Assembly (NCBI GenBank): GCA_045579045.1
Contig: JAZNLL010000027.1
Location: 4,724 to 68,723 of the forward strand
DNA from: Candidatus Avilachnospira sp.
Lineage (GTDB): Bacteria > Bacillota > Clostridia > Oscillospirales > Oscillospiraceae
Length of the DNA stretch: 64,000 nucleotides
Reading direction: 5' to 3'
Part shown: positions 1 to 64,000 of the stretch, piece by piece
How the letters are laid out: the number at the start of each line of letters is the position of its first letter
Numbering within the stretch: the first letter of the stretch is position 1
Made by a program: the position numbers and the translations under genes
Notes under the pieces: model-generated
Told to the model about the DNA's origin: nothing
The model's database searches: none
What the model saw: the letters and a program-made list of their open reading frames with translations, nothing else

Positions 1-114
1 AGGGCCGAGATTGGTGTTATGTACAGCGATAATAGCCTTCAGACCGGCCTTCTCGTTGTTGACAAACAGAACTTTCTCGTGGCGGTAGTTGCTCATTTCA
101 GTCATTGCATTCAT
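1..114 (-). CDS. Leu/Val-type (Glu/Leu/Phe/Val family) amino-acid dehydrogenase, first 38 codons only (gene runs off the window)
   Basis: Not in ORF track because truncated. Reverse-strand ATG at 114 preceded by GGAGG. Translation MNAMTEMSNYRHEKVLFVNNEKAGLKAIIAVHNTNLGP resembles the conserved leucine dehydrogenase N-terminus (GLKAIIA-H-T-LGP). Lies 38 nt downstream of the OFOR gamma gene on the same strand. Confidence 0.65.
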   Translation of the reverse strand, partial: MNAMTEMSNYRHEKVLFVNNEKAGLKAIIAVHNTNLGP

Positions 115-152
115 AATATAAAACCTCCAAAATATAAATTGGGTTTTCGAAC

Positions 153-689
153 TTAGTGATATTCTTTACCCATCGTCAGAGCCTTCATGTTCAGCTCCAC
201 GAGAGCAGCCTTCTTGGGGGGAACCATGCTGCTGACAACAGCTTCTGTGCCTTCAAAGGACAGCTCGCTGCTATTCTGCAGCACATGACCCACAAGGATC
301 ATATTGGCAAGGGTGGCAATGCCTTCATCTTTTGCCATCTGGGTGGCAGGAATGTAGAACACTTCCACGTCGGTACGCTCAACCTTTTCGTTGATCAGGG
401 CACTGTCCACATAGATCTGACCGCCGGGAACAACGGCGTTCACATATTTCTGCAGAGAGGGCAGGTTCATTGCGATCAGCACATCGGGATTGGTGATAAT
501 GGGAGAACCCACAGGGGTCTCAGACAGGATCACGCTGCAGTTGGCGGTGCCGCCTCGCATCTCGGGACCGTAGGAAGGAAGCCAGGAGACCTGCAGATCT
601 TCCTTCAGACCCTTGTAGGCCAGAAACTTACCGGCAAACAGAACACCCTGTCCGCCGAAGCCGGCAATGAGGATTTGCGTCGTTTTCAT
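153..689 (-). CDS. 2-oxoacid:ferredoxin oxidoreductase, gamma subunit
   Basis: 178 aa. N-terminus ILIAGFGGQGVLFAGK and size are typical of the OFOR gamma subunit. Start overlaps the beta stop. Confidence 0.85.
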   Translation of the reverse strand: MKTTQILIAGFGGQGVLFAGKFLAYKGLKEDLQVSWLPSYGPEMRGGTANCSVILSETPVGSPIITNPDVLIAMNLPSLQKYVNAVVPGGQIYVDSALINEKVERTDVEVFYIPATQMAKDEGIATLANMILVGHVLQNSSELSFEGTEAVVSSMVPPKKAALVELNMKALTMGKEYH

Positions 690-1444
690 TACTTTTCCTC
701 CTTTGCAGCACTTCTGTCCTTATAGACACCGATGGGATAATAAGGCAGCATATCACTTTCCACCCACTCCAATGCCTTCTGGGGAGTCATGCCCCAGTTG
801 GTGGGACAGGCAGAGACCACTTCCACCAGAGAGAAGCCCTTGCCCTCGATCTGGTTCTGGAATGCCTTTTTGATGGCCTTCTTGGCATTGTTGACATTCT
901 TCACATTGTTGACTGCCACACGGGTCACATACTCAGGGCCTTCCAGAGTAGCCAGCATCTCGCAGACACGGATGGGCCAACCGCAGTGGTTGACGTCGCG
1001 TCCGTAGGGAGAAGTCTGGGTCACCTGACCGGGCAGGCTGGTGGGAGCCATCTGACCGCCGGTCATGCCGTAAATGGCATTGTTGACGAAGATGACGGTG
1101 ATATTTTCATTTCTGGCTGCGGAATGGACAGTTTCTGCCATACCGATGGAAGCCAGGTCGCCATCGCCCTGATAGGTAAAGACGATATTTTCGGGACGGC
1201 AGCGCTTGATGCCGGTGGCAACAGCGGGCGCTCTGCCGTGGGGTGCCTCGATCATATCGCAGGCGAAATAATCGTAAGCCATAACGGCACAGCCAACAGG
1301 TGCAACACCGATAGCCTTGCCTTCGATGCCCAGCTCATCGAGAGCTTCAGCGACCAGACGGTGGATAATACCGTGAGGGCAGCCGGGGCAGTAATGGAAG
1401 GGCGCATCCGTCAGGGACTTGGGTTTCTGAAAAACAACTGCCAT
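689..1444 (-). CDS. 2-oxoacid:ferredoxin oxidoreductase, beta (TPP-binding) subunit
   Basis: ORF 689..1492 trimmed to the internal ATG (MAVVFQKPK) at 1444, directly after the alpha stop at 1446. Cys-rich CPGCPHG and GDGD TPP-binding signature. Confidence 0.85.
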
Positions 1445-1445
1445 C

Positions 1446-2507
1446 TCAATACACTCCTTTCTGTGCGTTCCGCAGAGATTCGAGAACCTCATCGGGGCTG
1501 GGGATCATGCCGCCTGCACGGTTGCACAGACCAACGGGCTTCTTACAGTCGGTGGCCAGACGGACATCTTCGATCATCTGACCCATGCTCAGCTCCACGC
1601 TGACAAAGCCATTGACCTTCTCTGCTGCTGCAGCCAGAGCCTTCTTGGGGAAGGGCCACAGAGTGATGGGACGGATCAGACCGGCCTTGATGCCCTCTGC
1701 TCTTGCAGCAACAACTGCGTTCTTTGCCACGCGGGAAGCAATACCGAAGGCCACGACGCAGATTTCGGCATCTTCCATCATGTACTCTTCCCACATAGGC
1801 TCGTTCTCTTCCACAACGGCATACTTTTCAAACCGTTCGAAGTTCTTGGCTTCCAGCTCATCGGGCTTGAGGTACAGAGAGTTGACGATGTTGTGCTTTC
1901 TGGCGCACTCGGTACCGGTCAGAGCCCAGGGCTTTTCATAGGTATTGACTTCAGCATCCTCGAAGGAGATGGGCTCCATCATCTGACCGATGGTGCCGTC
2001 TGCCAAAATCATAGAAATCATGTTGTATTTATCAGCCAGATCAAAACCCTTGATGGTCAGACTGGCCATTTCCTGCACGGAGGCAGGTGCCAGAACGATC
2101 ATTCTGTAGTCGCCGTGACCGCCGCCCTTGGTGGCCTGGAAGTAATCGGACTGAGAAGGCTGGATGCCGCCCAGACCGGGGCCGCCGCGCTGGACATTGA
2201 CCACGAATGCGGGAACATCGGAACCGGCGATATAGCTGAGGCCTTCAGCCTTCAAAGAGATACCGGGGCTGGAGGAAGAGGTCATGACACGGGTGCCGGT
2301 AGCGGCTGCGCCGTAGACCATGTTGATAGATGCGATCTCACTTTCCGCCTGCAGGAACACACCGCCGATCTTGGGCAGCTTCTTTGCCATATAAGCAGCG
2401 ATCTCTGTCTGAGGGGTAATGGGATAGCCAAAGTAGTGACGGCAACCGGCACGGATGGCCGCTTCGGCGATGGCCTCGTTGCCTTTCATAAGTACGCGTT
2501 CTGCCAT
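1446..2507 (-). CDS. 2-oxoacid:ferredoxin oxidoreductase, alpha subunit
   Basis: 353 aa. [30 protein letters not shown] is the canonical POR/KOR/VOR alpha N-terminus. Confidence 0.85.
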
Positions 2508-2519
2508 AATTTGACCTCC

Positions 2520-2726
2520 TTACTTTTCCACGGTGATGATGCAGTCGGGGCACATGGTGGCACAGAAACCACAACCGACGCAGCTTTCTGCATCCTTCAT
2601 CACGGCCGGGGAATAACCCTTTTTGTTGATGGATCCGGTGTCGATGGTCAGACAGCCCTTCTTACAGGCGCTGACACACAGGCCGCAGCCTTTGCACAGA
2701 TCGGTGTTGAATGTGAGCTTTGGCAT
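2520..2726 (-). CDS. 2-oxoacid:ferredoxin oxidoreductase, delta subunit (2x[4Fe-4S] ferredoxin)
   Basis: 68 aa with two CxxCxxCxxxC(P) motifs (CKGCGLCVSAC, CVGCGFCATMCP). AGGAGG RBS upstream. Confidence 0.8.
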   Translation of the reverse strand: MPKLTFNTDLCKGCGLCVSACKKGCLTIDTGSINKKGYSPAVMKDAESCVGCGFCATMCPDCIITVEK

Positions 2727-2746
2727 TCTAATTCCTCCTAAACTGA

Positions 2747-3412
2747 TTACGTAGGTAAATCAAAATATTTTTCCTGCAGTTCCATGGAAAGCACAAGGCC
2801 GTCCAGTTTTCGGGCAACTTCTGCGGTTGCTGCATGCATCCACAGGGGCAGACCGGACAAACGGCAGAGGGAATTCAGTTTCTCTCCGGCACCGGTGACC
2901 GTTTCACAGGTGGTCTCCGGACCCAGATTGGTGTTGTGTACGATGCAGGTGAACTTCATTCCGCAGGCAGCTTCGATCTCACGCATCACTTCCAGGGCTT
3001 CTTCCGCCGTGGTTGTCAGAGGACGGCAGAAGTTGACCACAAAGGCCATGCGATAGTTATTCTCCTCCAGAATGAAGGGGGTAAATCTGCCAAGGGCATA
3101 GGCACCACGGTCATCGCCGCCGATGTCCATAACACCGTAGGTGCTTTGATCCTGCACCAAGCGGTAGCTCTCAGCAGGCAATGCCGGCAGATCCACATTG
3201 GTATTGGCAAACTTGGGAGAGATCAGATCCACACCGGCCTGCTCCAGCACCTTGGCGCTGTCCTTGGTGCGGAAATAGGGATTGACGATATCCAGATCGG
3301 CAATGCAGACCTTCTTCCCCTCCCCTGCCAGCTGCAGGGCATAGTTGACGGCAATGTTGGTCTTGCCGCTGCCATAATGACCTGCGAACAGAGTCAGTCG
3401 TTTGTGTTCCAT
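2747..3412 (-). CDS. P-loop NTPase (MinD/ParA/CooC-like), function unknown
   Basis: Walker A GHYGSGKTNIAV near the N-terminus and DLD Walker-B-like segment. ATG at 3412 (alternative GTG at 3418) abuts or overlaps the upstream synthetase stop (3415..3417). Confidence 0.6.
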   Translation of the reverse strand: MEHKRLTLFAGHYGSGKTNIAVNYALQLAGEGKKVCIADLDIVNPYFRTKDSAKVLEQAGVDLISPKFANTNVDLPALPAESYRLVQDQSTYGVMDIGGDDRGAYALGRFTPFILEENNYRMAFVVNFCRPLTTTAEEALEVMREIEAACGMKFTCIVHNTNLGPETTCETVTGAGEKLNSLCRLSGLPLWMHAATAEVARKLDGLVLSMELQEKYFDLPT

Positions 3413-3414
3413 GA

Positions 3415-5703
3415 TCACAGCTGCTTTCTGATAATTTTACCGCTGGTGGTCTTGGGAAGGCTTTCCCGGAACTCCACGATACGGGGATACTTATAAGGAG
3501 CGGTTCTGCGCTTGACGTAGTCCTGGATCTCCTTTTTCAGCTCGTCGGTACCCTTGAAGTCCTTCACCAGCACAATGCTGGCCTTGACCACCTGACCGCG
3601 AACCTCATCGGGAGCAGCGGAAACACCACATTCCAGAACATAAGGCAGTTCCATGATGACATTTTCGATTTCGAAGGGTCCGATGCGATAGCCGGAGGAC
3701 TTGATGACATCGTCCACACGACCCACATACCAGAAGAAGCCGTCCTCGTCCTTCCACGCCAGATCGCCGGTATGGTAGAAACCGTCGCGCCAGGTTTCTG
3801 CGGTGACCTCCGGGTTGCCCTCGTAGGCATAGCTGAGGCCGCAGGGCAGACCCTTGGAAATATCGATACAAATTTCGCCGTTTTCACCGACACCCACTTC
3901 GTTGCCATCGGCATCCAGCAGATGCACATCGTACAGGGGCACGGGCTTACCCATGGAGCCGATCTTGTGGCTGGAACCGGTCAGGTTACCGATGATCAGC
4001 GTGCTTTCGGACTGTCCGAAACCTTCCATGATCTCCAGACCTGTTGCCTTCTGGAACTGGCGGAAGACCTCCGGGTTCAGCGCTTCGCCGGCGATGGAGG
4101 CATGCTCGATGGAGCTGAGATCGAAGCGGCTCAGATCCTGCTTGATCAGCATGCGGTACATGGTAGGCGGTGCGCAGAAAGTAGTGATGCCGTACTTCTT
4201 GAACAGAGGCAAAATCTTCTCTGCATCGAACCGGTCAAAGTCATAGACAAAGATGGCAGCTTCGCACAGCCACTGGCCATAGAGCTTGCCCCACAGGGAC
4301 TTTGCCCAGCCTGTATCGGAGATGGTCAGGTGCAAGCCATCGGGATTGACCTGATGCCAATACTTGGCGGTGATAAAATGACCCAGCGGGTATTTATAGT
4401 TATGTGCAGCCATTTTGGGATAGCCGGAAGTGCCGGAAGTAAAGAACATCAGCATGGGATCGGAGCCGCAGGGGGCATCCTCCGCTCTTGCAAAATTGCT
4501 GTTGTACATGGTGTATTCTTCGTTAAAGTCGTGCCAGCCTTCCCGGCTGCCGCCGACCATGATCTTCAATGCCAGATCGGGACAAACTGCCGCAGCGGCA
4601 TCCACCTCGGAAGCAACATCGCCGTCAGCCGTACAGACAACGGCTTTTACCTTACCTGCCGTAAAGCGATAGGAGAAATCCTTTTCCTGCAGCTGATTGG
4701 TGGCAGGAATGACCACAGCACCCAGCTTGTGCAGACCCAGAATGGAGAACCAGAACTGATAGTGACGCTTCAGCACCAGCATGACGCGGTCGCCGCGCTT
4801 GATGCCCAGCGCCTTAAAGTAGTTGGCAGCTCTGGCGGATTCCTTTTTGATATCCTTGAAGGTGAAGCGGCGCTCGGTGCCATCCTCGCTCAGATGGAGC
4901 ATCGCCAGCTTTTCCGGCTTCCGCTCTGCCAGCGCATCCACCACATCAAAGGCAAAGTTGAACTTCTCTTCGTTCTTGAAATCAATGGCGGTCAGCTTGC
5001 CATCGGTTTCGGTGGGAATGATGAAGTCGCGGTAGATACGACCCTGATCGTCTTCCCGATGGGACTGACGGACAGGCTTGGCCTCTGTGGCAGCCTGCTC
5101 TTCCATTCTGGCTGCCTGATTGCGCAGAACAATGGCATAGAAGGAGCAGTCCTCACCGTCTACGGCGATCATACCGTGAGGAGTGGAGGAATCGTAGTAA
5201 ATACAGTCACCGGCACGGAGGACTTCCGTATGGCCGCCGATCTGGATGCGCATGCTGCCACTGATGACGATATCACATTCCTGACCTTCATGGGTCACCA
5301 GTTCGATATCTTCATACTCGGCACCGGGACGGTAGTTCAGTTCCATATACAGGGGCAGTGCAATACGGTTGCGGAAGTCTGCTGCCAGGTTGTAGCCCAC
5401 CATATGGTGTGCTTCTTCGATGCGCTGGCCCATGCCCTTTCGAGTCAGAGCATAAGAACGAAGCTTGGGGCTTCGGCCTTCCAGCAGGTCGCTCATATCA
5501 ACGCCAAAAGAAAGGCTGCAATGATACAGGAATGCAATGCTGAGGTTCTGGTTGCCGCTTTCGCACTGCAAGTATTCTTCCACGCTCACGCCGACGCGGG
5601 AAGCCATTTCCTCCACGGTAATACCGGTGATCTCACGAAGTTCGCGAATTCTATCGGCAGTTTCCTTTATTTTATAAGTCATGCCGGTCATGTTCTGTTC
5701 CAT
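3415..5703 (-). CDS. XRE-HTH + cupin + AMP-dependent acyl-CoA synthetase fusion (paralog 1)
   Basis: ORF 3415..5739 trimmed to ATG 5703 (MEQNMTG, GAGGTG RBS). Residues ~10-70 form an HTH_3-like segment (IRELREITGITVEEMASRVGVSVEEY). Residues ~120-200 are cupin-like (GQECDIVISGSMRIQIGGHTEVLRAGDCIYYDSSTPHG). The remaining ~540 aa are an AMP-binding enzyme (FFTSGTSGYPK, YHTGD, SGKIIR). Confidence 0.8.
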   Translation of the reverse strand: MEQNMTGMTYKIKETADRIRELREITGITVEEMASRVGVSVEEYLQCESGNQNLSIAFLYHCSLSFGVDMSDLLEGRSPKLRSYALTRKGMGQRIEEAHHMVGYNLAADFRNRIALPLYMELNYRPGAEYEDIELVTHEGQECDIVISGSMRIQIGGHTEVLRAGDCIYYDSSTPHGMIAVDGEDCSFYAIVLRNQAARMEEQAATEAKPVRQSHREDDQGRIYRDFIIPTETDGKLTAIDFKNEEKFNFAFDVVDALAERKPEKLAMLHLSEDGTERRFTFKDIKKESARAANYFKALGIKRGDRVMLVLKRHYQFWFSILGLHKLGAVVIPATNQLQEKDFSYRFTAGKVKAVVCTADGDVASEVDAAAAVCPDLALKIMVGGSREGWHDFNEEYTMYNSNFARAEDAPCGSDPMLMFFTSGTSGYPKMAAHNYKYPLGHFITAKYWHQVNPDGLHLTISDTGWAKSLWGKLYGQWLCEAAIFVYDFDRFDAEKILPLFKKYGITTFCAPPTMYRMLIKQDLSRFDLSSIEHASIAGEALNPEVFRQFQKATGLEIMEGFGQSESTLIIGNLTGSSHKIGSMGKPVPLYDVHLLDADGNEVGVGENGEICIDISKGLPCGLSYAYEGNPEVTAETWRDGFYHTGDLAWKDEDGFFWYVGRVDDVIKSSGYRIGPFEIENVIMELPYVLECGVSAAPDEVRGQVVKASIVLVKDFKGTDELKKEIQDYVKRRTAPYKYPRIVEFRESLPKTTSGKIIRKQL

Positions 5704-5721
5704 AATACACCTCAATAAAGG

Positions 5722-5996
5722 CAAAAAAGCCCGTCTCAAAGATTGATTCCTTGAGACGAGCTGTGATTCTTAGCCCGCGGTACCACTCAAATTGCATTTG
5801 CCTCACGGCAAATACCACTCATTGGGTGCCAACACACCCTAAGCACTGACGCAGCTGACGCGTGGAGGTTCTACGGCAAACGCTTTCTTCCTCCCGGCTC
5901 CGGAGCGACAAACTGCAGTTCCTACCATGGCTTGCACCAACCGCCAATTCTCTGAGGCAGAACTTCCGCTGTTTTTCTCCATCCTCGCTTTTGGAT
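5722..5996 (-). promoter_or_regulatory. T-box leader, specifier read as GUC (Val), with its promoter just upstream
   Basis: Promoter: -35 TTGACA (6031..6026), 17 nt, -10 TATGAT (6008..6003). AG bulge AGAGAA plus distal loop GGUUGGUGCAA. T-box core AAUUUGAGUGGUACCGCGGG (5793..5774). Terminator CUCGUCUCAA...UUGAGACGGG + U6 (5760..5723). Specifier GUC at 5909..5907 in the register GAUGGAG...GUC-G-CUCC-GGAG. UGGU bulge implies an A73 tRNA. Confidence 0.85.
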
Positions 5997-6060
5997 GTAG
6001 GAATCATACCACTATTTCAGAAAAATGTCAACACTTAATTCGTTACTGTGCTAAAGTTTA

Positions 6061-8328
6061 TTAGAGCTTATTGCGCTGGATCTTACCGGAGATCGTCTTG
6101 GGCAATTCCGTACGGAACTCCACGATACGGGGATACTTGTAGGGAGCCGTTCTGGTCTTGACGTAGTTCTGGATCTCCTTCTTCATTTCTTCGGTACCTT
6201 CGGTACCGGGAACCAGCACGATACAGGCCTTGACGACCTGACCGCGAACCTCATCGGGGGCAGCACAGACACCGCATTCCAGAACGTAGGGCAGTTCCAT
6301 GATGGTGCTTCCGATCTCGAAGGGCCCGATGCGGTAGCCGGAGGACTTGATGACATCGTCGGCACGTCCGACATACCAGTAGTAGCCATCTTCATCCCGC
6401 CAGGCCACATCGCCCGTATGGTACATACCGTCATGCCAGACATCGTTGGTGGCTTCTTCGTTGCGGTAGTAGCCCAGGAAGACACCGCAGGTGGGCTTGG
6501 GATCGGTACGGATGACGATCTCGCCGTTGATACCATCTTCCACAGGGTTGCCGTCGGCATCCACAATGTCGATGCCGTAGCCGGGAACCGGCTTGCCCAT
6601 GGCACCGGGCTTGATGATGGCGCCATAGAGGTTTGCAATACCCAGAGTCATTTCCGTCTGGCCAAAGCCTTCGTGGATCCGCAGACCCGTCGCCTTTTCG
6701 AACTGATAGAAGACCTCCGGATTCAGTGCCTCACCGGCAGTGGTGGCATGGTGGATGGAGCTGAGATCGTAACCGCTGAGATCCTGCTTGATCAGCATGC
6801 GGTACATAGTGGGAGGTGCGCAGAAGGTGGTGATGTTGTACTTTGCGAACATGGGCAGAATTTTCTCTGCATCAAAGCGGTCAAAGTCGTAGGTAAACAC
6901 AGCACCTTCGCAGAGCCACTGGCCGTAGAGCTTGCCCCACAGTGCCTTGCCCCAGCCGGTTTCGGAGATAGTAAAATGCAGACCGTCACGCTCACACAGA
7001 TGCCAGTACTTGGCAGTGACATAGTGACCCAGGGCATACTTATAGGAATGGGTTGCCATCTTGGGATAGCCGGTGGTACCGGAAGTGAACAGCATCAGCA
7101 TGGGATCGCTGCCGCAGGGAGCATCTTCCTCCCGGACATAGCGACGGGAGAAGAGGCTGTACTCCTGATCGAAATCATGCCAACCTTCTGCCTTGCCGCC
7201 GACCATGATCTTCGTCATGCTCATGCCGGCAGTCTTTTCTGCCAGATCGATCTGACCGGCCGTATTGCCGTCAGCCGTGCAGAGAACTGCACTCACATCT
7301 GCAGCCTGGAAGCGGTACACGAAATCCTTTTCCATCAGCTGATTGGTAGCAGGGATGGCGATGGCACCCAGCTTGTGCAGACCCAGAATGGCGAACCAGA
7401 ACTGGTAATGGCGCTTCAGCACCAGCATGACGCGGTCGCCGCGCTTGATGCCCAGAGACTTGAAGTAGTTGGCGCTCTGGCTGGAAGCATCCTTGAAATC
7501 CTTAAAGGTGAAGCGGCGCTCGGTCATGTCATTGGCGACATGGATCATGGCGAGCTTCTCAGGCTCACGGCGAGCGATGGCATCCACTGTATCAAATGCG
7601 AAGTTATAAGTATCTTCGTCGGAGAAGGTAATATTCTGCAGCGCACCGTTTTCGTCTTCCTGTGCATTGACAAACTTGTCGCACAGCAGCTTCTGCTGAG
7701 ACTTGCCCTTGCGGCTCAAACCGGTATACAGAGGCTGGTCGGTGGTATCAGAAGCCATAATCATGGACAGGAACACGCAGTCCTGACCGTCAATGGCCAG
7801 CTGACCGTGAGGGGTGGAGGACTTGAAGAAGATGCTGTCGCCTTCACGCAGAGTCTCTTCATGGTCCCCGACCTTGATCCGCATAGCACCCTTGATGACC
7901 AGATTGTATTCCTGACCGGCATGGGTAACGGTATGGATGGGCTTATTCTGCAGTTCCTCGGAATATTTGTAGGTAACCCAGTAAGGAGTTGCCAGCTTCT
8001 TGCGGAACATGGGAGCCACGTCCTGAATGATAATGCCATCCTCACTGGCAGTCACCAGACCCTTGCCGCGGCGAGTCACTGTATAGCCGGACAGCTTGGC
8101 GCTGTGGCCTTCCAGCAGAACAGTAATCTCAACACCGAAAACCTTTGCGCACTTATGCAGGAACGTAAAAGGCAGATCCACCGTGCCGGTTTCGTACTGA
8201 CGGTAGCTTTCTTCCGAAACCTCGGTCAGCTCTGCCATCTTCTGAGTGCTGTAACCCAAAATGTCACGCATACCCTGAATACGTGCGGCGATATCCATCA
8301 GCTGTGTTGTGGGATTCATGTTACTCAT
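6061..8328 (-). CDS. XRE-HTH + cupin + AMP-dependent acyl-CoA synthetase fusion (paralog 2)
   Basis: ORF 6061..8505 trimmed to ATG 8328 (MSNMNPTT); the upstream part of the ORF is the T-box leader. Same three-part architecture as 3415..5703 and collinear with it (LFTSGTTGYPK, YHTGD, SGKIQR). Confidence 0.8.
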   Translation of the reverse strand: MSNMNPTTQLMDIAARIQGMRDILGYSTQKMAELTEVSEESYRQYETGTVDLPFTFLHKCAKVFGVEITVLLEGHSAKLSGYTVTRRGKGLVTASEDGIIIQDVAPMFRKKLATPYWVTYKYSEELQNKPIHTVTHAGQEYNLVIKGAMRIKVGDHEETLREGDSIFFKSSTPHGQLAIDGQDCVFLSMIMASDTTDQPLYTGLSRKGKSQQKLLCDKFVNAQEDENGALQNITFSDEDTYNFAFDTVDAIARREPEKLAMIHVANDMTERRFTFKDFKDASSQSANYFKSLGIKRGDRVMLVLKRHYQFWFAILGLHKLGAIAIPATNQLMEKDFVYRFQAADVSAVLCTADGNTAGQIDLAEKTAGMSMTKIMVGGKAEGWHDFDQEYSLFSRRYVREEDAPCGSDPMLMLFTSGTTGYPKMATHSYKYALGHYVTAKYWHLCERDGLHFTISETGWGKALWGKLYGQWLCEGAVFTYDFDRFDAEKILPMFAKYNITTFCAPPTMYRMLIKQDLSGYDLSSIHHATTAGEALNPEVFYQFEKATGLRIHEGFGQTEMTLGIANLYGAIIKPGAMGKPVPGYGIDIVDADGNPVEDGINGEIVIRTDPKPTCGVFLGYYRNEEATNDVWHDGMYHTGDVAWRDEDGYYWYVGRADDVIKSSGYRIGPFEIGSTIMELPYVLECGVCAAPDEVRGQVVKACIVLVPGTEGTEEMKKEIQNYVKTRTAPYKYPRIVEFRTELPKTISGKIQRNKL

Positions 8329-8349
8329 TACTTTCAACCCTTTCTGGAA

Positions 8350-8612
8350 AATAAAAAAACGCCTCAAGAATTTCTTCTTGAGACGAGTCATTCTATACCC
8401 GCGGTACCACTCAAATTGCAGCCGTAGCTGCCACTTCAGACTCCAATAAGTCCTATCCCTTAACGCGGGCAAACGGGAAAGCCTGGCAGCATCTGCTCGG
8501 CTCACCGGCTCGGAAGTGATGGGCTTTCGGGCAACAAACCGTCGACTCGCACCAACCGTCGACTCTCTGAAGATTCATACACCTAGCCGTCTTCGTCACA
8601 GCCTTTTTCGAT
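8350..8612 (-). promoter_or_regulatory. T-box leader, specifier read as AUC (Ile), with its promoter just upstream
   Basis: Promoter: -35 TTGACA (8649..8644), 17 nt, -10 TAGATT (8626..8621). K-turn/base GACGAAG, AG bulge AGAGAG, distal loop GGUUGGUGCGA. Specifier AUC at 8520..8518 in the register AUC-A-CUUC-CGAG, identical to the thrS leader. T-box core (8417..8398). Terminator hairpin + U7 (8388..8353). Confidence 0.85.
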
Positions 8613-8719
8613 ATGCCCATAATCTACCACATTTCTTTTTCCTTGTCAATTCTTTTTTTGTTTAAAGCGAAAGAATTTTTCTTCTTGACAAATTGCAAGG
8701 TTTGTGATTAAATGCTTTC

Positions 8720-8991
8720 ATACACATTAGAAAAAACGTTGACGGAAAATCCTTTCTGTTCAGAAGCTTCAGAGAGCCGGTGGCTGCTGCGAACCGGTGC
8801 GGAGAACAGATCGGTCTGCTTCCTGAGTTGGCTCTGTGAACCCGTTTCGGACGGTCAGTAATGGAGCCCGGCCTCCTCCGTTACCGGGATAGGACTTACT
8901 GGAGTCCGATGAGAGACCCCGTTCCGGGGTAATCAGGGTGGTACCGCGAATAATTTTCGTCCCTGAGGTCTTGTGACCTCAGGGATTTTTT
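8720..8991 (+). promoter_or_regulatory. T-box leader, specifier probably CUG (Leu), with its promoter just upstream
   Basis: Promoter: -35 TTGACA (8685..8690), 17 nt, -10 TTAAAT (8708..8713). Base GACGGAA, AG bulge AGAGAG (8771..8776). F-box CCGUUA (8878..8883). T-box core AAUCAGGGUGGUACCGCGAA (8931..8950). Terminator CCCUGAGGUC...GACCUCAGGG + U6 (8961..8991). Specifier CUG 8816..8818 in the register CUG-C-UUCC-UGAG; the base after the codon is C rather than the usual purine, so confidence in the codon is lower. Confidence 0.8.
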
Positions 8992-9013
8992 CATTCCAAA
9001 GGAGCTGTATATT

Positions 9014-10420
9014 ATGAAAATGATCAAACTGTCCGATGTCACCATGAAGCAGGTTGTCGACGGTTTCAGCCTGTCTTTCAAAGAGAAGATCGAACTGGCA
9101 AAGCTGCTGGATAAATTGGGAGTCTGTGTCATCGAACTGGAAGGCATCGAAAACGCCCGCATTGACAGTCTGCGAATCAAGTCCATCGCTTCGTCTGTGA
9201 CTAACAGCATTGTTGCCGTTCCCGTTCAGTTGACGGCAGACAGCCCCGCTCAGGTTTGGTCTGCTCTGCAGCAGGCAAAGCTTCCCCGCCTGCAGGTCTG
9301 CGGTGCCGTCAGCGCCGTTCAGATGGAGTATCTGTTCCACAAAAAGCAGGATGCCATGCAGAAAGCCATCGTGGACACCATCACCGCCTGCAAGGCCTTG
9401 TGTGCCGATGTGGAGTTCCTGGCCGACGATGCCACCCGTGCAGATCCCGCGTTCCTCGCCTCCACTTTGAAAGCCGCTATCGCTGCCGGTGCGACAACCG
9501 TCACCGTCTGTGATACTGCCGGTTCCATGCTGCCTGCCGAGTTCGCTCAGTTCATCAAGGAACTGTATGAGGCCGTTCCCGAAATGAAGAATGTCAATGT
9601 GGGTGTCAGCTGCTGTAACACCCTGTCCATGGCTGATGCCTGTGCCATCGCCGCTGTCGGTGAAGGTGTCACCGAACTGAAATCTGCCGCATATCCCATC
9701 GATGTTGCCAGCCTTGCCAATCTGGCAAAACTGCTGTCCGCCAGAGGGGATTGCTTCCATGTAAGCACTTCCGTTCAGATGACCCAGCTGAGCCGCATCA
9801 TGGACCGTGTGTATCAGATCTGCCAGACCGGTAGCACAAAGGGTTCTGCAATGACCGCAGCCCAGACAGATTCCGATATTTATCTGACCGCCCACGACGA
9901 CGTTGCAGCCGTGACCAAGGTTGCCGAACAGTTGGGTTACGATCTTTCTGAAGACGACAGCATGAAGGTCTATGAAGCCTTCAAGCAGATCGCCGCCAAG
10001 AAAGAACAGGTCAGCTCCAAGGAACTGGATGCCATTATCGCCTCTGCCGCATTGCAGGTACCTCCCACCTACAAGCTGGATACCTTCGTGATTACCTCCG
10101 GCAACACCATTTCTTCCACCGCTCATATCAAGCTGATGAAGAACGGTCAGCCCATGGAAGGTGTTTCCATCGGAGACGGCCCCATCGATGCCGCCTTTGT
10201 TGCCATCGAAAACATCACCGGCTGCCATTACGAGCTGGATGACTTCCAGCTGCAGGCTGTGACCGAGGGCCGCAGCGCCATGGGTCAGACCGTGGTGAAA
10301 CTCCGCAGCGGCGGCAAGGTCTATTCCGGCAAGGGCATTTCTACGGACATTGTGGCAGCCGGTATCCATGCCTACCTGAGTGCTCTGAACAAGATCGTTT
10401 ATGAGGAGGAAGAAGCATGA
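9014..10420 (+). CDS. LeuA/CimA-family (HMGL-like TIM barrel + LeuA regulatory domain) protein with degenerate active site
   Basis: 468 aa, collinear with 2-isopropylmalate synthase. DTTLRDGEQ is replaced by DVTMKQVVD and H-x-H-D-D by SCCNT. The C-terminal GDGPIDAAFVAIENI...GISTDIVAAGIHAYLSALN is a well-preserved LeuA_dimer regulatory domain. Confidence 0.75.
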   Translation: MKMIKLSDVTMKQVVDGFSLSFKEKIELAKLLDKLGVCVIELEGIENARIDSLRIKSIASSVTNSIVAVPVQLTADSPAQVWSALQQAKLPRLQVCGAVSAVQMEYLFHKKQDAMQKAIVDTITACKALCADVEFLADDATRADPAFLASTLKAAIAAGATTVTVCDTAGSMLPAEFAQFIKELYEAVPEMKNVNVGVSCCNTLSMADACAIAAVGEGVTELKSAAYPIDVASLANLAKLLSARGDCFHVSTSVQMTQLSRIMDRVYQICQTGSTKGSAMTAAQTDSDIYLTAHDDVAAVTKVAEQLGYDLSEDDSMKVYEAFKQIAAKKEQVSSKELDAIIASAALQVPPTYKLDTFVITSGNTISSTAHIKLMKNGQPMEGVSIGDGPIDAAFVAIENITGCHYELDDFQLQAVTEGRSAMGQTVVKLRSGGKVYSGKGISTDIVAAGIHAYLSALNKIVYEEEEA

Positions 10421-12930
10421 GACTCTCATTCTCTACCAGAGGCTGGCCCAGCTTAACCTGGGATGAAATGGTAGATACCGCTCTGGACATGGGCTTTACC
10501 GGTATCGAAGTGTATAATCTGCCTAAATTTGATGAGATGCTGGCCAAAGGCGGCCCCTTCCACCAATACCAGACAGCCGCCACTGTTCGTGATCTTCGGG
10601 AAAAGAAGCTGACGATCCCCTGCTTCGACACCTCCTGCGATCTGTCCGCAGATCCCGATGCCGTAGCAGTTCTGACCAATTTGATCGAAATCGCCAAAAA
10701 TGCACAAGTCAAGCACGTAGTCGCCTGCGCGCTGAGCGACAAGGAAGAAGTCGTTCGTGATGCATTATGTCAACTTGTTCCTGTGGCAGAAAAGGCCGGT
10801 GTTTCTCTGCTTCTCAAGACCAGCGGCATCTATGCCGACACCGCCCGTCTGCGGAATATGCTGGATCAGTTCGCCAGCGACAATCTGGGTGCCCTTTGGG
10901 ATGTCCACCATCCTTACCGGGATTTTGGTGAAAGCGGCGATGCCACCATCAAGAACCTGGGTTCCTATGTTTGCCATGTCCACCTGCGCGATTCCGATGA
11001 CGAAGGCACCTATCAGCTCATCGGTGAAGGCACCATGCCCATTGCCGATGTGATGCGTGCCCTTTCCTCCGTCAATTACGATGGTTTCATCTCTTTGGAA
11101 TGGAAGCCGGAATGGCTGGAGGATCTGCAGGACCCGGAGATCATCTTCCCCTACTTCGTCAATTACATGGCCCGGTTCCATTCCACCCGGGGCATGAAGA
11201 AGAAGCTCTATCCCAACCACGACGGTACCGGTCAGTACATCTGGAAAAAGGATGAACTCATCAACCTGACCTTCCCTCAGGTTCTGGACCGTGTGGCAGA
11301 AGAGTTCCCGGACCAGTACTGCTTTAAGTACACCACCCTGGATTACACCCGAACCTATGCCCAGTTCCGCGAAGATGTGGATCGGTTCGCCAGAGCACTG
11401 GTGTCCATGGGCGTCAAGGCCGGCTCCAAGGTAGCCATCTGGGCAACCAATGTGCCTGCCTGGTTCATCACCTTCTGGGCAACTACCAAAATCGGTGCCG
11501 TTCTGGTCACAGTCAATACTGCCTATAAGATTCACGAAGCGGAATATCTGCTCCGCCAGTCCGACACCCACACGCTGGTCATGATCGACAGCTGTCTGGA
11601 TTCCAACTATGCCCGGATCATCAATGAACTCTGTCCCGAAATCGCCAAGACCAAGGCCGGCGATCCTCTCCACTGCAAGAGACTCCCCTTCCTGCGCAAT
11701 GTCATCACCGTTGGCTTCAAGCAGCCCGGCTGTCTGACCTTCGACGAGGCCATGGCAAGATATGAACTGGTCAGCCGGGAGCAGGTCGCTCAGATGGCTG
11801 CCGCCGTCCGTCCCGACGATGTCTGCAACATGCAGTATACCTCCGGTACCACCGGTTTCCCGAAGGGTGTTATGTTAACTCACCACAACGTTGTCAACAA
11901 CGGCAAATGCATCGGTGACCGCATGGGTCTTTCCACTGCCGACCGCATGATGATTCAGGTTCCTATGTTCCACTGCTTCGGCATGACCCTTTCCATGACC
12001 TCCTCCATGACCCATGGCGCCACCATGTGTCCCATGCCCTACTTCTCCGCTACATCTTCCCTCGCCTGCATCAATCAGGAGAAGATCACAGTTTTCAATG
12101 GTGTTCCCACCATGTTCATTGCCATGTTCAACCATCCGGATTACCGGAAAACCGATTTCTCCCATATGCGAACCGGCATCATGGCAGGTGCAGGCTGTCC
12201 TCCCGAACTGATGCGCAGAGCCGCACAGCCTGATGAAATGAACATGTACGGCATTGTCAGTGTTTATGGACAGACCGAATGTGCTCCCGGCAACACCATG
12301 AGTTCCTGGACGGATTCTCTGGAAGTCCGCACCGACACCGTCGGCTATGCCTTCCCCCATGTGCAGTGCAAGATCATCGATCCCGAAACCGGAGAAGAAG
12401 TCGGTCCCGGTGTCAACGGTGAATTCTGTGCCAAGGGCTACAACACCATGAAGGGTTATTACAAAATGCCTCAGGCAACTGCCGACACCATTGATGCAGA
12501 AGGCTGGCTCCATTCCGGCGACCTGGCCTGCAGGGATGAAGACGGCAACTATCGGATCACCGGCCGTCTGAAAGATATGATTATCCGCGGCGGTGAAAAC
12601 ATCTATCCCAAGGAGATTGAGGAATTTATCTACACCCATCCCCAGACCAAGGATGTTCAGGTCATCGGTGTTCCCGACAAGAAATACGGCGAAGAGATCA
12701 TGGCCTGTATCATTCTGAAGGAACCCGGCTCTGTGACCGTGGAAGAAATGACCGCCTACATCAAGGCCAGCATGGCACGGCATAAGGTTCCCAAATACAT
12801 CTCCTTCGTGGACAGCTTCCCCATGAATGCCGCAGGTAAGATTCTGAAGTATAAAATGCGCGAAGCTGCCGCTAAGGAACTGGGCTTGGTCGGTGACGGT
12901 GCCGATACGGCAGGCCCCGGCAAAGTATAA
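10417..12930 (+). CDS. Xylose-isomerase-like TIM barrel (sugar-phosphate isomerase/epimerase fold) fused to an AMP-dependent acyl-CoA synthetase (paralog 3, FadD-like)
   Basis: 837 aa. The N-terminal ~260 aa have AP_endonuc_2-like features (MRLSFSTRGW..., HVHLRD, ISLEW). The C-terminal ~570 aa have YTSGTTGFPKG, GYYK, SGD, GRLKD, GKILK. Start overlaps the upstream stop (ATGA). Confidence 0.8.
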   Translation: MRLSFSTRGWPSLTWDEMVDTALDMGFTGIEVYNLPKFDEMLAKGGPFHQYQTAATVRDLREKKLTIPCFDTSCDLSADPDAVAVLTNLIEIAKNAQVKHVVACALSDKEEVVRDALCQLVPVAEKAGVSLLLKTSGIYADTARLRNMLDQFASDNLGALWDVHHPYRDFGESGDATIKNLGSYVCHVHLRDSDDEGTYQLIGEGTMPIADVMRALSSVNYDGFISLEWKPEWLEDLQDPEIIFPYFVNYMARFHSTRGMKKKLYPNHDGTGQYIWKKDELINLTFPQVLDRVAEEFPDQYCFKYTTLDYTRTYAQFREDVDRFARALVSMGVKAGSKVAIWATNVPAWFITFWATTKIGAVLVTVNTAYKIHEAEYLLRQSDTHTLVMIDSCLDSNYARIINELCPEIAKTKAGDPLHCKRLPFLRNVITVGFKQPGCLTFDEAMARYELVSREQVAQMAAAVRPDDVCNMQYTSGTTGFPKGVMLTHHNVVNNGKCIGDRMGLSTADRMMIQVPMFHCFGMTLSMTSSMTHGATMCPMPYFSATSSLACINQEKITVFNGVPTMFIAMFNHPDYRKTDFSHMRTGIMAGAGCPPELMRRAAQPDEMNMYGIVSVYGQTECAPGNTMSSWTDSLEVRTDTVGYAFPHVQCKIIDPETGEEVGPGVNGEFCAKGYNTMKGYYKMPQATADTIDAEGWLHSGDLACRDEDGNYRITGRLKDMIIRGGENIYPKEIEEFIYTHPQTKDVQVIGVPDKKYGEEIMACIILKEPGSVTVEEMTAYIKASMARHKVPKYISFVDSFPMNAAGKILKYKMREAAAKELGLVGDGADTAGPGKV

Positions 12931-13004
12931 CCGGATCACCCTCTCCCCTGATGCAGATGTTCTGTATCAGGGGCAGCATTTGACTTTGAAAAGAGATAAT
13001 CGCA

Positions 13005-13718
13005 ATGAAATGGAAAGAATTTTTTGCCGGTGTTAAAGCCGGCATGCCGGTATGCATCGGATATTTCTCCGTCAGCTTCGGTTTCGGTGCCATGGCTGTG
13101 GCACAGGGTCTGACCATTTGGCAGGCCATTCTGATCTCTGCCTCCAATCTGACCAGCGCAGGTCAGTTCGCAGGTCTGACGGTCATTTCCGCCGGTGCAG
13201 CCATTGTAGAAATGATACTGACCCAGCTGGTCATCAACAGTCGCTATGCACTGATGAGTCTTGCTCTGGGCCCTCGGTTCGGCCCCAATGTAGGAACAGG
13301 AAAGCGGCTTTTTGCCGCCTTCTTCAACACAGACGAGGTCTTTGCTCTGGGCATGTCCAGAGGTAAAAACCTGACAACCGCCTTCTTTGTCGGTGCCGGT
13401 GTGATCTCTGCCGTTGGCTGGACAAGCGGTACCGCCATGGGAGCCATCGCCGGCTCTCTGCTGCCGGAATCTATTCGTATGGCACTGGGTGTCATGCTCT
13501 ACGGTATGTTCATCGCCATTGTCGTTCCACAGGCAAAAGAAGAAAAGCCGCTTTTGGCTTCCGTGGTGCTGGCATTGGTCTTTAGCTGCCTGTTTGCATG
13601 GCTTCCCCTTCTGAAGCAGGTCTCTGCCGGTCTGGCAATCGTCATCTGCACGGTTGCAGCAGCTTCCGTGTGTGCCCTGCTGTTCCCCGTGAAGGAAGAA
13701 GAGGAGGCTGCACCATGA
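13005..13718 (+). CDS. azlC: AzlC-family branched-chain amino acid transport protein
   Basis: 237 aa polytopic protein. N-terminus FFAGVKAGMPVCIGYFSVSFGFGAMA...SNLTSAGQFAG is typical of AzlC. Confidence 0.8.
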   Translation: MKWKEFFAGVKAGMPVCIGYFSVSFGFGAMAVAQGLTIWQAILISASNLTSAGQFAGLTVISAGAAIVEMILTQLVINSRYALMSLALGPRFGPNVGTGKRLFAAFFNTDEVFALGMSRGKNLTTAFFVGAGVISAVGWTSGTAMGAIAGSLLPESIRMALGVMLYGMFIAIVVPQAKEEKPLLASVVLALVFSCLFAWLPLLKQVSAGLAIVICTVAAASVCALLFPVKEEEEAAP

Positions 13719-14023
13719 GTATTTATGTTTATATTCTTGTCATGGCAGTCACGACGTATCTGATCCGGGCACTGCCTCTTACCCTGCTGAAGAAGCCCAT
13801 TCAAAACCGGTTTTTGAAATCATTTTTGCACTATGTTCCTACCGCCTGTCTGACCGCAATGACCTTTCCCGCCATCCTTTCCGCCACAGAAAACTGGATC
13901 AGTGGTGCCATCGGTCTGGCCGTCGGTGTTCTGCTGGCATTGAAAAAGAAAAGCCTGATCGTGGTGGCCGTCGCAAGCTGCGCAGCCGTGTTCCTCACGG
14001 AACAGATCATCAAATATATATAA
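13715..14023 (+). CDS. azlD: AzlD-family branched-chain amino acid transport protein
   Basis: ORF 13598..14023 trimmed to ATG 13715 (MSIYVYILVMAVTTYLIRALP), overlapping the azlC stop (ATGA). ~100 aa hydrophobic partner of AzlC. Confidence 0.75.
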   Translation: MSIYVYILVMAVTTYLIRALPLTLLKKPIQNRFLKSFLHYVPTACLTAMTFPAILSATENWISGAIGLAVGVLLALKKKSLIVVAVASCAAVFLTEQIIKYI

Positions 14024-14025
14024 TA

Positions 14026-14055
14026 AATATCCCCCCGCATAGCGGGGGGATATTT
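14026..14055. terminator. Bidirectional intrinsic terminator between convergent azlD and the ACT-MBL gene
   Basis: AATATCCCCCCGC-ATA-GCGGGGGGATATT palindrome flanked by A/T runs. Confidence 0.75.
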
Positions 14056-15511
14056 ATTTTACAGAATAGTCCGCTGGTGATCCATGGGAGCCGAAAATCT
14101 TCCAATCTCCAACGCCCAATCTTCGCATAATGGCTTTTCTTTCATCACTGCAGAGCTTGGGGTCTGTATCTACAGAAGTCATCAGGATCGGTGCATACTG
14201 ATTGTACGCAGCCTGTTCCGAAGTCAGCCCGTGCGTGTTGATATAGACATCACCTGTAAACGCAATATTGTTATGATAGTCGATCAGAACGATTTCGCCC
14301 GGCAAATGGCCCCCTTTTCCTTCGTACACTTCAAAATGCAAGTCACCGAAGTCAAAAAAACCGATCTGTGTCAGCGGCTCCCGCAGATCCGGGATGTTTT
14401 GCCACGGCGTTTTCAGCTTTTCGGGGTCGATAGCCTTGTAGGATGTAAGGGTTTTACAAATGCTGATATACGGTTTATGCAGCGGATTCTGCTCCCGGAA
14501 ACCGTTGTCTCCGTAGAATTCATTCTGCAGACTCAACGCAGATCTGCAGCTGACGATCACTTCATCAAATTCGTTCATCAGACCACAGTGATCCACATCT
14601 GCATGGGTTAGGAGCAAGCACTTGGGAAGCCTGTTAAATTCGGGAACAACCGTCTGCATTACCGAAAGCATTTCATCTCTGTAGCAGGCATAGCCGCTGT
14701 CAATGCAAAGTATCTTCCCAAAACTCTTGATGATCGCAGTATTGCTTCCGCAAGCAGGTTCGATCAGAATGATTTCTGTATTCGGTGTGATGGTATGTGT
14801 TGTGATTCTGGGAACAAATCGGTCACTCTTAGACTTCGCCAGCAGTTCGGCAAATTTGCTGATACTGTCAAAAGTCCGGTAAGGCGATAACCCCTGTTCA
14901 TCCAGCGTCTGCATCGCAAGATTGGAGGATACCAAAAGGCACTGCTTCTGTTCATCACTGAGATCTAGCAGCTGCGAAAGACCGCGTACGAAGGCACTGT
15001 AGAAAATGCTGTTGTCGTAAGCTCGTTCGGAACTGTTGTAATCAATCGCTCTGACTTTACACAGCCGTTCCGCCTGCTCAATAAAAGCCGTGATTCGATC
15101 GGGATCTTCCACATGCAGACCCATTTTGAAATGCTGATAATCCGTCCCGTTTTCCTGAGAATTGATGTAGGAGATATTGAAATTGAATGTGTTAATCAGT
15201 TCAAGGACATCCGTAACACTGCCGGGGACATCTCTCAGCCAGAACTCAAGCAAAACAATGCTGGAATTTCCGGCATTATCCTGAAGATATCCGATTTTTT
15301 CCAGTTCCAGATCCGCTTTTAGTATTTGCTCCTCTGTGCCGTCCACATCCAAAAACAGCATATGAGAGTCCACCGCTTTGTCATAGCTGACACGGGTAAT
15401 ATTTATGCCAAGATCCGCAAAGCATTTGCTGGCCTTCAGAAATGCTCCGATATGGTTTGGCATCGAGGTTGCATAGGTTTTTTTCACAGTAATCACCGCC
15501 AATTGCATCAT
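14054..15511 (-). CDS. Tandem ACT-like domains fused to an MBL-fold metallo-hydrolase
   Basis: 485 aa. Two ACT-like beta-alpha-beta-beta-alpha-beta segments in the first ~160 aa. C-terminal MBL signature LLLTHADVDHCG, later GGHLPGE, FTGD, GSHG. Confidence 0.6.
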   Translation of the reverse strand: MMQLAVITVKKTYATSMPNHIGAFLKASKCFADLGINITRVSYDKAVDSHMLFLDVDGTEEQILKADLELEKIGYLQDNAGNSSIVLLEFWLRDVPGSVTDVLELINTFNFNISYINSQENGTDYQHFKMGLHVEDPDRITAFIEQAERLCKVRAIDYNSSERAYDNSIFYSAFVRGLSQLLDLSDEQKQCLLVSSNLAMQTLDEQGLSPYRTFDSISKFAELLAKSKSDRFVPRITTHTITPNTEIILIEPACGSNTAIIKSFGKILCIDSGYACYRDEMLSVMQTVVPEFNRLPKCLLLTHADVDHCGLMNEFDEVIVSCRSALSLQNEFYGDNGFREQNPLHKPYISICKTLTSYKAIDPEKLKTPWQNIPDLREPLTQIGFFDFGDLHFEVYEGKGGHLPGEIVLIDYHNNIAFTGDVYINTHGLTSEQAAYNQYAPILMTSVDTDPKLCSDERKAIMRRLGVGDWKIFGSHGSPADYSVK

Positions 15512-15543
15512 GCTCGCACGTCCAGATCATCAATCTGCTGCGC

Positions 15544-15978
15544 TCACCGTTCTTCTCTGCATTTCACAACCGCCTCGGTCACATTGCTTATGACATGGAC
15601 ATTGTGTTGGTTGTATACTTCAATGGTGATCTCCACAATTCCGTTTCTGCTGCTGCGCTGCACAAGATTGGTGATCTCCGCTTTGCCGCGGAGAATATCT
15701 CCTGCATAGACTGGCCTGTGCCATTCAATTCTGGTGGATTTTCCTGCAATCAGTGCTTCTCCCACCAGATCCTGCTCCAGATACTTTGCCCACACCGACA
15801 TAAAGGACATTACACCGGGTGCGATCAGCTGACCGAAGGGAGAGGCTTTTGCATATTCCTCATCGGTGTGCAGAGGGATATTGTCGTAATCACGGGCAAA
15901 CGCCATCATTTTTTCTTTTTCGATAACCGTCGGTGCGATCTCAACGGTCATACCCAGTTTTAAATCTTCAAAATACAT
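15544..15978 (-). CDS. MaoC-like (R-specific enoyl-CoA hydratase / hot-dog fold) dehydratase
   Basis: 144 aa. IPLHTDEEYAKASPFGQLIAPG is the MaoC dehydratase signature. Confidence 0.75.
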   Translation of the reverse strand: MYFEDLKLGMTVEIAPTVIEKEKMMAFARDYDNIPLHTDEEYAKASPFGQLIAPGVMSFMSVWAKYLEQDLVGEALIAGKSTRIEWHRPVYAGDILRGKAEITNLVQRSSRNGIVEITIEVYNQHNVHVISNVTEAVVKCREER

Positions 15979-15988
15979 AGCTTTCCTA

Positions 15989-16777
15989 TTACAGTTTCAA
16001 AATCTGCTCAGCGGTCTTGTATGCGATCTGTTCTTTCTGTTCATCGGTCAGCTTGAGCTGCAGGAAGACTTCAACCTCGTGCACCGGGTCCCACATGGGA
16101 TAATCGGAACCGAAGGCCATCCGCTCCGCGCCGTACAGGTTAATGTAGTTTTCGGCTTCACCCGGTGCCATAAACATCATGGAGCTGGAAATATCCATCA
16201 CGCAGGAGGTATCCTGCAGCAGTTCCCGGGCTGTCTCCGGCATGCTGTAGCCGCCAAAGTGGGCAGCGATCACATCCAGCTTCGGAAATTGTTCCATGAT
16301 CTTCCGGAGCCTTGCCGGATGGGAGTAGTCATACCGCTTGTCACCCATGTGAAGCATGACGGGAACATGCCCCGAAATTGCTTCGTACATAGGAAACAGT
16401 CTCGGATCGTCTATGGCAAAGCGTTGGGAATCGGGATGCATTTTAATTCCCTTGACCCCCAAAGCCAAAATCCGTTCCACTTCATCCATCAGCCCATCCA
16501 TGGCAGCATGTACTGTTCCAAAGGGAATAAAACAGGCATTGGCCTGTGCTCGTTGCTGAATAAAGTCGTTGATATGCTGCACCCGATCCGGACGGATGGC
16601 TACCGGCAGCACCACAAATCTGTCAATGCCGGCCTGACGGCCTCTCTCCAGAAGCAAGCCCTCTGTTCCGTCCATGGCAGGATCGCCAAGGCCTTCGTAA
16701 AATTCTTTTACGCTGGCAGAAGCCTTTTGGGCAATGTCATCGGGATAAATATGGGAGTGGATATCTATGATCTTCAT
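15989..16777 (-). CDS. Amidohydrolase-family (TIM-barrel metal-dependent hydrolase) protein
   Basis: 262 aa. N-terminal IDIHSHIYP metal-binding HxH motif, plus later HMHPD and AAHFGG. Confidence 0.7.
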   Translation of the reverse strand: MKIIDIHSHIYPDDIAQKASASVKEFYEGLGDPAMDGTEGLLLERGRQAGIDRFVVLPVAIRPDRVQHINDFIQQRAQANACFIPFGTVHAAMDGLMDEVERILALGVKGIKMHPDSQRFAIDDPRLFPMYEAISGHVPVMLHMGDKRYDYSHPARLRKIMEQFPKLDVIAAHFGGYSMPETARELLQDTSCVMDISSSMMFMAPGEAENYINLYGAERMAFGSDYPMWDPVHEVEVFLQLKLTDEQKEQIAYKTAEQILKL

Positions 16778-16899
16778 GGGAATGCCTTTCTGATGCAGGA
16801 GTTTTCAAATACCGCTATATTGTAACACAGGATTCCACCTCGCACAAGAACACATCCGTAATAATGATCCCCCGGCATAGCCCGGGGTTTTTCATAGAC

Positions 16900-17565
16900 G
16901 GGTAAAACCCTTTGTTACTAGCTTGCGCGTCTCGTCGCGCAAGTACGATCCGCCACCTGCGAAAATCTATTGCTTGCTACCCGTAAACGGGTTTAGTAAT
17001 TACCCATCGTCAACTGTTCTCCGGCCTTATCTTCATCTAACTGGTAACGGATATATTCTTCAATCTTTTTTGCATTCTTTCCAGCCGTATCCACGAAATA
17101 TCCTCTACACCAAAACTCTCTGTTGCGATATTTATACCGCAGCTCCAAACTTCTCATAGATCATTAGACTGCTTTTTCCTTTTAGGTATCCCATAAAATT
17201 CGATACTGCTACTTTCGGCGGTATCTCCACCAGCATATGTACATGGTCTGGGCACACTTCCGCTTCGATTATCCGTATCTTTTTCCATTCACATAGCGTC
17301 CTCAGTATTTTTCCTATTTCCTGCCGTTTTTCTCCATAGAATACTTTTCTCCGATACTTCGGCGCAAACACAATATGATATTTGCAATTCCAGCTTGTAT
17401 GCGATAAACTATTCATGTCATTCATCTGAATGGCCTCCCTTTGCTTTTTTATTTTGCTGTTGGCGGACCGCATCTTTATCTTAAAGCAAAGGGAGTTTTT
17501 CTGTCTACATGATCGCCATAAGGCTTCTTTTGAACCACTCGCCCAGCGAGTGGTTTTCTGCATAC
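16900..17565 (-). mobile_element. IS200/IS605-family insertion sequence (IS200-type, tnpA only), boundaries approximate
   Basis: Y1-transposase gene flanked by end hairpins: AACCACTCGC-CCAG-CGAGTGGTT (17533..17555), CTCCCTTTGCTT...AAGCAAAGGGAG (~17435..17495), CTTGCGCG-TCTCGT-CGCGCAAG (16921..16942), ACCCGTAAACGGGT (16978..16991). Confidence 0.7.
16993..17425 (-). pseudogene. tnpA: IS200-type Y1 transposase TnpA, interrupted by a frameshift
   Basis: MNDMNSLSHTSWNCKYHIVFAPKYRRKVF...HVHMLVEIPP (HUH motif) reads to a stop at 17132. The conserved C-terminus LRYKYRNREFWCRGYFVDTAGKNAKKIEEYIRYQLDEDKAGEQL continues in another frame down to 16993. The frame switch lies near 17138..17146. Confidence 0.75.
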
Positions 17566-17600
17566 AAAAAAAGAAGCCACTGTTGGTGGCGTCTTCTTTT

Positions 17601-17674
17601 TGGAGCGGGATACGGGAGTCGAACCCGCCTATGCAGCTTGGGAAGCTGCCGTTCTACCGATGAACTAATCCCGC
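17601..17674 (-). tRNA. tRNA-Gly (anticodon CCC)
   Basis: Cloverleaf folds by hand: acceptor GCGGGAU/AUCCCGC, D arm GUUC/GAAC, anticodon arm GCAGC-UUCCCAA-GCUGC, T arm GCGGG-UUCGACU-CCCGU, discriminator U, encoded CCA. A terminator hairpin follows (17567..17600). Confidence 0.9.
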
Positions 17675-17765
17675 ATTGTCCGGGTCATTTTACCATACCC
17701 TTCAGGAAAATGCAAGCACTTCGGGTCGAATACCGCCGGGGCATGTACCCCGGCGGTAAATTCCT

Positions 17766-20231
17766 TTACTGGATGGAAATGACCTTGTAGTCCTGTGCCT
17801 CCACAGCTTCTTTCAGAACGCTGTCTGCAACAGCAGTCTTCAGTGTCACCACAGCAGTACCGCTTTCGTGGCTGACCTCAGCCAGTTCCACAGCTTCCAG
17901 TGCTTCCAGAGCCTTCTTCACGCGAGCTTCGCAATGGCCGCACATAATGCCTTCAATGTTCATGGTCTTTGTCATAACTTTCTTCTCCTTTTTATGTTTT
18001 CTTTTATGGTCGTGACTTCCGTCATGGATCTTCAGCAAATTGAGCCGCAGGGCATTGGACACCACACAGAAGCTGGACAGGCTCATGGCCGCCGCACCAA
18101 ACATGGGGTTCAGTTCCCAGCCCAGCCAGCCGATGAATACACCGGCTGCCAGAGGAATTCCAATGACATTATAGAAAAATGCCCAGAAGAGATTTTCATG
18201 GATGTTCCGCAGTGTTCCGCGGCTGAGGCGAATGGCCGCAGGCACGTCGGCAAGACTGTTTTTCATCAGCACCACATCGGCGGCATCCACCGCCACATCA
18301 GCTCCGGCACCGATGGCAATACCGATATCTGCCCGGGTCAGTGCCGGTGCATCATTGATGCCGTCACCTACCATAGCGACCTTGCCCTGCTGTTTCAGAT
18401 CCCGAATGACCTGTTCCTTACCCTCCGGCAGGACACCTGCCACCACCTCCCGGATACCGGCCTCTCCGGCGATGGCTTTTGCCGTCCTTTCGTTGTCGCC
18501 AGTTAACATAACAACTTTAATTCCCATGTTCTGTAACTCTTTGACTGCTTGAGGACTATCTGATTTTATGGTATCTGCCACAGCAATGATGCCCAGAAGC
18601 TGTCCGTTTCGACTGAAAAACAGCGGTGTTTTTCCCATTTCTGCCAGTTTTTCCGCCTGCATCTTCACTTCAGCAGAAACCTCCGCCTGCTGAGCGATAT
18701 AAGCCAGATTGCCACCGCACAACTGTGCACCGTCCAGTTTGGCTTCCAGACCGTTACCGGGCAGAATACGGAAATCTGTGACCTCCGCAGGTATTTTTTC
18801 CCAACGGGCAAGAACAGCCTTTGCCAAGGGATGCTCACTCTTTGCCTCCAATGCAGCAGCGAGAGACAGAAGTTCCTCTTCTGTGCAGCCCACAGGCAGA
18901 ATATCCGTCACCTTAGGCTCTCCGGCGGTGATGGTACCGGTCTTGTCCAGAACCACCAGATCCACCCGACCTGTCTCTTCCAGAGAAACAGCAGTCTTGA
19001 ACAGAATGCCGTTTTTCGCACCCAGACCGCTGCCCACCATAATGGCAACCGGTGTGGCAAGTCCCAGAGCACAGGGGCAGCTGATGACCAGAACGGAAAT
19101 GCCTCTTGCCAATGCATAGCCAAAGGTCTGTCCAGTCAAAAGCCAGATGACGACCGTCACTGCTGCAATGCCCAATACCACCGGCACAAACACACCGGAG
19201 ACCTTGTCCGCCACTTTGGCAATGGGAGCTTTGGTGGCAGCGGCATCAGAGACCATACGGATGATCTGAGAAAGGGTCGTATCTTCACCCACACGGGTGG
19301 CACGGCATTTGAGGAAGCCCTGCAGGTTGGAAGTGGCAGCAGAAACGCCGTCCCCTTCTGCCTTATCCACAGGGATGCTCTCACCGGTAAGGGCAGCTTC
19401 ATTGACAGAACTCTGTCCCTCCACTACCACGCCGTCCACAGGAACATTCTCACCGGGGCGGACCACAAAGATATCACCCTGAATCACCTGCTCGATGGGG
19501 ATCTCCGTTTCCATGCCATTTCGGATAACCACTGCCGTCTTGGGAGACAGCTTCATGAGGCTTTGGAGAGCATCGGTGGTCTTGCCCTTAGAATGGGCTT
19601 CCAGCATCTTACCCACGGTAATAAGGGTCAGAATCATGGCAGCGGATTCAAAATACAGATCATGGCAATATTCCATTGCCACCGCCGCATCCACAGCCGT
19701 CATAGCATAGAGCCGAACGGTACTGTAACCGAAAGCAGCAGCAGCGCCCAGTGCCACCAGCGTATCCATATTGGGTGCGCCGTGAAGCAGTCCCTTGGTG
19801 CCGGAAATAAAGAACTTCTGATTGATGACCATGACCGCAGCTGTCAGCAGCAGTTGGGACAAGCCCAAAGCCACGGGATTTTCTGCAAGAAATGCCGGCA
19901 GAGGCCAATGCCACATGGTATGACCCATGGAAATATACATCAACACCAACAAAAATCCCAAAGAACTAAACAGCCGTTTCTTCATTTTCGGTGTTTCTTC
20001 ATCTTTGATTTCTTTCTTTTCCACAGGCTTCACAGCACCCTTGAGAGATGCACCATAGCCTGCATTCTCCACCGCACGGAGGATGGCTTCCTCGCTGCCG
20101 CCTTCCACACCCATGGAATTGGTCAGCAAATTTACAGAGCAAGCTGTGACACCTTCCACGGCAGAGACCGCCTTCTCCACACGGGCAGAGCAGGCAGCAC
20201 AGCTCATACCTGACACATCGAATTGACGCAT
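17766..20231 (-). CDS. copA: Copper-translocating P1B-type ATPase with N-terminal and C-terminal HMA domains
   Basis: 821 aa. N-terminal [17 protein letters not shown] in [24 protein letters not shown]. An extra in-frame C-terminal [23 protein letters not shown] domain. Confidence 0.9.
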
Positions 20232-20242
20232 AGACGTCCCTC

Positions 20243-20533
20243 CTATTTCATCAGTTTCTGCAGGGTCTGCACCAGTTCGTCAATGACGCTGTCATCCCCT
20301 GCCCGCAAGTCTCGTGCAACACAGTGGTGCATATGACCGGCGATCAATTCCCGATTAAATGCATTGATGGCAGCTGATACCGCAGCGGACTGCACCAGAA
20401 TATCATTACAGTAGGCATCGCTTTCCAGCATGGAGCGGATACCTCTGATCTGCCCTTCGATTCGGTTGAGTCGATTGACCAGTTTTTTCTGTTCCTCCGG
20501 TTCCCGAAGGGTCTTTTTGCAGCATTCTCCCAT
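20243..20533 (-). CDS. csoR: CsoR-family copper-sensing transcriptional repressor
   Basis: ORF trimmed to ATG 20533 (MGECCKK) 8 nt after [22 protein letters not shown]...C...H..HC signature. Confidence 0.85.
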
Positions 20534-20562
20534 TGAGAACACCTCCTGTCTTTGGCTTCATT

Positions 20563-20583
20563 ATATACCCCCATGGGGTATAT
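20563..20583. promoter_or_regulatory. Putative CsoR operator
   Basis: ATATACCCC-CAT-GGGGTATAT, 9-bp inverted arms of the GC-tract type bound by CsoR, lying between csoR-copA and the divergent trmO. Confidence 0.7.
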
Positions 20584-20635
20584 GTCAATAAGGAAAAAGA
20601 TGCTAAAATATTTCAAAGCACAAAAGGAGTTTACT

Positions 20636-21313
20636 ATGGAATTTCAACCCATTGCACATATTCATAACGATTACACCGCCAAATTCGGCATTCCCCGTCA
20701 GAGTGGACTGGTGGAGCAAGTGGAAAGCACTATCGTTTTCACGCCCCCTTACCGCAATGAAGATGCGCTTCGTGGTCTGGAGGGTTGGTCTCATCTCTGG
20801 CTGGTGTGGCTCTTTTCCGAATCCATCCGTGAAAACTGGTCCCCCACTGTCCTGCCGCCCCGACTGGGCGGCAAGACCCGTATGGGTGTCTTTGCCACAC
20901 GTTCCCCGTTCCGTCCCAATCCCATCGGTCTTTCCTCTGTGAAGCTGCTGGGCGTGGATCTGCACACACCGGACGGGCCCATCATCCGTGTGGCAGGGGC
21001 AGATCTCATGGACGGCACTCCCATTCTGGACATCAAGCCCTATCTTCCCTATACAGACAGCCATCCCGATGCCACCGGCGGTTTTGCCGAGCCGGTTCGG
21101 GAATACGCTTTAGAGGTTGTCTTCCCTGAGGAGTGGAAAGCCATGGTACCCCAGCGACTTATGGAGCCTGTGTTGGGCTTGCTGGCGCAGGACCCCCGTC
21201 CCTCCTATCAGAACGATCCGGAACGGGTCTACGGCGTAGCCTTCGGCGGCTATGACTTCCGTTTCCGAGTCAACGAAGGCGTTCTGACTGTCTGCGAAGT
21301 AGAAAAACTATGA
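20636..21313 (+). CDS. trmO: tRNA (N6-threonylcarbamoyladenosine(37)-N6)-methyltransferase TrmO/TsaA family
   Basis: ORF trimmed to ATG 20636 after AAGGAG. IAHIHNDYTAKFGIPRQSG...ATRSPFRPNPIGLS...GTPILDIKPY are TsaA-family hallmarks. Confidence 0.8.
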   Translation: MEFQPIAHIHNDYTAKFGIPRQSGLVEQVESTIVFTPPYRNEDALRGLEGWSHLWLVWLFSESIRENWSPTVLPPRLGGKTRMGVFATRSPFRPNPIGLSSVKLLGVDLHTPDGPIIRVAGADLMDGTPILDIKPYLPYTDSHPDATGGFAEPVREYALEVVFPEEWKAMVPQRLMEPVLGLLAQDPRPSYQNDPERVYGVAFGGYDFRFRVNEGVLTVCEVEKL

Positions 21314-21345
21314 GAAAAACGCACCCGGTTGGGTGCGGTTTTTGC

Positions 21346-22989
21346 TTATTCCGTTACATATTCATCCCACATATCTTCAGATGGGGTTTCTTCCTCTGCA
21401 GGCGGTTCTTCCTCTACCAGTTCCGGACCGACGATATACTCCGCATCATACTTGTCATAGACGCTGATATCGCACTTTTCCTTTCGCAGGAAGTTGCCCT
21501 CCAGATCGTAGAAATTTTTGTAGCTCCAGTAGGTGTAGCCCGTATGAGGCTCCTGTACCAGTTCCCGATAGCCGGCAGGCTTGGTCTCATCCAGAGTCTC
21601 AATTTCTTCATAGGGCGTAGTGGCAGTCAGTTCATAGGTCATTTTGACCGTGTAGTCATGCTCGTTGGTACCCACCAGGCTGACACTGACCACACCGTTA
21701 TTGACGGCTGCATTGACCATGACCGGGGTCTCATTGGTATTGCGGAACTGGAAGTCCAGCGCACCCCAGTAGACCGTGGCATCCATACCGGGGTCCACAT
21801 AGGTCACCACATACATATGGGGTTCCCGCTCAATAATTTGGAAATCCGCCATGAGGGTGCAATAGTAGATCATGGAAGCGATCTGGCAGATGCCGCCGCC
21901 CACTTCGGATTCGCTGGCACCGTCATTGGCATAGATGATGCCTTCCTTGTAGCCCTTTTCGGCAGTTCTCTGACCGACAATATCATTGAAAGAGAAGATC
22001 TCGTTAGGCTGCAGCACCGTTCCGTTGATGGCCTCACAGGCCAGACGGAGGTTGGTGGTGCGATTGGCATTGCCCGTATAGGCAATGGAGTAGGAAGCCA
22101 GGGTATCGGCATAGAATTTCTGCTTATACTCTTCCAGGGTGATTTCCGGTTCCAGCACCTTCAAAGGAATCTCAATGACAGAACCTTCCTCTGCCAGTGC
22201 CAGCTGCTGATTGACAGCCATGAGATCAAAGCCAAAGCCTTCGATTTCCTCTACGATGGTGCGAGTGGTCTTATCGTAGTAGGCATTTCGGGCAGGCTTG
22301 CAGTATTTGTTGTAATAGCTCTGCAGGTCCACAATATCATAGGGAACCAGATCATAAGAGAACTCAATATCCGACAGGTCTCCGGACTCGTAGGCCTTCA
22401 TCACCAGTTCAAAGAGCTTCTCCGTATCCAGACTGCGTCCGTTTTTACCCAGTTCAATGGTAATGACTTCCGCATCCTCATCCATGGAAACTTCCGACTG
22501 AGTCATCTCCTGTGCCACATCTCCGGCCGTCTTGTCGATCAGCTCCCGGATGTATTCCGTGTCCACGCTGAGGAAATCGCCCATGTCCAGAATGTAGGCA
22601 GATTCTTTGCACTTGATATAGGTAGAAAGGACCTTAAACGCACCGCCCTCTCTGCCGTAGGACAGGGCAGCCTCCACCATGGAGTCAGCATCCAGCGGAG
22701 AGTTTGCCAGTTCCGGATCAAAAACCAGTTTCCTGTCAGGCAACTGAACGGTCAGGGTTCTGGTCGCATGGGTGTCGGCCAGACTGGTCTCCAGTGCCTG
22801 AGCCGCCTCTTCTGCTTTCATGCCGCCGATATTCACACCGGAAACGCAAACATTGGGAAACACCGTATCCATGTTTTTCAGATGCAGCCCCCAGAAGAAC
22901 ACGCCAAGGAACACCGCAACCGCCACAGAGACTGCGGCAATTCCGGCAATCAGCAAAACTTTTTTTGATTTTTTCTCACTGTTGCCCAC
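21346..22989 (-). CDS. VanW-family protein with N-terminal membrane anchor
   Basis: ORF trimmed to GTG 22989, 7 nt after AGGAGG. TM segment VLLIAGIAAVSVAVAVFLGVFFW. C-terminal VanW core GGGICQIASMIYYCTL...DATVYWG. Confidence 0.75.
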   Translation of the reverse strand: MGNSEKKSKKVLLIAGIAAVSVAVAVFLGVFFWGLHLKNMDTVFPNVCVSGVNIGGMKAEEAAQALETSLADTHATRTLTVQLPDRKLVFDPELANSPLDADSMVEAALSYGREGGAFKVLSTYIKCKESAYILDMGDFLSVDTEYIRELIDKTAGDVAQEMTQSEVSMDEDAEVITIELGKNGRSLDTEKLFELVMKAYESGDLSDIEFSYDLVPYDIVDLQSYYNKYCKPARNAYYDKTTRTIVEEIEGFGFDLMAVNQQLALAEEGSVIEIPLKVLEPEITLEEYKQKFYADTLASYSIAYTGNANRTTNLRLACEAINGTVLQPNEIFSFNDIVGQRTAEKGYKEGIIYANDGASESEVGGGICQIASMIYYCTLMADFQIIEREPHMYVVTYVDPGMDATVYWGALDFQFRNTNETPVMVNAAVNNGVVSVSLVGTNEHDYTVKMTYELTATTPYEEIETLDETKPAGYRELVQEPHTGYTYWSYKNFYDLEGNFLRKEKCDISVYDKYDAEYIVGPELVEEEPPAEEETPSEDMWDEYVTE

Positions 22990-23165
22990 AGTTTCCCCTC
23001 CTTTGCAAAGTAGTACATCATCAGTATATCCCAAAGGCATGACACATTGCAACAACATTTGAGAGTCAATTCTATGTCAATTCGTTACAACCCGGAATTT
23101 TTCAAAACTGTTTGTCAATGGCTTTCTCCTATGGTATAATATTCAAAAAACTTTGGAGGTTCTCC

Positions 23166-23642
23166 ATGCTTTATGCCGCATTGACGGTTTTTGCCGCACT
23201 CATCGTGGCGGCAGACCAGTTTTCCAAATATCTGACCGTGACCAACATTCCTCTGGGCGGAAAAGTCCCGGTTATTGACTGGCTGTTTCAGCTGACCTAT
23301 ATCCAGAACGATGGCATGGCTTTTTCCATGCTCCGTGGCGGACGCTGGTTTTTTCTGGTGGTGACGGTTTTCGCACTGGCGCTGATTGTGCTGGCGATCG
23401 CCAAAAAATGGGTCAATCACCCCACAGGTCTGTGGGCTTTGGCTTCCATCGCCGGCGGTGCCGTTGGCAATCTCATTGACCGTGTCCGTTTTGGGTACGT
23501 CATCGACATGATCGAAGTGACCTTTATGGAGTTTGCCGTATTCAATGTGGCCGACTGCTTTGTGGTCTGCGGTGCCATTTTGCTGGTCATTTATGTCTTT
23601 TTCTTCGACAAAAAGGAGGAAAAACATGATCCTGCTGGCTGA
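23166..23642 (+). CDS. lspA: Lipoprotein signal peptidase II
   Basis: ORF trimmed to ATG 23166 after GGAGG. QFSKYL, IQNDGMAFSM, GNLIDR, FNVAD motifs. Confidence 0.85.
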   Translation: MLYAALTVFAALIVAADQFSKYLTVTNIPLGGKVPVIDWLFQLTYIQNDGMAFSMLRGGRWFFLVVTVFALALIVLAIAKKWVNHPTGLWALASIAGGAVGNLIDRVRFGYVIDMIEVTFMEFAVFNVADCFVVCGAILLVIYVFFFDKKEEKHDPAG

Positions 23643-24525
23643 TAAAAACGGGGAGCGTGCCGATGCCGCTCTGGCACGACTGTGCCCGGAGCTGAGCCGA
23701 AGTGCTGCCCAGAATCTTCTGGAAGAAGGTCTCGTGACCCGAAACGGCAAGCCCGTCAAGAAAAACGAAAAACTGAATGAAGGCGATGAACTGGAGTTTA
23801 ACCTGCCCGAAGCAGAGGAAGTGGACATTCAGCCGGAGGATATCCCTCTGGATATTGTCTATGAAGATGACGACGTCCTGGTCATCAACAAGCCTAAGGG
23901 TCTGGTCGTGCATCCTGCAGCCGGTCATTGGTCCGGAACGCTGGTCAATGCCCTGATGTTCCATTGCAAGGACCGACTTTCCGGGATCAACGGTCAGCTC
24001 CGCCCCGGAATCGTCCACCGCATCGACATGGATACCTCCGGTCTGCTGATCGTGGCAAAAAATGATTTTGTCCATCAGTCTCTGGCCGAGCAGCTGCAGG
24101 ATCATTCCCTGTCCAGAACCTATGTCTGTATCGTTGTGGGCGGCATCAAAGAAGACAGCGGCACCATCGATGCCCCCATCGGCCGCCACCCCACCGACCG
24201 CAAGAAAATGGCAGTCACAGAGAAAAACAGTAAAAACGCCATCACCCATTGGCAGGTGCTGGAACGTTTCTCTGGCTATACCATGCTGCAATGCAAACTG
24301 GAAACGGGACGCACCCACCAGATTCGTGTCCACCTTTCCTGGCGCAATCATCCCATTTTGGGCGATACGGTCTATGGCTCGAAAAAACCGGAGCTGGGGC
24401 AGCACAGCCAATGCCTCCATGCAAGGGAGCTGACCTTCCGCCATCCCCGTACCGGCGAAGCTGTCACCGTCTCCTGTCCCCTGCCGGATTATTTTGAAGA
24501 CGTACTGAAAAAGTTGAGAAAATAA
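23626..24525 (+). CDS. rluD: RluA/RluD-family 23S rRNA pseudouridine synthase
   Basis: ORF trimmed to ATG 23626 after AGGAGG. S4-like N-terminus, HRIDMDTSGLL catalytic motif, GRTHQIRVHL. Confidence 0.85.
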   Translation: MILLADKNGERADAALARLCPELSRSAAQNLLEEGLVTRNGKPVKKNEKLNEGDELEFNLPEAEEVDIQPEDIPLDIVYEDDDVLVINKPKGLVVHPAAGHWSGTLVNALMFHCKDRLSGINGQLRPGIVHRIDMDTSGLLIVAKNDFVHQSLAEQLQDHSLSRTYVCIVVGGIKEDSGTIDAPIGRHPTDRKKMAVTEKNSKNAITHWQVLERFSGYTMLQCKLETGRTHQIRVHLSWRNHPILGDTVYGSKKPELGQHSQCLHARELTFRHPRTGEAVTVSCPLPDYFEDVLKKLRK

Positions 24526-24537
24526 GAGGTGAGGCTC

Positions 24538-25503
24538 ATGGTTTCAGTAATCACTCCCGTTTACAATCGGGAACTTTACATCGAAGAATGCGTTCAATCT
24601 GTTCTTAAGCAGAGTTATCAGGATTTTGAAGTTATCCTCGTTGATGACGGTTCCACAGATAAAACCCTTGAAATCTGCCGCAAACTAGCCTCTGAGGACA
24701 AACGAATTCGGCTTTTATCCGGCAAACACCAAGGTGTATCCGCCGCAAGAAACATCGCAGTGAATGCTGCCGCAGGAGAATACATTTTCTTTCTTGACAG
24801 CGATGATGTAATTCATCCCATGCTTTTGGAAACGCTGATTCATGCCGCCCGTTCCCACAATGCAGCCATTGCAGCAACAGATGTTGCCCGTTCCGGCAAG
24901 TCAAACTGGCACAGAGTATCCGAGGCAATGCAGAAAAGCTGTACCTTGGGTGAATTCGATTTCAAAAACGAGGCTGAAACGCTCCGTGGACTGATGTTTG
25001 GCGGTACCGCAATTTCCTGTATCGGCGGTGTCATGTTCCGCCGTGATTTGATTGGTGATACCCGGTTCCGTACAGATCTTCACATTGGCGAAGACTATTA
25101 TTTCATCTACCAGAACATCATAAAAGGTGCTTCTGCTGCTTTCCTGAAACCCAAATGGTACTACGTACGGGTTCATGATCAAAACATTTCCTGGGATTAT
25201 GCATATTCCGGTTTCTGGACGCGCTTTTATCGCCGGAAGTTGGTTTGGGAGCAGGAGGAAGCTTTTGGCAGGGCAGAGCATGCCACCATTCAGAAACGGG
25301 ATGCATTTTCCTGTTTTACCACCTGTGTCCGCAAAAACAAACCATATAGCAAAGACAGTATCGCAATGCGCCGGGTCGTACAAGCGCACAAAAAAGCAAT
25401 CTTCCCTGCATTGACCAGAAACGGAAAGATTGCCTACTTCCTGTATGTATATCTTCCCGCCTTCACCCATCTACTGTATAAGGTAAAGGATAAAAAGAAA
25501 TGA
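24538..25503 (+). CDS. Family 2 glycosyltransferase
   Basis: VSVITPVYNRELYIEECVQSVLKQSY..FEVILVDDGSTD..., DSDD motif. Confidence 0.8.
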   Translation: MVSVITPVYNRELYIEECVQSVLKQSYQDFEVILVDDGSTDKTLEICRKLASEDKRIRLLSGKHQGVSAARNIAVNAAAGEYIFFLDSDDVIHPMLLETLIHAARSHNAAIAATDVARSGKSNWHRVSEAMQKSCTLGEFDFKNEAETLRGLMFGGTAISCIGGVMFRRDLIGDTRFRTDLHIGEDYYFIYQNIIKGASAAFLKPKWYYVRVHDQNISWDYAYSGFWTRFYRRKLVWEQEEAFGRAEHATIQKRDAFSCFTTCVRKNKPYSKDSIAMRRVVQAHKKAIFPALTRNGKIAYFLYVYLPAFTHLLYKVKDKKK

Positions 25504-26297
25504 AAGACATGCTCCTGCCGTTTTTGAATATGCCTCTGGACAGCGCTGATGCTGTTCTGGAGAAATTTGCCGCTTTACCCGGTGCCATCGTCGGCAAGGG
25601 AGAAAAAACCTTGCAGCGATATGTCTGCATCCCCGGCAGCAGAAAGGATCGGGTGGTCTTGGTCGCCCATACGGACACCGTCTGGGATCAAGCCTATCAA
25701 AAGCCCTTTTCCGGAGATCGATCTGTCATCTTCGAGGACGGTATCTTCCGCAGTGCCAATGCAGATTGCGGCATCGGCGGTGACTGCCGTGCCGGCTGTG
25801 CCATGCTCTGGGCGCTGAAAGACTGTGGTCACACGCTCCTTCTCGTCGACGGTGAAGAACACGGCAAACACGGTGCAAAGTATCTGAAAAAATCCAACCC
25901 CCGGCTGTTCCGGGAATTGAACCGCCATCGCTATATGATCGAATTCGATTGGCGAGGCACCGATGGCTGTCTGTTCAATCAGGTAGACAATACCAAAACA
26001 TTCAAAAAATACATTGAAGAAGATCTGGGCTTCCCGGACAGCAAAAAGGATGGCGGCTGCGACCTGCAGGTTCTCTGCCGCCGCATCTGCGGTGTCAATC
26101 TGGGTGTGGGCTATCACTTCTGCCACACCCCCAAGGAATCCGTCGTCCTCTCCGAATGGGAAAATACCCTGCAAAAAGCAAGGGCATTTCTGGCTCAGCC
26201 GCAAAAGCGGTATCCCTGTCTGTTCTTCCCCTTCTATATACGATATGCCAAAGCCGGCTGCAGAAAAATTTTTCGTATATTAAAACTAAAAAAATAA
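25500..26297 (+). CDS. Hypothetical protein, possible M20/M28-like metallopeptidase fold
   Basis: Order of putative ligands AHTDT ... GGD ... DGEEHG ... H resembles co-catalytic zinc peptidases. Weak call. Confidence 0.35.
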   Translation: MKDMLLPFLNMPLDSADAVLEKFAALPGAIVGKGEKTLQRYVCIPGSRKDRVVLVAHTDTVWDQAYQKPFSGDRSVIFEDGIFRSANADCGIGGDCRAGCAMLWALKDCGHTLLLVDGEEHGKHGAKYLKKSNPRLFRELNRHRYMIEFDWRGTDGCLFNQVDNTKTFKKYIEEDLGFPDSKKDGGCDLQVLCRRICGVNLGVGYHFCHTPKESVVLSEWENTLQKARAFLAQPQKRYPCLFFPFYIRYAKAGCRKIFRILKLKK

Positions 26298-26326
26298 GAA
26301 CTGCCTGCGGCAGTTCTTATTTTTTA
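26297..26326. terminator. Bidirectional terminator
   Basis: AGAACTGCC-TGC-GGCAGTTCT followed by T-run. It overlaps the out-of-frame 3' end of the CarD-like gene. Confidence 0.7.
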
Positions 26327-26417
26327 ATTCTACTTGCAATATAAGCCGAAACTTCCTTTTCCGAAATCTGCAGGGCATAGGCAAATTCTTCACAGACCAG
26401 CCGCTCTGCAGAGGCCA

Positions 26418-26825
26418 TCAGTTTTTCATCGGTAGCGGGAAGCTTTTTCCGCATTGGGTTCGGTTTTCCTTTTCCAGATACAGGCAGGCGATCAGCTTCA
26501 GAAGCTCTGTGCTGATACCGCCGGAGATCACCTGCTGATAAGCTTCCGTCCGCCGGCGGGTATCTTCGATCCAGAAAAGGCTCTCCCCACCCGTACTGTC
26601 GATCATGGCATCGATCTGCACTTTGTCCATAACAGGTCGGATCTTTGCCAGCAGTTTTTCATTGGACACAGGAACATAGGTCGTACAGGTGGGTGCCGCC
26701 AAGGGTCGCAGGACATAATATTCCTGTTTTTTCACACCGGATTTGGAAAGTGCCTCCTGCCGGATATCTTCAATGGTGCAAATTCCTGTGGTTCCGTATG
26801 ATACCACCTGACCGATCTGAAACAT
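26418..26825 (-). CDS. CarD/CdnL-family transcription factor, reading frame broken near its 3' end
   Basis: MFQIGQVVSYGTTGICTIEDI...EYYVLRP is a CarD_TRCF-type N-terminus. The conserved C-terminus (KKLPATDEKLMASAERLVCEEFAYALQISEKEV...) continues in another frame to 26317. Confidence 0.7.
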   Translation of the reverse strand: MFQIGQVVSYGTTGICTIEDIRQEALSKSGVKKQEYYVLRPLAAPTCTTYVPVSNEKLLAKIRPVMDKVQIDAMIDSTGGESLFWIEDTRRRTEAYQQVISGGISTELLKLIACLYLEKENRTQCGKSFPLPMKN

Positions 26826-26934
26826 AATTCCCTCCTGTGTTCACCGAACAAGCTTCTTTTCTAAATTATAACAGGAGAAAATTAAAATTTCCAAGGCACT
26901 TTTGAACAAAGAATCGGAATTTTCTTTGGAATAA

Positions 26935-27804
26935 TCATGAGCGATTGGAACAAACCGCACCAATGGCATCCGCCAGACGGGCAAATTCTTCCAGAGACAG
27001 AGTCTCACCGCGGACAGTCGGGGCAAAGCCGCAATCCACCAGAACCTGCGTCAGCTGCTCCTTCCCCAGATTTCCAAACACAGCCGAAAGGCCGTTGACC
27101 AGAGTCTTTCTTCTCTGGGCAAAGCTGGCACGGACCACCTTAAAGAACATGGCCTCATCCTGCACATGGCAGGCCGGTTCTTTTCGCACATTCAGATGCA
27201 GCACCGCCGAAGTCACTTTGGGTTGGGGGATAAAGCAGTGGGGCGGCACATCGAACAAAATCTCCGGTTGGGTATAATACTGACAGAACACGGTAAACGC
27301 GCCGTAGGCTGCCGTACCGGGCTTAGCGCAGATTCGCTGTGCCACTTCCTTCTGAACCATAACCGTAACTGTTTCAAAGCACTTGGCTTCCAGAAGCGCC
27401 GCCAGAATGTCGGAAGTGATATAGTAGGGCAGATTTGCACAGGCTTTGATCCGCAGCCCGCCGAATTTTTCCTTCACCAGCGCGGCAATATCCTGCTTCA
27501 GAATATCACCGAAAATGATTTCCAGATTGTCATAGGGTGCCATGGTCTCGGCCAGCACCGGCCTCAGCTTCTGATCCACTTCCACCGCCACCACCTTACC
27601 TGCCCGCAGGCAAAGCTGTTGGGTCAGAGGGCCCATACCGGGACCGATCTCCAGCACACCGCAGCTTTCATCCACACCGACTTCCATGGCAATATTCTGA
27701 GGCACCCAGCTCTGTGTCAGAAAGTTCTGACCCTTTGCCTTGGAAAAATGAAATCCATGGCGCCCCAGCAAATCCTTAATGTCATTGATATTACAAAGAT
27801 CCAT
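26935..27804 (-). CDS. rsmA: 16S rRNA (adenine1518/1519-N6)-dimethyltransferase
   Basis: KAKGQNFL, VLEIGPGMGPLT, ANLPYYIT motifs. Confidence 0.9.
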   Translation of the reverse strand: MDLCNINDIKDLLGRHGFHFSKAKGQNFLTQSWVPQNIAMEVGVDESCGVLEIGPGMGPLTQQLCLRAGKVVAVEVDQKLRPVLAETMAPYDNLEIIFGDILKQDIAALVKEKFGGLRIKACANLPYYITSDILAALLEAKCFETVTVMVQKEVAQRICAKPGTAAYGAFTVFCQYYTQPEILFDVPPHCFIPQPKVTSAVLHLNVRKEPACHVQDEAMFFKVVRASFAQRRKTLVNGLSAVFGNLGKEQLTQVLVDCGFAPTVRGETLSLEEFARLADAIGAVCSNRS

Positions 27805-27878
27805 ATTGATCCGCTCCTTTTATAGCCCCTATGATAACATGGAGGACAGCACCGTGTCAAATGCTGTCCTCCAACTGC

Positions 27879-30119
27879 TTATTGCATCATATAAAGCATT
27901 TTTGCAACCTGCGCCCGGGTCACATTGCCCTGAGGCTGCAGTTTGCCGTCCATGCCGTTGATAATTCCCTTTTCCACCATGGCCGTCATACCGGCCTTCG
28001 CCCAAGCGGACACCTTGCCCGCATCGGCAAACTGGTCAAGGGCATCGGATTCGGAAGAAACAGAGATGCTTCTTGCCAGCATGGTCATGGCAGCTTCTCT
28101 GGTAATGGTAGCCGTAGGCTGGGCATAGAGGCTGTCGCCCTTACCGCTTCCGGTAAACCAGCCGAGGCCGTAAGCCGCCTTGACCGCATCCACCGCCCAG
28201 GAGGCAATGGCATCGGCATCGTCAAAGGGCAGCTCTTCCTCTGCGTATTTCTCCACCTTCACACCGGAGGCGCGAACCATAGAAACCACAAATTCCTGTC
28301 TGGTCATGGAGTCATCGGGGCGATAATAAACAATGCCGTCCGTACCGCCGGAGCCCTGTACCACACCCTTGAAGTACAGTTGTGCAATGGGACTTCTGGC
28401 CCAATGGTTCCGGGTATCGGCAAAGGGATTTTCCCGCACTTCCACAGCAACGGTCTTGGTCAGCTGACCGCAGGAAACGCTCAGCGTTCCCTTTCCCTCG
28501 GAAGCAGCCGCAAACACACCTTCGGCATCTACCGTTCCGAGGCTCTCATCCACATGCCAGTTAAAGGAAGCATCTCTGGCCGCCAGGTCCATGCCAAGAT
28601 ATTCCGCCTCCACCGTCAGATCCAGCGTACCGCCGGTCTCCATCAAAATTTCCTTCACTTCTCTGCCGGTGGCAGAATCCAGAACCGTCATGGAAGAAGG
28701 TGTCTGCACCACATTGATCTCCGTAAAACCGGTAATGCCGCCGGCTTGTGCCGTCACACGGGCTGTGCCCGGTGCAGAAGCCGTAAAGGTCATCCCATCC
28801 ACAGTACCGTTGGAAGCAGAATAAACTACACCGGCGGGCACCTGTGCGGCGCGATAATCGGCATCGGTGGCCTTCACGGAAAGCTCCACCTGTCCGCCGG
28901 GCAAAACCGCAGCATCATAGGGATACAGGTGCAGTCTGGCTGCCGCACCTGCCATAGCCTCCTGCCGTACAAAGAACAGGAAGTTGGCACAGGGGCGCTG
29001 TGCTCCGTCAGCAGGGTCGTTGATAATCGAAAATGCCGTATCACCGGGTAGGGTCACACCTGCCGTGGTAGAGCCGCCTCCATCCAGATTAAGAGCTTTC
29101 ACACAGCCCAGTTCTACCATCCGCTGAGCCAGTTCCGCCAGCGTCAGACCTTCCGAGCCGCTGCTCTTATCTGCCGTATAGCAGACTACCTCACCGTTGG
29201 CCTTGACACCGATGGCCGTTCTGGCGGCAGGCCGCTTGGCACTTTCCAGCGTAAATTCCGTCAAAGCCTTGCCGTTTTCCACCAACAGGTCACCGCCGCC
29301 GACTGCATATCGGACATTCTCGCAGCCCCGATTGACGGTTGTGGAAATAATCACCTTATCGCCAACAGCGAGCTGTTTCATCTGTTCCATCGCCGTGGCA
29401 TAATTGGTATCCGTTGCCAAAGACAGAACAAAGCAGCCCTGCGGAATGGAGCAGGAAGCCGTTTCGGGAATGATCTGTTTGACCACCGCCCGCACCTGAT
29501 CGGAAACCGTCAGCTGCTCCCGCTCTGCCTCCAAAATCACATTGTAGGCAGAAATTCCGTTTTTGGTGCGAACATCGTAATCCTTGGAATACAGGCAGTA
29601 GCCGTTCTGCTTGCTGAGGGCCTTGTTGTAGTTGAGATCAATGGTCTGATCATTCCACAGCATGCTCACCTTCAGCATGGGCCGGGTGATTTCCAGCCTG
29701 CTGTATTCATCGATACAGACCGTATGTCCGTCACCGCTGCTGCGAAGAATACCATCCGTAACCACCATGCCGTAAGGGATGCCCGTGGACATGTCGAAGA
29801 AAGCCGCATTGACGGCAGCGGCAGCGGAAAGGTTCTGCTCATCCAGATATTCCCGGATATACTCCATGGTACTGCGTCCGTAAAGGGTGTCGCCGTAGAC
29901 CACAACAGGCTGCACTTCTCCCCCGGGTGTATAGGACAAAATCTTCTCCCGGACAGAAGCCTCCTGCTGCTGAGAATATGTAGCACTCAAAACAAGGTCA
30001 CGGGTCAGCTGCAAGTCACTTTTGTGAAGCACCTGCGCCGCTGCACCCTGTGTCAGAAGGCAGACTGCCAGCGCAGCAGCTGCCGTCCGTCTGAGCCATT
30101 GTTTACGCATAAATGTCAC
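27879..30119 (-). CDS. Secreted phosphodiester glycosidase (NAGPA/DUF2233-like) with Ig-like repeats and three C-terminal SLH domains
   Basis: Signal peptide. ALNLDGGGSTT core. C-terminal repeats FADTRNHWA..., FDDADAIASWA..., FADAGKVSAWA... are typical SLH. Confidence 0.7.
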   Translation of the reverse strand: MTFMRKQWLRRTAAAALAVCLLTQGAAAQVLHKSDLQLTRDLVLSATYSQQQEASVREKILSYTPGGEVQPVVVYGDTLYGRSTMEYIREYLDEQNLSAAAAVNAAFFDMSTGIPYGMVVTDGILRSSGDGHTVCIDEYSRLEITRPMLKVSMLWNDQTIDLNYNKALSKQNGYCLYSKDYDVRTKNGISAYNVILEAEREQLTVSDQVRAVVKQIIPETASCSIPQGCFVLSLATDTNYATAMEQMKQLAVGDKVIISTTVNRGCENVRYAVGGGDLLVENGKALTEFTLESAKRPAARTAIGVKANGEVVCYTADKSSGSEGLTLAELAQRMVELGCVKALNLDGGGSTTAGVTLPGDTAFSIINDPADGAQRPCANFLFFVRQEAMAGAAARLHLYPYDAAVLPGGQVELSVKATDADYRAAQVPAGVVYSASNGTVDGMTFTASAPGTARVTAQAGGITGFTEINVVQTPSSMTVLDSATGREVKEILMETGGTLDLTVEAEYLGMDLAARDASFNWHVDESLGTVDAEGVFAAASEGKGTLSVSCGQLTKTVAVEVRENPFADTRNHWARSPIAQLYFKGVVQGSGGTDGIVYYRPDDSMTRQEFVVSMVRASGVKVEKYAEEELPFDDADAIASWAVDAVKAAYGLGWFTGSGKGDSLYAQPTATITREAAMTMLARSISVSSESDALDQFADAGKVSAWAKAGMTAMVEKGIINGMDGKLQPQGNVTRAQVAKMLYMMQ

Positions 30120-30269
30120 TCCTTTTCTCGAAGAGATGGTTTTATGTTAACATAATTTCCGCAGATTGTAAAGACCGCGGGAATTGTTCACAAATTATCC
30201 TTTTTTTGTGCCTTTATTTGTGATAGAATAATCGGAAAGAAATTATTTTCCCCTGAAAGGAATTTAAAT

Positions 30270-33014
<2,745 letters not shown>

Positions 33015-33027
33015 TTTCGGAGGCATT

Positions 33028-33819
33028 ATGTTTCACGATATCAAAATCGGCTCTCTGGAATATCATACTGCCGATGCCTTAGAAGGCAGCATCCATTGCT
33101 TCTCCACCCGTATGGGCGGTGTCAGCGAAGGAGATTTAAGCTCTCTCAATTTGGGTGTCCATCGTGGTGACAAATTTGAAAATGTGGTAAAAAACTATGA
33201 AATTCTGGGTAATGCCGTTGGCTTTTCCCCGGATCAGACGGTTTTTACCATGCAGCGCCACACAGATATCGTCCGCGTGGTGACGGAAGAACATTGCGGC
33301 GAAGGTCTTTACCGAGACGTTCCCGGTCCCTGTGACGGACAGATTACCGACAGACCCGGTGTGGCTCTGGTGACCTTCTCTGCCGACTGCACACCGATTT
33401 TGTTCTTTGATCCCGTCCGTAAGTCCATCGGTGCCGTTCATGCCGGTTGGCGCGGTACCGCCCTTGGCATTGCCGCCAAAGCCGTGGATGCCATGGTGCG
33501 GGAATTCGGCTGCAACCGGGAAGATATCCGTGCCGCCATCGGTCCCTGTATCGGCAAATGCTGCTTTGAAACCGATGCAGATGTGCCGCAGGCCATGCTG
33601 GATGCCCTCGGCCCCAAAGCCATTACCGGCATCACCCAAAAGGGTGAGAAATACTACGTGGACAACAAGTTCATGAATACCCTCTGGCTCCAGCGGGCCG
33701 GAGTGGGCGAACTGGATATCGCCCCCCAATGCACCCGCTGCCAGCCGGATCGCTACTGGTCCCATCGTGCTGTGGGTGACCGCAGAGGTTCTCTTGCGGG
33801 TATCATTATGCTGAAATGA
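33028..33819 (+). CDS. pgeF: Purine nucleoside phosphorylase / peptidoglycan editing factor, YfiH/PgeF (laccase-domain) family
   Basis: SADCTPILFFD, AVHAGWRG, CIGKCCFE, SHR motifs. Confidence 0.8.
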   Translation: MFHDIKIGSLEYHTADALEGSIHCFSTRMGGVSEGDLSSLNLGVHRGDKFENVVKNYEILGNAVGFSPDQTVFTMQRHTDIVRVVTEEHCGEGLYRDVPGPCDGQITDRPGVALVTFSADCTPILFFDPVRKSIGAVHAGWRGTALGIAAKAVDAMVREFGCNREDIRAAIGPCIGKCCFETDADVPQAMLDALGPKAITGITQKGEKYYVDNKFMNTLWLQRAGVGELDIAPQCTRCQPDRYWSHRAVGDRRGSLAGIIMLK

Positions 33820-33820
33820 G

Positions 33821-35422
33821 GTGAAAATATTGAAACAGCGACTGCTCTGCCTTTTGGCCCTGCTGCTGGCTCTGTGCCTGCTGTGCGGCTGTTCCGATAT
33901 TTCCAGCTTTGATATCACCTCCTTCCTCACCGGTGAAGAGACCCAAACGGAAGAACCCGCTCCCGAGGAAGAAGCGGAGCCCATGCCGGAAATGGCTGCC
34001 GATGCGGTTTTGCAGGATGTAGAAACATTGGACGTTCTGCGCCTGGGCTATCAGGAAAGCTACGGGCTCAACCCTTTCACCACCGTCAGCCTGTGCAACC
34101 GGGCCATCACCTGTCTGCTCTATGAGTCTTTGTACATGGTCAATGCCCAGTTCAAAGCCGTCCCTGTGCTGGCGGAAGAAACCGCCGTTTCCGAGGACGG
34201 ACGGACGACCACCATCATCCTGCGGAAGGGTGTGACCTTTCACAACGGCAAACCTCTGACGGCGCAGGATGTGGTCTATTCCTATGAGACTGCAAAAAAC
34301 AGCGACTACTACGGCAACCGTTTCTATCACATCGATGAATTCGTTGCCGATAACGACCGCACCATTATCGTCAAAACCGACACATCCTACGAAGCCGTTT
34401 CCCTGCTGCTGGATTTCCCTGTGGTACAGTTTGGAACCGGTGCAGATGCCGTACCTTTGGGTACCGGCCCCTTCGTCTATGACGATAGCTATCAGCTGCA
34501 GCCCTATGAAAACTGGTGGCAGGAGGAATTCCCCATTCCCTGCAACTCTGTGGAACTGACCCCCTGCACCACCTCTGCCAATCTTCGTGACCAGTTTGAA
34601 TACGGCAAGATCAATCTGGTCTGGTCTGACCCCAATTCTGCCGCCTATGCCAGCTTCCATAACGATTCGGAAAGCTGGTACTCTCCCACCACCGTCATGC
34701 AGTATATCGGCTTCAACAGCAACAAGAAAGCCTTTTCCCACGCTGCCGTCCGTTCCTGTCTGACCTATGCCATCGATCGGGAGACCATCATCTCCGAGTT
34801 CATGGGCGGTTCTGCCGAAGCGGCCTCTCTGCCGGCTTCTCCCCTGTCCGCCTGCTATGACAAAGGTCTGGCAGCTACCTATGATTACGATCTGGATGAT
34901 TTTCAGGAAATGCTGGATGATGCCCAGATCAAGGACTATACCGGCGACGGTATTCTGGATGTCTACCACAAAGGCTATGCCGTGCCTTTGGAAGGCACCA
35001 TGATTGTCACCGCCGGCAATACCCAGCGGCGCATGACTGCCGAGCGAATTGCAAGTGATCTGAATCGGCTGGGCTTTGATATCACCGTGAAGGTTCTGGA
35101 TCACGATGCCTTTGCCAGCGCGCTGAAATACAACAATTACGATCTGTACTTCGGCGAAATCCGTCTCTCCGCCAATTTCGATCTGGGACCCTTCTTCCGC
35201 AATGGCGGCTCTGTGGCCTACGGCGGCATGGAAAGCGGTTCCGCCATCGACCTGTGCGCCGGACTGTTGGAAAACTCCGGCAATGCCTATGACCTGCACA
35301 AGCGGGTCATGGATCAAGGCTATCTCTGTCCCATCCTCTTCAAAAGCTATACCGTCTATACCACCCGCGGTGCCGCACAGGAACTGGAACCTGCGCTGGA
35401 CTGGGTGATCTACAAGCCCTGA
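33821..35422 (+). CDS. ABC transporter substrate-binding lipoprotein (family 5, peptide/nickel type)
   Basis: GTG start. Lipobox LLCGCS. Body resembles SBP_bac_5 (TFHNGKPLTAQDVVYSY). Confidence 0.7.
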   Translation: MKILKQRLLCLLALLLALCLLCGCSDISSFDITSFLTGEETQTEEPAPEEEAEPMPEMAADAVLQDVETLDVLRLGYQESYGLNPFTTVSLCNRAITCLLYESLYMVNAQFKAVPVLAEETAVSEDGRTTTIILRKGVTFHNGKPLTAQDVVYSYETAKNSDYYGNRFYHIDEFVADNDRTIIVKTDTSYEAVSLLLDFPVVQFGTGADAVPLGTGPFVYDDSYQLQPYENWWQEEFPIPCNSVELTPCTTSANLRDQFEYGKINLVWSDPNSAAYASFHNDSESWYSPTTVMQYIGFNSNKKAFSHAAVRSCLTYAIDRETIISEFMGGSAEAASLPASPLSACYDKGLAATYDYDLDDFQEMLDDAQIKDYTGDGILDVYHKGYAVPLEGTMIVTAGNTQRRMTAERIASDLNRLGFDITVKVLDHDAFASALKYNNYDLYFGEIRLSANFDLGPFFRNGGSVAYGGMESGSAIDLCAGLLENSGNAYDLHKRVMDQGYLCPILFKSYTVYTTRGAAQELEPALDWVIYKP

Positions 35423-35434
35423 AAGGAGTCTGCC

Positions 35435-35779
35435 ATGGAAGCCCTGCGACCCGTTCTCAGTATCCGTATCCATCGCAATGAAAAGTGTTTCGGACCCGGT
35501 GTAGCGCAGCTGCTGCGTCAGGTACAGGCAAGCCATTCCCTCCGAGGCGCAGCTATGACCATGGGTATGGCCTATTCCAAAGCTTGGACGGTCATGCGCC
35601 GCAGTGAGCAGGAACTGGGCTTTCCTCTGCTGGTCTATACCACCGGCGGTAAGCACGGCGGCGGCGCTACATTGACCCCGGAAGCTGAAAACCTCCTGGA
35701 GGCTTATGAACGCTATTGCAAAAAAGTCCGTGAAACAGCGGAAAGCTGCTTCACGGAAGAATTCCGGGAGTTTCTATGA
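35435..35779 (+). CDS. ModE-N-terminal-like winged-helix regulator
   Basis: GPGVAQLLRQVQASHSLRGAAMTMGMAYSKAW...GGKHGGGATLT matches the ModE/LysR-type HTH_1 N-domain. Confidence 0.65.
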   Translation: MEALRPVLSIRIHRNEKCFGPGVAQLLRQVQASHSLRGAAMTMGMAYSKAWTVMRRSEQELGFPLLVYTTGGKHGGGATLTPEAENLLEAYERYCKKVRETAESCFTEEFREFL

Positions 35780-36024
35780 ACTGGTATGTCTATATGCTCC
35801 GCTGCAAAGACGGCAGCCTCTACACCGGCTATACCGACGACCCGGAGCGGCGGGAGGCCGTACACAACGCCGGCAAAGGTGCCAAATACACCCGAAGCCG
35901 CCTGCCTGTGAAGCTGGTATATCGGGAGTGTTATGAGGAAAAATCCGAAGCACTGCGCCGGGAAATTGCCATCAAAAAACTCAGCAAACTGCAAAAAGAA
36001 GCACTGATTAAGGAGAAACCATGA
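35776..36024 (+). CDS. GIY-YIG nuclease-family protein (UPF0213)
   Basis: WYVYMLRCKDGSLYTGYTDD...R..H..GKGAKYT...E..IKK. Confidence 0.8.
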   Translation: MNWYVYMLRCKDGSLYTGYTDDPERREAVHNAGKGAKYTRSRLPVKLVYRECYEEKSEALRREIAIKKLSKLQKEALIKEKP

Positions 36025-37736
36025 GTTTATCTTCTGCCAATCGTACCTTACAGATGCTCTCCCGTTTGATGGACACAGAGCATCCTACAGAAACATATTT
36101 TGAAATGGGTGTGCAAAAACCTGCCATTGAAGCAGGCCGCAGTACCCAGCCCTTGCCCTGCGTTTCTCCGGAACGGCAGGGCATTTCTTCCCGCCATATT
36201 GCCAGTTTTCTCCGGGCCTTGGAGACAGAGCCGACCCTTCGGATGCACAGTCTGCTGATCCTGCGGAATGGCAAGCTCCTCTGTAAAGCCGCCTTCGGTG
36301 CAAGAGACACGGAACTTCCCCGAATGACCTTCTCCGCCTGTAAAAGCGTCACCGCGCTGGCAGTGGGACTTCTGATGGATGACGGTCTTTTGTCCCCGGA
36401 GGACAAGCTGACAGAGCTGTTCCCCCATGACTGCGGACCTGTCAGCCGCAGGCTTATGAAGGACCTGACCGTTCACCATCTGCTGACCATGCAGACGGGC
36501 AACCTGTTCAACGAGGCTGCCTCCATGACAGAACCGAATTGGACCAAGGGTTTCTTCACCTCTCCCGGTCTGGAAACCTCCCGAAAATTCCAATACAACA
36601 GTCTCAACACCTATTTGCTGGCAGTCTTGGTCACAAGGCTCACAGGCATGAGCCTCACCGATTTTCTCACCAAGCGGCTGTTTGCGCCCATGGGCATCGC
36701 GGATTTCTATTGGGAAGCCAGCCCGGAGGGCATCGAAAAAGGCGGCTGGGGACTGTATCTCAGACCGGAGGACCTCGGAAAGCTGGGACAGCTGGTCATG
36801 GACGGCGGTCTGTGGCGCGGCAAGCAGCTGATCTCCGCCGAATTTATTGCCAAAGCCACGCAGGCCCACGTGCAAGTACCGGACTCCTACGGCGATTTCA
36901 ATTACGGCTGGCAAATTTGGGTAGGCCGGGAGAAAAACACCTTCCTGTTCAACGGCATGCTGGGGCAGAATGTACTGGGGTTCCGTGACAGCGGCATCAT
37001 TCTTGTCTCCCACGCAGGCAACGATGAAGCCTTCCAGACCAGCGCCTACTATCGGCTGGCACAGGAATATTTCGGCGGCAGTTTCCCCGACCGCCTGCCC
37101 GTCAATTTCTTTGGAGAAATCCATCTGCGGCAAACTGTCCGCTCTCTGAAGGCCAAGTCCAATCCCGTACCGACTGTAAAAGAATGGAAAAAGTTTTCCA
37201 ATATTCGGTTTTCGGTTGCAGACTCTCAGGCTGCTTCTGCCGGTCTGCTTCCCTTGATTTTGCAGACGGTGGAAGGCTGTTTTTCCAAGGGTTTACAGGC
37301 AATTTCTCTGGAGGGCACACGAACCGCCCCGGAACTGATTTATGAGGAATCCGATCAGGTTCATCACCTTCGCTGCGGGATCAGAAGCCCCATTCGCCAG
37401 ACAGTCCACTACCACGGAAACAGCTTTGAAGCATCGGTGCAGGCGCGGTTTACCCACGATGAAAACGAAAACCCGGTGCTGCGAATTCAGATCGATTTTC
37501 CGGAAACACCCTGCACCCGAATTCTGAAAATCATTCACAGTGGGCAAGGTGTTTTCCTGCGGCAGGAGGAAACGCCCGGTGCCGATTTTCTCGCCGGGAT
37601 GGTGAGTAATGCGGTTTTCTCCGGAGCGGCAAAAACGGTCATTTCTGCTGTTTTGGGCAGTTCGGAACAGGGTTTTCTTCGCTGGAAAATCGAAAAAATG
37701 TTCCGGCAGACCATGAAATTGACCCAAGAATCATAA
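36021..37736 (+). CDS. Serine hydrolase of the beta-lactamase/transpeptidase-like family
   Basis: SxxK as FSACKSVTALAVG, plus a ~200 aa C-terminal extension. Confidence 0.65.
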   Translation: MSLSSANRTLQMLSRLMDTEHPTETYFEMGVQKPAIEAGRSTQPLPCVSPERQGISSRHIASFLRALETEPTLRMHSLLILRNGKLLCKAAFGARDTELPRMTFSACKSVTALAVGLLMDDGLLSPEDKLTELFPHDCGPVSRRLMKDLTVHHLLTMQTGNLFNEAASMTEPNWTKGFFTSPGLETSRKFQYNSLNTYLLAVLVTRLTGMSLTDFLTKRLFAPMGIADFYWEASPEGIEKGGWGLYLRPEDLGKLGQLVMDGGLWRGKQLISAEFIAKATQAHVQVPDSYGDFNYGWQIWVGREKNTFLFNGMLGQNVLGFRDSGIILVSHAGNDEAFQTSAYYRLAQEYFGGSFPDRLPVNFFGEIHLRQTVRSLKAKSNPVPTVKEWKKFSNIRFSVADSQAASAGLLPLILQTVEGCFSKGLQAISLEGTRTAPELIYEESDQVHHLRCGIRSPIRQTVHYHGNSFEASVQARFTHDENENPVLRIQIDFPETPCTRILKIIHSGQGVFLRQEETPGADFLAGMVSNAVFSGAAKTVISAVLGSSEQGFLRWKIEKMFRQTMKLTQES

Positions 37737-37766
37737 AAAAGAGAGCCTTTTCGGCTCTCTTTTTTG
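37735..37766. terminator. Bidirectional terminator
   Basis: AAAAAAGAGAGCC-TTTTC-GGCTCTCTTTTTT. Confidence 0.8.
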
Positions 37767-37787
37767 CAAAATTTTTCAAAAATTTTC

Positions 37788-39092
37788 TTATTTTTCCCGG
37801 TTTTTGGCCTCTTCCAGCTTGATCTGGCGGCGGTTCACCACATGGGCTTCCTTGGGCTTGATATCGCCGGCCTTGGTCAGAGCCCACTTGGTGCACATGG
37901 GTCCAAAGATCTCATAGACCAGCACGGAGAACAAAATGATGTTCCGAATGAGGTCACCTTCTGCGCCCAGCTGCTTGGCGGTCAGGCACATACCCAATGC
38001 CACACCGGCCTGGGGCAGCAGGGTGATGCCCAGATACTTGCAGATCTCGGGGCTGCACTTGGTCCACTTGGCACTCCAGCCGGCACCGAAATACTTGCCC
38101 AGAGAACGGAAGATAATGTAAACCAGACCAATGCCCACAATGGCAATATCCGTAAACACGCTCAGCTCCAGTTCTGCACCGCTGACCACGAAGAACAGGG
38201 CAAACAAGGGAGAAGTCCACTTATCGGACTTTTCCATCAGATCGTGGGACAGGGGGCAGAGGTTACAGAAGGCTGTACCCAGCATCATACAAACCAGCAA
38301 AGAGGAGAAGCCCACATGGACAGGGCCGATATGGAACTCCAGCATGGACAAAGCTGCCGTCAGAAATACGAAGGCAATCGTCATGTTCAGACGGTTGGTG
38401 TTGGAGTTGAAGAGCTTTTCCAGCTGGGTCAGCACCCAGCCCAGGAAAGCACCCAGGGTCAAGGACACCGCAATCTCCACAATGGGATTGACCAGAATAG
38501 AGATCAGATCCACAGTGCCGCTGACCAGAGACTTGGCGATACCGAAGGACACAGCAAAGACCACCAGACCCACAGCGTCATCCAAGGCAACGATGGGCAG
38601 CAGCAGATCCGTCAGAGGACCTTTGGCCTTATACTCACGGACGACCATCAAGGTGGCGGCAGGAGCTGTGGCCGTAGCGATAGCACCCAGAGTCAAAGCC
38701 TGCGCCATGGTGATCTTATCCGGCATGAGGAAATGCAAACCGATAAGAACCGCATCCACCACCAGTGCTGCCAGAAATGCCTGGAACACACCGATGACTG
38801 CAGCCTGACGACCGGTCTTTTTCAGATCTTCCAGACGGAACTCGTTGCCGATGGAAAATGCGATAAAGGCCAGAGCCACCTCAGACACCAAAGACAGGCG
38901 GCTGACGGCTTCGGCACTGGAGAAACCCAGACCTTCGATACCAACAGCACCCAGACAGTAAGGGCCGATGAGGACACCGGCTACCAGATAAGCCGTGACG
39001 GCAGGCAAGTTCCATTTCTTGAACACACGGGTCATCAAAAGACCTGCCAGCATGGCAATGGACACAGACAGCAAGGTTGACATAATATTCAC
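37788..39092 (-). CDS. Cation:proton antiporter (CPA2/Kef-like)
   Basis: 434 aa polytopic protein. N-terminus LPAVTAYLVAGVLIGPYCLG is typical of the Na_H_Exchanger family. Confidence 0.75.
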   Translation of the reverse strand: MNIMSTLLSVSIAMLAGLLMTRVFKKWNLPAVTAYLVAGVLIGPYCLGAVGIEGLGFSSAEAVSRLSLVSEVALAFIAFSIGNEFRLEDLKKTGRQAAVIGVFQAFLAALVVDAVLIGLHFLMPDKITMAQALTLGAIATATAPAATLMVVREYKAKGPLTDLLLPIVALDDAVGLVVFAVSFGIAKSLVSGTVDLISILVNPIVEIAVSLTLGAFLGWVLTQLEKLFNSNTNRLNMTIAFVFLTAALSMLEFHIGPVHVGFSSLLVCMMLGTAFCNLCPLSHDLMEKSDKWTSPLFALFFVVSGAELELSVFTDIAIVGIGLVYIIFRSLGKYFGAGWSAKWTKCSPEICKYLGITLLPQAGVALGMCLTAKQLGAEGDLIRNIILFSVLVYEIFGPMCTKWALTKAGDIKPKEAHVVNRRQIKLEEAKNREK

Positions 39093-39261
39093 CCATTCCT
39101 ATATTTTTAACCTCACACAGTATACTATTTTATGCATAAAAATACTGCCCAAAGTTTCGTTATGTTGCACAGATAATTTGTGCAGAATTTTGTAATTTTC
39201 CCCAAGATTTTTAGAGTTGCTTTATTGACAGAAATGCACTTTTCAGTTAAGATAAGTGCAA

Positions 39262-39362
39262 GGACTTCTGTAACTGACGGAAATGTGGAGCACCACAGGG
39301 GAGCAGAAGTTGATATTTGCCGACCGTCTGGGCTGTTCTGAGGAGATTTCCGTCAGAACTGC
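39262..39362 (+). promoter_or_regulatory. ZTP (pfl-motif) riboswitch with terminator expression platform
   Basis: P1 CUUCUG (39265..39270) / CAGAAG (39304..39309). ACUGACGGAAAUGUGGAGCACCACAGGGGAGC core. 3' subdomain CCGACCGUCUGGGC (39319..39333) whose CCGUC can pair with GACGG. GUUCUGA...UCAGAAC hairpin + U-rich tail before purO. Confidence 0.8.
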
Positions 39363-39396
39363 CCTTATTTTTATTATTTTTATGAGGTGAAGGATC

Positions 39397-40116
39397 ATGG
39401 ACATTTACAGCATCCGCAACGCCGCAGAATATCTCAGCGGCAACGAGTACCCCGGCCGTGGCGTCCTGCTGGGCAAAAGCCCCGAAGGCAAGGCAGTGTT
39501 TGCCTACTTTATCATGGGACGCAGTGAAAACAGCCGCAACCGTATCTTTACGGGAGAAGGCAAAGATGTGATCATCCACCCCTTCGATGCCAGCAAGGTC
39601 GAAGACCCCTCTCTCATTATCTATGCTCCTGTCCGCGTGGTTGGCAAGGAAGTCATCGTCACCAACGGCGATCAGACTGACACGGTCCGTGACCATCTGG
39701 CAGACGGCGGTAACTTCTACACCGCTCTGCAGACCCGCTGCTTTGAGCCTGACGACCCCAACTGGACCCCCAGAATCAGCGGTATTCTCCATCTGGGTGC
39801 TGAAGATTTTGGCTATGAGCTGAGTATCCTCAAGAGCCGTGATGCCGAAGGCGAAGCCTGCAGCCGCTACTACTACACCTACACCGCCAAGGCCGGTCTG
39901 GGTCATCTGATCCACACCTACGAGGAAAACGGCAACCCCATTCCCACCTTCCAGGGTGAGCCTCGCCGCATGGCTGTTCCCAGCGATATCGACGCCTTTA
40001 CCAAGGAGATCTGGGAAAACCTCAATGAAAGCAACAAGATTTCTCTCTATGTCCGTTACATGGATCCCGTCACCGGCGAATGTGAGAGCCGTATGCTGAA
40101 CAAGCACTTGCTGTAA
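39397..40116 (+). CDS. purO: IMP cyclohydrolase, PurO-like (archaeal type)
   Basis: YPGRGVLLGKSPEGKAVFAYFIMGRSENSRNRIF and size (239 aa) are typical of the PurO family. Confidence 0.7.
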   Translation: MDIYSIRNAAEYLSGNEYPGRGVLLGKSPEGKAVFAYFIMGRSENSRNRIFTGEGKDVIIHPFDASKVEDPSLIIYAPVRVVGKEVIVTNGDQTDTVRDHLADGGNFYTALQTRCFEPDDPNWTPRISGILHLGAEDFGYELSILKSRDAEGEACSRYYYTYTAKAGLGHLIHTYEENGNPIPTFQGEPRRMAVPSDIDAFTKEIWENLNESNKISLYVRYMDPVTGECESRMLNKHLL

Positions 40117-40128
40117 GGAGGTAAGAAC

Positions 40129-41313
40129 ATGAAAGAATTTGAACTGAAGTATGGCTGCAACCCCAATCAGAAGTCTGCAAAACTCTATATGCACGACGGC
40201 AGCGAGCTGCCCTTCACCATCCTCAACGGCCGTCCCGGCTACATCAACTTTATGGATGCACTGAACTCCTGGCAGCTGGTCAAGGAGCTGAAAGAAGCCA
40301 CCGGCATGGTGGCCGCCACCTCTTTCAAGCATGTCTCCCCCACCTCCGCCGCTGTGGGCAAGCCTCTGGACGCCGATCTGAAGAAGGCCTGCTTTGTGGA
40401 CGACATCCCCGATCTGGACAGCAATCCTCTGGCCTGCGCTTATGCCCGTGCCCGTGGTACCGACCGTATGTGCTCCTTTGGCGACTGGGTGGCTCTGTCC
40501 GACACCTGCGATGCGCTGACTGCATCCCTCATTGCCCGTGAAGTTTCCGACGGCGTTATCGCCCCCGGTTACACCGACGAAGCTCTGGAGATTCTCAAGA
40601 CCAAGCGCAAGGGCAGCTACAATGTGGTGGCCATTGATCCCAACTATGTTCCCGCCGAAGCCGAAAACAAGCAGGTCTACGGCATCACCTTCCAGCAGGG
40701 CCGCAACAACTTTAAGATCGGCGAGGAACTGCTGCAGAACATTGTCACTGATAACAAAGAACTGCCTGAAAGCGCCAAGATCGATCTGATCGTTGCCCTC
40801 ATTACCTTGAAGTACACCCAGTCCAACTCCGTGTGCTATGCAGTGGACGGTCAGGCCATCGGTGTCGGTGCCGGTCAGCAGAGCCGTATCCACTGCACCA
40901 GACTGGCAGGCTCCAAGGCCGATACCTGGTTCCTCCGTCAGCATCCCAAGACCCTGGCACTGCCCTTCCGGGATGATCTGGGTCGTCCCAACCGGGACAA
41001 TGTCATCGACGGCTACATCAACGGCAACGAAGAGGATGTCTGCGCCGACGGTATCTGGCAGAACTATTTTACCAAGCAGCCTGAGCGTCTGACCGACGAG
41101 GACAAGAAGGAATGGCTGGCCTCCCGTCAGAATGTGGCTCTGGGCTCCGATGCCTTCTTCCCCTTCTCTGACAACATCAAGCGTGCGGCTGCTTCCGGCG
41201 TCAAGTACATTGCTGAACCCGGCGGCTCCATCCGCGATGATCTGGTCATCGAGGAGTGCAACAACCGGGGCATCACCATGGCCTTCACCGGCATGAGACT
41301 GTTCCATCACTAA
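40129..41313 (+). CDS. purH: AICAR formyltransferase (PurH transformylase domain only)
   Basis: LKYGCNPNQ, SFKHVSP, VIAPGY, GAGQQSRI, SDAFFPF, GGSIRD motifs. No MGS/cyclohydrolase domain. Confidence 0.85.
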   Translation: MKEFELKYGCNPNQKSAKLYMHDGSELPFTILNGRPGYINFMDALNSWQLVKELKEATGMVAATSFKHVSPTSAAVGKPLDADLKKACFVDDIPDLDSNPLACAYARARGTDRMCSFGDWVALSDTCDALTASLIAREVSDGVIAPGYTDEALEILKTKRKGSYNVVAIDPNYVPAEAENKQVYGITFQQGRNNFKIGEELLQNIVTDNKELPESAKIDLIVALITLKYTQSNSVCYAVDGQAIGVGAGQQSRIHCTRLAGSKADTWFLRQHPKTLALPFRDDLGRPNRDNVIDGYINGNEEDVCADGIWQNYFTKQPERLTDEDKKEWLASRQNVALGSDAFFPFSDNIKRAAASGVKYIAEPGGSIRDDLVIEECNNRGITMAFTGMRLFHH

Positions 41314-41640
41314 TTTGATAATGCAAAGGCCGTAGGACAGTGTCCTGCGGTCTTTTTCTGTTGGTAGTTAAATTATCAACGATAGCTTGTCAGCCTCCGG
41401 CGGCCAATGCTTTTGGCAAGTCCCAAAAGCATTGGATGAAAAGGACTGTGGGGGAGAGCGTTGTCCGGATTTTGTGTTTGCTTCTGCCTATATAGTCGTT
41501 CTGCTTCCCGTCACAAAATAGCCACTCTCCCCCACACCCCCTCCCGGCACTCGTCGTTCCTCTGGGCAGTTGTCGAATGAGCATGAGAGAAAACACCGCA
41601 GAACACAAGTTCTGCGGTGTTTTTTTGCGGATTGTACATC

Positions 41641-41997
41641 TTAAGGCTGTTCAATGCTCCGCAGCAGTTCTTCTGCCGGAACATCGAACAGATTGGCCAA
41701 AGCCAGCAAATTGGATGTGGTCGGCTCGGAGGTTCCGTTTTCCCATTTGGAGACAGCCTGTCGGGATACACCCAGCTGCTCTGCCACAAATTCTTGGGTC
41801 ATATTGCAGCGTGTACGGTTTTCCCGTATCACTTCACCCAGACTTTTTCGTACCATGTGGGTCTGTTCATCAACTTTACCGGAACTCAGATACTTTCTCA
41901 ATGCCCGTATCAAAAGGACAATGAGATAGATGATCGTACCCCAGACTGCCACAAGAAACAGAAGTGCAAATATCCCACTTAATGTAGCGAAAAACAT
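41641..41997 (-). CDS. XRE-family HTH protein, possibly with N-terminal membrane anchor
   Basis: C-terminal MTQEFVAEQLGVSRQAVSKWENG HTH_3. The first ~32 aa are hydrophobic if the upstream ATG (AAAGGAG 11 nt upstream) is used. Confidence 0.6.
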   Translation of the reverse strand: MFFATLSGIFALLFLVAVWGTIIYLIVLLIRALRKYLSSGKVDEQTHMVRKSLGEVIRENRTRCNMTQEFVAEQLGVSRQAVSKWENGTSEPTTSNLLALANLFDVPAEELLRSIEQP

Positions 41998-42084
41998 TTA
42001 TATGTCAGCTCCTTTCGATGGTATCCTACCAAAAAGCACCGGTTGCGTCCACCAACTGTGGCGCAACCGGCAGTTGCTGAGCAA

Positions 42085-43020
42085 TTAACCGTGATGATAG
42101 ATGCGTTTTTCCAGAGCGAAGATTCGCTGAGAGAAGCCGCCCACAGGGGTCTTATCCAGATTTTCCCGGTAGATCTCCATTTTTGCATCGATATTATCGA
42201 TGTAGCAGAGCAATTCTGCCTCGGCGCACTGAGGAACCACCGCGGCACCGAATTCCGGCTGACCGTGATGGGAGAGGATCATATGCTGCAGGAGCATGGA
42301 CTTCTCTTCGGGAACATCCAGCAGGGTACAGACCTCAGCTGCCTCCTGTGCGCCCATGACCAGATGACCGATCAGCTGGCCCCTGGCGGAATACTCGGTA
42401 ACAATACCCAACTGAGAGGTGACGAATTCCTCCATTTTGGAGAAGTCATGGAGCAAGGTGCCTGCCAGCAGCAGATCCCGGTTGATGACGGACACATAGT
42501 GAGCAGAGAGAAAATCTGCCAGCACCATCATGTCATGGGTGTGCATCAGCAGACCGCCCACGAAGCCATGATGGACACTCTTCGCCGCAGGCAGCTTGCA
42601 GAAGCCCTGTCCGTGGCGGCGCAGGAACTCCATACAGACCCTTTTATAGTCTTCATCGGCCATGGACATGACCAAGCTTTCGATATCCTCATAAGCCTGT
42701 TCCCGATCCAGAGGGGCAACGGGTACCAAATCAGCCAGATCATAGTCGTCCTGTTCCGTTGCAAGGCGGATACGCTCCACCTTGATCTGAGGCATGCCCT
42801 TGAACTCCTGGAACACACCCTGCACCTTGACCACCTTGCCGTCATCGGCAGGACCGAGAGGGCCGAGATAGTCCCAGACCTTACACTCCACGGTCATGGA
42901 GGCATCTGCCAGAGCCGCTGCCAGATAGGGCTTGCCGGAGTTGGTCAGCTTATTGGATACATTTTTCAGAATATAAAAGCCGGTAAAGCTGTCGTTATAA
43001 TTCAAATCTTCCAGTCTCAT
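42085..43020 (-). CDS. yhaM: 3'-5' exoribonuclease YhaM-like (OB-fold + HD domain)
   Basis: ORF trimmed to ATG 43020 (MRLEDLNY). GKPYLAAALADASMTVECKVWD OB-fold and HHGFVGGLLMHT...LLHDFSK HD motifs. Confidence 0.75.
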   Translation of the reverse strand: MRLEDLNYNDSFTGFYILKNVSNKLTNSGKPYLAAALADASMTVECKVWDYLGPLGPADDGKVVKVQGVFQEFKGMPQIKVERIRLATEQDDYDLADLVPVAPLDREQAYEDIESLVMSMADEDYKRVCMEFLRRHGQGFCKLPAAKSVHHGFVGGLLMHTHDMMVLADFLSAHYVSVINRDLLLAGTLLHDFSKMEEFVTSQLGIVTEYSARGQLIGHLVMGAQEAAEVCTLLDVPEEKSMLLQHMILSHHGQPEFGAAVVPQCAEAELLCYIDNIDAKMEIYRENLDKTPVGGFSQRIFALEKRIYHHG

Positions 43021-43117
43021 AGTAACCTCGCACAATTTTAGAGTGGATTTATTATACAATAAATCTCTGCCAATCTCAATCTTTCTATGATACAATGGTA
43101 AAAAAAGGAGGGATTTT

Positions 43118-44485
43118 ATGAAGACATTGTTCCGCGGCGGCACAGTCGTCTCTGGCAGCGGCACCGCCAAACTGGATGTTTTAGTGGAAAATGAGACCAT
43201 TGCAGCGGTGGGAGAGAACCTCTCCTGTGATGATGCAAAGGTCATTGACATCACGGGAAAGCTCCTGTTCCCCGGCTTTATTGACGGTCACACCCACTTC
43301 GATCTGGATGTTTCCAACACCACTACCGCCGATGATTTCGCCTCCGGTACCAGAGCCGCCATCCGCGGCGGTACAACGCTGATCATCGATTTTGCCTGCC
43401 CCAACAAGGGGGAGACTTTGCAGTATGGGTTGGAGCTGTGGCACAAAAAGGCTGACGGAAAGTCCTCCTGCGACTACGGCTTCCACATGACCATCGATGA
43501 CTGGAACGAGACCATCAAAGCAGAAATTCCTGATATGGTCAAAGCCGGTATTCCCTCTTTCAAGATGTACATGACCTACCCTGCCATGATGATCGGCGAC
43601 AGGGATATGTTCTGCGCTTTGCAGGAGCTGGGAAAGCACGGCTGCATTGCCGGCGTCCACTGTGAAAACTCCGGTGTCATCGATGCCCTTATCGCACAGG
43701 CAAAGGAAGCAGGCCGCCTCTCCCCTGTCAGTCATCCTGCCACCCGTCCCAATGCCTTGGAGGCAGAGGCCGTGGCAAGCCTTTTGCGGATGGCACAGGT
43801 AGCGGATGTACCTGTCATCATCGTCCACCTTTCCACCAAAGAGGCCCTGGAGGAAGTACGGATCGCCCGTGCCAGAGGGCAGAAGGTCTATGTGGAAAGC
43901 TGCCCCCACTACCTGCTTCTGGATGAAAGCTGCTACAAGCAGGAAAATTACAGAGAAGCCGCCAAGAATATCTGCGCGCCCCCTCTGCGTACCAAAGCCG
44001 ATCAGAATGCCATCTGGCAGGCCTTGACCGATGGAACAGTGCAAACCATTGCCACGGACCATTGCAGCTTCACCCTTGCCCAGAAGGATGCAGGCAAGGA
44101 CGACTTCACCAAGATCCCCGGCGGCTTGCCCGGTGTGGAGACCAGAGGTATCCTCCTGTGGTCGGAGGGCGTTGCCAAGGGTAAAATTACTGCTTCTCAG
44201 ATGTGCAGCCTTCTTTCGGAGAATGCCGCAAAGCTCTACGGTGTCTATCCCAAAAAGGGTGTCATTGCCCCCGGCAGCGATGCAGACTTGGTCATTCTCG
44301 ATCCCGATGCCACGGGGGTACTGACGGCTGAAGGACACGGCTCCAAAGCAGACTATTGTCCCTATGAAGGCTGGCAGACCTCCGGTGTCATCGAACAGGT
44401 GTATCTCAGAGGTCAGCTTGCCGTGGACAAGGGTGAGATTCTCACTGAACCTGTGGGAGAATATGTACCGAGAAAGACAAATTGA
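43118..44485 (+). CDS. Dihydropyrimidinase / D-hydantoinase (cyclic amidohydrolase)
   Basis: GFIDGHTHFD, SFKMYM (carboxylated Lys context), VHCEN, HLS, TDHC motifs. Confidence 0.8.
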   Translation: MKTLFRGGTVVSGSGTAKLDVLVENETIAAVGENLSCDDAKVIDITGKLLFPGFIDGHTHFDLDVSNTTTADDFASGTRAAIRGGTTLIIDFACPNKGETLQYGLELWHKKADGKSSCDYGFHMTIDDWNETIKAEIPDMVKAGIPSFKMYMTYPAMMIGDRDMFCALQELGKHGCIAGVHCENSGVIDALIAQAKEAGRLSPVSHPATRPNALEAEAVASLLRMAQVADVPVIIVHLSTKEALEEVRIARARGQKVYVESCPHYLLLDESCYKQENYREAAKNICAPPLRTKADQNAIWQALTDGTVQTIATDHCSFTLAQKDAGKDDFTKIPGGLPGVETRGILLWSEGVAKGKITASQMCSLLSENAAKLYGVYPKKGVIAPGSDADLVILDPDATGVLTAEGHGSKADYCPYEGWQTSGVIEQVYLRGQLAVDKGEILTEPVGEYVPRKTN

Positions 44486-44519
44486 CAAAAAAATCCTCCG
44501 GCTCAGCCGGAGGATTTTT
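44486..44519. terminator. Bidirectional terminator
   Basis: AAAAAAATCCTCCGGC-TCA-GCCGGAGGATTTTTT. Confidence 0.85.
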
Positions 44520-44527
44520 TGCTTCTC

Positions 44528-45784
44528 TTATTCGTACAGAGGATACTTGTCGGTCAGGGCAATGACCTCACGCTTGATTTCTTCTTCATCATGCTGGAAG
44601 TCCTTGGCGGCCTTGCAGATCAGTTCGCCGATCTTCTTCATGTCCTCGGTGTTCATGCCGCGGGTGGTGACGGCGGGAGTGCCGATACGGACGCCACTGG
44701 TGTAGGCAGGCTTCTGGGGGTCGTTGGGGATGGCGTTCTTATTGACAGTGATATGAACCTCGTCCAGACGGGTCTCCAGCTCCTTGCCGGTGATGCCCAA
44801 GCTGCGCAGGTCGGCAACCATCAGATGGTTGTCGGTACCGCCGGTGACCAGATCCATGCCGTTGGCCATAAGGCTCTCAGCCAGAGCAGCAGCGTTATCC
44901 ACGATATTCTTGGCATACTGCTTGAACTCGGGAGTGTTGGCTTCCTTGAGGCAGACAGCCTTGGAGGCGATGACATGCATCAGAGGACCGCCCTGGGTGC
45001 CGGGGAACACGCCGGAGTTGAGCTTCTTGGCATATTCTTCGTTATTGGTCAAAATCAGACCGCCGCGAGGACCTCTCAGAGACTTGTGAGTGGTGGTGGT
45101 GACCACATCGGCATAGGGCATGGGGCCCATATGAACGCCGCCTGCAACCAGACCGGCAATGTGAGCCATATCCACCATGAACAGAGCACCATAGCGGTGA
45201 GCGATCTCACCCATGACCTTGAAGTCGATGGCACGGGGATAGGAAGATGCACCGGCAACCAGCATCTTGGGCTGATTCTTCTTGACCATATCTTCCACAT
45301 AGTCATAATCCAGTAGGCCGGTGGTGGGATTGACGCCGTAGCCGATGGAGTTATAGTACTTACCGGACATATTGACGGGAGCACCGTGGGTCAGATGACC
45401 GCCGCAGGCCAGGTTCATACCAACCAGGGTATCACCGGGCTGCAGGAGTGCTGCATAGACAGCCAGATTGGCCTGTGCGCCGGAATGGGGCTGCACATTG
45501 GCGAACTCTGCACCGAACAGATCCTTGGCTCTCTGGATGCAGATACGCTCGATATCATCCACATGGACACAGCCGCCGTAGTAGCGCTTGCCGGGCAGAC
45601 CTTCTGCATACTTATTGGTCAGAATGGTGCCCATGGCAGCAATGACAGCAGGAGAAGCAATGTTCTCGGAGGCGATCAGCTCGATGTTACGGCGCTGGCG
45701 GTGCAGCTCATCGAACATCAGGTCGGCGATCTCCTTGTCATAGTCCTTCAGAAAGCAGATGGTGTGAGCGTTGTTCTTATACAT
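44528..45784 (-). CDS. glyA: Serine hydroxymethyltransferase
   Basis: 418 aa. [33 protein letters not shown] (PLP lysine). Confidence 0.95.
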
Positions 45785-45814
45785 GATACAGTCCTCATTT
45801 CTGTTGATTTACAA

Positions 45815-46000
45815 AATAAAAAGCCCCGTGCAAACTCTGCCGGGACAAACATTTCCCCAAAAGGGAACTTGCTCTGTCCTTTTGCCTGAGAGATTCGGCT
45901 TTCGCCTTGCACCTTCGGCACCCATTTTCGGGATTCTCCAGAGTTTCCTATTCCGGCAGTCACCTTGGCTTCTGCCGAAAATCAAAGGATTTTTTCAATT
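45815..46000 (-). promoter_or_regulatory. Singlet glycine riboswitch leader with intrinsic terminator, upstream of glyA
   Basis: Promoter: -35 TTGACA (46036..46031), 17 nt, -10 TATAAT (46013..46008). Aptamer CUCUGGAGAA...UGCCGAAGGUGCAA...CUCUCAGGCAAAAGGACAGAG (45942..45871). Upstream hairpin GGCAG...CUGCC. Terminator GUCCCGGCA...UGCACGGGGC + U5AU4 (45845..45812). Confidence 0.8.
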
Positions 46001-46110
46001 ATACATTTATTATATCCGTTTTTCTATGATTGTCAATCGTTCGTCAGGAAAATACACAACTTTGGCAGTTTCGCACAGTTTTTACAGCGGTATTGTTCCG
46101 TATCCTTGGT

Positions 46111-46138
46111 AAAAGGGACGCCCATGGGCGTCCCTTTT
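46111..46138. terminator. Bidirectional terminator
   Basis: AAAAGGGACGCC-CATG-GGCGTCCCTTTT. Confidence 0.8.
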
Positions 46139-46141
46139 CTT

Positions 46142-48244
46142 TCATACCAACGGCAGGAAGATCTCGGCTTTGAAGAAATCGCCGTCCACAGTCAGTTCAA
46201 ACCGTCCCTTTTGCAGGGTCACAAGACTTCTGGCAATATTCAGACCCAGCCCGCTGCCCTCTGTGTGACGGGAGCTGTCTCCACGGACAAACCGCTCCAT
46301 CAGCTCTTCTGCATCCATGTTGAGAGGTTCTCTGGAAATGTTCTTCACAGCCAGTGCCGCCTGAGTTCCATCCCGTCTGCCGGAGACATAGACACGGGTT
46401 CCTGCCATGGCATACTTGATGACATTGTTCAGAAGATTATCCAGCACACGCCACAGGAGCTTGCCGTCTGCCATGACCGTCAGATCCTCCGGCAGATCCA
46501 AAATCACTTCCAGTTTCCCGGCTTCCAGTCTTTGCCGGTATTCCTCGATGGCCTGGCTGAGCAGCTCCCGGACATTGGTCTCTTCCAGTGTCACTGCCAT
46601 GTTGCCCGTGGAGGCTTTGGAGGCTTCCACCAAGTTTTCCGTCAGCCGCTTCAGACGCTTGGCCTGCCGATCCAGAACTTCCAGATACTGCACCTGCTCC
46701 GCCTCGGAATGGGGCTTCTGCAGCAGATCCACATAGTTGACGATGGATGTCAAGGGGGTCTTGATATCATGGGACACATTGGTGATGAGTTCTGTTTTCA
46801 GCCGCTCGGATTTCATCTGCTTTTCCACAGCCTTGGTCATACCGCCGGCTATGGCATTGAGGTTTTCGCCGTGTTCCTTGAAGTCCCAGTACATATAATG
46901 GGTATCGATCTGATGCTCCAGATCGCCATCCGCCATGGCTTTACCGGATTTTTTCAGAGTGTTCATCTGACCTACCATCCACAGCAGCGCCAGAAGAAGG
47001 AACAAATTGAAAAAAAGCAGAAAGAAGATAGGAATTACCGCATAATAGGCATTGACCAGCCAGATAAACAGCAGCAATTCCAGAAAAACCACAGCCAAGA
47101 TCGCAGCAGCAGCTCTGGGCACCATGCTAATGGATCGGAAGCCTTTGACAGCGATCATCCACAAGCCCTTGGTTTTTCTTCCAAGCCAGCAGATTACGTA
47201 CCAGAACCAGCGGAGGATATAAAAGCTCAGAGTGGAACGAATGAAGCAATGCAGCTTCAGCCGCAGGATGAAGGTCAGCAGCAGTTCCACTAAGAACAGA
47301 CCGCAGGCGGCTGCACCGGCACCGCAAAGGCTCACCGCCAGATAGAACTGCTCTATGGTGAGATTGTTGGTTCGCATATCCACCAACAGGACGATACAGC
47401 CAACAAACCCAAGGAACGCCAGCACACCCACTCCGAGGAGAATTTCAAAGGGAATCTTCTCCACAAAGGTGCCTTGCAGTTCCTCTTTTCCCGGTCTTCT
47501 GCCGGTCTGGATACAGAGGAAGATGACCGCTGCCAGCAGGCCGATCACGCACAAACCGAAGATCACAGGGGTACGGCTGCTCCACCATTGAAATTCCAGA
47601 TAGATCCGATAGGCCTGACCGATATAATCATCGTAATACCGATGGAGGTTCTGGGGCAGCAAAAAGAGCACCTGATAAGATGTTCCTTCGATCATCGCCT
47701 GGGCATCCTCCGCAGAATACCAGTTGCCGTCATTGCGGAAGCTGTTGCTGCCCTGCCACAGATTTCCACTGGCATCCAAGCCAAAGTAATAATCGCAGAC
47801 ATAGACATTTTCCAGAGGCGTATCAAAATCACCCAGACGCATATTGTAGTTGTATTCATAGAGAAAAGCATTGTCCTTCATATTCTTCGGGACTTTGATG
47901 TTCATACCTTCCGTATAGCTTTCCACCACTTCGCCGGTGGCTTCATCCAGAATGATAAACCGCAGATCGGAGCCTTCCAGCAGCCGCTGCCAGTTGGCTT
48001 CATCAGACTTTCTGTGATATTGATGGATGATTTCATTGCTATGCCGCCGTACCATTTCCGAACAGTGGTAGGTGGTTTGGAACTTCGTATCTTCATCATA
48101 ATAGTTTTCGCTGAGGCAATAGCCGATCACAAAAGCTGACAGGGTGCCGAAAGCAATGCACACCGCCATCAGCAGCCATGCCAGCAGCTTATAGCCCCAA
48201 GCGCTGGATCTGTATTTCATAAGCAACCTCTTTTCTGAAATCAA
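46142..48244 (-). CDS. Membrane sensor histidine kinase
   Basis: 700 aa, several TM segments, H-box SHDIKTPLTSI, HATPase_c (GSGLGLNIA). Confidence 0.85.
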   Translation of the reverse strand: MISEKRLLMKYRSSAWGYKLLAWLLMAVCIAFGTLSAFVIGYCLSENYYDEDTKFQTTYHCSEMVRRHSNEIIHQYHRKSDEANWQRLLEGSDLRFIILDEATGEVVESYTEGMNIKVPKNMKDNAFLYEYNYNMRLGDFDTPLENVYVCDYYFGLDASGNLWQGSNSFRNDGNWYSAEDAQAMIEGTSYQVLFLLPQNLHRYYDDYIGQAYRIYLEFQWWSSRTPVIFGLCVIGLLAAVIFLCIQTGRRPGKEELQGTFVEKIPFEILLGVGVLAFLGFVGCIVLLVDMRTNNLTIEQFYLAVSLCGAGAAACGLFLVELLLTFILRLKLHCFIRSTLSFYILRWFWYVICWLGRKTKGLWMIAVKGFRSISMVPRAAAAILAVVFLELLLFIWLVNAYYAVIPIFFLLFFNLFLLLALLWMVGQMNTLKKSGKAMADGDLEHQIDTHYMYWDFKEHGENLNAIAGGMTKAVEKQMKSERLKTELITNVSHDIKTPLTSIVNYVDLLQKPHSEAEQVQYLEVLDRQAKRLKRLTENLVEASKASTGNMAVTLEETNVRELLSQAIEEYRQRLEAGKLEVILDLPEDLTVMADGKLLWRVLDNLLNNVIKYAMAGTRVYVSGRRDGTQAALAVKNISREPLNMDAEELMERFVRGDSSRHTEGSGLGLNIARSLVTLQKGRFELTVDGDFFKAEIFLPLV

Positions 48245-48951
48245 AGCTCTCTGCCCGTTTGGGCAAACTTATAGCCCTGTCCCCAGACCACCTTTATGTA
48301 TCGGGGATTAGAGGGATCGATCTCAATTTTTTCCCGCAGATGGCGGATATGGACGGCTACGGCACTTTCGGAGCCGGTTCCGGTCTCGTTCCAGACCGCC
48401 TGATAAATCTGGGCAGAGGAAAAGACCTTTCCGGGGTTCTGCATGAGATGCCGCAGAATGTTATATTCGCTGGGGGTCAGATAGACCGGTTCTCCATCCA
48501 CGGTGACAGACTTGGCAGGATCATCCAATGTTACCGCACCGATGGTAATCACATCGGGTGCGCTGTTCTGACTGCCCAGCATGGTATACCGACGCAGCTG
48601 GGAGCGCACCCGTGCCAGCACCTCCACCGGTTCAAAGGGCTTGGTGATATAATCATCGGCACCTACATTGAGACCCAGTATTTTATCGGAAGTCTCACTT
48701 TTCGCCGTCAGCAGGATGATGGGCACATTGCTGTGGGTACGGACAGCGGCTGTTGCCGCAATACCATCCATCTCCGGCATCATGATATCCATGAGGATCA
48801 GCTGGATATTTTCCCTTTGGACGATCTCCAAGGCCTCTTTTCCGGTATAAGCTGCAAAAAGCCGATAGTTCTCTGAGGACAGGTAGATTTTCAAGGCTGC
48901 GACGATGTCGCGATCATCATCACATATCAGGACATTGTACAATTCTCTCAC
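48241..48951 (-). CDS. OmpR-family response regulator
   Basis: Receiver domain (DDD..., LILMDIMMPEMDG) plus winged-helix Trans_reg_C (VWGQGYKF). Overlaps the kinase start. Confidence 0.9.
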   Translation of the reverse strand: MRELYNVLICDDDRDIVAALKIYLSSENYRLFAAYTGKEALEIVQRENIQLILMDIMMPEMDGIAATAAVRTHSNVPIILLTAKSETSDKILGLNVGADDYITKPFEPVEVLARVRSQLRRYTMLGSQNSAPDVITIGAVTLDDPAKSVTVDGEPVYLTPSEYNILRHLMQNPGKVFSSAQIYQAVWNETGTGSESAVAVHIRHLREKIEIDPSNPRYIKVVWGQGYKFAQTGREL

Positions 48952-49020
48952 CTCTTGGCTCTATTGTAGCAAAAGTAATTTTAAGATAAAAGAGGGTGAA
49001 TTCTTAAGAAATGTTAAAGA

Positions 49021-49050
49021 AATGCCGGGGTACTACACCCCGGCATTTTC
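49021..49050. terminator. Terminator downstream of thrS
   Basis: AAATGCCGGGG-TACTACA-CCCCGGCATTT. Confidence 0.75.
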
Positions 49051-49060
49051 AAATCTGTTT

Positions 49061-50851
49061 TTACTTCTTCAGCTTCTGGTCCACGGTCTCCTTCAGCATG
49101 GCTTCAAAAGCCTCGAAGGACATGGCACCCAGATCTCCGTCCACACGGTTGGTGGGAGAAACGGTGCCGTTCTCCATGTCACGGTCGCCGACGACCACCA
49201 TGTAGGGGACTTTCTCCAGTCTGGCTTCACGGAGCTTCTTGCCCACCTTCTCATTGCGGAAGTCCACTTCTGTACGGAAGCCCTGCATATTCAACTTGCG
49301 GGACATCTCTGCGCAGTAGTCGAAAGCACGGTCGGTGACGGGCAGGAAACGAACCTGCTCAGGTGCCATCCATGTGGGCAGGGCACCGGCGTACCGCTCG
49401 ATCAGATAGGCCAGAGTACGCTCGTAGCAGCCCAGAGAAGTTCTGTGGATGATATAAGGCAGAGCCTTTTCGCCGTTCTCATCGATATAGTACATGCCGA
49501 ACTTTTCAGCCAGCAGCATATCGATCTGAATGGTGACGATGGTATCTTCCTTGCCAAAGACATTCTTATACTGGATATCCAGCTTGGGTCCGTAGAAAGC
49601 AGCCTCGTCGATACCAATTTCATATTCTACGCCCAGATCGTCGAGAATCTTGCCCATAGCTTCCTGTGCAGCATTCCACTGCTCGGCAGTGCCTTCGTAC
49701 TTGGCGGTGTTGTTGGGGTCCCACTGGGAGAAACGGAAGGTGCAGCTTTCCAGCATGCCGACCGTATCCAGCACATACTTGGCCAGATCAAGGCAGCCCT
49801 TGAATTCCTCTGCCAGCTGATCGGGACGGAGGACCAGATGGCCCTCGGAGATGGTGAACTGACGGACACGAATCAGACCGTGCATTTCGCCGGAATCCTC
49901 GTTGCGGAACAGGGTGGAAGTTTCACCCAGACGCATGGGTAGGTCACGGTAGGAACGCTGACGGTTCAGATAGACCTGATACTGGAAGGGGCAGGTCATG
50001 GGACGGAGGGCAAAGCACTCCTTGGTCTCATCGGTGGGATCACCCAGAACGAACATGCCGTCCAGATAATGATCCCAGTGACCAGAGATCTTATACAGAT
50101 CGCTCTTGGCCATGAGAGGGGTCTTGGTCAGCAGATAGCCACGCTTCTGCTCCTCATCTTCCACCCAGCGCTGGAGAGTCTGGACGGTTCTTGCGCCCTT
50201 GGGGAGCAGGATGGGCAGACCCTGACCAACACAGTCAACAGTGGTGAAGTATTCCAGTTCACGGCCCAGCTTGTTGTGGTCACGCTTCAGCGCTTCTTCT
50301 CTCTCAGCGATGTAGGCATCCAGTTCTTCCTTCTTGGGGAAGGCCACGCCGTAGATACGCTGGAGCATCTTGCGGTTGGAATCGCCGCGCCAATAAGCAC
50401 CGGTGCAGGAAGTCAGCTTGATGGCATTGCCCTTGATGCGACCGGTGGAGTCCAGATGCGGACCGGCGCACAGGTCCACAAAATCACCCTGCTGATAGAA
50501 GGAGATGACAGCATCCTCAGGCAGATCATTGATGAGTTCGACCTTGTAAGGCTCAGCCTTGTCTTCCATAAACTTGATGGCCTCGGCTCTGGGCAGTTCG
50601 AACCGCTCCAGCTTCAGCTTTTCCTTGCAGATCTTCCGCATTTCGGCTTCCAGATTTTCCAGATCTTCCTGGGTGAAGCTCTCAGCGCTGTCGAAGTCGT
50701 AGTAGAAGCCGTTTTCGATGGCAGGACCGATGGCCAGCTTCACATCGGGACGCAGACGCTTGACGGCCTGTGCCAGCACATGGGAGCAGGTATGCCAATA
50801 GGTCTTGCGGTACTGCTCGTTTTCAAAGGTGTACAGATTTTCTTCGCTCAT
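49061..50851 (-). CDS. thrS: Threonine--tRNA ligase (short form without N-terminal TGS domain)
   Basis: ORF 49061..51055 trimmed to ATG 50851 (MSEENLY, GGAGG RBS); the upstream part is the T-box leader. Editing-domain HTCSHVLAQA, class II motifs, C-terminal anticodon-binding domain. Confidence 0.9.
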   Translation of the reverse strand: MSEENLYTFENEQYRKTYWHTCSHVLAQAVKRLRPDVKLAIGPAIENGFYYDFDSAESFTQEDLENLEAEMRKICKEKLKLERFELPRAEAIKFMEDKAEPYKVELINDLPEDAVISFYQQGDFVDLCAGPHLDSTGRIKGNAIKLTSCTGAYWRGDSNRKMLQRIYGVAFPKKEELDAYIAEREEALKRDHNKLGRELEYFTTVDCVGQGLPILLPKGARTVQTLQRWVEDEEQKRGYLLTKTPLMAKSDLYKISGHWDHYLDGMFVLGDPTDETKECFALRPMTCPFQYQVYLNRQRSYRDLPMRLGETSTLFRNEDSGEMHGLIRVRQFTISEGHLVLRPDQLAEEFKGCLDLAKYVLDTVGMLESCTFRFSQWDPNNTAKYEGTAEQWNAAQEAMGKILDDLGVEYEIGIDEAAFYGPKLDIQYKNVFGKEDTIVTIQIDMLLAEKFGMYYIDENGEKALPYIIHRTSLGCYERTLAYLIERYAGALPTWMAPEQVRFLPVTDRAFDYCAEMSRKLNMQGFRTEVDFRNEKVGKKLREARLEKVPYMVVVGDRDMENGTVSPTNRVDGDLGAMSFEAFEAMLKETVDQKLKK

Positions 50852-50884
50852 GGTAGTTGCCTCCTTGTTTTGTTGGGGCAGAAT

Positions 50885-51130
50885 AGATAAATCCCACCCC
50901 TGAAAATTCAGGGGTGGGATACAACTCAATGTATTCCACGGTTCCACCCTGCTTGCAGCCATGGGCTGCCGCTCGTCGCCTCTGTAACGGGAGGACCCGT
51001 CGCTTCTTATTTCGAAGCGCAGCTCGGAAGTGGTAGGATTTGTCACCTTTGGCAAGCGTTCTTTCAGCCTATGAAACGCCCTCTCTGAACCGGTATGACA
51101 GTCCCGTTTCTTCGTCTTTGCCCTTTTTCC
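50885..51130 (-). promoter_or_regulatory. T-box leader, specifier ACC (Thr), with its promoter just upstream
   Basis: Promoter: -35 TTGACA (51165..51160), 17 nt, -10 TATATT (51142..51137). GACGAAG base, AGAGAG bulge. Specifier ACC (51034..51032) in ACC-A-CUUC-CGAG. F-box CCGUUA. T-box core AGGGUGGAACCGUGG (50950..50936). Terminator AUCCCACCCCUGA...UCAGGGGUGGGAU (50920..50891). Confidence 0.85.
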
Positions 51131-51457
51131 TATGAAAATATACCATGTTTTTTCCCCCTTGTCAAATAGTTTTCAAATAATAACATTATGTGAACCAATT
51201 TGTAACTATTTTCAACATATTGTGTGCGAAAACCGCCAAAAACACGCAGATATGGTGTGGTTTCCCATAATATGCCATTATCTGTAAACTTGCAAAAAGT
51301 TGTCGAAATACCACTTTTTTCTCTAAGGGCTTGACTTTTTGCGAATATTTGTTATAATGGCAATTGCTACCAGTATATTCTTTTGAGAATTACATTTTGT
51401 AACTATTTGAAACCTTTTCTTGTTTCGTGTCTAAATCACAGGAAAGGAGGTTCTCTG

Positions 51458-52585
51458 ATGCGTACCATTAAGCACATCGTTACGGCAAAAACACGGCAGA
51501 TGATTGCTGTCCGCTGGGTGGCTCTGGCCATTCTTCTGTCCAGCATTTTCCTCATTCTGACCCTGCCTGCCTTCGCACAAACCAAATACGTAATCACCGA
51601 CGGTGACAACGTCATTGTCTGTCTGTCCAACAGCACTGATCCTCAGGTCGTCATCAAAGAAGCCGGCCTGGAATTGGGAGAAGACGACACTTATACGACC
51701 CTGTTGGGTGACGGTGCCACACAGATCCATATCAACCGTGTCCAGATGATCTCCGTCCATGAGCGGGGTCAGGTCTATGTGGTCGGTTCTTATGGCGGAA
51801 CCGTTTCCGATGTTCTGGCTTCTCTGGATATCACCCTGTCCGACTCCGACGTTCTCTCCTGCGGTCTGGATACCCAGACCTACGACGGTATGACCATCAC
51901 CATTACCAGAGTCACCCATGAAACTCTGGAATATGAAGAAGCAATTCCCTACGGCACCCGTACCTTCGAAGACACCTCCCTCGCCCCCGGTGAGGAAGAG
52001 ATCCTTCTGGAAGGCAAGGATGGTCTCAACCGCTTTACCGCTCAGATCACCTATGAAGACGGAGTGGAAGTGGATCGCGCAATCCTGTCCCAGCAGATGG
52101 TTTCCGCTGCACAGGACGCCATTATCCTCCGGGGTGTGGATCGCTCCGTGATGGATCAGACCTTCACCAACGTCACCGATTATACGGTTTCCAACAACTG
52201 GTATCGCTACACACCTCCCACAGAAGAGGAAATCGCAGCCGATACGGAAGAGAAACTGGTTCCCGGTACGAAGCTGAGTTACCATGAGGCTGTCAAGTTC
52301 CGTGCTACAGCCTACACCTGCAACAGCCCCAACTATGCCGGCGACCGGCGAACCTTCACCGGTACTGCTGCACGAGTCGGTGCCATTGCTGTTGACCCCA
52401 AGGTCATTCCTCTGGGTACCAGGATGTACATCGCCTCTGCAGACGGTGAATACATCTACGGCTACTGTGTGGCCGAAGATACCGGCGGTCTCATTAAGGG
52501 CAATCTCGTGGACCTGTACTATGACACCCACGAAGCCTGTATGGAGTTTGGACGCAGAGACATCATCATCTATTTCCTTGACTGA
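51458..52585 (+). CDS. YabE-like cell-wall protein (DUF348 repeats + G5 + 3D domain)
   Basis: ORF trimmed to ATG 51458 after AGGAGG. TM anchor, G5 segment (ILLEGKDGLNRFTAQITYEDG). C-terminal 3D domain (ATAYT..., DTGGLIKGN.VDLY). Confidence 0.75.
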   Translation: MRTIKHIVTAKTRQMIAVRWVALAILLSSIFLILTLPAFAQTKYVITDGDNVIVCLSNSTDPQVVIKEAGLELGEDDTYTTLLGDGATQIHINRVQMISVHERGQVYVVGSYGGTVSDVLASLDITLSDSDVLSCGLDTQTYDGMTITITRVTHETLEYEEAIPYGTRTFEDTSLAPGEEEILLEGKDGLNRFTAQITYEDGVEVDRAILSQQMVSAAQDAIILRGVDRSVMDQTFTNVTDYTVSNNWYRYTPPTEEEIAADTEEKLVPGTKLSYHEAVKFRATAYTCNSPNYAGDRRTFTGTAARVGAIAVDPKVIPLGTRMYIASADGEYIYGYCVAEDTGGLIKGNLVDLYYDTHEACMEFGRRDIIIYFLD

Positions 52586-52621
52586 CAAAAATAACCGGAT
52601 CTTTCGATCCGGTTATTTTTT
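52586..52621. terminator. Bidirectional terminator
   Basis: AAAAATAACCGGATC-TTTC-GATCCGGTTATTTTTTT. Confidence 0.85.
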
Positions 52622-55224
52622 TATTTAACTGTCAGGCTGTCATTTTCCACTTTGACTTCCAGCTCTGTGCCGGGAAGGATATCACCCTTTAGGATTCGCT
52701 TGGCAATGAGCGTTTCCACCGTCCGCTGGACATAGCGGCGCAAAGGTCTTGCACCGTACTGGGGATCATAGGCAGCTTCGATGATAAAGGCCTTGGCTTC
52801 GGCTGTCAGACGGCAGGAAAGCTGCTTTTGTGCCAGTCGGCTGTTGAGATCCGCCAGCTGCAGATCGATGATCCCGGTAATGTTTTCTCTGGTCAGAGGC
52901 TTATAGAATACCGTTTCATCCAGTCTGTTGAGGAATTCCGGACGGAAGCTGCGGCGGAGCAGCTGTTCCACCTGCTCTCTGGCTTCCGGAAGAATGCTCC
53001 CCTCTTCATCAATTCCATCCAGCAGGTACTGGCTGCCCAGATTGGAGGTCAGGATGAGGATGGTGTTCTTGAAATCCACTGTTCTGCCCTGGGAATCGGT
53101 GATACGTCCGTCATCGAGAACCTGCAGAAGGACATTGAACACATCGGGATGAGCCTTTTCCACCTCATCAAAAAGAATGACGGAATAAGGTTTGCGGCGG
53201 ACGGCCTCTGTCAGCTGACCGCCCTCCTCATAGCCTACATAGCCGGGAGGGGCACCGATGAGACGGGAAACGGAGAATTTCTCCATATACTCCGACATAT
53301 CAATACGGACAAGGTTCTTTTCATCGTCAAAGAGGCTTTCGGCAAGAGCCTTTGCCAGTTCCGTTTTGCCCACACCGGTGGGACCAAGGAACAGGAAACT
53401 GCCGATGGGTCGGTCGGGATCCTGTATACCGGCCCGGCTGCGCCAGATGGCTTCCACCACAGACCGAACTGCTTCGTCCTGTCCTACCACCCGGCGATGG
53501 AGGGTCTCATCCAGATGGAGCAGTTTTTCCCGCTCCCCTTCCATGAGCCGTGCCACGGGAATACCTGTCCACCGCTCGATGATTTTTGCGATCTCCTCTT
53601 CCGTGACCTTGTTCCGCAGCAGGCTCTGCTCCTGAGCATCCTGAGCCTGTTTTTCCTCATGGGCAAGCTGTTTTTCCGCTTCCGGCAGAGTGGCATATTT
53701 CAGCTTGGCGGCTGTTTCATAATCACCCTGCTGCTCTGCCCGTTCCATATCGGCATGCATTTGCTCGATCTGTTCCCGAAGCTGCTGGACTTTGCCGATG
53801 GCAGTTTTTTCATTCTCCCACTTGGTTTTCATGGCATGGAAGCTGTCACGAGCCTCTGCCAGTTCCTTTTGCAGTTCTGTCAGACGAGCTTTGGAAAGTT
53901 CATCGGTCTCCTCTTTCAGAGCCACTTCCTCGATCTCCAGCTGGATGATCTTCCGGCGGACCACATCCAGTTCCGTAGGCATGGAATCCATCTCCGTCCG
54001 AATCATAGCACAGGCCTCATCCACCAGATCGATGGCCTTATCCGGCAGGAAACGGTCGGTGATATACCGGTGAGAGAGAGTCGCTGCCGCAATAATGGCA
54101 GGGTCGGTGATCTTGACACCGTGGAACACCTCATAGCGTTCCTCCAAACCACGGAGAATGGCAATGGTATCCTCCACAGTCGGTTCGGAGACCAGAACTG
54201 TCTGGAAACGGCGCTCCAGAGCCGGATCTTTTTCAATATACTGACGGTATTCATCCAAAGTGGTGGCACCGATGCAGTGGAGTTCGCCGCGAGCCAGCAT
54301 AGGCTTCAGCAGGTTGCCTGCATCCATGGCACCTTCCGTCTTACCGGCACCGACAATGGTGTGCAGTTCATCGATAAAGAGAATGATCTGCCCTTCAGAC
54401 TGCTTCACTTCATTGAGAACCGCTTTCAGCCGTTCTTCGAACTCGCCGCGGTACTTGGCACCTGCGATCAGTGCGCCCATATCCAGTGAGAAGATGCTCT
54501 TGTCCTGCAGGCTCTTGGGCACATCGCCGCGGACGATCCGCTGGGCAAGTCCTTCGGCAATGGCTGTCTTGCCAACACCGGGTTCACCGATGAGAACAGG
54601 ATTGTTTTTCGTTTTCCGGGAGAGGATTCGGATGACATTTCGAATCTCATCGTCCCGTCCGATGACGGGATCCATCTTCTGCTGCCGGGCGCGCTTTACC
54701 AGATCGGTGCCAAACTTTTCCAGCGCTTCATAGGTAGCTTCGGGATTGTCAGATGTGACCCGCTGGCTGCCTCGGATGGTCTGCAGGGTCTGCAGACAGC
54801 CCTCTTTGGTAATGTTATAGGTGCGGAACAGTTCTTTGAGGGTACTGTCCGCTGTGTCCAGCAAAGACAGCAGCAGATGCTCCACGGAGACATATTCGTC
54901 GTGCATGGACTCTGCCAGAGCTTCTGCATGGCTGAGAGCTTCATCCACCGGTCTTGCAATATAGATCTTATCCACTTCTCTGCCGGAACCGGTAACTCTC
55001 GGCAGTTTGGAAAGTTCCCTCTCCAACGCTGCCGCAAAGCTCTCCACGGTAATGCCCATACGCTTCAAAAGCGCAGGCACAAGACCTTCTTCCTGTTTCA
55101 GCAGTGCCGTCAACAGGTGTACCTGCTCGATCTGCTGGTGGCTGTTTTCAACGGTCAGTTCCTGGGCAGCCTGAATGGCAGCCAGAGACTTCTGGGTGAA
55201 CTTCTGTGCGTTCATATGCTGCAC
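52621..55224 (-). CDS. clpB: ATP-dependent chaperone ClpB
   Basis: 867 aa. Clp_N, two AAA+ modules ([16 protein letters not shown]), long coiled-coil middle domain. Confidence 0.95.
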
Positions 55225-55234
55225 CTCCTAGTTT

Positions 55235-55261
55235 TTAGCACTCTCATCATTAGAGTGCTAA
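55235..55261. promoter_or_regulatory. CIRCE element (HrcA operator) in the clpB 5' UTR
   Basis: TTAGCACTC-N9-GAGTGCTAA, a perfect match to the CIRCE consensus, between the -10 TACACT (55279..55274; -35 TTGACA 55302..55297) and the clpB RBS. Confidence 0.9.
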
Positions 55262-55575
55262 TTCTTTGTTCTCAGTGTAATACTTTCGCTCCGGGATGTC
55301 AATAGATTCCCCCATTTGAAAGTGTTATATTTTTGTAAACATAATATTTTTGAAAGATTTAACAAATACTTAACAACTGCCCTCTAAGATATTTTACAAC
55401 TGTCAATTATGATATAACCATAACAAGCAAGTTGTTTTTTCATTTTCCCCTCCTTTCTTCCTTTTACAAAAACATCGCCAGGTTTGGTCACCTTGGCGGT
55501 GTTTTTGTTTTCATTGCAATATAAGCGCACCTCTGCTATAATAATCTCGAATTTCAAACACAAAGGAACATTTCT

Positions 55576-56760
55576 ATGAACCAAGAACTGACATTCCGGG
55601 ATCTGGGACTCTCGGAGGAAATATTGAAGGCTCTGGAAAAGAAGGGCTACGGCTATCCTACCAGAGTACAGGCTGAGGCCATTCCGCCTTTTCTGGAATG
55701 GAAGGATGTCATTGCCAAAGCCCCCACCGGCACGGGCAAGACCTTTGCTTTCGGCATCCCCATGATCGAACACATCGATGCTGAATCCGAGGACCTGCAG
55801 GGACTCATTCTGGCTCCTACCAGAGAGCTGGCTATTCAGATCTGCGATGAGCTGCGAGGTCTGCTGCGGTTTTACAAGAACATCCGTGTGGCTGTGGTCT
55901 ACGGCGGACAGAAGATGGAGCCGCAGATCAAGGCATTGAAGGGTCATCCTCAGATTCTGGTCGCCACCCCCGGCAGACTGATGGATCACTACAACCGCAA
56001 AAATCTGCGGCTGGATAAGATTCACACGGTCGTTCTGGACGAGGCCGACCGGATGCTGGACATGGGCTTCTTCAAGGATGTGACCCACATTCTTGACAAG
56101 CTCAAGAACAAAAAGAGCATGGGTCTGTTTTCCGCCACCATCTCTCAGGAGGTCATGACCGTCAGCTGGATGTACCAGCGGGATGAGGTGGAGATCACTG
56201 TGCCTGCCGATCAGGAAAACAAGCCGGATATCGATCAGTATTCCCTGACCGTCTCCCCTCTGGAAAAGACAGAGACCACCCTGCGGCTCATCCGCGCCAT
56301 GGAGTATGAACGGGTCATTGTTTTCTGCAACACCAAGGTCATGTGTCAGCGGGTCAGCGATGATCTGCGCCGTGCCGGTCTGGATGCTGACTGCATCCAC
56401 GGCGATGTCCGTCAGGGTACCAGAGAAAAGACCATGAAAACCTTTAGAGACGGCAAGCTGGCCGTTCTCATTGCCACCGATGTGGCCTCCCGTGGTATCG
56501 ATGTGGACGATGTGGACTGCGTCATCAACTTCGATGTGCCGGAAGAAAACGAATACTATATCCACCGCATCGGCCGTACAGGCCGTGCCAAGCGGAAGGG
56601 TGCTGCCTGGTCCATTCTGGGCAACTTCCCCGAAAAGGCCAAACTGGACGAGATCGCCAAGTACTCCCACTTCACCATCCGCCCCATGAAATTCATTGAG
56701 GACGACCTGTTGGTGGAAGAGGAAGTCAAAAAGCCGGTGGTCCGCAAGAAGTTCCGTTGA
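55576..56760 (+). CDS. DEAD-box ATP-dependent RNA helicase
   Basis: AKAPTGTGKT, PTRELA, DEAD, SAT, HRIGRTGR motifs. Confidence 0.9.
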   Translation: MNQELTFRDLGLSEEILKALEKKGYGYPTRVQAEAIPPFLEWKDVIAKAPTGTGKTFAFGIPMIEHIDAESEDLQGLILAPTRELAIQICDELRGLLRFYKNIRVAVVYGGQKMEPQIKALKGHPQILVATPGRLMDHYNRKNLRLDKIHTVVLDEADRMLDMGFFKDVTHILDKLKNKKSMGLFSATISQEVMTVSWMYQRDEVEITVPADQENKPDIDQYSLTVSPLEKTETTLRLIRAMEYERVIVFCNTKVMCQRVSDDLRRAGLDADCIHGDVRQGTREKTMKTFRDGKLAVLIATDVASRGIDVDDVDCVINFDVPEENEYYIHRIGRTGRAKRKGAAWSILGNFPEKAKLDEIAKYSHFTIRPMKFIEDDLLVEEEVKKPVVRKKFR

Positions 56761-57611
56761 CCGCCGCAGAAGAGGGCGTGCTGCTGCTTTGCTGCCGCCT
56801 TGGTGACACAAATGCAAAGCCTATGACCATGCCCCAGTTCCGGGAACTGGGGCAGCGTGTCTTGCCTGCCCTTGCAGGGGAAGATCCCCTGCGGCAGCTT
56901 TGTGCCAGAGATTTGACCAATTTGGGCTATGATGAAGGCCGTGCCGACGAGATTCTCCGCCTGTTGGATCGGGAGAAGCAGCTCATTGACTATCTGCGGC
57001 ACGGAGAAGAATTGGACATTCATCCTCTGACCCGGCTTTCTCCCAACTTTCCCCACAGACTGCGGCAGGCACTGGGATATCAAACACCGGCGGTTTTCTT
57101 CTATCGGGGGGATCTATCCCTGTTGGAGAAACCTGCTGTGGCTGTGGTAGGCTCCCGGCGGTTAAGACCTGCCAATCTTTCCTTTGCACAGGCCATGGGA
57201 AGACATGTCGCCCAGATCCATCAAACACTGGTCTCCGGCGGTGCTGCAGGAGCCGATCTGGCCGCCCAGAATGCCTGCATTTCCAACGGCGGCAAATCTG
57301 TTATATTTGTAGCAGACCGCCTGACAGACCACCAAACAGCAACCCACAGCCTGTATCTCTCCGCTGATGGCTACGATGTACCCTTTGCCAACTACCGGGC
57401 ATTGGAACGAAACAAATTCATCCATATTCAGGCCGACAAAGCTGTTGCCGTTCAATGTACCCTCGGAAAAGGCGGCACCTGGCAGGGCTGTACGGAGAAT
57501 CTGAAGCACGGTTGGTCAGAGCTGTTTGTCTATGACGATAACTCCCCTGCCGCTGCTGCGCTGATCGCGCAGGGCGCAAAGCCCATCATAAATGTAAGAA
57601 GCACTCGCTAA
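56757..57611 (+). CDS. DprA/Smf-like (SLOG/Rossmann) DNA-processing protein, divergent
   Basis: TTG start overlapping the helicase stop. VAVVGSRR...SGGAAGADLAAQ...RNKFI...GGTWQG resembles the DprA Rossmann core. Confidence 0.5.
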   Translation: MTAAEEGVLLLCCRLGDTNAKPMTMPQFRELGQRVLPALAGEDPLRQLCARDLTNLGYDEGRADEILRLLDREKQLIDYLRHGEELDIHPLTRLSPNFPHRLRQALGYQTPAVFFYRGDLSLLEKPAVAVVGSRRLRPANLSFAQAMGRHVAQIHQTLVSGGAAGADLAAQNACISNGGKSVIFVADRLTDHQTATHSLYLSADGYDVPFANYRALERNKFIHIQADKAVAVQCTLGKGGTWQGCTENLKHGWSELFVYDDNSPAAAALIAQGAKPIINVRSTR

Positions 57612-57628
57612 GCGAGTGCTTCTTACAT

Positions 57629-57967
57629 TTATCCGACATTCTTTGTGGCAATGACCTCTGTTCCGAAAACATCCTTCAAAATCACATCACCGATGGCTAT
57701 GGGTGCAGACACTGTCATGGTGCGAAGTTTCTTCATCACTGTGAACATCTCACCCTTGGGTACAGGTGCAGCGGTCTTGACGCTGACCATGGTATCTGCC
57801 CGGTTGGCAACCCGGACGGTGGCGGTGACGGTTCGGGTGGGATTGGTACACTCTGCTATGGCATACTCTGCGCCTCGTTTGCAGCCATTGCCTGTGACAG
57901 TCATATTCTCCTCAACTGTCACGGTACAGCCTCTGGGGCAGACAATACAGGTAAGGGTTCGCTTCAT
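57629..57967 (-). CDS. DUF1667-domain protein (third component of the clostridial glycerol-3-phosphate dehydrogenase-like trio)
   Basis: CIVCPRGCTVTV...GNGCKRG signature, 112 aa. Start overlaps the upstream gene. Confidence 0.7.
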   Translation of the reverse strand: MKRTLTCIVCPRGCTVTVEENMTVTGNGCKRGAEYAIAECTNPTRTVTATVRVANRADTMVSVKTAAPVPKGEMFTVMKKLRTMTVSAPIAIGDVILKDVFGTEVIATKNVG

Positions 57968-59211
57968 GCCAATTCCTCCAAACGCACAGTGATGGTTCCG
58001 CAGGCAGTTTTCAGCTTTTCTGCCGGGATGGTCAGTTTTTCCATTTCACCGGGAGCAGCCTTTAGCCGTTTGGCAGTCAAAAGCACATCTTCTCCACAAG
58101 TGACGGTAAACTGCACCTTTCCAAAAGGCTTAACCACCCGCAGGAACAAGGATACATCCTTCTCGGCGGAAGAAATCTGCTGGGGCAATACATAACGGAC
58201 ACCGCTGCCTGCCTGTGTCCGCAGGAGGGTTTCCTTCTTTTTCTCCGCTGTGACAAACTCTGCCGCACCGATACCGGCCCGCTCCGCTTCATCGGACACA
58301 TAGTCCACCAGATCGTGGACCTGCAGCACATTGCCGCAGGCAAAAATGCCGGGCACCTGGGTCATGCAGGTATCGTCCACCAATGCGCCGTTGGTAACGG
58401 GGTCCATGGGGATACCGGCAGCTGCAGTCAGTTCGTTTTCCGGGATCAGACCCACGGAGAGCAGCAGCGTATCACAGGGTATATACCGCTTGGTCTCTTC
58501 TTTGACTTTTCTGTTTTCATCCACTTCCGCAACGGTCACGCCCTCCAGACGCTTCTTGCCATGGATCTGGGCGACAGTGGTGCTGAGATAGAGAGGAATA
58601 TCAAAATCCTCCAGACACTGAACGATGTTCCGGGTCAGACCGCCGGAATAGGGCAGCAGTTCGCAGACTGCCTCCACCTTAGCGCCTTCCAGAGACATTC
58701 TTCTGGCCATAATGAGACCGATATCACCGGAGCCGAGGATGACCACCCGTTTGCCCACCAGATAACCTTCCATATTCAAAAGCTTCTGGGCAGTACCGGC
58801 ACTGTAAATACCGGCAGGACGGGAACCGGGAATGTTCAGAGCGCCTCTGCTCCGCTCCCGGCAGCCCATGGCCAAAATGACCGCTTTGGCTTCCAGCTTT
58901 TCAATGCCTCTGCGGCTCTGGGCCGTGACCACACGGTCAGGAGAGACTGCCGTGACTGTGGTCTCATAGCGAACTTCGATATTCCGCTCTTTCACCATGT
59001 TTTCATATACGGCAGCATACTCCGGTCCGGTCAGCTCTTGGCCAAGTTTATGTAAACCAAACCCATTGTGGATACACTGACGGAGAATTCCACCCAGTTC
59101 CGGTTCTCTGTCCAGAATGACCACATTTTTCACACCATGGTCATAGGCAGCCACAGCTGCCGCCATACCGGCAGGACCGCCGCCGATAATGACGATATCA
59201 TAGTTTGTCAT
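57964..59211 (-). CDS. NAD(P)/FAD-dependent pyridine nucleotide-disulfide-type oxidoreductase
   Basis: DIVIIGGGPAGMAAA and a second GSGDIG dinucleotide fold. Confidence 0.75.
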   Translation of the reverse strand: MTNYDIVIIGGGPAGMAAAVAAYDHGVKNVVILDREPELGGILRQCIHNGFGLHKLGQELTGPEYAAVYENMVKERNIEVRYETTVTAVSPDRVVTAQSRRGIEKLEAKAVILAMGCRERSRGALNIPGSRPAGIYSAGTAQKLLNMEGYLVGKRVVILGSGDIGLIMARRMSLEGAKVEAVCELLPYSGGLTRNIVQCLEDFDIPLYLSTTVAQIHGKKRLEGVTVAEVDENRKVKEETKRYIPCDTLLLSVGLIPENELTAAAGIPMDPVTNGALVDDTCMTQVPGIFACGNVLQVHDLVDYVSDEAERAGIGAAEFVTAEKKKETLLRTQAGSGVRYVLPQQISSAEKDVSLFLRVVKPFGKVQFTVTCGEDVLLTAKRLKAAPGEMEKLTIPAEKLKTACGTITVRLEELA

Positions 59212-60650
59212 TTCGCCTCACCGATCCTTTCTGTGACCATCTCAGAGCCGGCTCCGTTTTTCGTGACTGTCTCCATGGGGATTCCCAGTTCCTCCGACAG
59301 TAATTTCATAATATAAGGACCGCAGAAGCCGCCCTGACAGCGCCCCATACCGGAACGGGTGCGGCGCTTGACGCCGTCAACATCTCTGGCCTGAGGATTT
59401 CTGCGGATGGCGGCACGAATCTCCCCTTCGCTGACAGTCTCACAGCGGCAGACGATCTTACCGAAATCCGGGTTCTTTTGAATCATTTCATTCTTCTCTG
59501 CGTCGGTCATGGTACGGAAAGCATGGGGATTCTCCCGATTGCCGTTCCAGTTTTCCTTCTTTTGCAGCTTCAGACCGCCTTCTGCCAGAAGGTTCACCAC
59601 ATACTGCGCAATGGAAACGCAGCAGGTCAGACCGGGAGAGTCGATACCGGCGGCATGGACCAGACCGGGAACCTTCTCAGAGCGGCAGAGGATAAAGTCA
59701 TCCGAAGATTCAGAGGCACGGACACCGGTAAAGGAAGTGATGACCTGACGAAAATCCACAGAAGGCACACTTCTTCTTGCAAGATTCTGCACCTGTTCCA
59801 CACCGGTAGGGGTCACATCCCGACTATCCGGTGTTTCCACATGGGAAGCCGTAGGACCTGTGAGCAGGTTGCCGTCTACGGTGGGACTGACGAGGATGCC
59901 CTTACCGGCCTTGGAGGGCAGTTGGAAGATGGTGTTCTTCACACGGCAGCCTTCTTTTTTATCCAGCAGCAGGTACTCACCGGCTCTGGGGATGATTCGG
60001 AAGAAGCCGTCTCCTGCCAGCTGGGCAATCTGATCGGAATAACCACCGGCACAGTTGACTACCCAGCGAGCCTGCACACACTCTCCGGCAGCGGAAGTAA
60101 GGGTGAACATTTCGGATCTCTCAATGCTCTTCACCGCAAAATTCCGTTTCAGCTCCACGCCGTTATCCATGGCATTGCCTACGGCGGCAATGGTCAGTTC
60201 GTAGGGGCAGATGATGCCGGCAGTGGGCACATGGAGGACCATCGTCACTTCCCTGGAAAGCTGAGGCTCCAGAAGCCTTGCTTCCTCGCCGGTCAGCCGC
60301 TTCATCTGCCCGATGCCGTTGGCAATACCACGCTGATACAGAGCTTCCAAACCTGCATGCTCCGCCCCACCAAAGGCGCAGACCATAGAGCCGTTTTGGA
60401 TATGAGGTACATGAAGCTCCTTTGCGGCCTGATAGAGCAGCGGAACACCGGCTGTATTCAGTTTTGCTTTCATCGTACCGGGGTGGGGGTCAAAGCCGCC
60501 GTGGATAATACCGCTGTTGGCTCTGGAGGCACCGCAGGCAACATCATTTTCCTTTTCCAGCAGGCAGACTGAAAGCTGATACTTGCTCAGTTCCCGTGCC
60601 AGCATACCGCCGATGACACCTGCACCGACAATGGCAACATCGTAAATCAT
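59208..60650 (-). CDS. FAD-dependent glycerol-3-phosphate dehydrogenase/oxidase-like enzyme with BFD-like [2Fe-2S] domain
   Basis: DVAIVGAGVIGGMLAREL, DAO-type body. C-terminal CRCETVSEGEI...RRTRSGMGRCQGGFC. Confidence 0.75.
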   Translation of the reverse strand: MIYDVAIVGAGVIGGMLARELSKYQLSVCLLEKENDVACGASRANSGIIHGGFDPHPGTMKAKLNTAGVPLLYQAAKELHVPHIQNGSMVCAFGGAEHAGLEALYQRGIANGIGQMKRLTGEEARLLEPQLSREVTMVLHVPTAGIICPYELTIAAVGNAMDNGVELKRNFAVKSIERSEMFTLTSAAGECVQARWVVNCAGGYSDQIAQLAGDGFFRIIPRAGEYLLLDKKEGCRVKNTIFQLPSKAGKGILVSPTVDGNLLTGPTASHVETPDSRDVTPTGVEQVQNLARRSVPSVDFRQVITSFTGVRASESSDDFILCRSEKVPGLVHAAGIDSPGLTCCVSIAQYVVNLLAEGGLKLQKKENWNGNRENPHAFRTMTDAEKNEMIQKNPDFGKIVCRCETVSEGEIRAAIRRNPQARDVDGVKRRTRSGMGRCQGGFCGPYIMKLLSEELGIPMETVTKNGAGSEMVTERIGEAK

Positions 60651-60664
60651 AATTTTCTCCTCTT

Positions 60665-60716
60665 AAAAAAGAAACGGAAAGGAAGGCACATTTCTGTGTC
60701 TTTCCTTTCCGTTTCT
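60665..60716 (-). terminator. Strong intrinsic terminator inside the glp operon (candidate GlpP-controlled attenuator)
   Basis: GAAACGGAAAGGAA / TTCCTTTCCGTTTC 14-bp arms plus an inner CACA/TGTG stem, followed on the minus strand by U6. Its U-tract abuts the AGGAG RBS of the gene at 60650. Confidence 0.75.
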
Positions 60717-60735
60717 CCAATTCTCCAACGGGTAT

Positions 60736-61452
60736 TTACTTTAAGAGTTCTGCAACGACCTTCGGAAATTCCCGGTAGTCATCCACCTTAAAAAACCGAT
60801 AGCCTGCCAGAAGAACAGACTCATCGTTTCCGCCAAGGCCGTAGTCATCCCCCACATAGGCCACTTCTTCTTTGGTAAAGCCATGGGTTTCGGCATATTT
60901 TTCGAGGGCGGTGGCTTTATTGTAGGGCTTGGGTGCCATATCAAAGGAAGAAGAACCGCCTACAAATACATTGTAATCGGAAAAGACCTCCGTCACATGT
61001 GCAAGAATGGCACGACGCTTGCTGCGATCCGGGTCGAAGGCCAGCTTGTCCTCCTGCTTGGCCTTTGTTCCAAGGAGCGGAAAGGTGAAGCAGCCGGAGG
61101 CATGGTATTCCACATTGTCACCGGCAAACTCCGTGTAGCCGTACTTTTCACGAAGCATGGTCACTCTGGCTTCGATGCTCTCTTTATCAAAGGGAAAGCT
61201 AATATCATGGCGGATTTCGATGTCGCCGGTTTCCGGGTTGTACTCGGCATACTGCATGCCGTAGCTGCCCAGAATGTCCACAGGAAAATGCTCCATCTGC
61301 TCAAAAATTCTGCGGCACAGACCGGCACCGGACATGAGCAGTTTATATTTCTTGCTGAGCGCTTCCATGGCGGCCCGGTTTTCCGGGGGTATGGGCGTTT
61401 TATGCTGGCTCAAAGTGCCATCCAGATCAAAGGCGATCAGTTTGATACTCAC
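60736..61452 (-). CDS. HAD-superfamily (IIB/Cof-like) phosphatase
   Basis: IAFDLDGTL motif I, GDDYGLGGND motif IV region. Confidence 0.75.
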   Translation of the reverse strand: MSIKLIAFDLDGTLSQHKTPIPPENRAAMEALSKKYKLLMSGAGLCRRIFEQMEHFPVDILGSYGMQYAEYNPETGDIEIRHDISFPFDKESIEARVTMLREKYGYTEFAGDNVEYHASGCFTFPLLGTKAKQEDKLAFDPDRSKRRAILAHVTEVFSDYNVFVGGSSSFDMAPKPYNKATALEKYAETHGFTKEEVAYVGDDYGLGGNDESVLLAGYRFFKVDDYREFPKVVAELLK

Positions 61453-62720
61453 AGGGTGTCCTCCTCGGGGATATAAAGGTTATACAGCCACAGGACGGAA
61501 TAGCGATCCCGGATATCTTTGGCATAGACGGCGGCATCTTTCAGTTTCTGTGCACCGTACATAGCTTCCAGATTGGAATAGTGCAGACCGATGGCTTCCA
61601 CCAGCTGTTCTGCTTCCTCTGCATCGGGAGCTTCCGACAAAAGCTTGCAGATCTCATCCCACTTTTCGGTGATGACATCGATATCATTTCGGTCGTACAT
61701 GCCGTAGGCCTTCTGCAAAGCAAAGACACCTTCGGCAGAGCCGGTATAAATCCGTCGGATTTCCTGTTCCCATTGGGTCTTATCAATCTGTCGACGGACA
61801 GGGTGGCTCTTAATAACCTGGGAACGCATCTTTGCTGTCATCACTGAGGCATAGAGGACATCCAAACCGTGGTCAAAATAAGGCTTATTTTCCTGCAGAC
61901 CGGTGATTTCGAAGAAATGAGAGATATGATGCTCGCTGCCGGAGGCAGGTCTGGAGTTGCCTGCATAAGCCATGGTGATGCCTGCCACCACAAGGGCTTC
62001 CATAAGGGCATCCACCGCCTTGGTATCCCGCTCTAAAATGCCCGGTGCCAGATCCCGGACTTTGATGACCGTGTCATACATTAAGTCATGGACGCGCTGG
62101 CAGAAATATTCGCCGTTAATGAGGGCGCTGAGGCGCCAGTCGTTGAGGCAGGAGAACTTGCCCATGATATCACCGTAGCCGGCCTGCAGCATTTCCATGG
62201 GTGCATTTTTGATGACATCAGACACCGCCAGAATGGCCTTGGGGGTATGGGCAGGCAGGGTGGTCTTCATACCGCCAAAGAGCATGGCTGCCACAGAAGA
62301 AGCATAGCCATCCATGGAAGGTGCGGTGGCAACGATGAAATAAGGAATTCCTCTCTGATGGCTGAGATAACGGCTCATATCGTTGATGACGCCGGAACCG
62401 ATACCCACGATGAGATCGACCTGCTGGGGCATTTCTGCTTCTGCTGCCGCCACGGCAGCTTCGTTGGGAACAAGGCGTTCTTTTCCGGGAAGGACGATAG
62501 TCGCAGGATTCTGCTCTTTCAGCTTTTCAGCTGCAGCCTTGCCGCAGACCTCCCAGGTGTTTTCATCTGCCAGCAGAGCAATATGCGCATAATCCTTACA
62601 TAGCTCTGCCAGACGGTCCAATGCCTTGGGACTGACTTCCACCGTATCGATGGGGCAAAGATGATCTTTACCGCAATCGCAGCCGTAAATACCTTTTGTC
62701 AGTACAGAAAAATCCATCAT
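61449..62720 (-). CDS. sn-glycerol-1-phosphate dehydrogenase (AraM/EgsA-like, Fe-ADH superfamily)
   Basis: ORF trimmed to ATG 62720 after AAGGAG. GIGSGVINDMSRY, ATAPSMDGYAS, SGSEHHISH motifs. Confidence 0.7.
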   Translation of the reverse strand: MMDFSVLTKGIYGCDCGKDHLCPIDTVEVSPKALDRLAELCKDYAHIALLADENTWEVCGKAAAEKLKEQNPATIVLPGKERLVPNEAAVAAAEAEMPQQVDLIVGIGSGVINDMSRYLSHQRGIPYFIVATAPSMDGYASSVAAMLFGGMKTTLPAHTPKAILAVSDVIKNAPMEMLQAGYGDIMGKFSCLNDWRLSALINGEYFCQRVHDLMYDTVIKVRDLAPGILERDTKAVDALMEALVVAGITMAYAGNSRPASGSEHHISHFFEITGLQENKPYFDHGLDVLYASVMTAKMRSQVIKSHPVRRQIDKTQWEQEIRRIYTGSAEGVFALQKAYGMYDRNDIDVITEKWDEICKLLSEAPDAEEAEQLVEAIGLHYSNLEAMYGAQKLKDAAVYAKDIRDRYSVLWLYNLYIPEEDTL

Positions 62721-62727
62721 ATTCTCC

Positions 62728-63288
62728 TTATATATACCAAAGTTCTTTTGTGCCGGTGGAAACTGCAAGGGCACCCTTGCTCAGAGCTGCCGTGATTTCC
62801 TGCTTGGTCTCGATGAGACCGCTGGCGATGACAGGAATGGAGCCCTCTGCATAGGAAGCAATGACCTTGGGAATAACACCGGGTAAAATTTCCATCATAT
62901 GAGGAGTTGTGTTCCGGAGCATTTCCTGTGCGCTGCTCAAGCCCTGAGAATCCAAGGCAAAGAACCGCTGAATAGCCAGAAGCCTCAAATCCTTGGCTGC
63001 TTTGATGAGCTGACCTCGGGTACTGAGGATGCCATCAGCACCGCAGGATGCCAGATACTGCACACCTTCTTTATCCTTGCCAATACCCTCTGCCAGATCA
63101 ATATGAATGAAGATGATCTTCTGCGCCTTATGGGCTTGATCGATCCGTTCCTTCATAGTCAACAGGTGGCTTTCCAGGTAAAACAGAACCTCCGCAGGGG
63201 ATGCCAGTGCTGCTTCAAAATTGCTCTCCCGTACTGCAGCGATCACTGGGCTGCAGGCTAAAATATCCATCAGTTCCGATATATGCAT
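62728..63288 (-). CDS. glpP: Glycerol-3-phosphate-responsive antiterminator GlpP
   Basis: 186 aa. PVIAAVR, FIHIDL, DGILSTR, and size are typical of the GlpP family. Confidence 0.75.
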   Translation of the reverse strand: MHISELMDILACSPVIAAVRESNFEAALASPAEVLFYLESHLLTMKERIDQAHKAQKIIFIHIDLAEGIGKDKEGVQYLASCGADGILSTRGQLIKAAKDLRLLAIQRFFALDSQGLSSAQEMLRNTTPHMMEILPGVIPKVIASYAEGSIPVIASGLIETKQEITAALSKGALAVSTGTKELWYI

Positions 63289-63523
63289 CCAATCATCTCC
63301 ATAAAATGAAAAAAATGCAAACTACGACCGAGTGTCGTATTTTGCATCTCCAAATCTCATGCTATATTGTTTTATCGTATTATGCAGAATATGTCAAGGG
63401 TCGAAACCCTTATTGTGCATCTTCTGCCACTTCTAAAATTTGCGGAAAATTTTCGCAAAACTTCTTGACAAAAGGATGTTTTTCGTGTACACTAAACAAG
63501 CTGTTTGAACAGTGCCCTTCGAT

Positions 63524-63615
63524 GGAGTGGTATCGAAGAGGTCATAACGAGCACGACTGGAAATCGTGTGTACGTCAAAAGCGTACCGAGGGTTCGAATC
63601 CCTCCCACTCCGCCA
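63524..63615 (+). tRNA. tRNA-Ser (anticodon GGA)
   Basis: Acceptor GGAGUGG/CCACUCC, anticodon arm CACGA-CUGGAAA-UCGUG, long variable arm, T arm GAGGG-UUCGAAU-CCCUC, discriminator G, encoded CCA. Promoter TTGACA-17-TACACT upstream and a terminator hairpin (63620..63652) downstream. Confidence 0.9.
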
Positions 63616-63731
63616 GAAATAGACACACACCAAAAGGTGTGTGTCTATTTTTTACCAGAGGGATTCGAAAGCCGGCTCTTGGCAACATGCCAGTGGCATG
63701 TTGCAACCGGCGTGGCTTTTCCGCAGAAAAG

Positions 63732-63756
63732 CGAATCCCTCCCACTCCGCCAGAAA
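63732..63756 (+). repeat. Second copy of the last 25 nt of tRNA-Ser plus flank (direct repeat of 63595..63619)
   Basis: CGAATCCCTCCCACTCCGCCAGAAA occurs twice, 137 nt apart, and each copy is followed by its own terminator hairpin. Confidence 0.85.
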
Positions 63757-63789
63757 AGAAGACATCTACTAAGTAGATGTCTTCTTTTT

Positions 63790-64000
63790 TTATTCTTCTT
63801 TCAGAACATCCACGCAGGCTTGCAGTACCTGCCCGGCGATGGGGGTGCAGGCAGCACTACCGGAGCCGCCGTGCTCGATGATGACAATGAACGCCAAGGG
63901 ATAATCTTCATCCTTGATAAAACCTGCAAAGGTGGCATGAGGTGTGGCATCGGGAGCAACTTCCGCTGTGCCGGATTTGGCACAGACATACAGATCCGGG
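63790..64000 (-). CDS. Penicillin-binding protein (transpeptidase), C-terminal 69 codons only
   Basis: Not in ORF track (no start in window). Frame ending at TAA 63792..63790 reads ...PDLYVCAKSGTAEVAPDATPHATFAGFIKDEDYPLAFIVIIEHGGSGSAACTPIAGQVLQACVDVLKEE, with a K[ST]GT box and HGG tail typical of class B PBPs. Confidence 0.65.
   Translation of the reverse strand, partial: PDLYVCAKSGTAEVAPDATPHATFAGFIKDEDYPLAFIVIIEHGGSGSAACTPIAGQVLQACVDVLKEE

Follow-up and report, generated by a model that had tools for sequence, protein, structure and literature searches.

A Candidate T-Box Regulon for the Formation of Valine, Isoleucine and Leucine from Branched Short-Chain Acids in an Oscillospiraceae Genome

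Results

Our analysis points to a probable T-box regulon that makes valine, isoleucine and leucine from branched short-chain acids, which are abundant in gut and rumen. The locus lies in a stretch of 64,000 nt from Candidatus Avilachnospira sp. (Oscillospiraceae; JAZNLL010000027.1, positions 4,724-68,723, assembly GCA_045579045.1), here called the window. Three T-box leaders with three different codons are packed into 3.3 kb, and all three synthetases that follow them are fusion proteins: an HTH, a cupin and a ligase part are combined twice, and a TIM barrel and a ligase part once. The features of the locus are (positions within the window):

1-112, minus strand: 5′ end (37 codons) of a Glu/Leu/Phe/Val-family dehydrogenase gene, the last gene of the Val operon, which extends beyond the window
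153-689, minus strand: 2-oxoacid:ferredoxin oxidoreductase, gamma subunit (Pfam POR, 4e-35)
689-1492, minus strand: oxidoreductase, beta subunit (TPP; Pfam TPP_enzyme_C, NCBIfam PorB_KorB-type matches); translation probably starts at the ATG near 1444
1446-2507, minus strand: oxidoreductase, alpha subunit, VorB type (NCBIfam NF005507, 545.5 bits versus a cut-off of 399)
2520-2726, minus strand: oxidoreductase, delta subunit, 2x[4Fe-4S] ferredoxin-like, 68 aa (open reading frame; NCBIfam delta-subunit matches)
2747-3418, minus strand: MinD/ParA/Mrp-class P-loop ATPase (weak Pfam ParA and CbiA matches)
3415-5703, minus strand: ACS1, XRE-HTH, cupin and AMP-forming acyl-CoA ligase (Pfam); proposed isobutyrate ligase (Val channel)
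5728-6031, minus strand: Val T-box leader with specifier GUC (5909-5907), UGGU bulge (5785-5782), promoter and terminator
6061-8331, minus strand: ACS2, XRE-HTH, cupin and AMP-forming acyl-CoA ligase; proposed 2-methylbutyrate ligase (Ile channel)
8360-8649, minus strand: Ile T-box leader with specifier AUC (8520-8518), UGGU bulge, promoter and terminator
8685-8992, plus strand: Leu T-box leader with specifier CUG (8816-8818), UGGU bulge, promoter and terminator
9014-10420, plus strand: LeuA-like protein, a pseudo-isopropylmalate synthase (Pfam HMGL-like and LeuA_dimer)
10417-12930, plus strand: fusion of a xylose-isomerase-like TIM barrel and an AMP-forming acyl-CoA ligase; proposed isovalerate ligase (Leu channel)
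13005-13718, plus strand: AzlC (Pfam AzlC, 127 bits)
13715-14023, plus strand: AzlD (Pfam AzlD, 64.5 bits)

Three T-Box Leaders with Val, Ile and Leu Specifier Codons

The original prediction for this locus had proposed three complete T-box leaders, each with its own sigma-A-like promoter and a terminator, had derived the specifier codons GUC, AUC and CUG from the register of the thrS leader of the same window, and had read a UGGU bulge in the three leaders other than that of thrS. Each of these features was recovered. The Rfam model RF00230 matched the three leaders at 5.7-9.0 kb over its full length, with 107.1 bits for the Leu leader (8730-8967, plus strand) and 102.5 bits for the Ile leader (8376-8608, minus strand), both above the gathering score of 93. 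The Val leader (82.5 bits, E value 2e-16, 5749-5994, minus strand) and the leader upstream of thrS (71.5 bits, 50907-51127, minus strand) gave full-length matches that remained below this score. All four leaders span model positions 1-219 and contain the AG bulge, the distal loop and a T-box core, which is GGUGGUACCGCG or AGUGGUACCGCG. The T-box bulge is UGGU in the Val, Ile and Leu leaders versus UGGA in the thrS leader.

In the covariance-model alignment GUC, AUC, CUG and the ACC of thrS occupy identical columns, and all four leaders share exactly the predicted register, namely the codon, one base, a 4-bp helix and NGAG. The base 3′ of the specifier codon is frequently not a purine, and it is a C in the Leu leader of the window. 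An independent run of RNAalifold on 41 Stem I sequences predicted 18 pairs, with compensatory changes in 17, and placed the codon in the same columns. A promoter scan found TTGACA-N17-TATGAT and TTGACA-N17-TAGATT for the two leaders on the minus strand; the promoter of the Leu leader (TTGACA at 8685-8690, TTAAAT at 8708-8713) was identified by eye alone. According to a terminator scan, a terminator overlaps the 3′ half of each of the three T-boxes. The region between ACS2 and the Val leader is free of terminators, and transcripts started at the Ile leader would run straight into the Val leader.

Specifier Codons Covary with the Synthetase Clade in Related Loci

The original prediction had come with a suggested check, namely whether specifier and synthetase clade covary between orthologous loci; among 80 species-level related genomes they do. 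Leaders of the ACS1 clade carry GUC (16) or GUA (32), and five further Val codons were read by eye. Upstream of ACS2-clade genes the codon was AUC in 63 of 63 called leaders, and the third operon showed a Leu codon in all 49 called leaders (CUG in 27, CUC in 18, CUU in 4). The caller returned the expected codons for control leaders (thrS, ACC; pheS, UUC; metY-like, AUG; trpB-like, UGG). A neighbour-joining tree of 145 ligases consists of two pure clades, in agreement with the leader codons. The switching between synonymous codons within clades supports both the register and the identity of the amino acid. A misplacement of the codon is ruled out, since the Rfam alignment, RNAalifold and the K-turn-anchored caller concur and synonymous codons alternate within clades.

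In one locus (L032) an AUC leader is found immediately upstream of an ACS1-clade gene, as an exception to this pattern. Of 73 related loci, 23 lack the Val leader; in these, ACS1 and the oxidoreductase genes follow directly behind ACS2 or have a plain promoter. The Leu operon is linked to the oxidoreductase cluster in three different gene orders. The candidate gene set is widespread in Oscillospiraceae, Faecousia and Acutalibacteraceae.

ACS1 and ACS2 Are Related to Ligases for Alpha-Branched Acids

ACS1 and ACS2 are paralogues (59% identical) with an N-terminal extension of about 240 residues that comprises the XRE-HTH and the cupin. MbcS is the best NCBIfam model for both, and with 431.6 and 425.7 bits they stay under the cut-off of 850 (NF047394); judged from their sequences they are relatives of MbcS and, by the curated cut-off, not members of this family. 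Over its whole length, the catalytic part of ACS1 can be aligned with MacsMa (PDB 3ETC, E value 1e-192), and it retains the Trp-to-Gly change of medium-chain enzymes together with the alternate pocket Trp. MacsMa from Methanosarcina acetivorans favours 2-methylbutyrate (PMC10455477). For MbcS, Km values are <10 µM for 2-methylbutyrate and isobutyrate and >500 µM for isovalerate (PMC10026030), a pattern that fits two such paralogues for Val and Ile and another ligase family for Leu.

Six positions separate the ACS1 and ACS2 clades, and five of them are within the XRE-HTH and cupin module. The single strict clade-specific position of the catalytic part is Ala467 in ACS1 versus Gly460 in ACS2 and Gly in MacsMa. 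Its location four residues before the pocket Trp is suggestive only of a role in substrate specificity. When the promoter regions of the three leader sets were inspected for a conserved operator of the HTH module, the only element found was a TTTTGCA direct repeat, which some Faecousia loci have between their divergent genes and which is absent from the window.

The Val Operon Encodes a VOR-Type Oxidoreductase and an Aminating Enzyme

In the Val operon ACS1 is followed by the P-loop ATPase, by the delta, alpha, beta and gamma subunits of the oxidoreductase, and by the amino-acid dehydrogenase. A 2-oxoacid:ferredoxin oxidoreductase of four subunits had been predicted, and all four are present, as in the architecture of VOR. 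The alpha subunit passes the VorB model and is thus not of the 2-oxoglutarate or pyruvate type, a specificity that would have spoken against the original prediction. We assign the enzyme to the VOR type, and activity on branched substrates is predicted.

Nearly all 80 loci encode the P-loop ATPase, and its gene always lies between those of the Val ligase and the delta subunit. It has the conserved motifs GHYGSGKTN, DLDIVNPYFR and DIGGDDRGA and no conserved Cys pair, which rules out a NifH-like, electron-activating role. A Leu/Val dehydrogenase had also been proposed for the locus; the family assignment holds, but the window contains only the first 37 codons, and the family was recognised from the full orthologue of another locus (L048; 343 aa, Pfam ELFV_dehydrog_N and ELFV_dehydrog). 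IlvE replaces the dehydrogenase in a clade of 65-68% identity, as seen for the protein after the gamma subunit in L060 (NF009897, 483.4 bits versus a cut-off of 307).

The Leu Operon Contains a LeuA-Like Pseudo-Enzyme and a Fused Ligase

The claim that each leader is followed by a different acyl-CoA synthetase stands in so far as three distinct synthetases were found, but behind the Leu leader the LeuA-like gene comes first and the ligase gene second. The start of the ligase fusion overlaps the stop of the LeuA-like gene by 4 nt. The LeuA-like protein misses every LeuA cut-off, with an NCBIfam LeuA score of 298 bits versus a cut-off of 532. The aligned orthologues lack the Arg-Asp of RDGEQ and the two His of HxH, with variable replacements; the protein of the window has TMK--Q instead of RDGEQ and SCC instead of HxH. 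Conservation is 54% for the barrel and 76% for the regulatory domain. By its residues the protein is catalytically dead, having lost the metal and substrate ligands and kept the LeuA regulatory domain.

The TIM barrel of the Leu ligase keeps motifs of the xylose-isomerase family, e.g., WDVHHP, HVHLRD and SLEWK. In a search for characterised relatives, neither the third ligase domain nor the TIM barrel fused to it gave more than generic matches. The function as isovalerate ligase is proposed from the Leu codon, the linkage to the VOR cluster and the poor use of isovalerate by MbcS-type enzymes. No conserved genes are generally present downstream of the third ligase in the related loci, and an Amidohydro_2 gene is located there in seven distant loci. 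AzlCD follows the third ligase only in the genome of the window. Its presence had been predicted and is confirmed by adjacent genes matching Pfam AzlC and AzlD; AzlC scores 42 with the NCBIfam azlC equivalog, under the cut-off of 332. The terminator scan detected no terminator upstream of AzlCD and a strong one downstream (14022-14058).

Discussion

T-box leaders allow transcription to continue by antitermination when the cognate tRNA is uncharged. In the regulon proposed here, uncharged tRNA-Val, tRNA-Ile or tRNA-Leu would pair with its own leader at two sites, the specifier (GUC, AUC or CUG) and the UGGU bulge, and this pairing would stabilise the antiterminator, so that transcription enters the downstream genes. 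Each leader would thereby switch on a different AMP-forming ligase, which would activate one acid as its CoA ester, with isobutyrate as the likely substrate of ACS1, 2-methylbutyrate of ACS2 and isovalerate of the TIM-barrel ligase. The VOR-type oxidoreductase would then convert the acyl-CoA to the 2-oxo acid by reductive carboxylation with reduced ferredoxin, and the amino acid would be formed by the amino-acid dehydrogenase, or by IlvE in other species. We infer the reductive direction from the AMP-forming ligases together with the starvation-induced control.

The carboxylating and aminating enzymes would be common to the three channels, and they are located behind the Val leader. The idea of one synthetase per branched acid, gated by the matching amino acid, is supported by the covariation in 80 genomes, by VorB, by the kinship to MacsMa and MbcS and by the dehydrogenase or IlvE at the end of the Val operon, but it applies to the ligase step only, as the Val leader is the only one of the three that precedes the oxidoreductase and the aminating enzyme. 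Starvation for only Ile or only Leu must consequently make use of basal or leaky expression of these enzymes.

A different role of the ligases would be the scavenging of branched acids for priming of branched-chain membrane fatty acids, as known for MbcS in Staphylococcus aureus, with the T-boxes responding when primers derived from amino acids run short. Indeed, ACS1 and ACS2 match this enzyme, with its proven role in lipid priming, better than any other family. However, the oxidoreductase and the dehydrogenase or IlvE of the ACS1 operon are not needed for priming, MbcS itself has no known T-box control, and the gut Clostridia concerned are not known to depend on branched-chain lipids; we consider this explanation improbable. 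The cluster could also work oxidatively and ferment branched-chain amino acids to branched acids, considering that VOR and Leu/Val-type dehydrogenases are reversible and act oxidatively in amino-acid fermenters. AMP-forming ligases, however, push the reaction from the acid to the CoA ester and not in reverse, and T-boxes that are switched on when the amino acid is lacking provide the wrong signal for degradation, which makes this direction very improbable indeed.

An alternative of more weight, if still an unlikely one, concerns the third operon, which might supply leucine by another chemistry or from another substrate than isovalerate while the Val and Ile parts function as proposed. The xylose-isomerase-family motifs suggest that the TIM barrel performs catalysis of its own, and the ligase domain lacking a specific characterised relative and the Amidohydro_2 gene of the seven distant loci point in the same direction. 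Against this, the leader codon is consistently that of Leu, the operon is tied to the VOR cluster in three arrangements, and the poor activity of MbcS-type enzymes with isovalerate leaves a gap for this ligase to fill. The synthesis of all three amino acids from branched acids remains our preferred reading. The simple pathway gives no role to the TIM-barrel domain or to the dead LeuA-like partner. This counts against our reading, as do the 23 loci lacking a Val leader, the AUC leader of L032 and the frequent absence of a purine behind the codon.

As a rather speculative extension of this pathway, to which we give a low probability, the ligases may carry a second sensor at the protein level, so that the pathway would be gated twice: the RNA would respond to tRNA charging, and the protein to the free amino acid or acid. 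The XRE-HTH and cupin module would be the sensor of the Val and Ile ligases. For Leu this function would be taken over by the dead isopropylmalate synthase, which is best conserved in its leucine-binding regulatory domain and whose translation is coupled to that of the ligase. Through the HTH, the adenylate-forming ligases might even bind DNA and act as "trigger enzymes", as BirA does.

It has been clear for decades that rumen and gut anaerobes require isobutyrate, 2-methylbutyrate and isovalerate, or benefit from them, and that they form Val, Ile and Leu from these acids; isoacid supplements are used in ruminant feeding. The locus presented here provides a complete set of candidate genes, the first for this conversion in such anaerobes. 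The T-box codons label each ligase with its predicted substrate and make the hypothesis directly testable. Acyl-CoA ligases, VOR and a pseudo-enzyme are added to the list of T-box targets, and metabolic models of gut communities would be improved with regard to amino-acid auxotrophy and cross-feeding.

The arrangement of one codon per synthetase was not known to the original prediction as described before, and the literature searched contained no prior description; full-text searches found no paper that links a T-box to acyl-CoA ligases or VOR, and the main text of Wels et al. 2008 names none of these target genes. The formation of Val, Ile and Leu from isobutyrate, 2-methylbutyrate and isovalerate by reductive carboxylation goes back to classical labelling in rumen organisms and is cited for methanogens (PMC10658910). 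The same overall conversion is proposed here, whereas the earlier work was biochemical, and genes or regulation are not named in the literature searched. ACS1 shares its catalytic part with MacsMa and MbcS, two characterised enzymes that both prefer alpha-branched short acids, but ACS1 and ACS2 differ from them by the additional XRE-HTH and cupin, the T-box control and the linkage to VOR. With the VOR of archaea and anaerobes the oxidoreductase has the four subunits and the VorB-type alpha subunit in common; it differs in being encoded behind a T-box together with a ligase and the conserved P-loop ATPase, and in the carboxylating direction proposed. The LeuA-like protein resembles LeuA in its HMGL-like barrel and regulatory (dimerisation) domain, and is set apart by the lost Arg-Asp and His residues and by scores under the LeuA cut-offs. 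Among T-boxes on genes for branched-chain amino acids, we take the Leu T-box of the Bacillus subtilis ilv-leu operon as the example. The leaders described here belong to the same RNA family and follow the same logic, with specifier codon and UGGN bulge reading the uncharged tRNA, but the genes behind them encode acyl-CoA ligases, VOR and an aminating enzyme rather than transporters or the enzymes of the de novo ilv/leu route.

T-box leaders and the genes behind them

Rfam scans confirmed the three T-box leaders that had been predicted in the locus (window positions 1-14023), and a fourth was matched upstream of a threonyl-tRNA synthetase gene.

T-box leaders in the window
8730-8967, plus strand: Leu leader (gathering-threshold scan, 107.1 bits)
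8376-8608, minus strand: Ile leader (gathering-threshold scan, 102.5 bits)
5749-5994, minus strand: Val leader (E-value scan, full-length, 82.5 bits, E 2e-16)
50907-51127, minus strand: thrS leader (E-value scan, full-length, 71.5 bits)

The Rfam alignments place CUG-C, AUC-A, GUC-G and ACC-A, respectively, in the same model columns ("uuc a"), just ahead of the 4-bp helix and NGAG K-turn, which is the register of the original prediction (GUC, AUC and CUG, with ACC for thrS). The T-box bulge reads UGGU in all three branched-chain leaders, as had been claimed, and UGGA in the thrS leader. Strong promoters were detected by scan for the minus-strand leaders (TTGACA-N17-TATGAT and TTGACA-N17-TAGATT), and the TTGACA box of the plus-strand leader was read from the sequence at 8685-8690. 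Terminators found by scan at 5762-5728, 8385-8360 and 8959-8986 overlap the 3′ halves of the T-boxes.

Genes behind the branched-chain leaders
3415-5703, minus strand: Val-leader ligase ACS1, 762 aa; HTH_19, Cupin_2, AMP-binding and AMP-binding_C domains
2747-3418, minus strand: P-loop ATPase, 223 aa
6061-8331, minus strand: Ile-leader ligase ACS2, 756 aa; architecture as ACS1
9014-10420, plus strand: LeuA-like protein, 468 aa
10417-12930, plus strand: TIM-barrel/ligase fusion, 837 aa
13005-14023, plus strand: AzlC and AzlD

In the Val operon, ACS1 and the ATPase are followed by the delta, alpha, beta and gamma subunits of a ferredoxin oxidoreductase of the 2-ketoisovalerate type (VOR), the alpha subunit passing the NCBI VorB model (545.5 bits versus a cut-off of 399), and by a Glu/Leu/Phe/Val-family dehydrogenase gene, of which only the start lies inside the window. 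The predicted four-subunit 2-oxoacid:ferredoxin oxidoreductase and AzlCD are present, as is the beginning of the predicted dehydrogenase gene. ACS2, 59% identical to ACS1, is the sole gene behind the Ile leader; only about 30 nt separate its stop from the −35 box of the Val promoter, with no terminator detected by scan in this interval. Each leader is followed by a synthetase, as originally noted; it is the first gene for Val and Ile, but behind the Leu leader the LeuA-like gene comes first. It overlaps by 4 nt the fusion gene, whose product joins a xylose-isomerase-like TIM barrel to an AMP-forming ligase with only 25% identity to ACS1. AzlC and AzlD follow, with no terminator upstream and a strong bidirectional terminator downstream in the scan.

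Further RNA elements were observed in the window. A single-aptamer glycine riboswitch (45864-45951, minus strand, 61 bits) immediately precedes an SHMT gene (44528-45784, minus strand; Pfam SHMT, 545 bits) and not a glycine-cleavage operon, and a ZMP/ZTP riboswitch is located at 39260-39340 (plus strand, 66.9 bits). A sub-threshold STnc490-like match (17438-17555) overlaps an IS200/IS605-type transposase-like ORF (17132-17674, minus strand, assigned by eye from sequence), adjoined by a tRNA with anticodon CCC (17604-17674). In L048, the closest relative, a 630-aa ORF shortly after the dehydrogenase gene is preceded by a T-box (about 13140, plus strand) whose specifier is GCC (Ala).

Specifier codons follow the ligase clade

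With one genome per species, we surveyed 80 loci whose ACS1 relatives show 65-95% identity; all belong to Faecousia, Acutalibacteraceae, Oscillospiraceae or unnamed Clostridia MAGs from the gut of ruminants and humans. The order leader-ACS2, ACS1, P-loop ATPase, delta-alpha-beta-gamma is kept in almost all, and 54 also contain the leader, LeuA-like gene and TIM-barrel ligase, placed divergently upstream, upstream on the same strand or downstream of the cluster. A K-turn-anchored rule called GUC (16) or GUA (32) in ACS1 leaders, AUC in ACS2 leaders (63/63), and CUG (27), CUC (18) or CUU (4) in leaders of the LeuA-like operon; in five further ACS1 leaders, whose K-turns are variant, GUA or GUC was identified by eye. 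Applied to other genes, the rule gave ACC for thrS, UUC for pheS, AUG for a metY-like and UGG for a trpB-like gene. Codons thus switch synonymously within a gene clade while the amino acid stays constant, which is the behaviour expected of a true specifier. RNAalifold on 41 Stem I sequences arrived independently at the K-turn stem, 4-bp helix and upper helices, with compensatory changes in 17 of 18 pairs and the codon in identical columns across all three sets. A neighbour-joining tree of 145 ligases resolved two pure clades, ACS1 (80) and ACS2 (65), so that the covariation of codon and clade is perfect, with the exception of L032.

L032 lacks ACS2, and the leader immediately in front of its ACS1-clade gene (3650-4140) reads AUC, a layout that could reflect either a deletion between tandem leaders or assembly collapse. 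The Val T-box is absent from 23 of the 73 loci having both paralogues (L004, L006, L008, L011, L013, L016, L019, L021, L022, L024, L026-L029, L031, L033-L035, L038, L040, L042, L044, L063). Here the ACS2-ACS1 gap of −3 to 146 nt leaves no room for a Val leader, and ACS1-VOR is either coupled to ACS2 under the Ile leader or preceded by a plain promoter and a short hairpin. Leaders for Ile and Leu are present almost universally. The three-switch layout is therefore the majority state rather than an invariant. Since VOR and an aminating enzyme always accompany ACS1, amino-acid resolution is confined to the ligase step.

Likely substrates of the Val and Ile ligases

Over its full length, the catalytic part of ACS1 can be aligned with the Methanosarcina acetivorans enzyme MacsMa (PDB 3ETC, E 1e-192), which prefers 2-methylbutyrate and in which Trp259 forms an alternate acyl pocket (PMC10455477). 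Both pocket features, the Gly in FGQ(S/T)E and the Trp in LWGK, are retained here. The top NCBIfam model for ACS1 is MbcS, at half of the cut-off score. MbcS has a Km below 10 µM for 2-methylbutyrate and isobutyrate, while isovalerate is a poor substrate (Km >500 µM; PMC10026030). This preference for alpha-branched acids explains why two such enzymes would serve Val and Ile, and why the beta-branched Leu acid would need another ligase family.

Only six positions differ consistently between the ACS1 and ACS2 clades. Of these, five are located in the HTH/cupin part. The remaining one precedes the pocket Trp by four residues and is Ala467 in ACS1 and Gly460 in ACS2 (Gly in MacsMa). This difference would fit a smaller pocket for the C4 acid in ACS1, although it is only suggestive. 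Both ligases carry the N-terminal XRE-HTH and cupin module of about 240 aa, with about 38% identity between them in this module and about 70% in the catalytic part. The HTH-cupin-ligase fusion has at least 8,000 scored relatives; the best 120 share the whole architecture, and the few that are named have generic names only. No operator for the XRE-HTH module was identified. Many Faecousia loci (L006, L010, L011, L017, L026 and others) contain a repeated TTTTGCA-N-TTTTGCAC 60-90 nt upstream of promoters in the divergent Ile/Leu intergenic region, which may be a regulator site and is absent from the window.

The Leu operon

The LeuA-like protein combines an HMGL-like with a LeuA_dimer domain and fails every LeuA model (298 bits versus 532). 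Compared with solved isopropylmalate synthases, DTTLRDGEQ is changed to DVTMK--Q and HCH to SCC, so that the catalytic Arg-Asp and the HxH ligands are missing; catalytic positions are non-canonical and variable across 54 aligned orthologues. Mean conservation is 54% in the barrel and 76% in the LeuA regulatory domain. The protein appears to be a pseudo-enzyme that was retained as a sensor because of its leucine-binding domain.

In the fusion protein, the ligase domain (85%) is more conserved than the TIM barrel (63%), which retains its family motifs. No specific characterised relative of the ligase domain was found. The pseudo-LeuA and TIM-barrel ligase pair has at least 8,000 scored relatives, of which the best 120 share the full fusion architecture; the few with names carry generic ones only. 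Public names are just "AMP-binding protein" or "AMP-dependent synthetase". Isovalerate was assigned to this ligase because of the Leu codon, the VOR linkage and the poor use of isovalerate by MbcS, and we consider it about equally probable that the enzyme serves some other leucine-related chemistry.

AzlCD is generally regarded as exporting branched-chain amino acids. Its linkage to the Leu operon was seen in the window and in none of the other loci. Here it appears to be co-transcribed with a starvation-induced operon, so that uptake of leucine or a branched acid would fit better than export.

An Amidohydro_2-family gene lies directly 3′ of the TIM-barrel ligase in seven distant loci (L054, L060, L064, L068, L069, L072, L074). 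The window has a 39% identical homologue (15989-16777, minus strand) 3 kb from the Leu operon, grouped on the minus strand with genes for a MaoC-like hot-dog protein (15544-15978) and an ACT and metallo-beta-lactamase protein (14054-15511).

The VOR side and proposed direction of the pathway

In about two thirds of the loci the gamma-subunit gene is followed by that of a 343-aa ELFV dehydrogenase. The clade of 65-68% identity (L058-L078) has instead a 354-aa protein scoring above the IlvE equivalog cut-off, and in L060 its gene starts 13 nt after the gamma subunit. ELFV dehydrogenase and IlvE are unrelated, and each converts branched 2-oxo acids to amino acids and back. Their shared operon position is good evidence that a 2-oxo acid is the VOR-side intermediate. 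AMP-forming ligases drive acids towards thioesters, and uncharged tRNA signals shortage of the amino acid; from this established enzymology and T-box biology we infer the biosynthetic direction, from acid to amino acid. The 223-aa ATPase between the Val ligase and the delta subunit, present in nearly all 80 loci, is of the MinD/ParA/Mrp class, with strongly conserved motifs and without a conserved Cys pair; no close solved structure was found for it.

Comparison with known systems

The comparative test supports the originally proposed branched-acid salvage, as corrected here, in which isobutyrate, 2-methylbutyrate and isovalerate would be converted via CoA esters and 2-oxo acids to Val, Ile and Leu. 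A full-text literature search returned no description of T-boxes that govern acyl-CoA ligases and VOR with a separate codon for each ligase, although a prior mention is possible; neither CoA enzymes nor oxidoreductases are named in the main text of the T-box survey by Wels et al. (2008). As RNA elements, the leaders are ordinary T-boxes, and VOR, MbcS- and Macs-type ligases and reductive carboxylation are known individually. What appears to be new is their union: T-box control, acyl-CoA ligases, VOR and one codon per ligase. The locus thereby offers a directly testable candidate genetic basis for a long-known physiology.

Follow-up and report, generated by a model that had tools for sequence, protein, structure and literature searches.

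The minus-strand genes at the start of the window (the whole stretch of 64,000 nucleotides of Candidatus Avilachnospira DNA that was analysed) very probably form a biosynthetic salvage operon, which would make valine from exogenous isobutyrate. This reading is based on homology and gene context. It is well supported by the operon anatomy, the specifier identity, the synteny, the amination slot, the matches of the synthetase and the leucine dehydrogenase (LeuDH), and the 'VorB' score of the oxidoreductase alpha subunit. Rumen physiology (carboxylation and amination of isovalerate) and the published rule linking specifier and gene function also support it. It is textbook knowledge in rumen microbiology that isovalerate is carboxylated and then aminated to leucine (PMC7356843). 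The physiology of the pathway has been known since the 1960s. In the literature searched, neither the T-box-gated operon nor the HTH-cupin-fused synthetases nor the associated NTPase was found described. As predicted, the operon would explain at the level of genes how rumen and gut bacteria use branched 'isoacids', a trait that has been known for a long time.

Table 1. Features of the Val, Ile, and Leu units in the window.
Feature	Position	Strand	Details
Leucine/valine-dehydrogenase-type gene	1..114	-	First 38 codons; window ends within gene
OFOR gamma	153..689	-	178 aa; POR
OFOR beta	689..1444	-	251 aa; TPP_enzyme_C; TPP-binding GDGD...NN; CPGC cluster motif
OFOR alpha	1446..2507	-	353 aa; POR_N + PFOR_II
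OFOR delta	2520..2726	-	68 aa; 2x[4Fe-4S] ferredoxin-like (Pfam/NCBIfam)
P-loop NTPase, SIMIBI class	2747..3418	-	221-223 aa; Walker A GHYGSGKT
HTH-cupin::acyl-CoA synthetase (Val-gated)	3415..5703	-	762 aa; HTH_19 + Cupin_2 + AMP-binding + AMP-binding_C fusion (Pfam/NCBIfam)
Val T-box leader	5728..5994	-	Stem I 5894-5990; specifier GUC (Val) 5909-5907; terminator 5762-5728
Promoter of Val unit, sigma-70-type	6003..6031	-	TTGACA-17 nt-TATGAT + extended TG; 11/12 matches
Upstream paralogue, HTH-cupin::acyl-CoA synthetase (Ile-gated)	6061..8328	-	59% identical
Ile T-box leader	8360..8608	-	Specifier AUC; terminator 8385-8360; promoter 8649-8621
Leu T-box leader	8730..8986	+	Specifier CUG; with terminator; divergent from Ile unit
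Leu-gated unit	9014..14023	+	
LeuA-like protein	9014-10420	+	
TIM-barrel (AP_endonuc_2)::acyl-CoA ligase fusion	10417-12930	+	
AzlC	13005-13718	+	
AzlD-like protein	about 13715-14023	+	

Operon organization and T-box specificity

In the Val operon, seven closely spaced, translationally coupled genes follow a promoter and a T-box leader that carries an intrinsic terminator. Pfam/NCBIfam domain matches and the open reading frames confirmed the minus-strand gene order given in an earlier note on this DNA: the HTH-cupin::AMP-forming acyl-CoA synthetase, the P-loop NTPase, the delta, alpha, beta, and gamma subunits of a 2-oxoacid:ferredoxin oxidoreductase (OFOR), and the start of the dehydrogenase. 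The synthetase and P-loop genes overlap by 4 nt (GTGA), or are 2 nt apart if an ATG start is used. The later junctions are, in order, gaps of 20, 12, and 1 nt, a 1-nt TAATG overlap, and a gap of 38 nt. The overlaps and short gaps are as the note described; the ribosome-binding sites that it reported are clear (AGGAGG-type) at every junction start except that of the P-loop gene. The only strong terminators in a scan of the minus strand from 1 to 9100 are those of two T-boxes, and none lies within the operon, in line with the note. The order from the synthetase through P-loop, delta, alpha, and beta to gamma is kept in ~60 species representatives of the Oscillospirales and Christensenellales; the related genomes found are mostly rumen or gut MAGs.

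The leader of the operon, which had been read as a GUC (Val) T-box, matches Rfam RF00230 (5749-5994, minus strand, 82.5 bits, E 1.4e-17). The default Rfam scan missed it because this score is below the gathering score of 93. In the alignment to this model, GUC is the specifier, and the next base is G. The leader contains the T-box sequence UGGUACCGCG, and its terminator is a hairpin of 15 bp with a T-run. Stem I scored 69.2 bits (E 4e-13) with the Stem I covariance model, and the fold z of the leader is -2.3. In the leaders of other species, an equivalent TTGACA/TATAAT promoter pair lies immediately 3' of the upstream gene.

The same covariance model identified Val codons in 71/71 leaders of the Val-gated synthetase (GUA in 54, GUC in 17), AUC in 50/50 leaders of the upstream Ile-gated paralogue, and Leu codons in 28/28 leaders of the neighbouring LeuA-like operon. 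The Val specifier is conserved: it varies at the third codon base only, and this sets the register. Compensatory changes were found at 11 of the 14 pairs of Stem I. In T-box surveys, the specifier agreed with gene function in every case of known function (PMC2494555).

Activation by the fused synthetase

The fusion protein has an XRE-type HTH (~16-76), a cupin (~95-195), and an AMP-forming short/medium-chain acyl-CoA synthetase (~245-762); >8000 homologues share this architecture. We infer, weakly, that the HTH-cupin module most likely senses a ligand and has a regulatory role. The closest solved structure to the synthetase is MacsMa (PDB 3ETC; 646 bits, ~58% identity across the ligase domain), which bears out the claimed acyl-CoA synthetase. 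The preferred substrate of MacsMa (Methanosarcina acetivorans) is 2-methylbutyrate, a branched acid (PMC10455477). A residue in the pocket region splits the paralogues: A467 in the Val-gated enzymes, G in the Ile-gated enzymes and MacsMa. From homology and context, the Val-gated synthetase is predicted to be an isobutyrate-CoA ligase; the upstream paralogue is a predicted 2-methylbutyrate-CoA ligase.

The best NCBIfam match of the synthetase is MbcS (NF047394), at 431 bits under the equivalog cut-off of 850. This match would also suit a supply of branched acyl-CoA primers for membrane fatty-acid synthesis, the role of MbcS in S. aureus: the synthetase would take up branched acids during BCAA shortage, with the OFOR and LeuDH or IlvE working oxidatively or merely co-located. 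Such a role is improbable, although S. aureus mbcS is induced under BCAA limitation (bioRxiv 10.64898/2026.03.28.714991) and the essential Kor2 OFOR complex of B. fragilis is rescued by lipids (PMC11304471). Primer supply requires the synthetase alone, yet the OFOR and an aminating enzyme accompany it in 58 of 60 loci. Oxidative running during valine starvation would destroy scarce valine, and T-boxes sense tRNA charging, that is, the amino-acid end product. Primer supply and valine salvage are compatible, and isobutyryl-CoA could serve both.

The OFOR and the associated NTPase

The true start of the OFOR beta subunit is an internal ATG, matching the calls in relatives. The alpha subunit passes the NF005507 'VorB' subfamily (545 bits, cut-off 399; the name is the NCBIfam label). 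It is under the KorA/OorA-type equivalog cut-offs (score/cut-off 326/411 and 250/579) and that of the archaeal VOR alpha model (74 bits, cut-off 646). Judged by these sequence models, the OFOR is orthologous neither to archaeal VOR nor to KorAB/OorDABC, and belongs to the separate NF005507 subfamily. Since it is not a VOR orthologue and alpha passes only the VorB subfamily cut-off, the predicted substrate specificity rests on context.

The nearest PDB entries to alpha are 1yd7, 8ys5, and 6n2n, and the KOR-type (2-oxoglutarate) enzymes 8ys5 and 6n2n are the nearest solved structures of alpha and beta. The OFOR might accordingly be a 2-oxoglutarate or pyruvate synthase for carbon skeletons or amino acceptors, its link to the ligase being regulatory co-location only. 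This is very unlikely: the structural matches are distant (beta 104 bits), and alpha scores under the KorA/OorA equivalog cut-offs but above that of the VorB subfamily. With an acyl-CoA made and a branched 2-oxoacid used by the products of the neighbouring genes, exactly one reaction is missing. LeuDH has no glutamate requirement.

The P-loop NTPase is conserved between the synthetase and OFOR genes, and the operon includes it in ~75 loci. It has only weak N-terminal domain matches (ParA/CbiA/ApbC), and no conserved Cys was seen in it. Its AF2 model (pLDDT 82) matched the SRP-GTPase NG domain and ATPase-type HypB in Foldseek (TM 0.5-0.6). It is most likely an OFOR assembly or maturation factor, by weak inference.

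The amination step and the direction of the pathway

The 38-codon fragment of the dehydrogenase is identical at 37/38 positions to the N-terminus of 343-aa LeuDH-type proteins in two relatives' loci (L001 and L003; 93-95% identity). These full-length proteins match the LeuDH of PDB 6acf with E 3e-102, whereas the best GDH match has E 1e-25. Both catalytic Lys residues line up. The assignment as a Leu/Val dehydrogenase and not a GDH is thus upheld. Directly behind OFOR gamma, 36 loci carry IlvE and 16 carry LeuDH; IlvE lies elsewhere within the operon in 4 loci and slightly further downstream in 2. One or the other is in or next to the operon in 58/60 evaluable loci, in agreement with the proposed amination step. 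IlvE and LeuDH are unrelated enzymes in the same slot, with only the conversion of 2-oxoacid to BCAA in common.

In Clostridia, the oxidative branch of BCAA fermentation classically runs through LeuDH and a VOR-type OFOR, and each of the three enzyme classes can in principle work in either direction. The genes would thus also fit a catabolic Stickland-type operon, in which LeuDH and the OFOR convert valine to isobutyryl-CoA and isobutyrate is released. However, induction by uncharged tRNA-Val is the reverse of what a degradative operon needs, and the genes are ordered in the synthetic direction. The AMP-forming ligase conserves no energy, and the operon contains neither a phosphotransacylase/kinase pair nor an ADP-forming synthetase. 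Having three precursor-specific ligases, with a T-box to match each one, is sensible for uptake only. A catabolic role is therefore extremely unlikely.

For valine salvage, the proposed steps are as follows. In the T-box family, pairing of uncharged tRNA stabilises the antiterminator. Here, uncharged tRNA-Val would pair with the GUC specifier and the T-box bulge, as read from the sequence, and the stabilised antiterminator would let transcription pass the leader terminator. The synthetase domain would spend two ATP equivalents to convert isobutyrate into isobutyryl-CoA. OFORs of the VOR type are reversible, and the reductive direction is possible; the delta-alpha-beta-gamma OFOR would carboxylate isobutyryl-CoA to 2-oxoisovalerate with reduced ferredoxin and CO2. 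The LeuDH-type enzyme, or IlvE in most other species, would then form valine, LeuDH using NAD(P)H and ammonia.

Neighbouring Ile- and Leu-gated units

The Ile-gated paralogue (2-methylbutyrate to isoleucine) would be expected to draw on the same OFOR and aminating enzyme, and the fused ligase under the Leu T-box (isovalerate to leucine) would probably do so too. In ~45 loci, the Leu-unit gene pair and the Val/Ile cluster are linked. The salvage route might bypass the whole ilv/leu pathway, as the earlier note proposed; the LeuA-like gene under the Leu T-box adjoins the Val/Ile cluster. The shared OFOR and aminating genes lie behind only one of the three T-boxes, which is awkward for single-amino-acid starvation.

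Read-through from the Ile-gated gene, as suggested earlier, stands in part. The minus-strand scan found no terminator from the stop codon (6061) to the Val promoter (6031). In 11-12 of 65 species, which have no Val T-box, the synthetase and OFOR genes lie 21-270 nt behind the Ile-gated gene. Against this, the Val T-box terminator is in the path here.

Comparison with known systems

Reductive carboxylation of branched short-chain acids to BCAAs was reportedly described in rumen bacteria by Allison and co-workers in the 1960s-1980s, and Methanococcus is said to assimilate isovalerate and 2-methylbutyrate by this route. Acid activation, ferredoxin-dependent acyl-CoA carboxylation, amination, and the rumen/gut habitat are shared with the predicted pathway. 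However, what is known of the route is physiological and biochemical. Nothing in the literature searched connects it with a dedicated T-box operon specific for one amino acid, with HTH-cupin-fused synthetases, or with an associated NTPase.

MacsMa shares ~58% ligase-domain identity and the conserved Trp of the KYW motif, whereas it lacks the HTH-cupin module, and no T-box is known for it. The GW[G/A]K motif carries Gly in MacsMa and the Ile-gated enzymes but Ala in the Val-gated ones. MbcS (S. aureus) is a branched-chain carboxylic acid CoA ligase (PMC10026030). Among the curated families it gives the best score. MbcS activates isobutyrate and 2-methylbutyrate, and it is up-regulated when BCAAs are limiting. 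However, the score of the operon synthetase is far under the MbcS cut-off, and MbcS supplies lipid primers, is CodY-controlled, and has neither the HTH-cupin fusion nor the OFOR linkage. Archaeal VOR and KorAB/OorDABC have the same four-subunit TPP/[4Fe-4S] architecture and reversible chemistry, although the operon OFOR is an orthologue of neither.

The attenuation T-boxes of the Bacillus ilv-leu operon (Leu T-box) and of ileS, valS, and leuS also have specifiers matching the end product. Here, in contrast, the Ile unit is partly in series with the Val unit, because no terminator precedes the Val promoter and T-box. Three T-boxes of differing specificity gate three precursor-specific ligases, which would feed one shared downstream enzyme pair.

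Organization and conservation of the Val-gated operon

The gene order that the earlier note had read on the minus strand after the Val T-box (GUC) was borne out in every particular. A 762-aa protein with XRE-HTH, cupin, and AMP-forming acyl-CoA synthetase modules is encoded first, followed by a P-loop protein, the delta, alpha, beta, and gamma subunits of a 2-oxoacid:ferredoxin oxidoreductase (OFOR), and a truncated gene of the leucine dehydrogenase (LeuDH) type. The tight packing also held, with junctions that are overlaps or gaps of ≤38 nt and AGGAGG-type ribosome-binding sites. As the note had stated, no terminator is predicted within the operon, and none lies between the Ile-gated gene and the Val promoter and T-box. 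Activation, carboxylation, and amination appear to be encoded together and regulated as one biosynthetic unit, which would lead from isobutyrate through isobutyryl-CoA and 2-oxoisovalerate to valine. No ilv/leu genes were found in the remainder of the window when the whole 64 kb was scanned.

Related loci were collected by scanning one genome per GTDB species. At least 595 stretches were confirmed, and the best 80 loci were kept; these belong to Faecousia, Acutalibacteraceae, Oscillospiraceae, and Christensenellaceae MAGs from the ruminant and human gut. The order Ile-type synthetase, Val-type synthetase, P-loop, delta, alpha, beta, gamma is present in about 60 of these best 80 loci, and a LeuA-like gene and a TIM-barrel::ligase fusion adjoin in about 45 of them. 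The features of the window and of its relatives are collected in the table.

Features of the window and of related loci (L001, L073, L076) in other genomes; specifiers of the window T-boxes were read by alignment to the Rfam model
Feature	Position	Strand	Remarks
P-loop protein	2747-3418	-	221-223 aa; second gene of the Val-gated operon
Val-gated synthetase	3415-5703	-	762 aa; first gene of the Val-gated operon
Val T-box	5749-5994	-	specifier GUC
Ile-gated synthetase	6061-8328	-	paralogue upstream of the Val-gated operon
Ile T-box	8376-8608	-	specifier AUC
Leu T-box	8730-8967	+	specifier CUG
Leu-gated unit	8730-14058	+	divergent; its LeuA-like protein (468 aa) scores under every IPMS cut-off
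First terminator of the Leu-gated unit	14022-14058		after AzlD
ACT-domain protein	14054-15511	-	adjoins the cluster
ZMP/ZTP riboswitch	39260-39340	+	ordinary arrangement
IMP-cyclohydrolase-like protein and AICARFT genes	39397-41313	+	3' of the ZMP/ZTP riboswitch
Serine hydroxymethyltransferase gene	44528-45784	-
Glycine riboswitch aptamer	45864-45951	-	directly 5' of the serine hydroxymethyltransferase gene, not of a glycine-cleavage operon
ACT-domain orthologue	L001:5505-6953		adjoins the cluster in L001 too; additional weak metallo-beta-lactamase match
Additional Leu-type Stem I	L073:21065-21166	+	CUC; no mapped cluster gene downstream
Two inserted genes	L076:8787-11024		between P-loop gene and delta; N-termini methionine-pathway-like by eye

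T-box leaders and their specifier codons

The Val leader was matched over its full length by the T-box model RF00230 in a permissive Rfam scan (82.5 bits, E 1.4e-17), and the two adjoining T-boxes were detected by the default scan (102.5 and 107.1 bits). The score of the Val leader is below the Rfam gathering threshold of 93 bits, and the default scan is silent there; default annotation would thus miss the regulator of the Val operon, which is conserved in 71 species. Stem I of the Val leader is complete, consisting of a GA/K-turn base, a specifier loop with the codon immediately 5' of the lower helix in the alignment, an AGAGA motif, and a GGUGNRA distal loop. The conserved T-box sequence UGGUACCGCG is also present, with pairing into the antiterminator in the Rfam alignment. 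The terminator has 15 bp and a U-run; CUCGUCUCAAGG is common to terminator and antiterminator, and the two folds are mutually exclusive. The Val leader is a bona fide T-box, for which tRNA-dependent antitermination is predicted. All three leaders end in a strong intrinsic terminator that overlaps the antiterminator sequence, and all have a near-consensus promoter ahead.

A covariance model of Stem I was built from 49 aligned sequences; in their consensus fold, 11 of 14 pairs show compensatory changes. Searching all kept loci gave 172 matches, of which 150 were aligned. The specifiers were read by this model, since regex heuristics had left many leaders unresolved. Among the best 80 of at least 595 stretches, the Val-type synthetase leaders (n=71) carry GUA in 54 cases and GUC in 17; the Ile-type leaders carry AUC in 50/50; and the leaders of the LeuA-like gene (n=28) carry CUG (20), CUC (7), or CUU (1). 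Only the third codon position varies, as would be expected of a true codon under selection. In a published T-box survey, specificity agreed with gene function wherever the function was known (PMC2494555).

The covariance search of the same best 80 of at least 595 stretches found no Stem I ahead of the P-loop, OFOR, or aminating genes. From this placement of the T-boxes, the common OFOR and aminating genes appear to answer to one amino acid only. Among the 65 species with both synthetase paralogues in the kept loci (best 80 of at least 595 stretches), 53 have an internal Val T-box; it is absent in 11-12, where the intergenic gap is 21-270 nt. In those loci, therefore, the Ile T-box alone would seem to govern the whole block. 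Loci without a Val T-box are L007, L011, L018, L019, L021, L022, L024, L025, L028, L048, and L076. A TTGACA/TATAAT promoter-like pair was seen in nearly all of about 40 inspected leaders, covering all three classes. Visual inspection of about 40 of the 149 regions upstream of the leaders revealed no conserved palindrome that could serve as an operator for the HTH.

Predicted activation by the fused synthetases

Domain searches of the Val-gated synthetase showed AMP-binding (PF00501, 2e-59) and AMP-binding_C (PF13193, 6e-20) over the full length. The closest solved structure of the ligase domain is 3ETC, the acyl-CoA synthetase MacsMa of Methanosarcina acetivorans (646 bits; the next match has 367 bits), and the match spans residues 14-529 of the 531 queried. 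MacsMa favours 2-methylbutyrate as substrate (PMC10455477). The best curated family is MbcS (NF047394), at 431.6 bits against an equivalog cut-off of 850.

The two paralogues, Val-gated and Ile-gated, share 59% identity. In a comparison of about 100 sequences, nine positions separate the two classes (≥90% conserved within class), and eight of the nine are located in the HTH-cupin module (22, 47, 60, 79, 98, 101, 118, and 134). The sole separator in the ligase domain lies in a GW[A/G]K motif, which has A467 in the Val-gated enzymes and G in the Ile-gated enzymes and MacsMa. The residue after GW presumably corresponds to a known acyl-pocket position of acetyl-CoA synthetase. A larger residue (Ala) would fit a preference for the smaller acid. 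From the Val T-box and the A467/G difference, we infer that the Val-gated synthetase would be active with isobutyrate.

Predicted carboxylation by the OFOR

The OFOR subunit set is complete: delta contains two Fer4 domains, alpha contains POR_N/PFOR_II, beta contains TPP_enzyme_C with GDGD..NN and CPGC motifs, and gamma contains POR. The class of the enzyme was judged by NCBIfam cut-offs and PDB matches. The alpha subunit exceeds the cut-off of the 'VorB' subfamily NF005507 (545.5 vs 399 bits). It scores below the KorA-type cut-offs (326/411 for PRK08659 and 250/579 for PRK09627) and below the archaeal VOR (74/646) and POR (91/550) models; the beta subunit is below its KorAB/OorDABC cut-off (123/364 for PRK09628). 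The best PDB matches, each of them distant, are to a 2-keto acid OFOR from Pyrococcus and to two 2-oxoglutarate enzymes. A firm grouping with the 2-oxoglutarate-specific KorAB, which would have spoken against the earlier note, was not found by these cut-offs and PDB matches.

The substrate was assigned by context: the flanking genes would yield a branched acyl-CoA and use up a branched 2-oxoacid, so that exactly this reaction remains for the OFOR. Gene context supports a predicted specificity for branched 2-oxoacids, with the enzyme working in the carboxylating direction.

Predicted amination and direction of the pathway

Only the first 38 codons of the dehydrogenase gene are kept in the window, and the full gene was taken from two related loci, L001 (ENA) and L003 (NCBI GCA_045589035.1), whose synthetases are 93-95% identical to those of the window. 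No exact-sequence records were found for the gamma subunit of the window or for the 100%-identical P-loop protein P0121. The product of the last gene has 343 aa in both relatives, and the window fragment agrees with its N-terminus at 37/38 positions. These full-length orthologues match LeuDH 6acf with E 3e-102 and GDH with only 1e-25, and the catalytic lysines align, in MSHKNA and GGGKGV. The Leu/Val dehydrogenase proposed from the fragment is therefore of the LeuDH type, and the GDH alternative is disposed of. Since the gene content beyond the dehydrogenase differs between L001 and L003, the operon ends after this gene.

The aminating gene was surveyed in the 63 loci with the synthetase-to-gamma block (from the best 80 of at least 595 stretches). 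IlvE (NF009897, 494 bits vs 307) is directly 3' of gamma in 36/63 loci, and LeuDH takes this position in 16. In four loci from four species (L067, L068, L070, and L078), IlvE separates the synthetase gene from the P-loop gene, and in two it is located slightly further downstream; neither gene was seen in two loci, and in three the contig ends too early to tell. IlvE and LeuDH are unrelated and share only the reaction from 2-oxoacid to branched-chain amino acid (BCAA), which suggests that the operon product is an amino acid. This sharing of one slot is the strongest single argument for the predicted product.

A supply of lipid primers may be an extra function of the operon, which would leave the OFOR and aminating genes unexplained. 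A fermentative role, with the pathway running oxidatively, is contradicted by the predicted induction by uncharged tRNA, by the AMP-forming ligase, with which no energy would be conserved, and by the gene order, which runs in the synthetic direction. Biosynthesis is favoured by the same three features. The predicted flux is from acid to amino acid, and this reading of the operon is well supported by comparative genomics.

The P-loop NTPase and the HTH-cupin module

The P-loop protein is positionally as conserved as the OFOR subunits in the best 80 of at least 595 stretches, and is present in nearly all loci reaching that position (75 usable orthologues). It contains the motifs GHYGSGKTN, DLDIVNPYFR, DIGGDDRGAxALGR, and NNxNLGxET. 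Family-profile searches assigned no curated family. The confident AF2 model resembles SRP GTPases and ATPase-type HypB in Foldseek (TM 0.5-0.6). A NifH-like or Mrp/ApbC-like Fe-S protein was considered and rejected: there is no conserved Cys in the 75 orthologues, and Foldseek gives a generic SIMIBI fold only. A role as an OFOR maturation factor would be a guess from analogy.

Over its full length, the HTH-cupin module is homologous to numerous stand-alone XRE-cupin proteins (about 185 aa; 30-40% identity), which are its closest relatives outside the fusions. Its AF2 model is confident for the HTH half only; the cupin half has pLDDT <50. The module might bind its cognate amino acid, 2-oxoacid, or acid, atop the T-box control; the ligand-bound form might throttle the synthetase allosterically, bind DNA, or both. 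The SIMIBI NTPase might be a partner that assembles the OFOR or drives it in the carboxylating direction. Taken together, two layers of amino-acid-specific control, with ligand-sensing HTH-cupin modules, plus a dedicated NTPase as an unrecognised OFOR partner, would be a speculative arrangement that we consider rather unlikely.

Neighbouring genes

In the Leu-gated unit, the LeuA-like gene overlaps at its stop with the start of the next gene, whose 837-aa product joins a xylose-isomerase-like TIM barrel (AP_endonuc_2) to an acyl-CoA ligase (PRK12583-like). AzlC and then AzlD follow, so that an AzlC/AzlD 'exporter' sits in a starvation operon. The ACT domain of the adjoining protein suggests amino-acid binding.

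Significance and comparison with known systems

Among the classical growth factors of anaerobes that degrade fibre in rumen and gut are the branched-chain volatile fatty acids ("isoacids"), which also serve as feed additives. To our knowledge, the genes for isoacid assimilation in Firmicutes are poorly defined. The cluster would provide a concrete and widespread gene set for this process (at least 595 stretches among GTDB species representatives). Its T-box specifiers predict the acid taken by each ligase, which would open the old physiology to genetics and biochemistry. Metabolic models and auxotrophy predictions for the Oscillospirales, which would now rely on ilv/leu genes alone, would be improved. 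In addition, the cluster provides a natural case in which an OFOR seems to be dedicated to forming C-C bonds by CO2 fixation.

A T-box-gated operon of synthetase, OFOR, and aminase, the fused synthetases, and the NTPase are not described in the literature searched, T-box surveys included; among the full texts searched, no publication connected T-boxes to either acyl-CoA synthetases or OFORs. The window synthetase resembles MbcS, the branched-acid ligase of S. aureus, below the equivalog level, and the OFOR is likewise no orthologue of the characterised archaeal VOR. The route from branched acid to BCAA is itself old knowledge from methanogen physiology. This chemistry has also long been known in rumen microbiology (PMC7356843).

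Follow-up and report, generated by a model that had tools for sequence, protein, structure and literature searches.

Tandem acyl-CoA synthetases of Candidatus Avilachnospira carry an XRE-cupin module derived from a separate upstream gene

Two adjacent minus-strand genes in the window analysed, a 64,000-nucleotide stretch of DNA from Candidatus Avilachnospira sp., encode paralogous proteins in which an XRE-type helix-turn-helix (HTH) and a cupin barrel precede a complete acyl-CoA synthetase (ACS), and both are end-to-end fusions of a widespread, conserved gene pair. Gene B (6061..8328) encodes 755 amino acids beginning with MSNMN and gene A (3415..5703) encodes 762 beginning with MEQNM; an isoleucine T-box lies upstream of B and a valine T-box upstream of A. 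The order XRE-HTH, Cupin_2, AMP-binding and AMP-binding_C is the same in both. In protein A, Pfam located HTH_19 at residues 18-76 (34.4 bits against a cutoff of 30.2), Cupin_2 at 134-191 (E 2.6e-12), AMP-binding at 258-613 (E 2e-59) and AMP-binding_C at 678-756. The corresponding matches in protein B were HTH_3 at 21-70 (24.0 bits against a cutoff of 23), Cupin_2 at 135-188 (E 5.9e-10), AMP-binding at 251-621 (E 1e-60) and AMP-binding_C at 671-749. The proteins are collinear from end to end and share 59% identity over 758 alignment columns. An earlier note, which had described two collinear yet diverged ORFs with an HTH, then a cupin and then an AMP-binding enzyme, is borne out by the profile matches to all of these domains and by the ORF translations. 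In databases the fusion carries a generic annotation, and no publication describing an XRE-cupin module with an acyl-CoA synthetase, fused or as a pair, came up in full-text literature searches. What is new here is a distinct module lineage, present mostly as a separate gene upstream of a synthetase, and the fusion origin of A and B.

The fusion is genuine and not an ORF-calling artefact, because the T-boxes are positioned before the N-terminal starts, the architecture recurs across protein clusters and loci, and the module is under purifying selection. The T-box leader ends 47 nt upstream of the N-terminal start codon in B and 46 nt upstream in A, and the terminator and ribosome-binding site directly precede the N-terminal ATG. 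At full length, the 755-aa architecture is found in more than 120 database clusters (88-97% identity), and the fused form was present in all of the approximately 80 species-level genome loci compared. Estimates of dN/dS across about 80 species and both paralogues were 0.07-0.13 for the module (0.10-0.13 for its HTH) versus 0.22-0.35 for the junction; since dS was saturated (1.1-1.7), only the relative ranking of the domains was used. As judged from these sequences, the whole N-terminal module is under purifying selection. Residues R16, R21, Y42, G74, R86, P115, H136, E140, G147, L160, G163, D164, H174, G175 and A178 were invariant in 100 module sequences. The junction of gene B (residues 193-240; 7609..7752, minus strand) is weakly conserved, with an orthologue identity of 0.49 and a dN/dS of 0.35, is partly disordered (pLDDT below 50 at residues 193-211), and is the counterpart of an N-terminal extension in unfused synthetases. 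The full-length AF2 model (pTM 0.52) shows a flexible tether with a disordered linker and gives the module no reliable position relative to the enzyme. The weak conservation of the junction, together with the ease of joining two genes whose stop and start codons overlap or abut, as in unfused loci, could point to a functionless relic left after the loss of a stop codon, or to translation that starts past the cupin. The low module dN/dS in both paralogues, the full length kept in so many clusters, the paralogue-specific sites that are themselves conserved and the T-box terminator and ribosome-binding site immediately before the N-terminal ATG make such a neutral or decaying fusion very improbable. 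They also speak against a true start codon after the cupin, an eventuality raised in the earlier note.

The N-terminal module represents a distinct XRE-cupin lineage. Split loci were gathered by a metagenome profile scan with a narrow alignment of standalone modules. In 64 of the 69 informative metagenomic loci, a separate module gene of about 190 codons is followed directly by a Macs-type ACS gene, mostly at a spacing of -20 to +54 nt. An AMP-binding gene also lies directly downstream of each of the standalone homologues P0153, P0154, P0156 and P0342, and the split ACS genes that were looked up encode 550-561 amino acids, matching approximately residues 196-755 of B. Because the module is a separate gene directly upstream of the synthetase in so large a share of these loci, we read A and B as end-to-end fusions of this pair. 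An ancestral module gene and a synthetase gene of the same operon would have been joined end to end in the fused clade, and the fused gene would then have been duplicated to give A and B. A small number of standalone members lack a neighbouring synthetase gene, and these orphans suit a trans-acting factor. In a neighbour-joining tree of the modules, fused forms occupied several deep branches. The only fused form nested among split ones (L143) looks chimeric: up to about residue 165 it is nearly the same as the split form L109, and beyond that point it is of the fused type. We make no claim on the number of fusion events, because the tree is poorly resolved and L143 looks like a chimera.

The catalytic part is, by sequence comparison, a Macs/MbcS-type short branched-chain acyl-CoA synthetase. 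The ANL domain comprises residues 241-755 in B (6064..7608, minus strand) and 248-762 in A (3418..4962, minus strand). Motifs A3, A5, A7 and A10 are intact in B (TSGTTGYPK, GFGQTE, YHTGD and PKTISGKI), and both proteins carry TSGT(T/S)GYPK, GFGQ(T/S)E, YHTGD and PKTxSGKI, in keeping with the A3/A5/A7/A8/A10 set that marks ANL enzymes. Among PDB entries, the synthetase domain of B matched ACSM2A and 3etc, the Macs of Methanosarcina acetivorans (MA4008), the latter with an E value of 8e-181 and 605 bits over residues 3-517 of a 519-aa query. The top NCBIfam model was MbcS (NF047394), with 432 bits for A and 426 bits for B; these scores are below the equivalog cutoff of 850 and mark A and B as relatives of MbcS rather than equivalogs. 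Macs and the MbcS of Staphylococcus aureus resemble the catalytic domains of A and B, in which the ANL core motifs are intact. With a chain length of 580 in the PDB (Macs) and a profile length of 525 in NCBIfam (MbcS), they are too short to include an HTH-cupin module. MbcS acts on 2-methylbutyrate and isobutyrate and not on isovalerate (PMC10026030), and Macs uses 2-methylbutyrate (PMC10455477). These substrates match the isoleucine and valine T-box specifiers. From homology and specifiers, the substrate of B is probably 2-methylbutyrate, of the isoleucine branch, and that of A is probably isobutyrate, of the valine branch.

Downstream in the same operon, on the same strand, are a P-loop NTPase gene (ParA/CbiA/NUBPL-like by weak Pfam matches; 2747..3418) and a 2-oxoacid:ferredoxin oxidoreductase (153..2726), the latter recognized by Pfam POR_N, PFOR_II, TPP_enzyme_C and POR and by synteny. 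Its subunits are delta (2520..2726, an ORF with 2x[4Fe-4S]), alpha (1446..2507), beta (689..1492) and gamma (153..689). The P-loop gene keeps its place in the loci that reach far enough downstream. With isoleucine and valine T-boxes ahead of the synthetases, and the P-loop gene and oxidoreductase behind them, the locus appears to encode a pathway that recovers branched-chain fatty acids for amino acid synthesis. The products of A and B would both feed the ferredoxin-dependent 2-oxoacid oxidoreductase, which would run in the carboxylating direction. Judging from this context, A and B differ from Macs and MbcS in that their role would be amino acid synthesis via a VOR-type enzyme and not fatty-acid priming.

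The T-box leader of gene B (8376..8608, minus strand; Rfam 102.5 bits) has the specifier AUC (Ile), kept as ATC across 71 loci. That of gene A (5749..5994, minus strand) has the specifier GUC (Val) and scored 82.5 bits (E 1.4e-17), below the Rfam gathering score of 93; synonymous GTC/GTA variation in 35 loci confirms the valine specifier. The A T-box is missing where the gap between B and A is shorter than 150 nt. Since an Rfam scan of split loci found no T-box, the association with branched-chain amino acid T-boxes is specific to the fused clade and not general. No paper on T-box control of a ketoisovalerate:ferredoxin oxidoreductase was found in full-text literature searches.

Characterized XRE-cupin proteins act as local, small-molecule-responsive repressors of enzyme genes next to their own, binding palindromic sites in dimeric form, in agreement with what the earlier note had said of the two-domain architecture (PMC7901475). 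The module shares with PuuR, PauR, ErfA, PsdR and the protein of PDB entry 1y9q the same order and size, about 190 amino acids with a five-helix HTH followed by Cupin_2 and an H-x3-E ... P-H pattern, and these factors are likewise encoded beside the metabolic enzyme genes that they serve. It differs from them in being covalently joined to the enzyme, in its strongly acidic HTH and in having no palindromic operator that we could find. An additional strand of 11 residues (109-120) distinguishes it from PuuR. The split gene pair fits the local-repressor pattern equally well, by analogy with these factors. It is possible, if somewhat unlikely, that the fused protein is a trigger enzyme, a synthetase and at the same time a sequence-specific DNA-binding autorepressor that adds a layer over the T-box, with the cupin ligand or a BirA-like acyl-adenylate/CoA state toggling operator binding. 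HTH_3 and HTH_19 scores exceed the Pfam cutoffs, 1y9q, of the XRE-cupin regulator type, is the nearest structure (top Foldseek match, TM 0.65-0.72), and the purifying selection on the HTH, the orphan standalone members and the repression of neighbouring enzyme genes by known relatives all favour it. So do the first place of the module gene in the synthetase operon in 93% of the split loci and the precedent of FadD1, an acyl-CoA ligase that acts as a transcription factor (PMC12754631). The evidence against it comes from the reading surface of the HTH and from the promoters.

The HTH of B (residues 9-74; 8107..8304, minus strand) was matched by Pfam HTH_3, HTH_19 and HTH_31 and has five AF2 helices at residues 6-24, 28-34, 39-47, 54-64 and 68-73; that of A (residues 11-76; 5476..5673, minus strand) was placed by its HTH_19 match and by alignment to B. 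Both carry an N-terminal HTH of the XRE type, and the polar or basic residues of helix 2, of helix 3 and of the loop behind it, with which such domains read DNA, look to be missing. The net charge of residues 9-74 was negative in 100 of 100 sequences of the lineage, with a mean of -5.8 (-4.2 in B orthologues, -3.6 in A orthologues and -6.3 in split forms), and is about -4 in gene B itself. The verified PuuR sequence was the reference for this comparison, along with charges that we take to be those of the 434, P22 and SinR domains. In this lineage the canonical XRE DNA-reading positions are Glu/Asp or hydrophobic, the consensus is S-x-E-E-Y-x-x-x-E-x-G, and D-L-P-F replaces the basic loop after helix 3. 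At the columns where the lineage has EE and x-E-E, PuuR has RR and T-H-S-A-I-S. Even between orthologues with an overall identity of 81% or more, exposed positions of helices 2 and 3 differ. Charge and residue type are indirect indicators, and some HTH proteins rely on atypical surfaces. Going by these sequence features, the module HTH looks to have kept the XRE fold and lost its basic/polar DNA-reading surface.

Gene B has a conserved sigma-70-type promoter, TTGACA-17-TAGATT (8621..8649, minus strand), recognized from the sequence and a profile over 61 loci, and gene A has TTGACA-17-TATGAT (6003..6031, minus strand). Across the 61 aligned loci, no conserved operator or palindrome was found near either promoter, where only the promoter hexamers are conserved; a repeat search and a palindrome scan with shuffles returned only the hexamers and A/T-tract pseudo-palindromes. 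An operator at another genomic position, or one that is very short or very divergent, could have escaped these searches. A 1:1 ratio with an abundant enzyme would also be unusual for a repressor. The leading proposal of the earlier note, a DNA-binding regulator layered on the T-box, finds no support in the acidic HTH, its variable reading positions or the promoter regions. Its fallback, a repurposed allosteric or oligomerization domain, fits better.

The cupin site is kept. The barrel and its leading strands span residues 79-192 in B (7753..8094, minus strand; Pfam Cupin_2, AF2 pLDDT 85-98) and 81-194 in A (5122..5463, minus strand; THEGQE ... TPHG, Cupin_2 at residues 134-191). The cupin motifs depart from the canonical ones that had been proposed: motif 1 has one His (T-H-x3-E; H136 and E140 in B) and motif 2, described before as P-x-G-x2-H, is P-H-G with its His inside PxG (H174). 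The C-terminal Cupin_2 barrel with invariant H-x3-E ... P-H is that of XRE-cupin proteins, and of the putative ligand-site residues the His-Glu-His set, R86 and D164 are invariant and Y122 near-invariant. Of positions 79-125, 32% are paralogue-specific (switch) sites, versus 3-9% elsewhere.

Such an invariant site, the tight operon coupling and the fusion with an enzyme would also be expected of a second catalytic domain, a metal-dependent cupin under an HTH-like cap, with the acid, the acyl-CoA or the 2-oxoacid as its substrate. HppE, Psf4, HEPD and MPnS, which combine an XRE-like helical domain with a 2-His-1-Glu cupin, come directly after 1y9q in Foldseek (E ~1e-14 to 1e-8), with weak sequence matches of about 20% identity. 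The module has their triad (H136, E140, H174); PuuR, a regulator, has the same pattern, so the triad does not discriminate between enzyme and regulator. The TM to the HppE group is only 0.41-0.49 (rmsd ~11 Å), which means that the domains are oriented differently and the folds do not superpose. HppE-type enzymes are O2-dependent. They carry out phosphonate chemistry in phosphonate clusters, unlike the A/B locus, where the neighbours are the VOR, the P-loop gene and the T-boxes and phosphonate genes are absent, and O2-dependent chemistry seems unlikely in a gut anaerobe. The path from acid activation to reductive carboxylation would, moreover, lack no chemical step. Such a bifunctional enzyme is improbable. 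The helical domain of the HppE group does not bind DNA and is in this respect a precedent for the module.

With the DNA-reading surface apparently lost and the cupin ligand site kept, we tentatively propose, at a little short of an even chance, that the module is a ligand-sensing or oligomerizing regulatory domain of the synthetase that acts on the enzyme rather than on DNA. Tethered to the enzyme, it would sense a ligand and/or dimerize and so tune synthetase activity, for example through feedback by an amino acid, 2-oxoacid or acyl-CoA of its own branch. Which ligand is recognized, or whether a protein pairs with itself or with its paralogue, would be decided by the paralogue-specific strand region 79-125, and control of transcription would be left to the T-boxes. 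BirA links an N-terminal HTH to an adenylate-forming ligase, whose adenylate governs DNA binding, and BzdR combines in one protein an XRE HTH and an enzyme-like sensor of acyl-CoA. A and B resemble these proteins and the bifunctional enzyme-repressors NadR and PutA in logic only: the catalytic or sensor folds are unrelated, and their HTHs demonstrably bind DNA, whereas the module HTH looks degenerate on its reading surface. It seems unlikely that module and synthetase form a BirA-like system, in which branched acid, acyl-AMP, acyl-CoA or end-product amino acid bound in the cupin or adenylation site decides whether the protein catalyses or binds nucleic acid.

Control of short-chain acyl-CoA synthetases is generally ascribed to transcription and lysine acetylation. 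If our proposal is correct, the XRE-cupin partner, separate or fused, would be a new control element of these enzymes across hundreds of anaerobe genomes. A purely allosteric module would be a previously unrecognized class of acyl-CoA synthetase regulatory subunit, distinct from lysine acetylation; a trigger system would let transcription respond both to tRNA charging, sensed by the T-box, and to the supply of precursor, sensed by the enzyme. The lineage would also be a clean natural case of an XRE HTH that keeps its fold and apparently gives up DNA reading, and the automatic label "XRE family transcriptional regulator" would mislead. At the A/B locus the partner would stand at the start of a route by which branched-chain fatty acids of the gut or rumen are turned back into isoleucine and valine, a process of consequence for ruminant nutrition and gut ecology.

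The interval reported to hold two tandem synthetases is filled by two long minus-strand ORFs, gene B (6061..8328, 755 aa) and gene A (3415..5703, 762 aa), each trimmed to the first ATG past its T-box leader. A Pfam search detected the same four domain types in both proteins, each above its curated cutoff: an XRE-type HTH (about residues 16-76), Cupin_2 (about residues 134-191), AMP-binding (about residues 251-621) and AMP-binding_C (about residues 671-756). These results confirmed the architecture claimed in the earlier note, and the description of the pair as collinear yet diverged paralogues also held, with 59% identity. The ANL core motifs A3, A5, A7 and A10 are intact in both. The canonical cupin motifs quoted previously had to be corrected; motif 1 is T-H-x3-E, with a single His, and motif 2 is P-H-G.

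The synthetase domain matched Methanosarcina acetivorans Macs (PDB 3etc; 605 bits, E 8e-181), an enzyme whose substrates include 2-methylbutyrate (PMC10455477). The top NCBIfam model for both synthetases was MbcS (426-432 bits, under the equivalog cutoff of 850), which is selective for 2-methylbutyrate and isobutyrate and hardly activates isovalerate (PMC10026030). Rfam T-boxes precede gene B (8376..8608; 102.5 bits) and gene A (5749..5994, minus strand; 82.5 bits, E 1.4e-17), and a third is divergent (8730..8967, plus strand). Since the gene A score is below the gathering score of 93, this Val T-box is missed by default annotation. Across related loci the specifier codons are ATC before B (Ile), GTC/GTA before A (Val) and CTG/CTC in the divergent leader (CUG in the window; Leu), and these synonymous changes confirmed the codon assignments. 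About half of the related loci have fewer than 150 nt between B and A and lack the Val leader, so that A is presumably placed under the Ile T-box by co-transcription. Downstream of A are a P-loop NTPase gene (2747..3418, minus strand; 223 aa, weak ParA/CbiA/NUBPL-like matches) and, beyond it, genes for the delta, alpha, beta and gamma subunits of a 2-oxoacid:ferredoxin oxidoreductase (VOR). The P-loop gene keeps its place between the synthetase and oxidoreductase genes, also lies next to module and synthetase genes where these are separate (L082, L102 and others), and may encode an Fe-S or assembly factor for VOR. Read most simply, the pathway would salvage branched-chain fatty acids to make Ile and Val, with the acid activated to its CoA ester and then reductively carboxylated.

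The Leu T-box heads a divergent plus-strand operon encoding a LeuA-like protein (9014..10420; HMGL-like and LeuA_dimer, 468 aa), a TIM-barrel/synthetase fusion (10417..12930; 837 aa, xylose-isomerase-like AP_endonuc_2 and a complete AMP-binding enzyme) and AzlC (13005..13718). The TIM-barrel protein is a second unusual synthetase fusion at the locus. Its synteny holds in almost every one of the ~80 loci reaching far enough upstream, and it may correspond to genes A and B on the isovalerate (Leu) branch. Elsewhere, the window contains a ZTP riboswitch (39260..39340, plus), a glycine riboswitch (45864..45951, minus) and two tRNA genes (17604..17674, minus; 63524..63612, plus).

A scan of species-representative genomes returned 371 related stretches. 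The best 80 of these, from Faecousia, Oscillospiraceae and Acutalibacteraceae ruminant-gut metagenome-derived genomes (MAGs), are 81-96% identical, with residues 1-755 matched in nearly all. Nearly all 80 have B, A, the P-loop gene and VOR in that order, divergent from the LeuA-like gene and the TIM-barrel fusion. Some of these loci end early at contig ends; wherever both synthetases are complete, both carry the module. In one MAG the B orthologue (L050:8001-10265) is interrupted by a single in-frame stop codon, which reflects either pseudogenisation or an error in the assembly. In the protein database the 755-aa form accounts for more than 120 clusters (88-97% identity), annotated solely as "AMP-binding protein". 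More distant fused forms are P0132, P0155 and P0165. The last is the second copy (4493-6769) of a different tandem pair of fused proteins (L089:2111-6769) followed by an aminotransferase. It retains the HTH-cupin triad, and its synthetase motifs are degenerate (A3 QSYSYGMAK, A7 Asp to Thr, A10 Lys to Val). This paralogue may have no catalytic activity and a purely regulatory role. A paper on an XRE-cupin/acyl-CoA synthetase pair or fusion was not found in the literature; the fusion is a genuine and conserved feature that is so far uncharacterised.

The N-terminal 235 aa, used as query in an exhaustive search, matched many standalone proteins about 185-195 aa long, 31-42% identical across the whole module and sharing its signature motifs F-[ST]-F-T-F-L-[YH]-K-C-A, S-H-x-G-Q-E and P-H-G-M. 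In context look-ups, P0153, P0154, P0156 and P0342 were each encoded directly 5' of an AMP-binding gene; the two genes overlap by 4 nt or are separated by 12 nt or, for P0342, by 119 nt. P-loop and ferredoxin genes were also present at one of these loci. The synthetases there (550-561 aa) match about residues 196-755 of B, indicating that the window proteins were joined end to end, without an added linker. A metagenome scan added 80 loci, 75 split and 5 fused. Downstream sequence of at least 600 nt was available for 69 of the split loci, and in 64 of them a Macs-type synthetase gene lay directly 3' on the same strand, mostly at a spacing of -20 to +54 nt. The A/B fusion thus unites what occurs widely as two adjacent genes. 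No T-box was found in the split loci scanned with Rfam. A minority of standalone members are orphans that lack a neighbouring synthetase gene (L087:314-952, followed by RecR; L151:1273-1839, followed by an O-antigen-ligase-like gene and IF3; L158:3809-4363, with no synthetase detected downstream). One fused ORF (L143:1256-3514) is nearly identical to the split L109 module over its first ~165 residues and resembles the fused type thereafter; it probably arose by chimeric assembly or by recombination.

The module is under selection in the fused proteins. Among orthologues the HTH showed an identity of 0.70-0.72, strands 79-125 of 0.85-0.88, the cupin core of 0.82-0.83, the junction (residues 193-240) of 0.49-0.57 and the synthetase of 0.83-0.93. 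The dN/dS values, rough because dS is saturated, were 0.10-0.13, 0.07, 0.09, 0.22-0.35 and 0.05-0.09, respectively. In 100 diverse sequences R16, R21, Y42, G74, R86, P115, H136, E140, G147, L160, G163, D164, H174, G175 and A178 are invariant. That the module is a functionless relic is very improbable. Positions conserved within each paralogue but different between A and B make up 32% of residues 79-125 versus 3-9% elsewhere, a concentration that marks a surface for specificity, whether as a ligand pocket or as an interface for pairing. The same region includes the first cupin hairpin, where standalone modules (L091-L170) have a near-invariant K-R-R at residues 94-96 (R95 in 65/65, R96 in 63/65), whereas residues 95-96 are S-E in B and E-A in A; this hairpin also holds paralogue-specific sites.

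AF2 predicted residues 1-200 confidently (pLDDT 87.9) as five helices followed by a cupin barrel. The top Foldseek match was 1y9q, an uncharacterised XRE-cupin protein (TM 0.65-0.72), followed by HppE, Psf4, HEPD and MPnS, enzymes in which the HTH-like domain is not a DNA binder. A catalytic role for the cupin itself is doubtful. The prediction of the full protein proposed earlier gave pLDDT 73 and pTM 0.52, with residues 193-211 below pLDDT 50; in this model the module looks like a tethered unit with no confident docking onto the enzyme.

The main rival is a true DNA-binding trigger enzyme, which agrees with characterised XRE-cupin local repressors (PMC7901475). Determinants of the HTH fold are retained, among them R21 and E46 and the buried M31, A32, Y42 and G48. 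We take R21/E46 to be the counterpart of the R10-E35 pair in 434 repressor. The net charge of residues 9-74, however, averages -5.8 (range -13 to -2; 100 sequences), with means of -6.3 in split proteins, -4.5 in fused proteins, -4.2 in B orthologues and -3.6 in A orthologues. E. coli PuuR (verified sequence) has RR in helix 2 and T-H-S-A-I-S in helix 3, where the lineage consensus is E-E and x-E-E-Y, and the HTH loop that is basic in 434 repressor is D-L-P-F here. Even B orthologues with an overall identity of at least 81% differ freely at the exposed positions of helices 2 and 3. Between the divergent T-boxes of 61 aligned loci only the -35/-10 elements of both promoters are conserved, and a repeat search and palindrome scan found no inverted repeat or shared palindrome there. 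These indirect but consistent features suggest that the HTH has kept its fold and not a functional DNA-reading surface. The acidic HTH, the variable reading positions and the lack of a shared palindrome in the 61 loci weaken the proposal of an intact one-component regulator, and DNA binding by the fused enzyme is rather unlikely. The fallback of a repurposed oligomerisation or allosteric domain is favoured instead. Our tentative preference is that the module is a ligand-sensing and/or dimerising regulatory domain that would act on the enzyme, with transcription left to the T-boxes.

Follow-up and report, generated by a model that had tools for sequence, protein, structure and literature searches.

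Genes and features of the locus

The window (the whole stretch of DNA analysed, 64,000 nucleotides from Candidatus Avilachnospira sp.) contains a gene resembling that of 2-isopropylmalate synthase (LeuA), positioned between a T-box leader and a gene for a fused TIM-barrel/acyl-CoA synthetase protein (Table 1). The LeuA-like protein, ~50 residues shorter than bacterial short-form LeuA, is labelled either ‘hypothetical protein’ or ‘2-isopropylmalate synthase’ in public annotation. Pfam profiles placed an HMGL-like domain (PF00682) at residues 18–228 (E = 1.5e-30) and a LeuA_dimer domain (PF08502) at residues 332–461 (E = 1.7e-31; profile positions 1–130 of 131). Against the NCBIfam models for LeuA, CimA, and NifV, the protein was far under every cutoff, with its best score to NF002086 (298 bits; cutoff, 532) and 267 bits to TIGR00973 (NCBIfam/TIGRFAM; cutoff, 599). 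An AlphaFold2 model (pLDDT, 92.3) has the LeuA fold, and in Foldseek comparisons the barrel was superimposed on LeuA catalytic domains with an rmsd of 1.6–2.0 Å and a target TM-score of 0.92–0.94; the top match was 6E1J, a methylthioalkylmalate synthase.

Table 1. Features of the locus (window coordinates; aa, residues of the LeuA-like protein).
Feature	Position	Strand	Remarks
2-oxoacid:ferredoxin oxidoreductase gamma	153..689	-	
2-oxoacid:ferredoxin oxidoreductase beta	689..1492	-	
2-oxoacid:ferredoxin oxidoreductase alpha	1446..2507	-	
2-oxoacid:ferredoxin oxidoreductase delta	2520..2726	-	68 aa, two Cys-rich ferredoxin-like motifs; from the ORF listing
ParA-like P-loop protein	2747..3418	-	Precedes the oxidoreductase genes; block 153..3418
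Second XRE-cupin-synthetase gene	3415..5739	-	Under the Val T-box, with downstream oxidoreductase genes
Val T-box, specifier GUC	5749..5994	-	Rfam 82.5 bits (E = 2.3e-18), under the gathering score (93)
Divergent Ile T-box, specifier AUC	8376..8608	-	Rfam 102.5 bits; controls the XRE-cupin-synthetase gene 6061..8328
Leu T-box leader	8730..8967	+	Rfam RF00230, 107.1 bits (gathering score, 93)
Leu specifier CUG	8816..8818	+	Position fixed by comparison with related leaders
Conserved T-box sequence of the Leu leader	~8934..8948	+	
Intrinsic terminator of the Leu T-box	8959..8986	+	12-bp stem, then T run; overlaps 3' part of the T-box model
Ribosome-binding site AAAGGAG of the LeuA-like gene	8998..9004	+	
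LeuA-like pseudoenzyme gene	9014..10420	+	468 aa; ORF call confirmed as real
Degenerate TIM barrel	aa 1-270 = 9014..9823	+	
Degenerate first motif	aa 8-17 = 9035..9064	+	DVTMKQVVDG for DTTLRDGEQxPG; metal-binding Asp lost
Degenerate HxH motif	aa 199-203 = 9608..9622	+	SCCNT for HCHND
Shortened linker	aa 271-330	+	
LeuA-type regulatory domain	aa 331-468 = 10004..10417	+	
GDGPIDAAF loop, helix N-terminus	aa 387-395 = 10172..10198	+	93-99% conserved in the family, identical to true LeuA
GKGISTDIVAAGIHAYLSALN segment, N-terminus of second helix	aa 439-459 = 10328..10390	+	
Shine-Dalgarno GAGGAGG of the partner gene	~10403..10409	+	
ATGA stop/start overlap, LeuA-like gene/partner	10417..10420	+	Translational coupling indicated
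Partner protein, TIM-barrel/synthetase fusion	10417..12930	+	837 aa; Pfam AP_endonuc_2, AMP-binding, AMP-binding_C
azlC	13005..13718	+	Pfam AzlC
azlD	13715..14023	+	Pfam AzlD; azlCD are the last operon genes
Operon terminator	14030..14049	+	Hairpin can work in both directions

The window has one T-box ahead of each of three acyl-CoA synthetases, with valine, isoleucine, and leucine specifiers. Because an intrinsic terminator is present at the end of the leucine leader, control of the LeuA-like operon takes the form of transcription attenuation. Among the related loci (n = 80), all from metagenome-assembled genomes, an upstream T-box was found in 46 of 77, and every parsed specifier (45/45) was a leucine codon, CUC or CUG. 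The base following a T-box specifier is usually a purine; the base following the CUG in the window is C. Specifiers of the other two arms were similarly consistent across related leaders (isoleucine AUC, 23/24; valine GUA or GUC, 10/11). The synthetases of the valine and isoleucine arms carry an N-terminal XRE-cupin module and have no LeuA-like partner, indicating that such synthetases do not as a rule need a trans-acting sensor.

Loss of the catalytic elements

Motifs were compared by HMMER alignment to three LeuA structures (3EWB, 3RMJ, and 3EEG) and by MAFFT alignment to a canonical LeuA (P0269), with conservation counted over 107 family representatives. The metal triad of LeuA is formed by the RDG Asp and both HxH His; at these positions, the LeuA-like protein has Q13, S199, and C201. 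Across the representatives, the metal Asp is kept in nine, the first His in two, and the second His in one, with the full triad in none. A rescue of the ligands in a shifted register was considered and rejected, as a His occurs within ±2 columns of HxH in only 4/107 and again no representative has the full triad. The G(I/L)GERAGN loop reads YPIDVAS with a 4-residue deletion, and accessory subdomain I is shorter than that of P0269 by ~35 residues. This deleted segment is AFxHxSGIHQDG (HxSGIHQDG), the bearer of the catalytic His in LeuA, and had been missed by the preliminary description. The Pfam HCS_D2 profile was not detected in the LeuA-like protein, but was detected in a true synthase encoded nearby at locus L029.

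The residues that contact the 2-oxoacid in LeuA have also diverged. K12 stands in for the Arg of RDG and D138 for the Glu of PED, both at positions that vary family-wide, and the Thr of DTVG is present (T168), but in just 33/107 family members. The scaffold residues D8, T10, S100, E134, D139, R142, and D167 each occur in at least 85% of family members, and the structural segments DVEFLADDATRA and VTVCDTAG are kept. Loss of catalysis across the whole family of LeuA-like proteins is well supported.

These results bear out the preliminary description, which had read the protein as collinear with LeuA (Pfam and Foldseek give it a TIM barrel of LeuA type and a complete LeuA_dimer domain), with DTTLRDGEQ altered to DVTMKQVVD, H-x-H-D-D to SCCNT, GERAGN gone, and the structural segments retained. 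The HMMER and MAFFT alignments reproduce each of these readings and extend the ligand loss to the whole family. Its suggestion of a pseudoenzyme likewise holds, in that no catalytic or metal-binding element survives and the corresponding positions vary within a large family under purifying selection.

The regulatory domain

The C-terminal domain, which had been described as well conserved, matches the LeuA_dimer profile over its full length and carries LeuA-type signatures. Two motifs located at helix N-termini, GDGPIDA and GxGISTDI, show a conservation of at least 93% in the family and are the same as in true LeuA. In the second segment (residues 439–459), G439, G441, S443, T444, D445, and N459 each reach at least 93% and agree with LeuA; over longer segments, GDGPIDAAF and GISTDIVAAGIHAYLSALN of the LeuA-like protein match LeuA. 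The domain is the slowest-evolving part of the protein, with a mean pairwise identity in the family of 66% compared to 41% for the barrel. It scored E values of 1e-21 to 1e-35 against LeuAs and only ~1e-6 to 1e-7 against the isoleucine-binding CimA type. A PDB sequence search with the domain returned only a weak match to the Leptospira citramalate synthase domain, and M. tuberculosis LeuA was reached by fold comparison only. Leucine bound to M. tuberculosis LeuA has its carboxylate held between the N-termini of two helices, and in LeuA the GDGPIDAAF loop contributes to the site that binds the amino acid (PMC11057210). Conservation of these elements suggests that the regulatory domain of the LeuA-like protein may bind leucine. 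The domain doubles as the LeuA dimerisation domain, and its conservation could therefore reflect oligomerisation alone.

Distribution and selection of the family

The LeuA-like family is widespread in gut and rumen bacteria, and clustering at 50% identity gives ~105 full-length clusters (>100 divergent clusters from several phyla). The related loci derive from at least four phyla, with carrier genomes from the Oscillospiraceae, Lachnospiraceae, Acutalibacteraceae, Eggerthellaceae, Coriobacteriaceae, Bacteroidaceae, and Synergistaceae. Ratios of dN/dS were 0.05–0.18 for the barrel and 0.02–0.11 for the regulatory domain, values that are rough as dS was saturated in every pair used. The family is under purifying selection and is not decaying.

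Partner gene and genomic context

The fusion gene lies immediately downstream of the LeuA-like gene in all 79 loci whose contig continues, with a 4-nt overlap in 28/78 and a gap of <15 nt in most others, and partnership of the two genes is well supported. The partner consists of a xylose-isomerase-like TIM barrel (residues 1 to ~270) followed by an AMP-forming acyl-CoA synthetase (residues ~280–837), the synthetase part being 69–96% identical across phyla. The closest solved relatives of this part are generic fatty-acyl and feruloyl-CoA synthetases; we infer isovalerate to be its substrate. The invariant pairing and translational coupling suggest that the LeuA-like protein and the synthetase may form a physical complex.

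The LeuA-like barrel and the partner TIM domain show correlated divergence (r = 0.82; partial r = 0.69 with the synthetase part controlled for), compared to r = 0.45 for the barrel and its own regulatory domain, a weak hint at an interface between the two barrels. The correlation is confounded by phylogeny and unequal rates, such that two fast domains may just track phylogeny better.

The genomic context is that of the metabolism of branched-chain amino acids (BCAAs). The oxidoreductase genes of the window matched the Pfam profiles POR_N, PFOR_II, TPP_enzyme_C, and POR. Among the related loci, a single-chain PFOR-type oxidoreductase occurs directly downstream in 16 and a four-subunit oxidoreductase in ~30 more, while a class IV aminotransferase is in the cluster of 14 loci and, at locus L017, leuC and a canonical leuA follow the LeuA-like/synthetase pair. 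Searches of the window (tblastn) for a true LeuA, LeuC, branched-chain aminotransferase, or single-chain PFOR returned none. The azlCD genes were rejected as part of the conserved system, as tblastn found no match across the 80 related loci and they are specific to the window. A route through HMG-CoA/methylglutaconyl-CoA, involving a nearby MaoC dehydratase and an ACT/metallo-beta-lactamase protein, was dropped because neither gene occurs in the 80 related loci.

Several further claims of the preliminary description can be assessed here. It had placed the LeuA homologue under T-box control, and the leader is recognised well above the gathering score (107 bits against 93); its three ‘arms’ correspond to the valine, isoleucine, and leucine T-boxes before the three synthetases of the window. 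The ATGA overlap that it reported is present, with GAGGAGG upstream, and the partner that it proposed is the next gene downstream in 79/79 loci (4-nt overlap in 28/78). The link to leucine is strengthened by parsed specifiers that are all leucine codons, a regulatory domain of LeuA rather than CimA type, and the position of some loci beside leuC/leuA or an aminotransferase. Its wider interpretation stands in part: the motifs, gene order (79/79), and T-boxes uphold the pseudoenzyme, the partner, the leucine link, and the three arms, and the ligand binding and protein-level feedback that it also suggested are put forward below in conditional form.

Discussion

The favoured reading, which we hold with about even confidence, is that this non-catalytic LeuA paralogue senses leucine as the regulatory subunit of an isovalerate-CoA ligase, within a pathway leading from branched-chain fatty acids to BCAAs. 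In such a pathway, the synthetase would convert a branched-chain fatty acid to its acyl-CoA, ferredoxin-dependent reductive carboxylation would yield the 2-oxoacid, and transamination would give the amino acid. Uncharged tRNA-Leu would switch on transcription of the leucine arm through its T-box. The pseudoenzyme would dimerise through its regulatory domain and bind leucine there, and its complex with the synthetase would restrain the activation of isovalerate when leucine is plentiful, an effect presumed to be inhibitory. The salvage route would thereby gain an end-product feedback like that of LeuA on the de novo route. A more specific version, held with somewhat less than even confidence, is that a LeuA copy was exapted as a trans-acting leucine sensor gating the ligase, possibly docking on its partly degenerate TIM barrel, with the ligase as the committed step of a widespread pathway of gut and rumen anaerobes governed by three T-boxes.

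Other explanations would account for parts of these data. The protein may be a structural or assembly subunit that senses no ligand, a dimeric scaffold that stabilises the fusion or tethers the oxidoreductase (e.g., for acyl-CoA channelling), with its C-terminal domain as a dimerisation module only. Such a role would fit the Pfam name of the domain, ‘allosteric (dimerisation)’, the invariant partner gene order and translational coupling, the presence of an oxidoreductase gene in the same cluster at most loci long enough to show one, and the correlated divergence of the barrel and the TIM domain. Though consistent with these features, a pure scaffold is unlikely given that the glycine-rich helix-capping loops of the LeuA amino-acid site, GDGPIDA and GxGISTDI, are conserved above the rest of the domain and that their exact match to LeuA is not obviously needed for dimerisation alone. 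Sensing of a different ligand (4-methyl-2-oxopentanoate, isovalerate, isovaleryl-CoA, isoleucine, or valine), perhaps with activation in place of inhibition, appears distinctly unlikely. Ligand specificity is not fixed by the computed evidence, the barrel of M. tuberculosis LeuA can bind ketoisocaproate (PDB 3HPS), and related domains bind other amino acids, such as isoleucine in the Leptospira citramalate synthase domain (3F6G, 3F6H). Nevertheless, the barrels of the family have lost the contacts that Arg, metal, and Thr make to a 2-oxoacid (T168 is kept in the window protein), the signatures of the regulatory domain are those of LeuA and not CimA, and the operon is read by tRNA-Leu in 45/45 leaders.

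An enzyme with new chemistry for a reaction of the leucine arm, using for example Cys200 or the invariant K111 or D139, is improbable. The barrel is under purifying selection, residues F22, K111, D139, E134, and R142 are invariant or nearly so, and Cys-Cys takes the place of HxH in the window protein; however, no conserved replacement cluster occupies the former active site (Cys200 in 58/107, with position 201 mostly Ser), the conserved barrel residues are scaffold residues that LeuA also conserves, and the salvage pathway is complete without a further enzyme. To our knowledge, every characterised member of the LeuA metallolyase superfamily relies on an Asp/His/His metal site, which also counts against new chemistry. 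Loss of the catalytic residues and the existing annotations would suit a decaying pseudogene or a mis-annotated, functionless leuA remnant, but this explanation is effectively refuted, with a negligible probability, by an intact full-length open reading frame in >100 divergent clusters from several phyla, dN/dS far below 1, a confidently predicted structure, and the conservation of gene order, T-box, and translational coupling.

Compared to short-form LeuA (Neisseria meningitidis 3RMJ, Listeria 3EWB, and Cytophaga 3EEG), the LeuA-like protein is collinear, with the same TIM fold and the scaffold motifs VEFxxxDATR and CDTAG/PDTVG, and shares accessory subdomain II, the LeuA_dimer domain, and the loops GDGP(I/V)DA and GxG(I/L)STDI(V). 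It differs in lacking the metal triad, RDGEQ, the GERAGN loop, and subdomain I, in that the regulatory domain and not the barrel is the most conserved part of the family, and in a gene that adjoins an acyl-CoA synthetase (79/79 loci) and not leuBCD. The CimA of Leptospira interrogans (3F6G, 3F6H) has a homologous regulatory domain (profile E = 7e-4) with the same beta-alpha-beta layout and the GDGxxDA loop; however, CimA is catalytic, and its signatures GDGGYDAF, PPGGKTDAL, PDQT, and ATxKMLN are absent from the LeuA-like protein. Methylthioalkylmalate synthase (6E1J) and plant isobutylmalate synthase are likewise LeuA duplicates that lost one module, though these enzymes are reported to have kept catalysis and lost allostery, the opposite of the LeuA-like family.

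Non-catalytic subunits that sense an end product are known from other pathways. HisZ is a catalytically inactive paralogue of histidyl-tRNA synthetase and the regulatory subunit of the short-form ATP phosphoribosyltransferase HisG. The concept is the same, a dead amino-acid-recognising paralogue serving in trans as the end-product sensor of the first enzyme of a pathway, but the fold and ancestry are unrelated, and the HisZ complex and its histidine inhibition are experimental, while we infer their LeuA-like counterparts. The small subunit of acetohydroxyacid synthase is IlvN or IlvH, with IlvN using an ACT fold. Non-catalytic itself, this subunit is dedicated to binding the end-product amino acid and controlling the enzyme of the adjacent gene, the arrangement proposed here for the LeuA-like protein, though unlike the latter, IlvN is not derived from a catalytic paralogue. 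For the partner, a functional parallel is MbcS of Staphylococcus aureus (PMC10026030), an AMP-forming enzyme that activates exogenous short branched-chain acids, as would the partner. MbcS feeds fatty-acid synthesis and is not known to have a TIM-barrel fusion, a LeuA-like partner, or a T-box.

The LeuA-like protein defines a large unannotated protein family. Full-text literature searches found no description of the LeuA pseudoenzyme, its gene cluster, or T-box-controlled acyl-CoA synthetases. Where members are misnamed ‘2-isopropylmalate synthase’, metabolic reconstructions may wrongly credit genomes with LeuA activity. The family also marks a conserved three-gene module, in which the LeuA-like protein is joined by the TIM/acyl-CoA synthetase fusion and by a 2-oxoacid:ferredoxin oxidoreductase, and which some loci extend with a branched-chain aminotransferase or with paralogous synthetases under isoleucine and valine T-boxes. 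The module provides candidate genes for the long-known synthesis of BCAAs from isovalerate, 2-methylbutyrate, and isobutyrate in rumen and gut anaerobes, and makes the genetics and specificity of this pathway directly testable. If the proposed leucine-sensing role is correct, genes would be identified for a pathway known biochemically for decades, and no earlier case would be known in which the allosteric domain of a biosynthetic enzyme was reused to place feedback on a salvage route of the same amino acid. The family would then represent a pseudoenzyme that kept allostery and discarded catalysis, the mirror image of LeuA derivatives lacking the regulatory domain, and would offer a ready leucine-responsive module for biosensors or pathway engineering.

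Results

Fold and catalytic machinery of the LeuA-like protein

The LeuA-like protein has an HMGL-like TIM barrel (aa 18–228, E = 1.5e-30) followed by a LeuA_dimer domain that is complete (aa 332–461, E = 1.7e-31; Pfam), yet scores far under the cutoff of every curated NCBIfam LeuA, CimA, and NifV model (best, 298 bits versus 532). An AlphaFold2 model built from a 63-sequence alignment (pLDDT 92.3; disorder limited to aa 277–286) placed the barrel on LeuA catalytic domains with an rmsd of 1.6–2.0 Å and target TM-scores of 0.92–0.94 (Foldseek), and M. tuberculosis LeuA was a full-chain match, regulatory domain included.

HMMER alignments to LeuA catalytic-domain structures (3EWB, 3RMJ, and 3EEG) and a MAFFT comparison with P0269, a canonical LeuA in which all motifs are present, agreed on the substitutions reported in the preliminary description: DTTLRDGEQ reads DVTMKQVV, the metal motif HCHND reads SCCNT, and the scaffold segments DVEFLADDATRA and VTVCDTAG are retained. 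The GIGERAGN loop, previously described as absent, is replaced, with a 4-residue deletion. Additional to that description, LGKHSGR reads LTAHDD and accessory subdomain I has lost ~35 residues, including AFxHxSGIHQDG, the carrier of the catalytic His; this loss explains a length ~50 residues below that of LeuA. Among 107 aligned family representatives, the metal-binding Asp of LeuA is kept in nine, the first His in two, the second His in one, and all three together in none. Catalytic ligands at shifted positions were also sought in the 107 representatives, with a full triad in none and only four having a His at most two columns away from HxH; the objection raised beforehand, that the ligands might be restored elsewhere, therefore fails. 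The LeuA substrate contacts (R of RDG, E of PED, and T of DTVG) are variable, and scaffold residues D8, T10, S100, E134, D139, R142, and D167 occur in at least 85% of representatives. Two longer representatives are partly degenerate in other ways, P0265 retaining DTTLCDGEQ with HxH lost and P0243 retaining the metal ligands without the HxSGIHQ segment, such that catalysis may, judging from these alignments, have been lost more than once among LeuA paralogues.

Breadth of the family and its regulatory domain

When representatives of 50%-identity clusters were searched exhaustively, 361 clusters had E below 1e-30. Full-length sequences (455–480 aa) numbered ~105 among the representatives listed, down to ~30% identity, and canonical LeuA sequences (511–524 aa) appeared only from ~35% identity among the matches listed. 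The gene is not decaying and the regulatory domain is its most conserved part, with mean pairwise identities of 66% in the regulatory domain, 41% in the barrel, and 38% in the linker, and dN/dS values for close pairs, rough as dS is saturated, of 0.02–0.11 in the regulatory domain and 0.05–0.18 in the barrel. The GDGPIDA and GxGISTDI loops are 93–100% conserved, identical to those of true LeuA, and form helix caps in the model. In M. tuberculosis LeuA, leucine pockets occur at the regulatory-domain dimer interface, where two helix N-termini flank the leucine carboxylate (PMC11057210). The domain matched LeuA regulatory domains at E = 1e-21 to 1e-35 (BLASTP) compared to only ~1e-6 to 1e-7 for a neighbour of CimA type and for the citramalate synthase domain of Leptospira, which binds Ile, the signature residues of these two being different; by these comparisons it is LeuA-type.

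The synthetase partner

One genome per GTDB species was scanned, yielding 80 related loci, all in metagenome-assembled genomes from gut, rumen, and digesters (Oscillospiraceae, Lachnospiraceae, Acutalibacteraceae, Eggerthellaceae, Coriobacteriaceae, Bacteroidaceae/Cryptobacteroides, and Synergistaceae). The ATGA overlap that indicates the translational coupling proposed earlier is confirmed, with GAGGAGG just upstream, and the proposed partner, a xylose-isomerase-like TIM barrel fused to an AMP-forming acyl-CoA synthetase (Pfam), is the next gene in all 79 loci with a continuing contig, with a 4-nt overlap in 28 of 78 and other gaps mostly <15 nt. The synthetase part is 69–96% identical across phyla, far above its own TIM domain and the LeuA-like barrel, which evolve equally fast. 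The partner TIM domain, nearest to uncharacterised MJ1311 (3WQO), is partly degenerate at the canonical metal-ligand positions of 78 compared members: the first Glu is present in 53 (Lys in 22, and in the window and its clade), Asp in 59 (Asn in 18), His in 75, and the final Glu in 59. In pairwise comparisons, the LeuA-like barrel diverges most in step with the partner TIM domain (r = 0.82; partial r = 0.69 once the synthetase is controlled for) and less so with its own regulatory domain (r = 0.45), a weak hint, as phylogeny and unequal rates could produce such a signal.

T-box leaders and neighbouring genes

The leader previously assigned to the LeuA-like gene scores above the Rfam gathering threshold (see table). 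Upstream of the LeuA-like gene, a T-box occurs in 46 of 77 related loci, with specifier CUC or CUG in 45/45 parsed; the specifier position reads AUC in 23/24 leaders related to the Ile T-box, and in 10/11 of those related to the Val T-box it reads GUA or GUC. The three paralogous synthetases are each keyed, by their T-boxes, to one branched-chain amino acid, and the LeuA-like gene is confined to the Leu arm. T-boxes turn genes on upon uncharged cognate tRNA, and therefore the genes of the three arms are supply genes. The base after a T-box specifier is usually a purine; that after the Leu CUG is C, and a pyrimidine also occurs there in a few related leaders (e.g., locus L007).

The Val and Ile synthetases are fused to an XRE-type helix-turn-helix and a cupin (Pfam), a fusion kept in many related loci; this DNA-binding/cupin module may be these arms' counterpart of the LeuA-like sensor. 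The ParA/Mrp-like gene (weak Pfam matches) directly precedes those for the oxidoreductase subunits in ~30 related loci, and its product may serve the oxidoreductase in Fe-S maturation or in assembly.

A four-subunit 2-oxoacid:ferredoxin oxidoreductase is within the cluster at ~30 loci, and in 16 loci without the four-subunit type the synthetase is followed directly by a single-chain PFOR-type enzyme (~1170–1196 aa; in L010 after an intervening aminotransferase), such that the Leu arm can stand alone as a three- or four-gene module. At 14 loci the cluster also includes a class IV (branched-chain) aminotransferase; locus L010, ordered LeuA-like, TIM/synthetase, aminotransferase, oxidoreductase, has genes for every step from branched-chain acid to amino acid. 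The pair in L017 (Eggerthellaceae) precedes leuC and a leuA that is canonical in all motifs, and the pseudoenzyme gene of L029 (Bacteroidaceae) is immediately preceded by that of a catalytic CimA-type synthase containing HCS_D2.

The Leu T-box operon ends with azlCD in the window but in none of the 80 related loci. AzlCD exports branched-chain amino acids, a function that one would hardly expect to be switched on by a shortage of leucine; here it may import a precursor. The ACT-domain fusion and MaoC-like genes just past the operon recur in none of the 80 loci. An Amidohydro_2 gene (Pfam E = 6e-28), a few kb away on the opposite strand in the window, is directly downstream of the TIM/synthetase gene in ~30 related loci. 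Next to a tRNA gene, an ORF of 143 aa includes HVHMLVEIPP and by eye resembles an IS200/IS605-type TnpA transposase.

Features of the window and of related loci (L handles)
Feature	Position	Strand	Remarks
ParA/Mrp-like P-loop NTPase	2747..3418	-	Val string; then oxidoreductase delta, alpha, beta, gamma
XRE-cupin-synthetase	3415..5739	-	first gene of Val string
Val T-box	5749..5994	-	GUC; 82.5 bits, under gathering score 93; E 2.3e-18
XRE-cupin-synthetase	6061..8328	-	under Ile T-box
Ile T-box	8376..8608	-	AUC
Leu T-box	8730..8967	+	CUG; 107 bits, gathering score 93; controls LeuA-like, then TIM/synthetase
Leu specifier and following base	8816..8819	+	
Leu T-box intrinsic terminator	8959..8986	+	
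Ribosome-binding site	8998..9004	+	AAAGGAG; LeuA-like gene
LeuA-like ORF	9014..10420	+	468 aa
ATGA stop/start overlap	10417..10420	+	
Partner TIM domain	10417..11226	+	
azlC and azlD	13005..14023	+	branched-chain amino acid transporter; last in operon
ACT/metallo-beta-lactamase fusion	14054..15511	-	
MaoC-like dehydratase	15544..15978	-	
Amidohydro_2	15989..16777	-	
143-aa ORF	17132..17563	-	
tRNA gene	17604..17674	-	
ZMP/ZTP riboswitch	39260..39340	+	
Glycine riboswitch	45864..45951	-	
tRNA gene	63524..63612	+	
Single-chain PFOR-type region, L010	12128..16883		
Single-chain PFOR-type region, L029	11996..15496		
Single-chain PFOR-type region, L033	11991..15503		
leuC and canonical leuA, L017	11979..15427		
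CimA-type synthase, L029	6369..7967		
Amidohydro_2, L015	11933..12724		
Amidohydro_2, L024	8215..8994		

Discussion

The LeuA-like protein has fold and ancestry in common with LeuA but differs in four defining features (metal triad, substrate contacts, subdomain I, and curated score cutoff), and should not be annotated as LeuA; public records name it ‘hypothetical protein’ or ‘2-isopropylmalate synthase’ and its partner ‘AMP-dependent synthetase’. Full-text literature searches found no description of the family or its gene cluster. The closest system in concept is HisZ, a paralogue of histidyl-tRNA synthetase that is catalytically dead and makes HisG subject to feedback by histidine. LeuA-derived enzymes such as methylthioalkylmalate synthase are a mirror image, having kept catalysis and lost the regulatory domain.

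The simplest pathway for the cluster, in steps that are established biochemistry, is acid to acyl-CoA to 2-oxoacid to amino acid: isobutyrate, 2-methylbutyrate, or isovalerate is activated by the synthetase, the acyl-CoA is reductively carboxylated by a ferredoxin-dependent oxidoreductase, and transamination of the resulting 2-oxoacid yields Val, Ile, or Leu. In the de novo route, leucine feedback acts on the committed enzyme, LeuA; in the Leu arm, the committed, ATP-consuming step would be the synthetase.

The protein's identity as a pseudoenzyme, its partner, and its link to leucine are well supported computationally. Low dN/dS and a regulatory domain conserved across the family effectively refute a pseudogene. 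An enzyme with new chemistry is highly improbable, as no replacement active site is conserved in the family. A purely structural or assembly subunit is an unlikely reading, and a role in sensing some other ligand, or in activation, is slightly less probable again. Given the committed synthetase step, the LeuA precedent, the retained regulatory domain, and the fixed partnership, a leucine-sensing regulatory subunit is favoured, with about half of our confidence; we infer leucine binding, complex formation with the synthetase, and feedback regulation. A LeuA duplicate would have lost catalysis, kept the barrel scaffold and the leucine-binding and dimerisation domain, and become the fixed partner of the synthetase, and as a leucine-sensing subunit it would layer fast allosteric control of the Leu arm onto that of the T-box.
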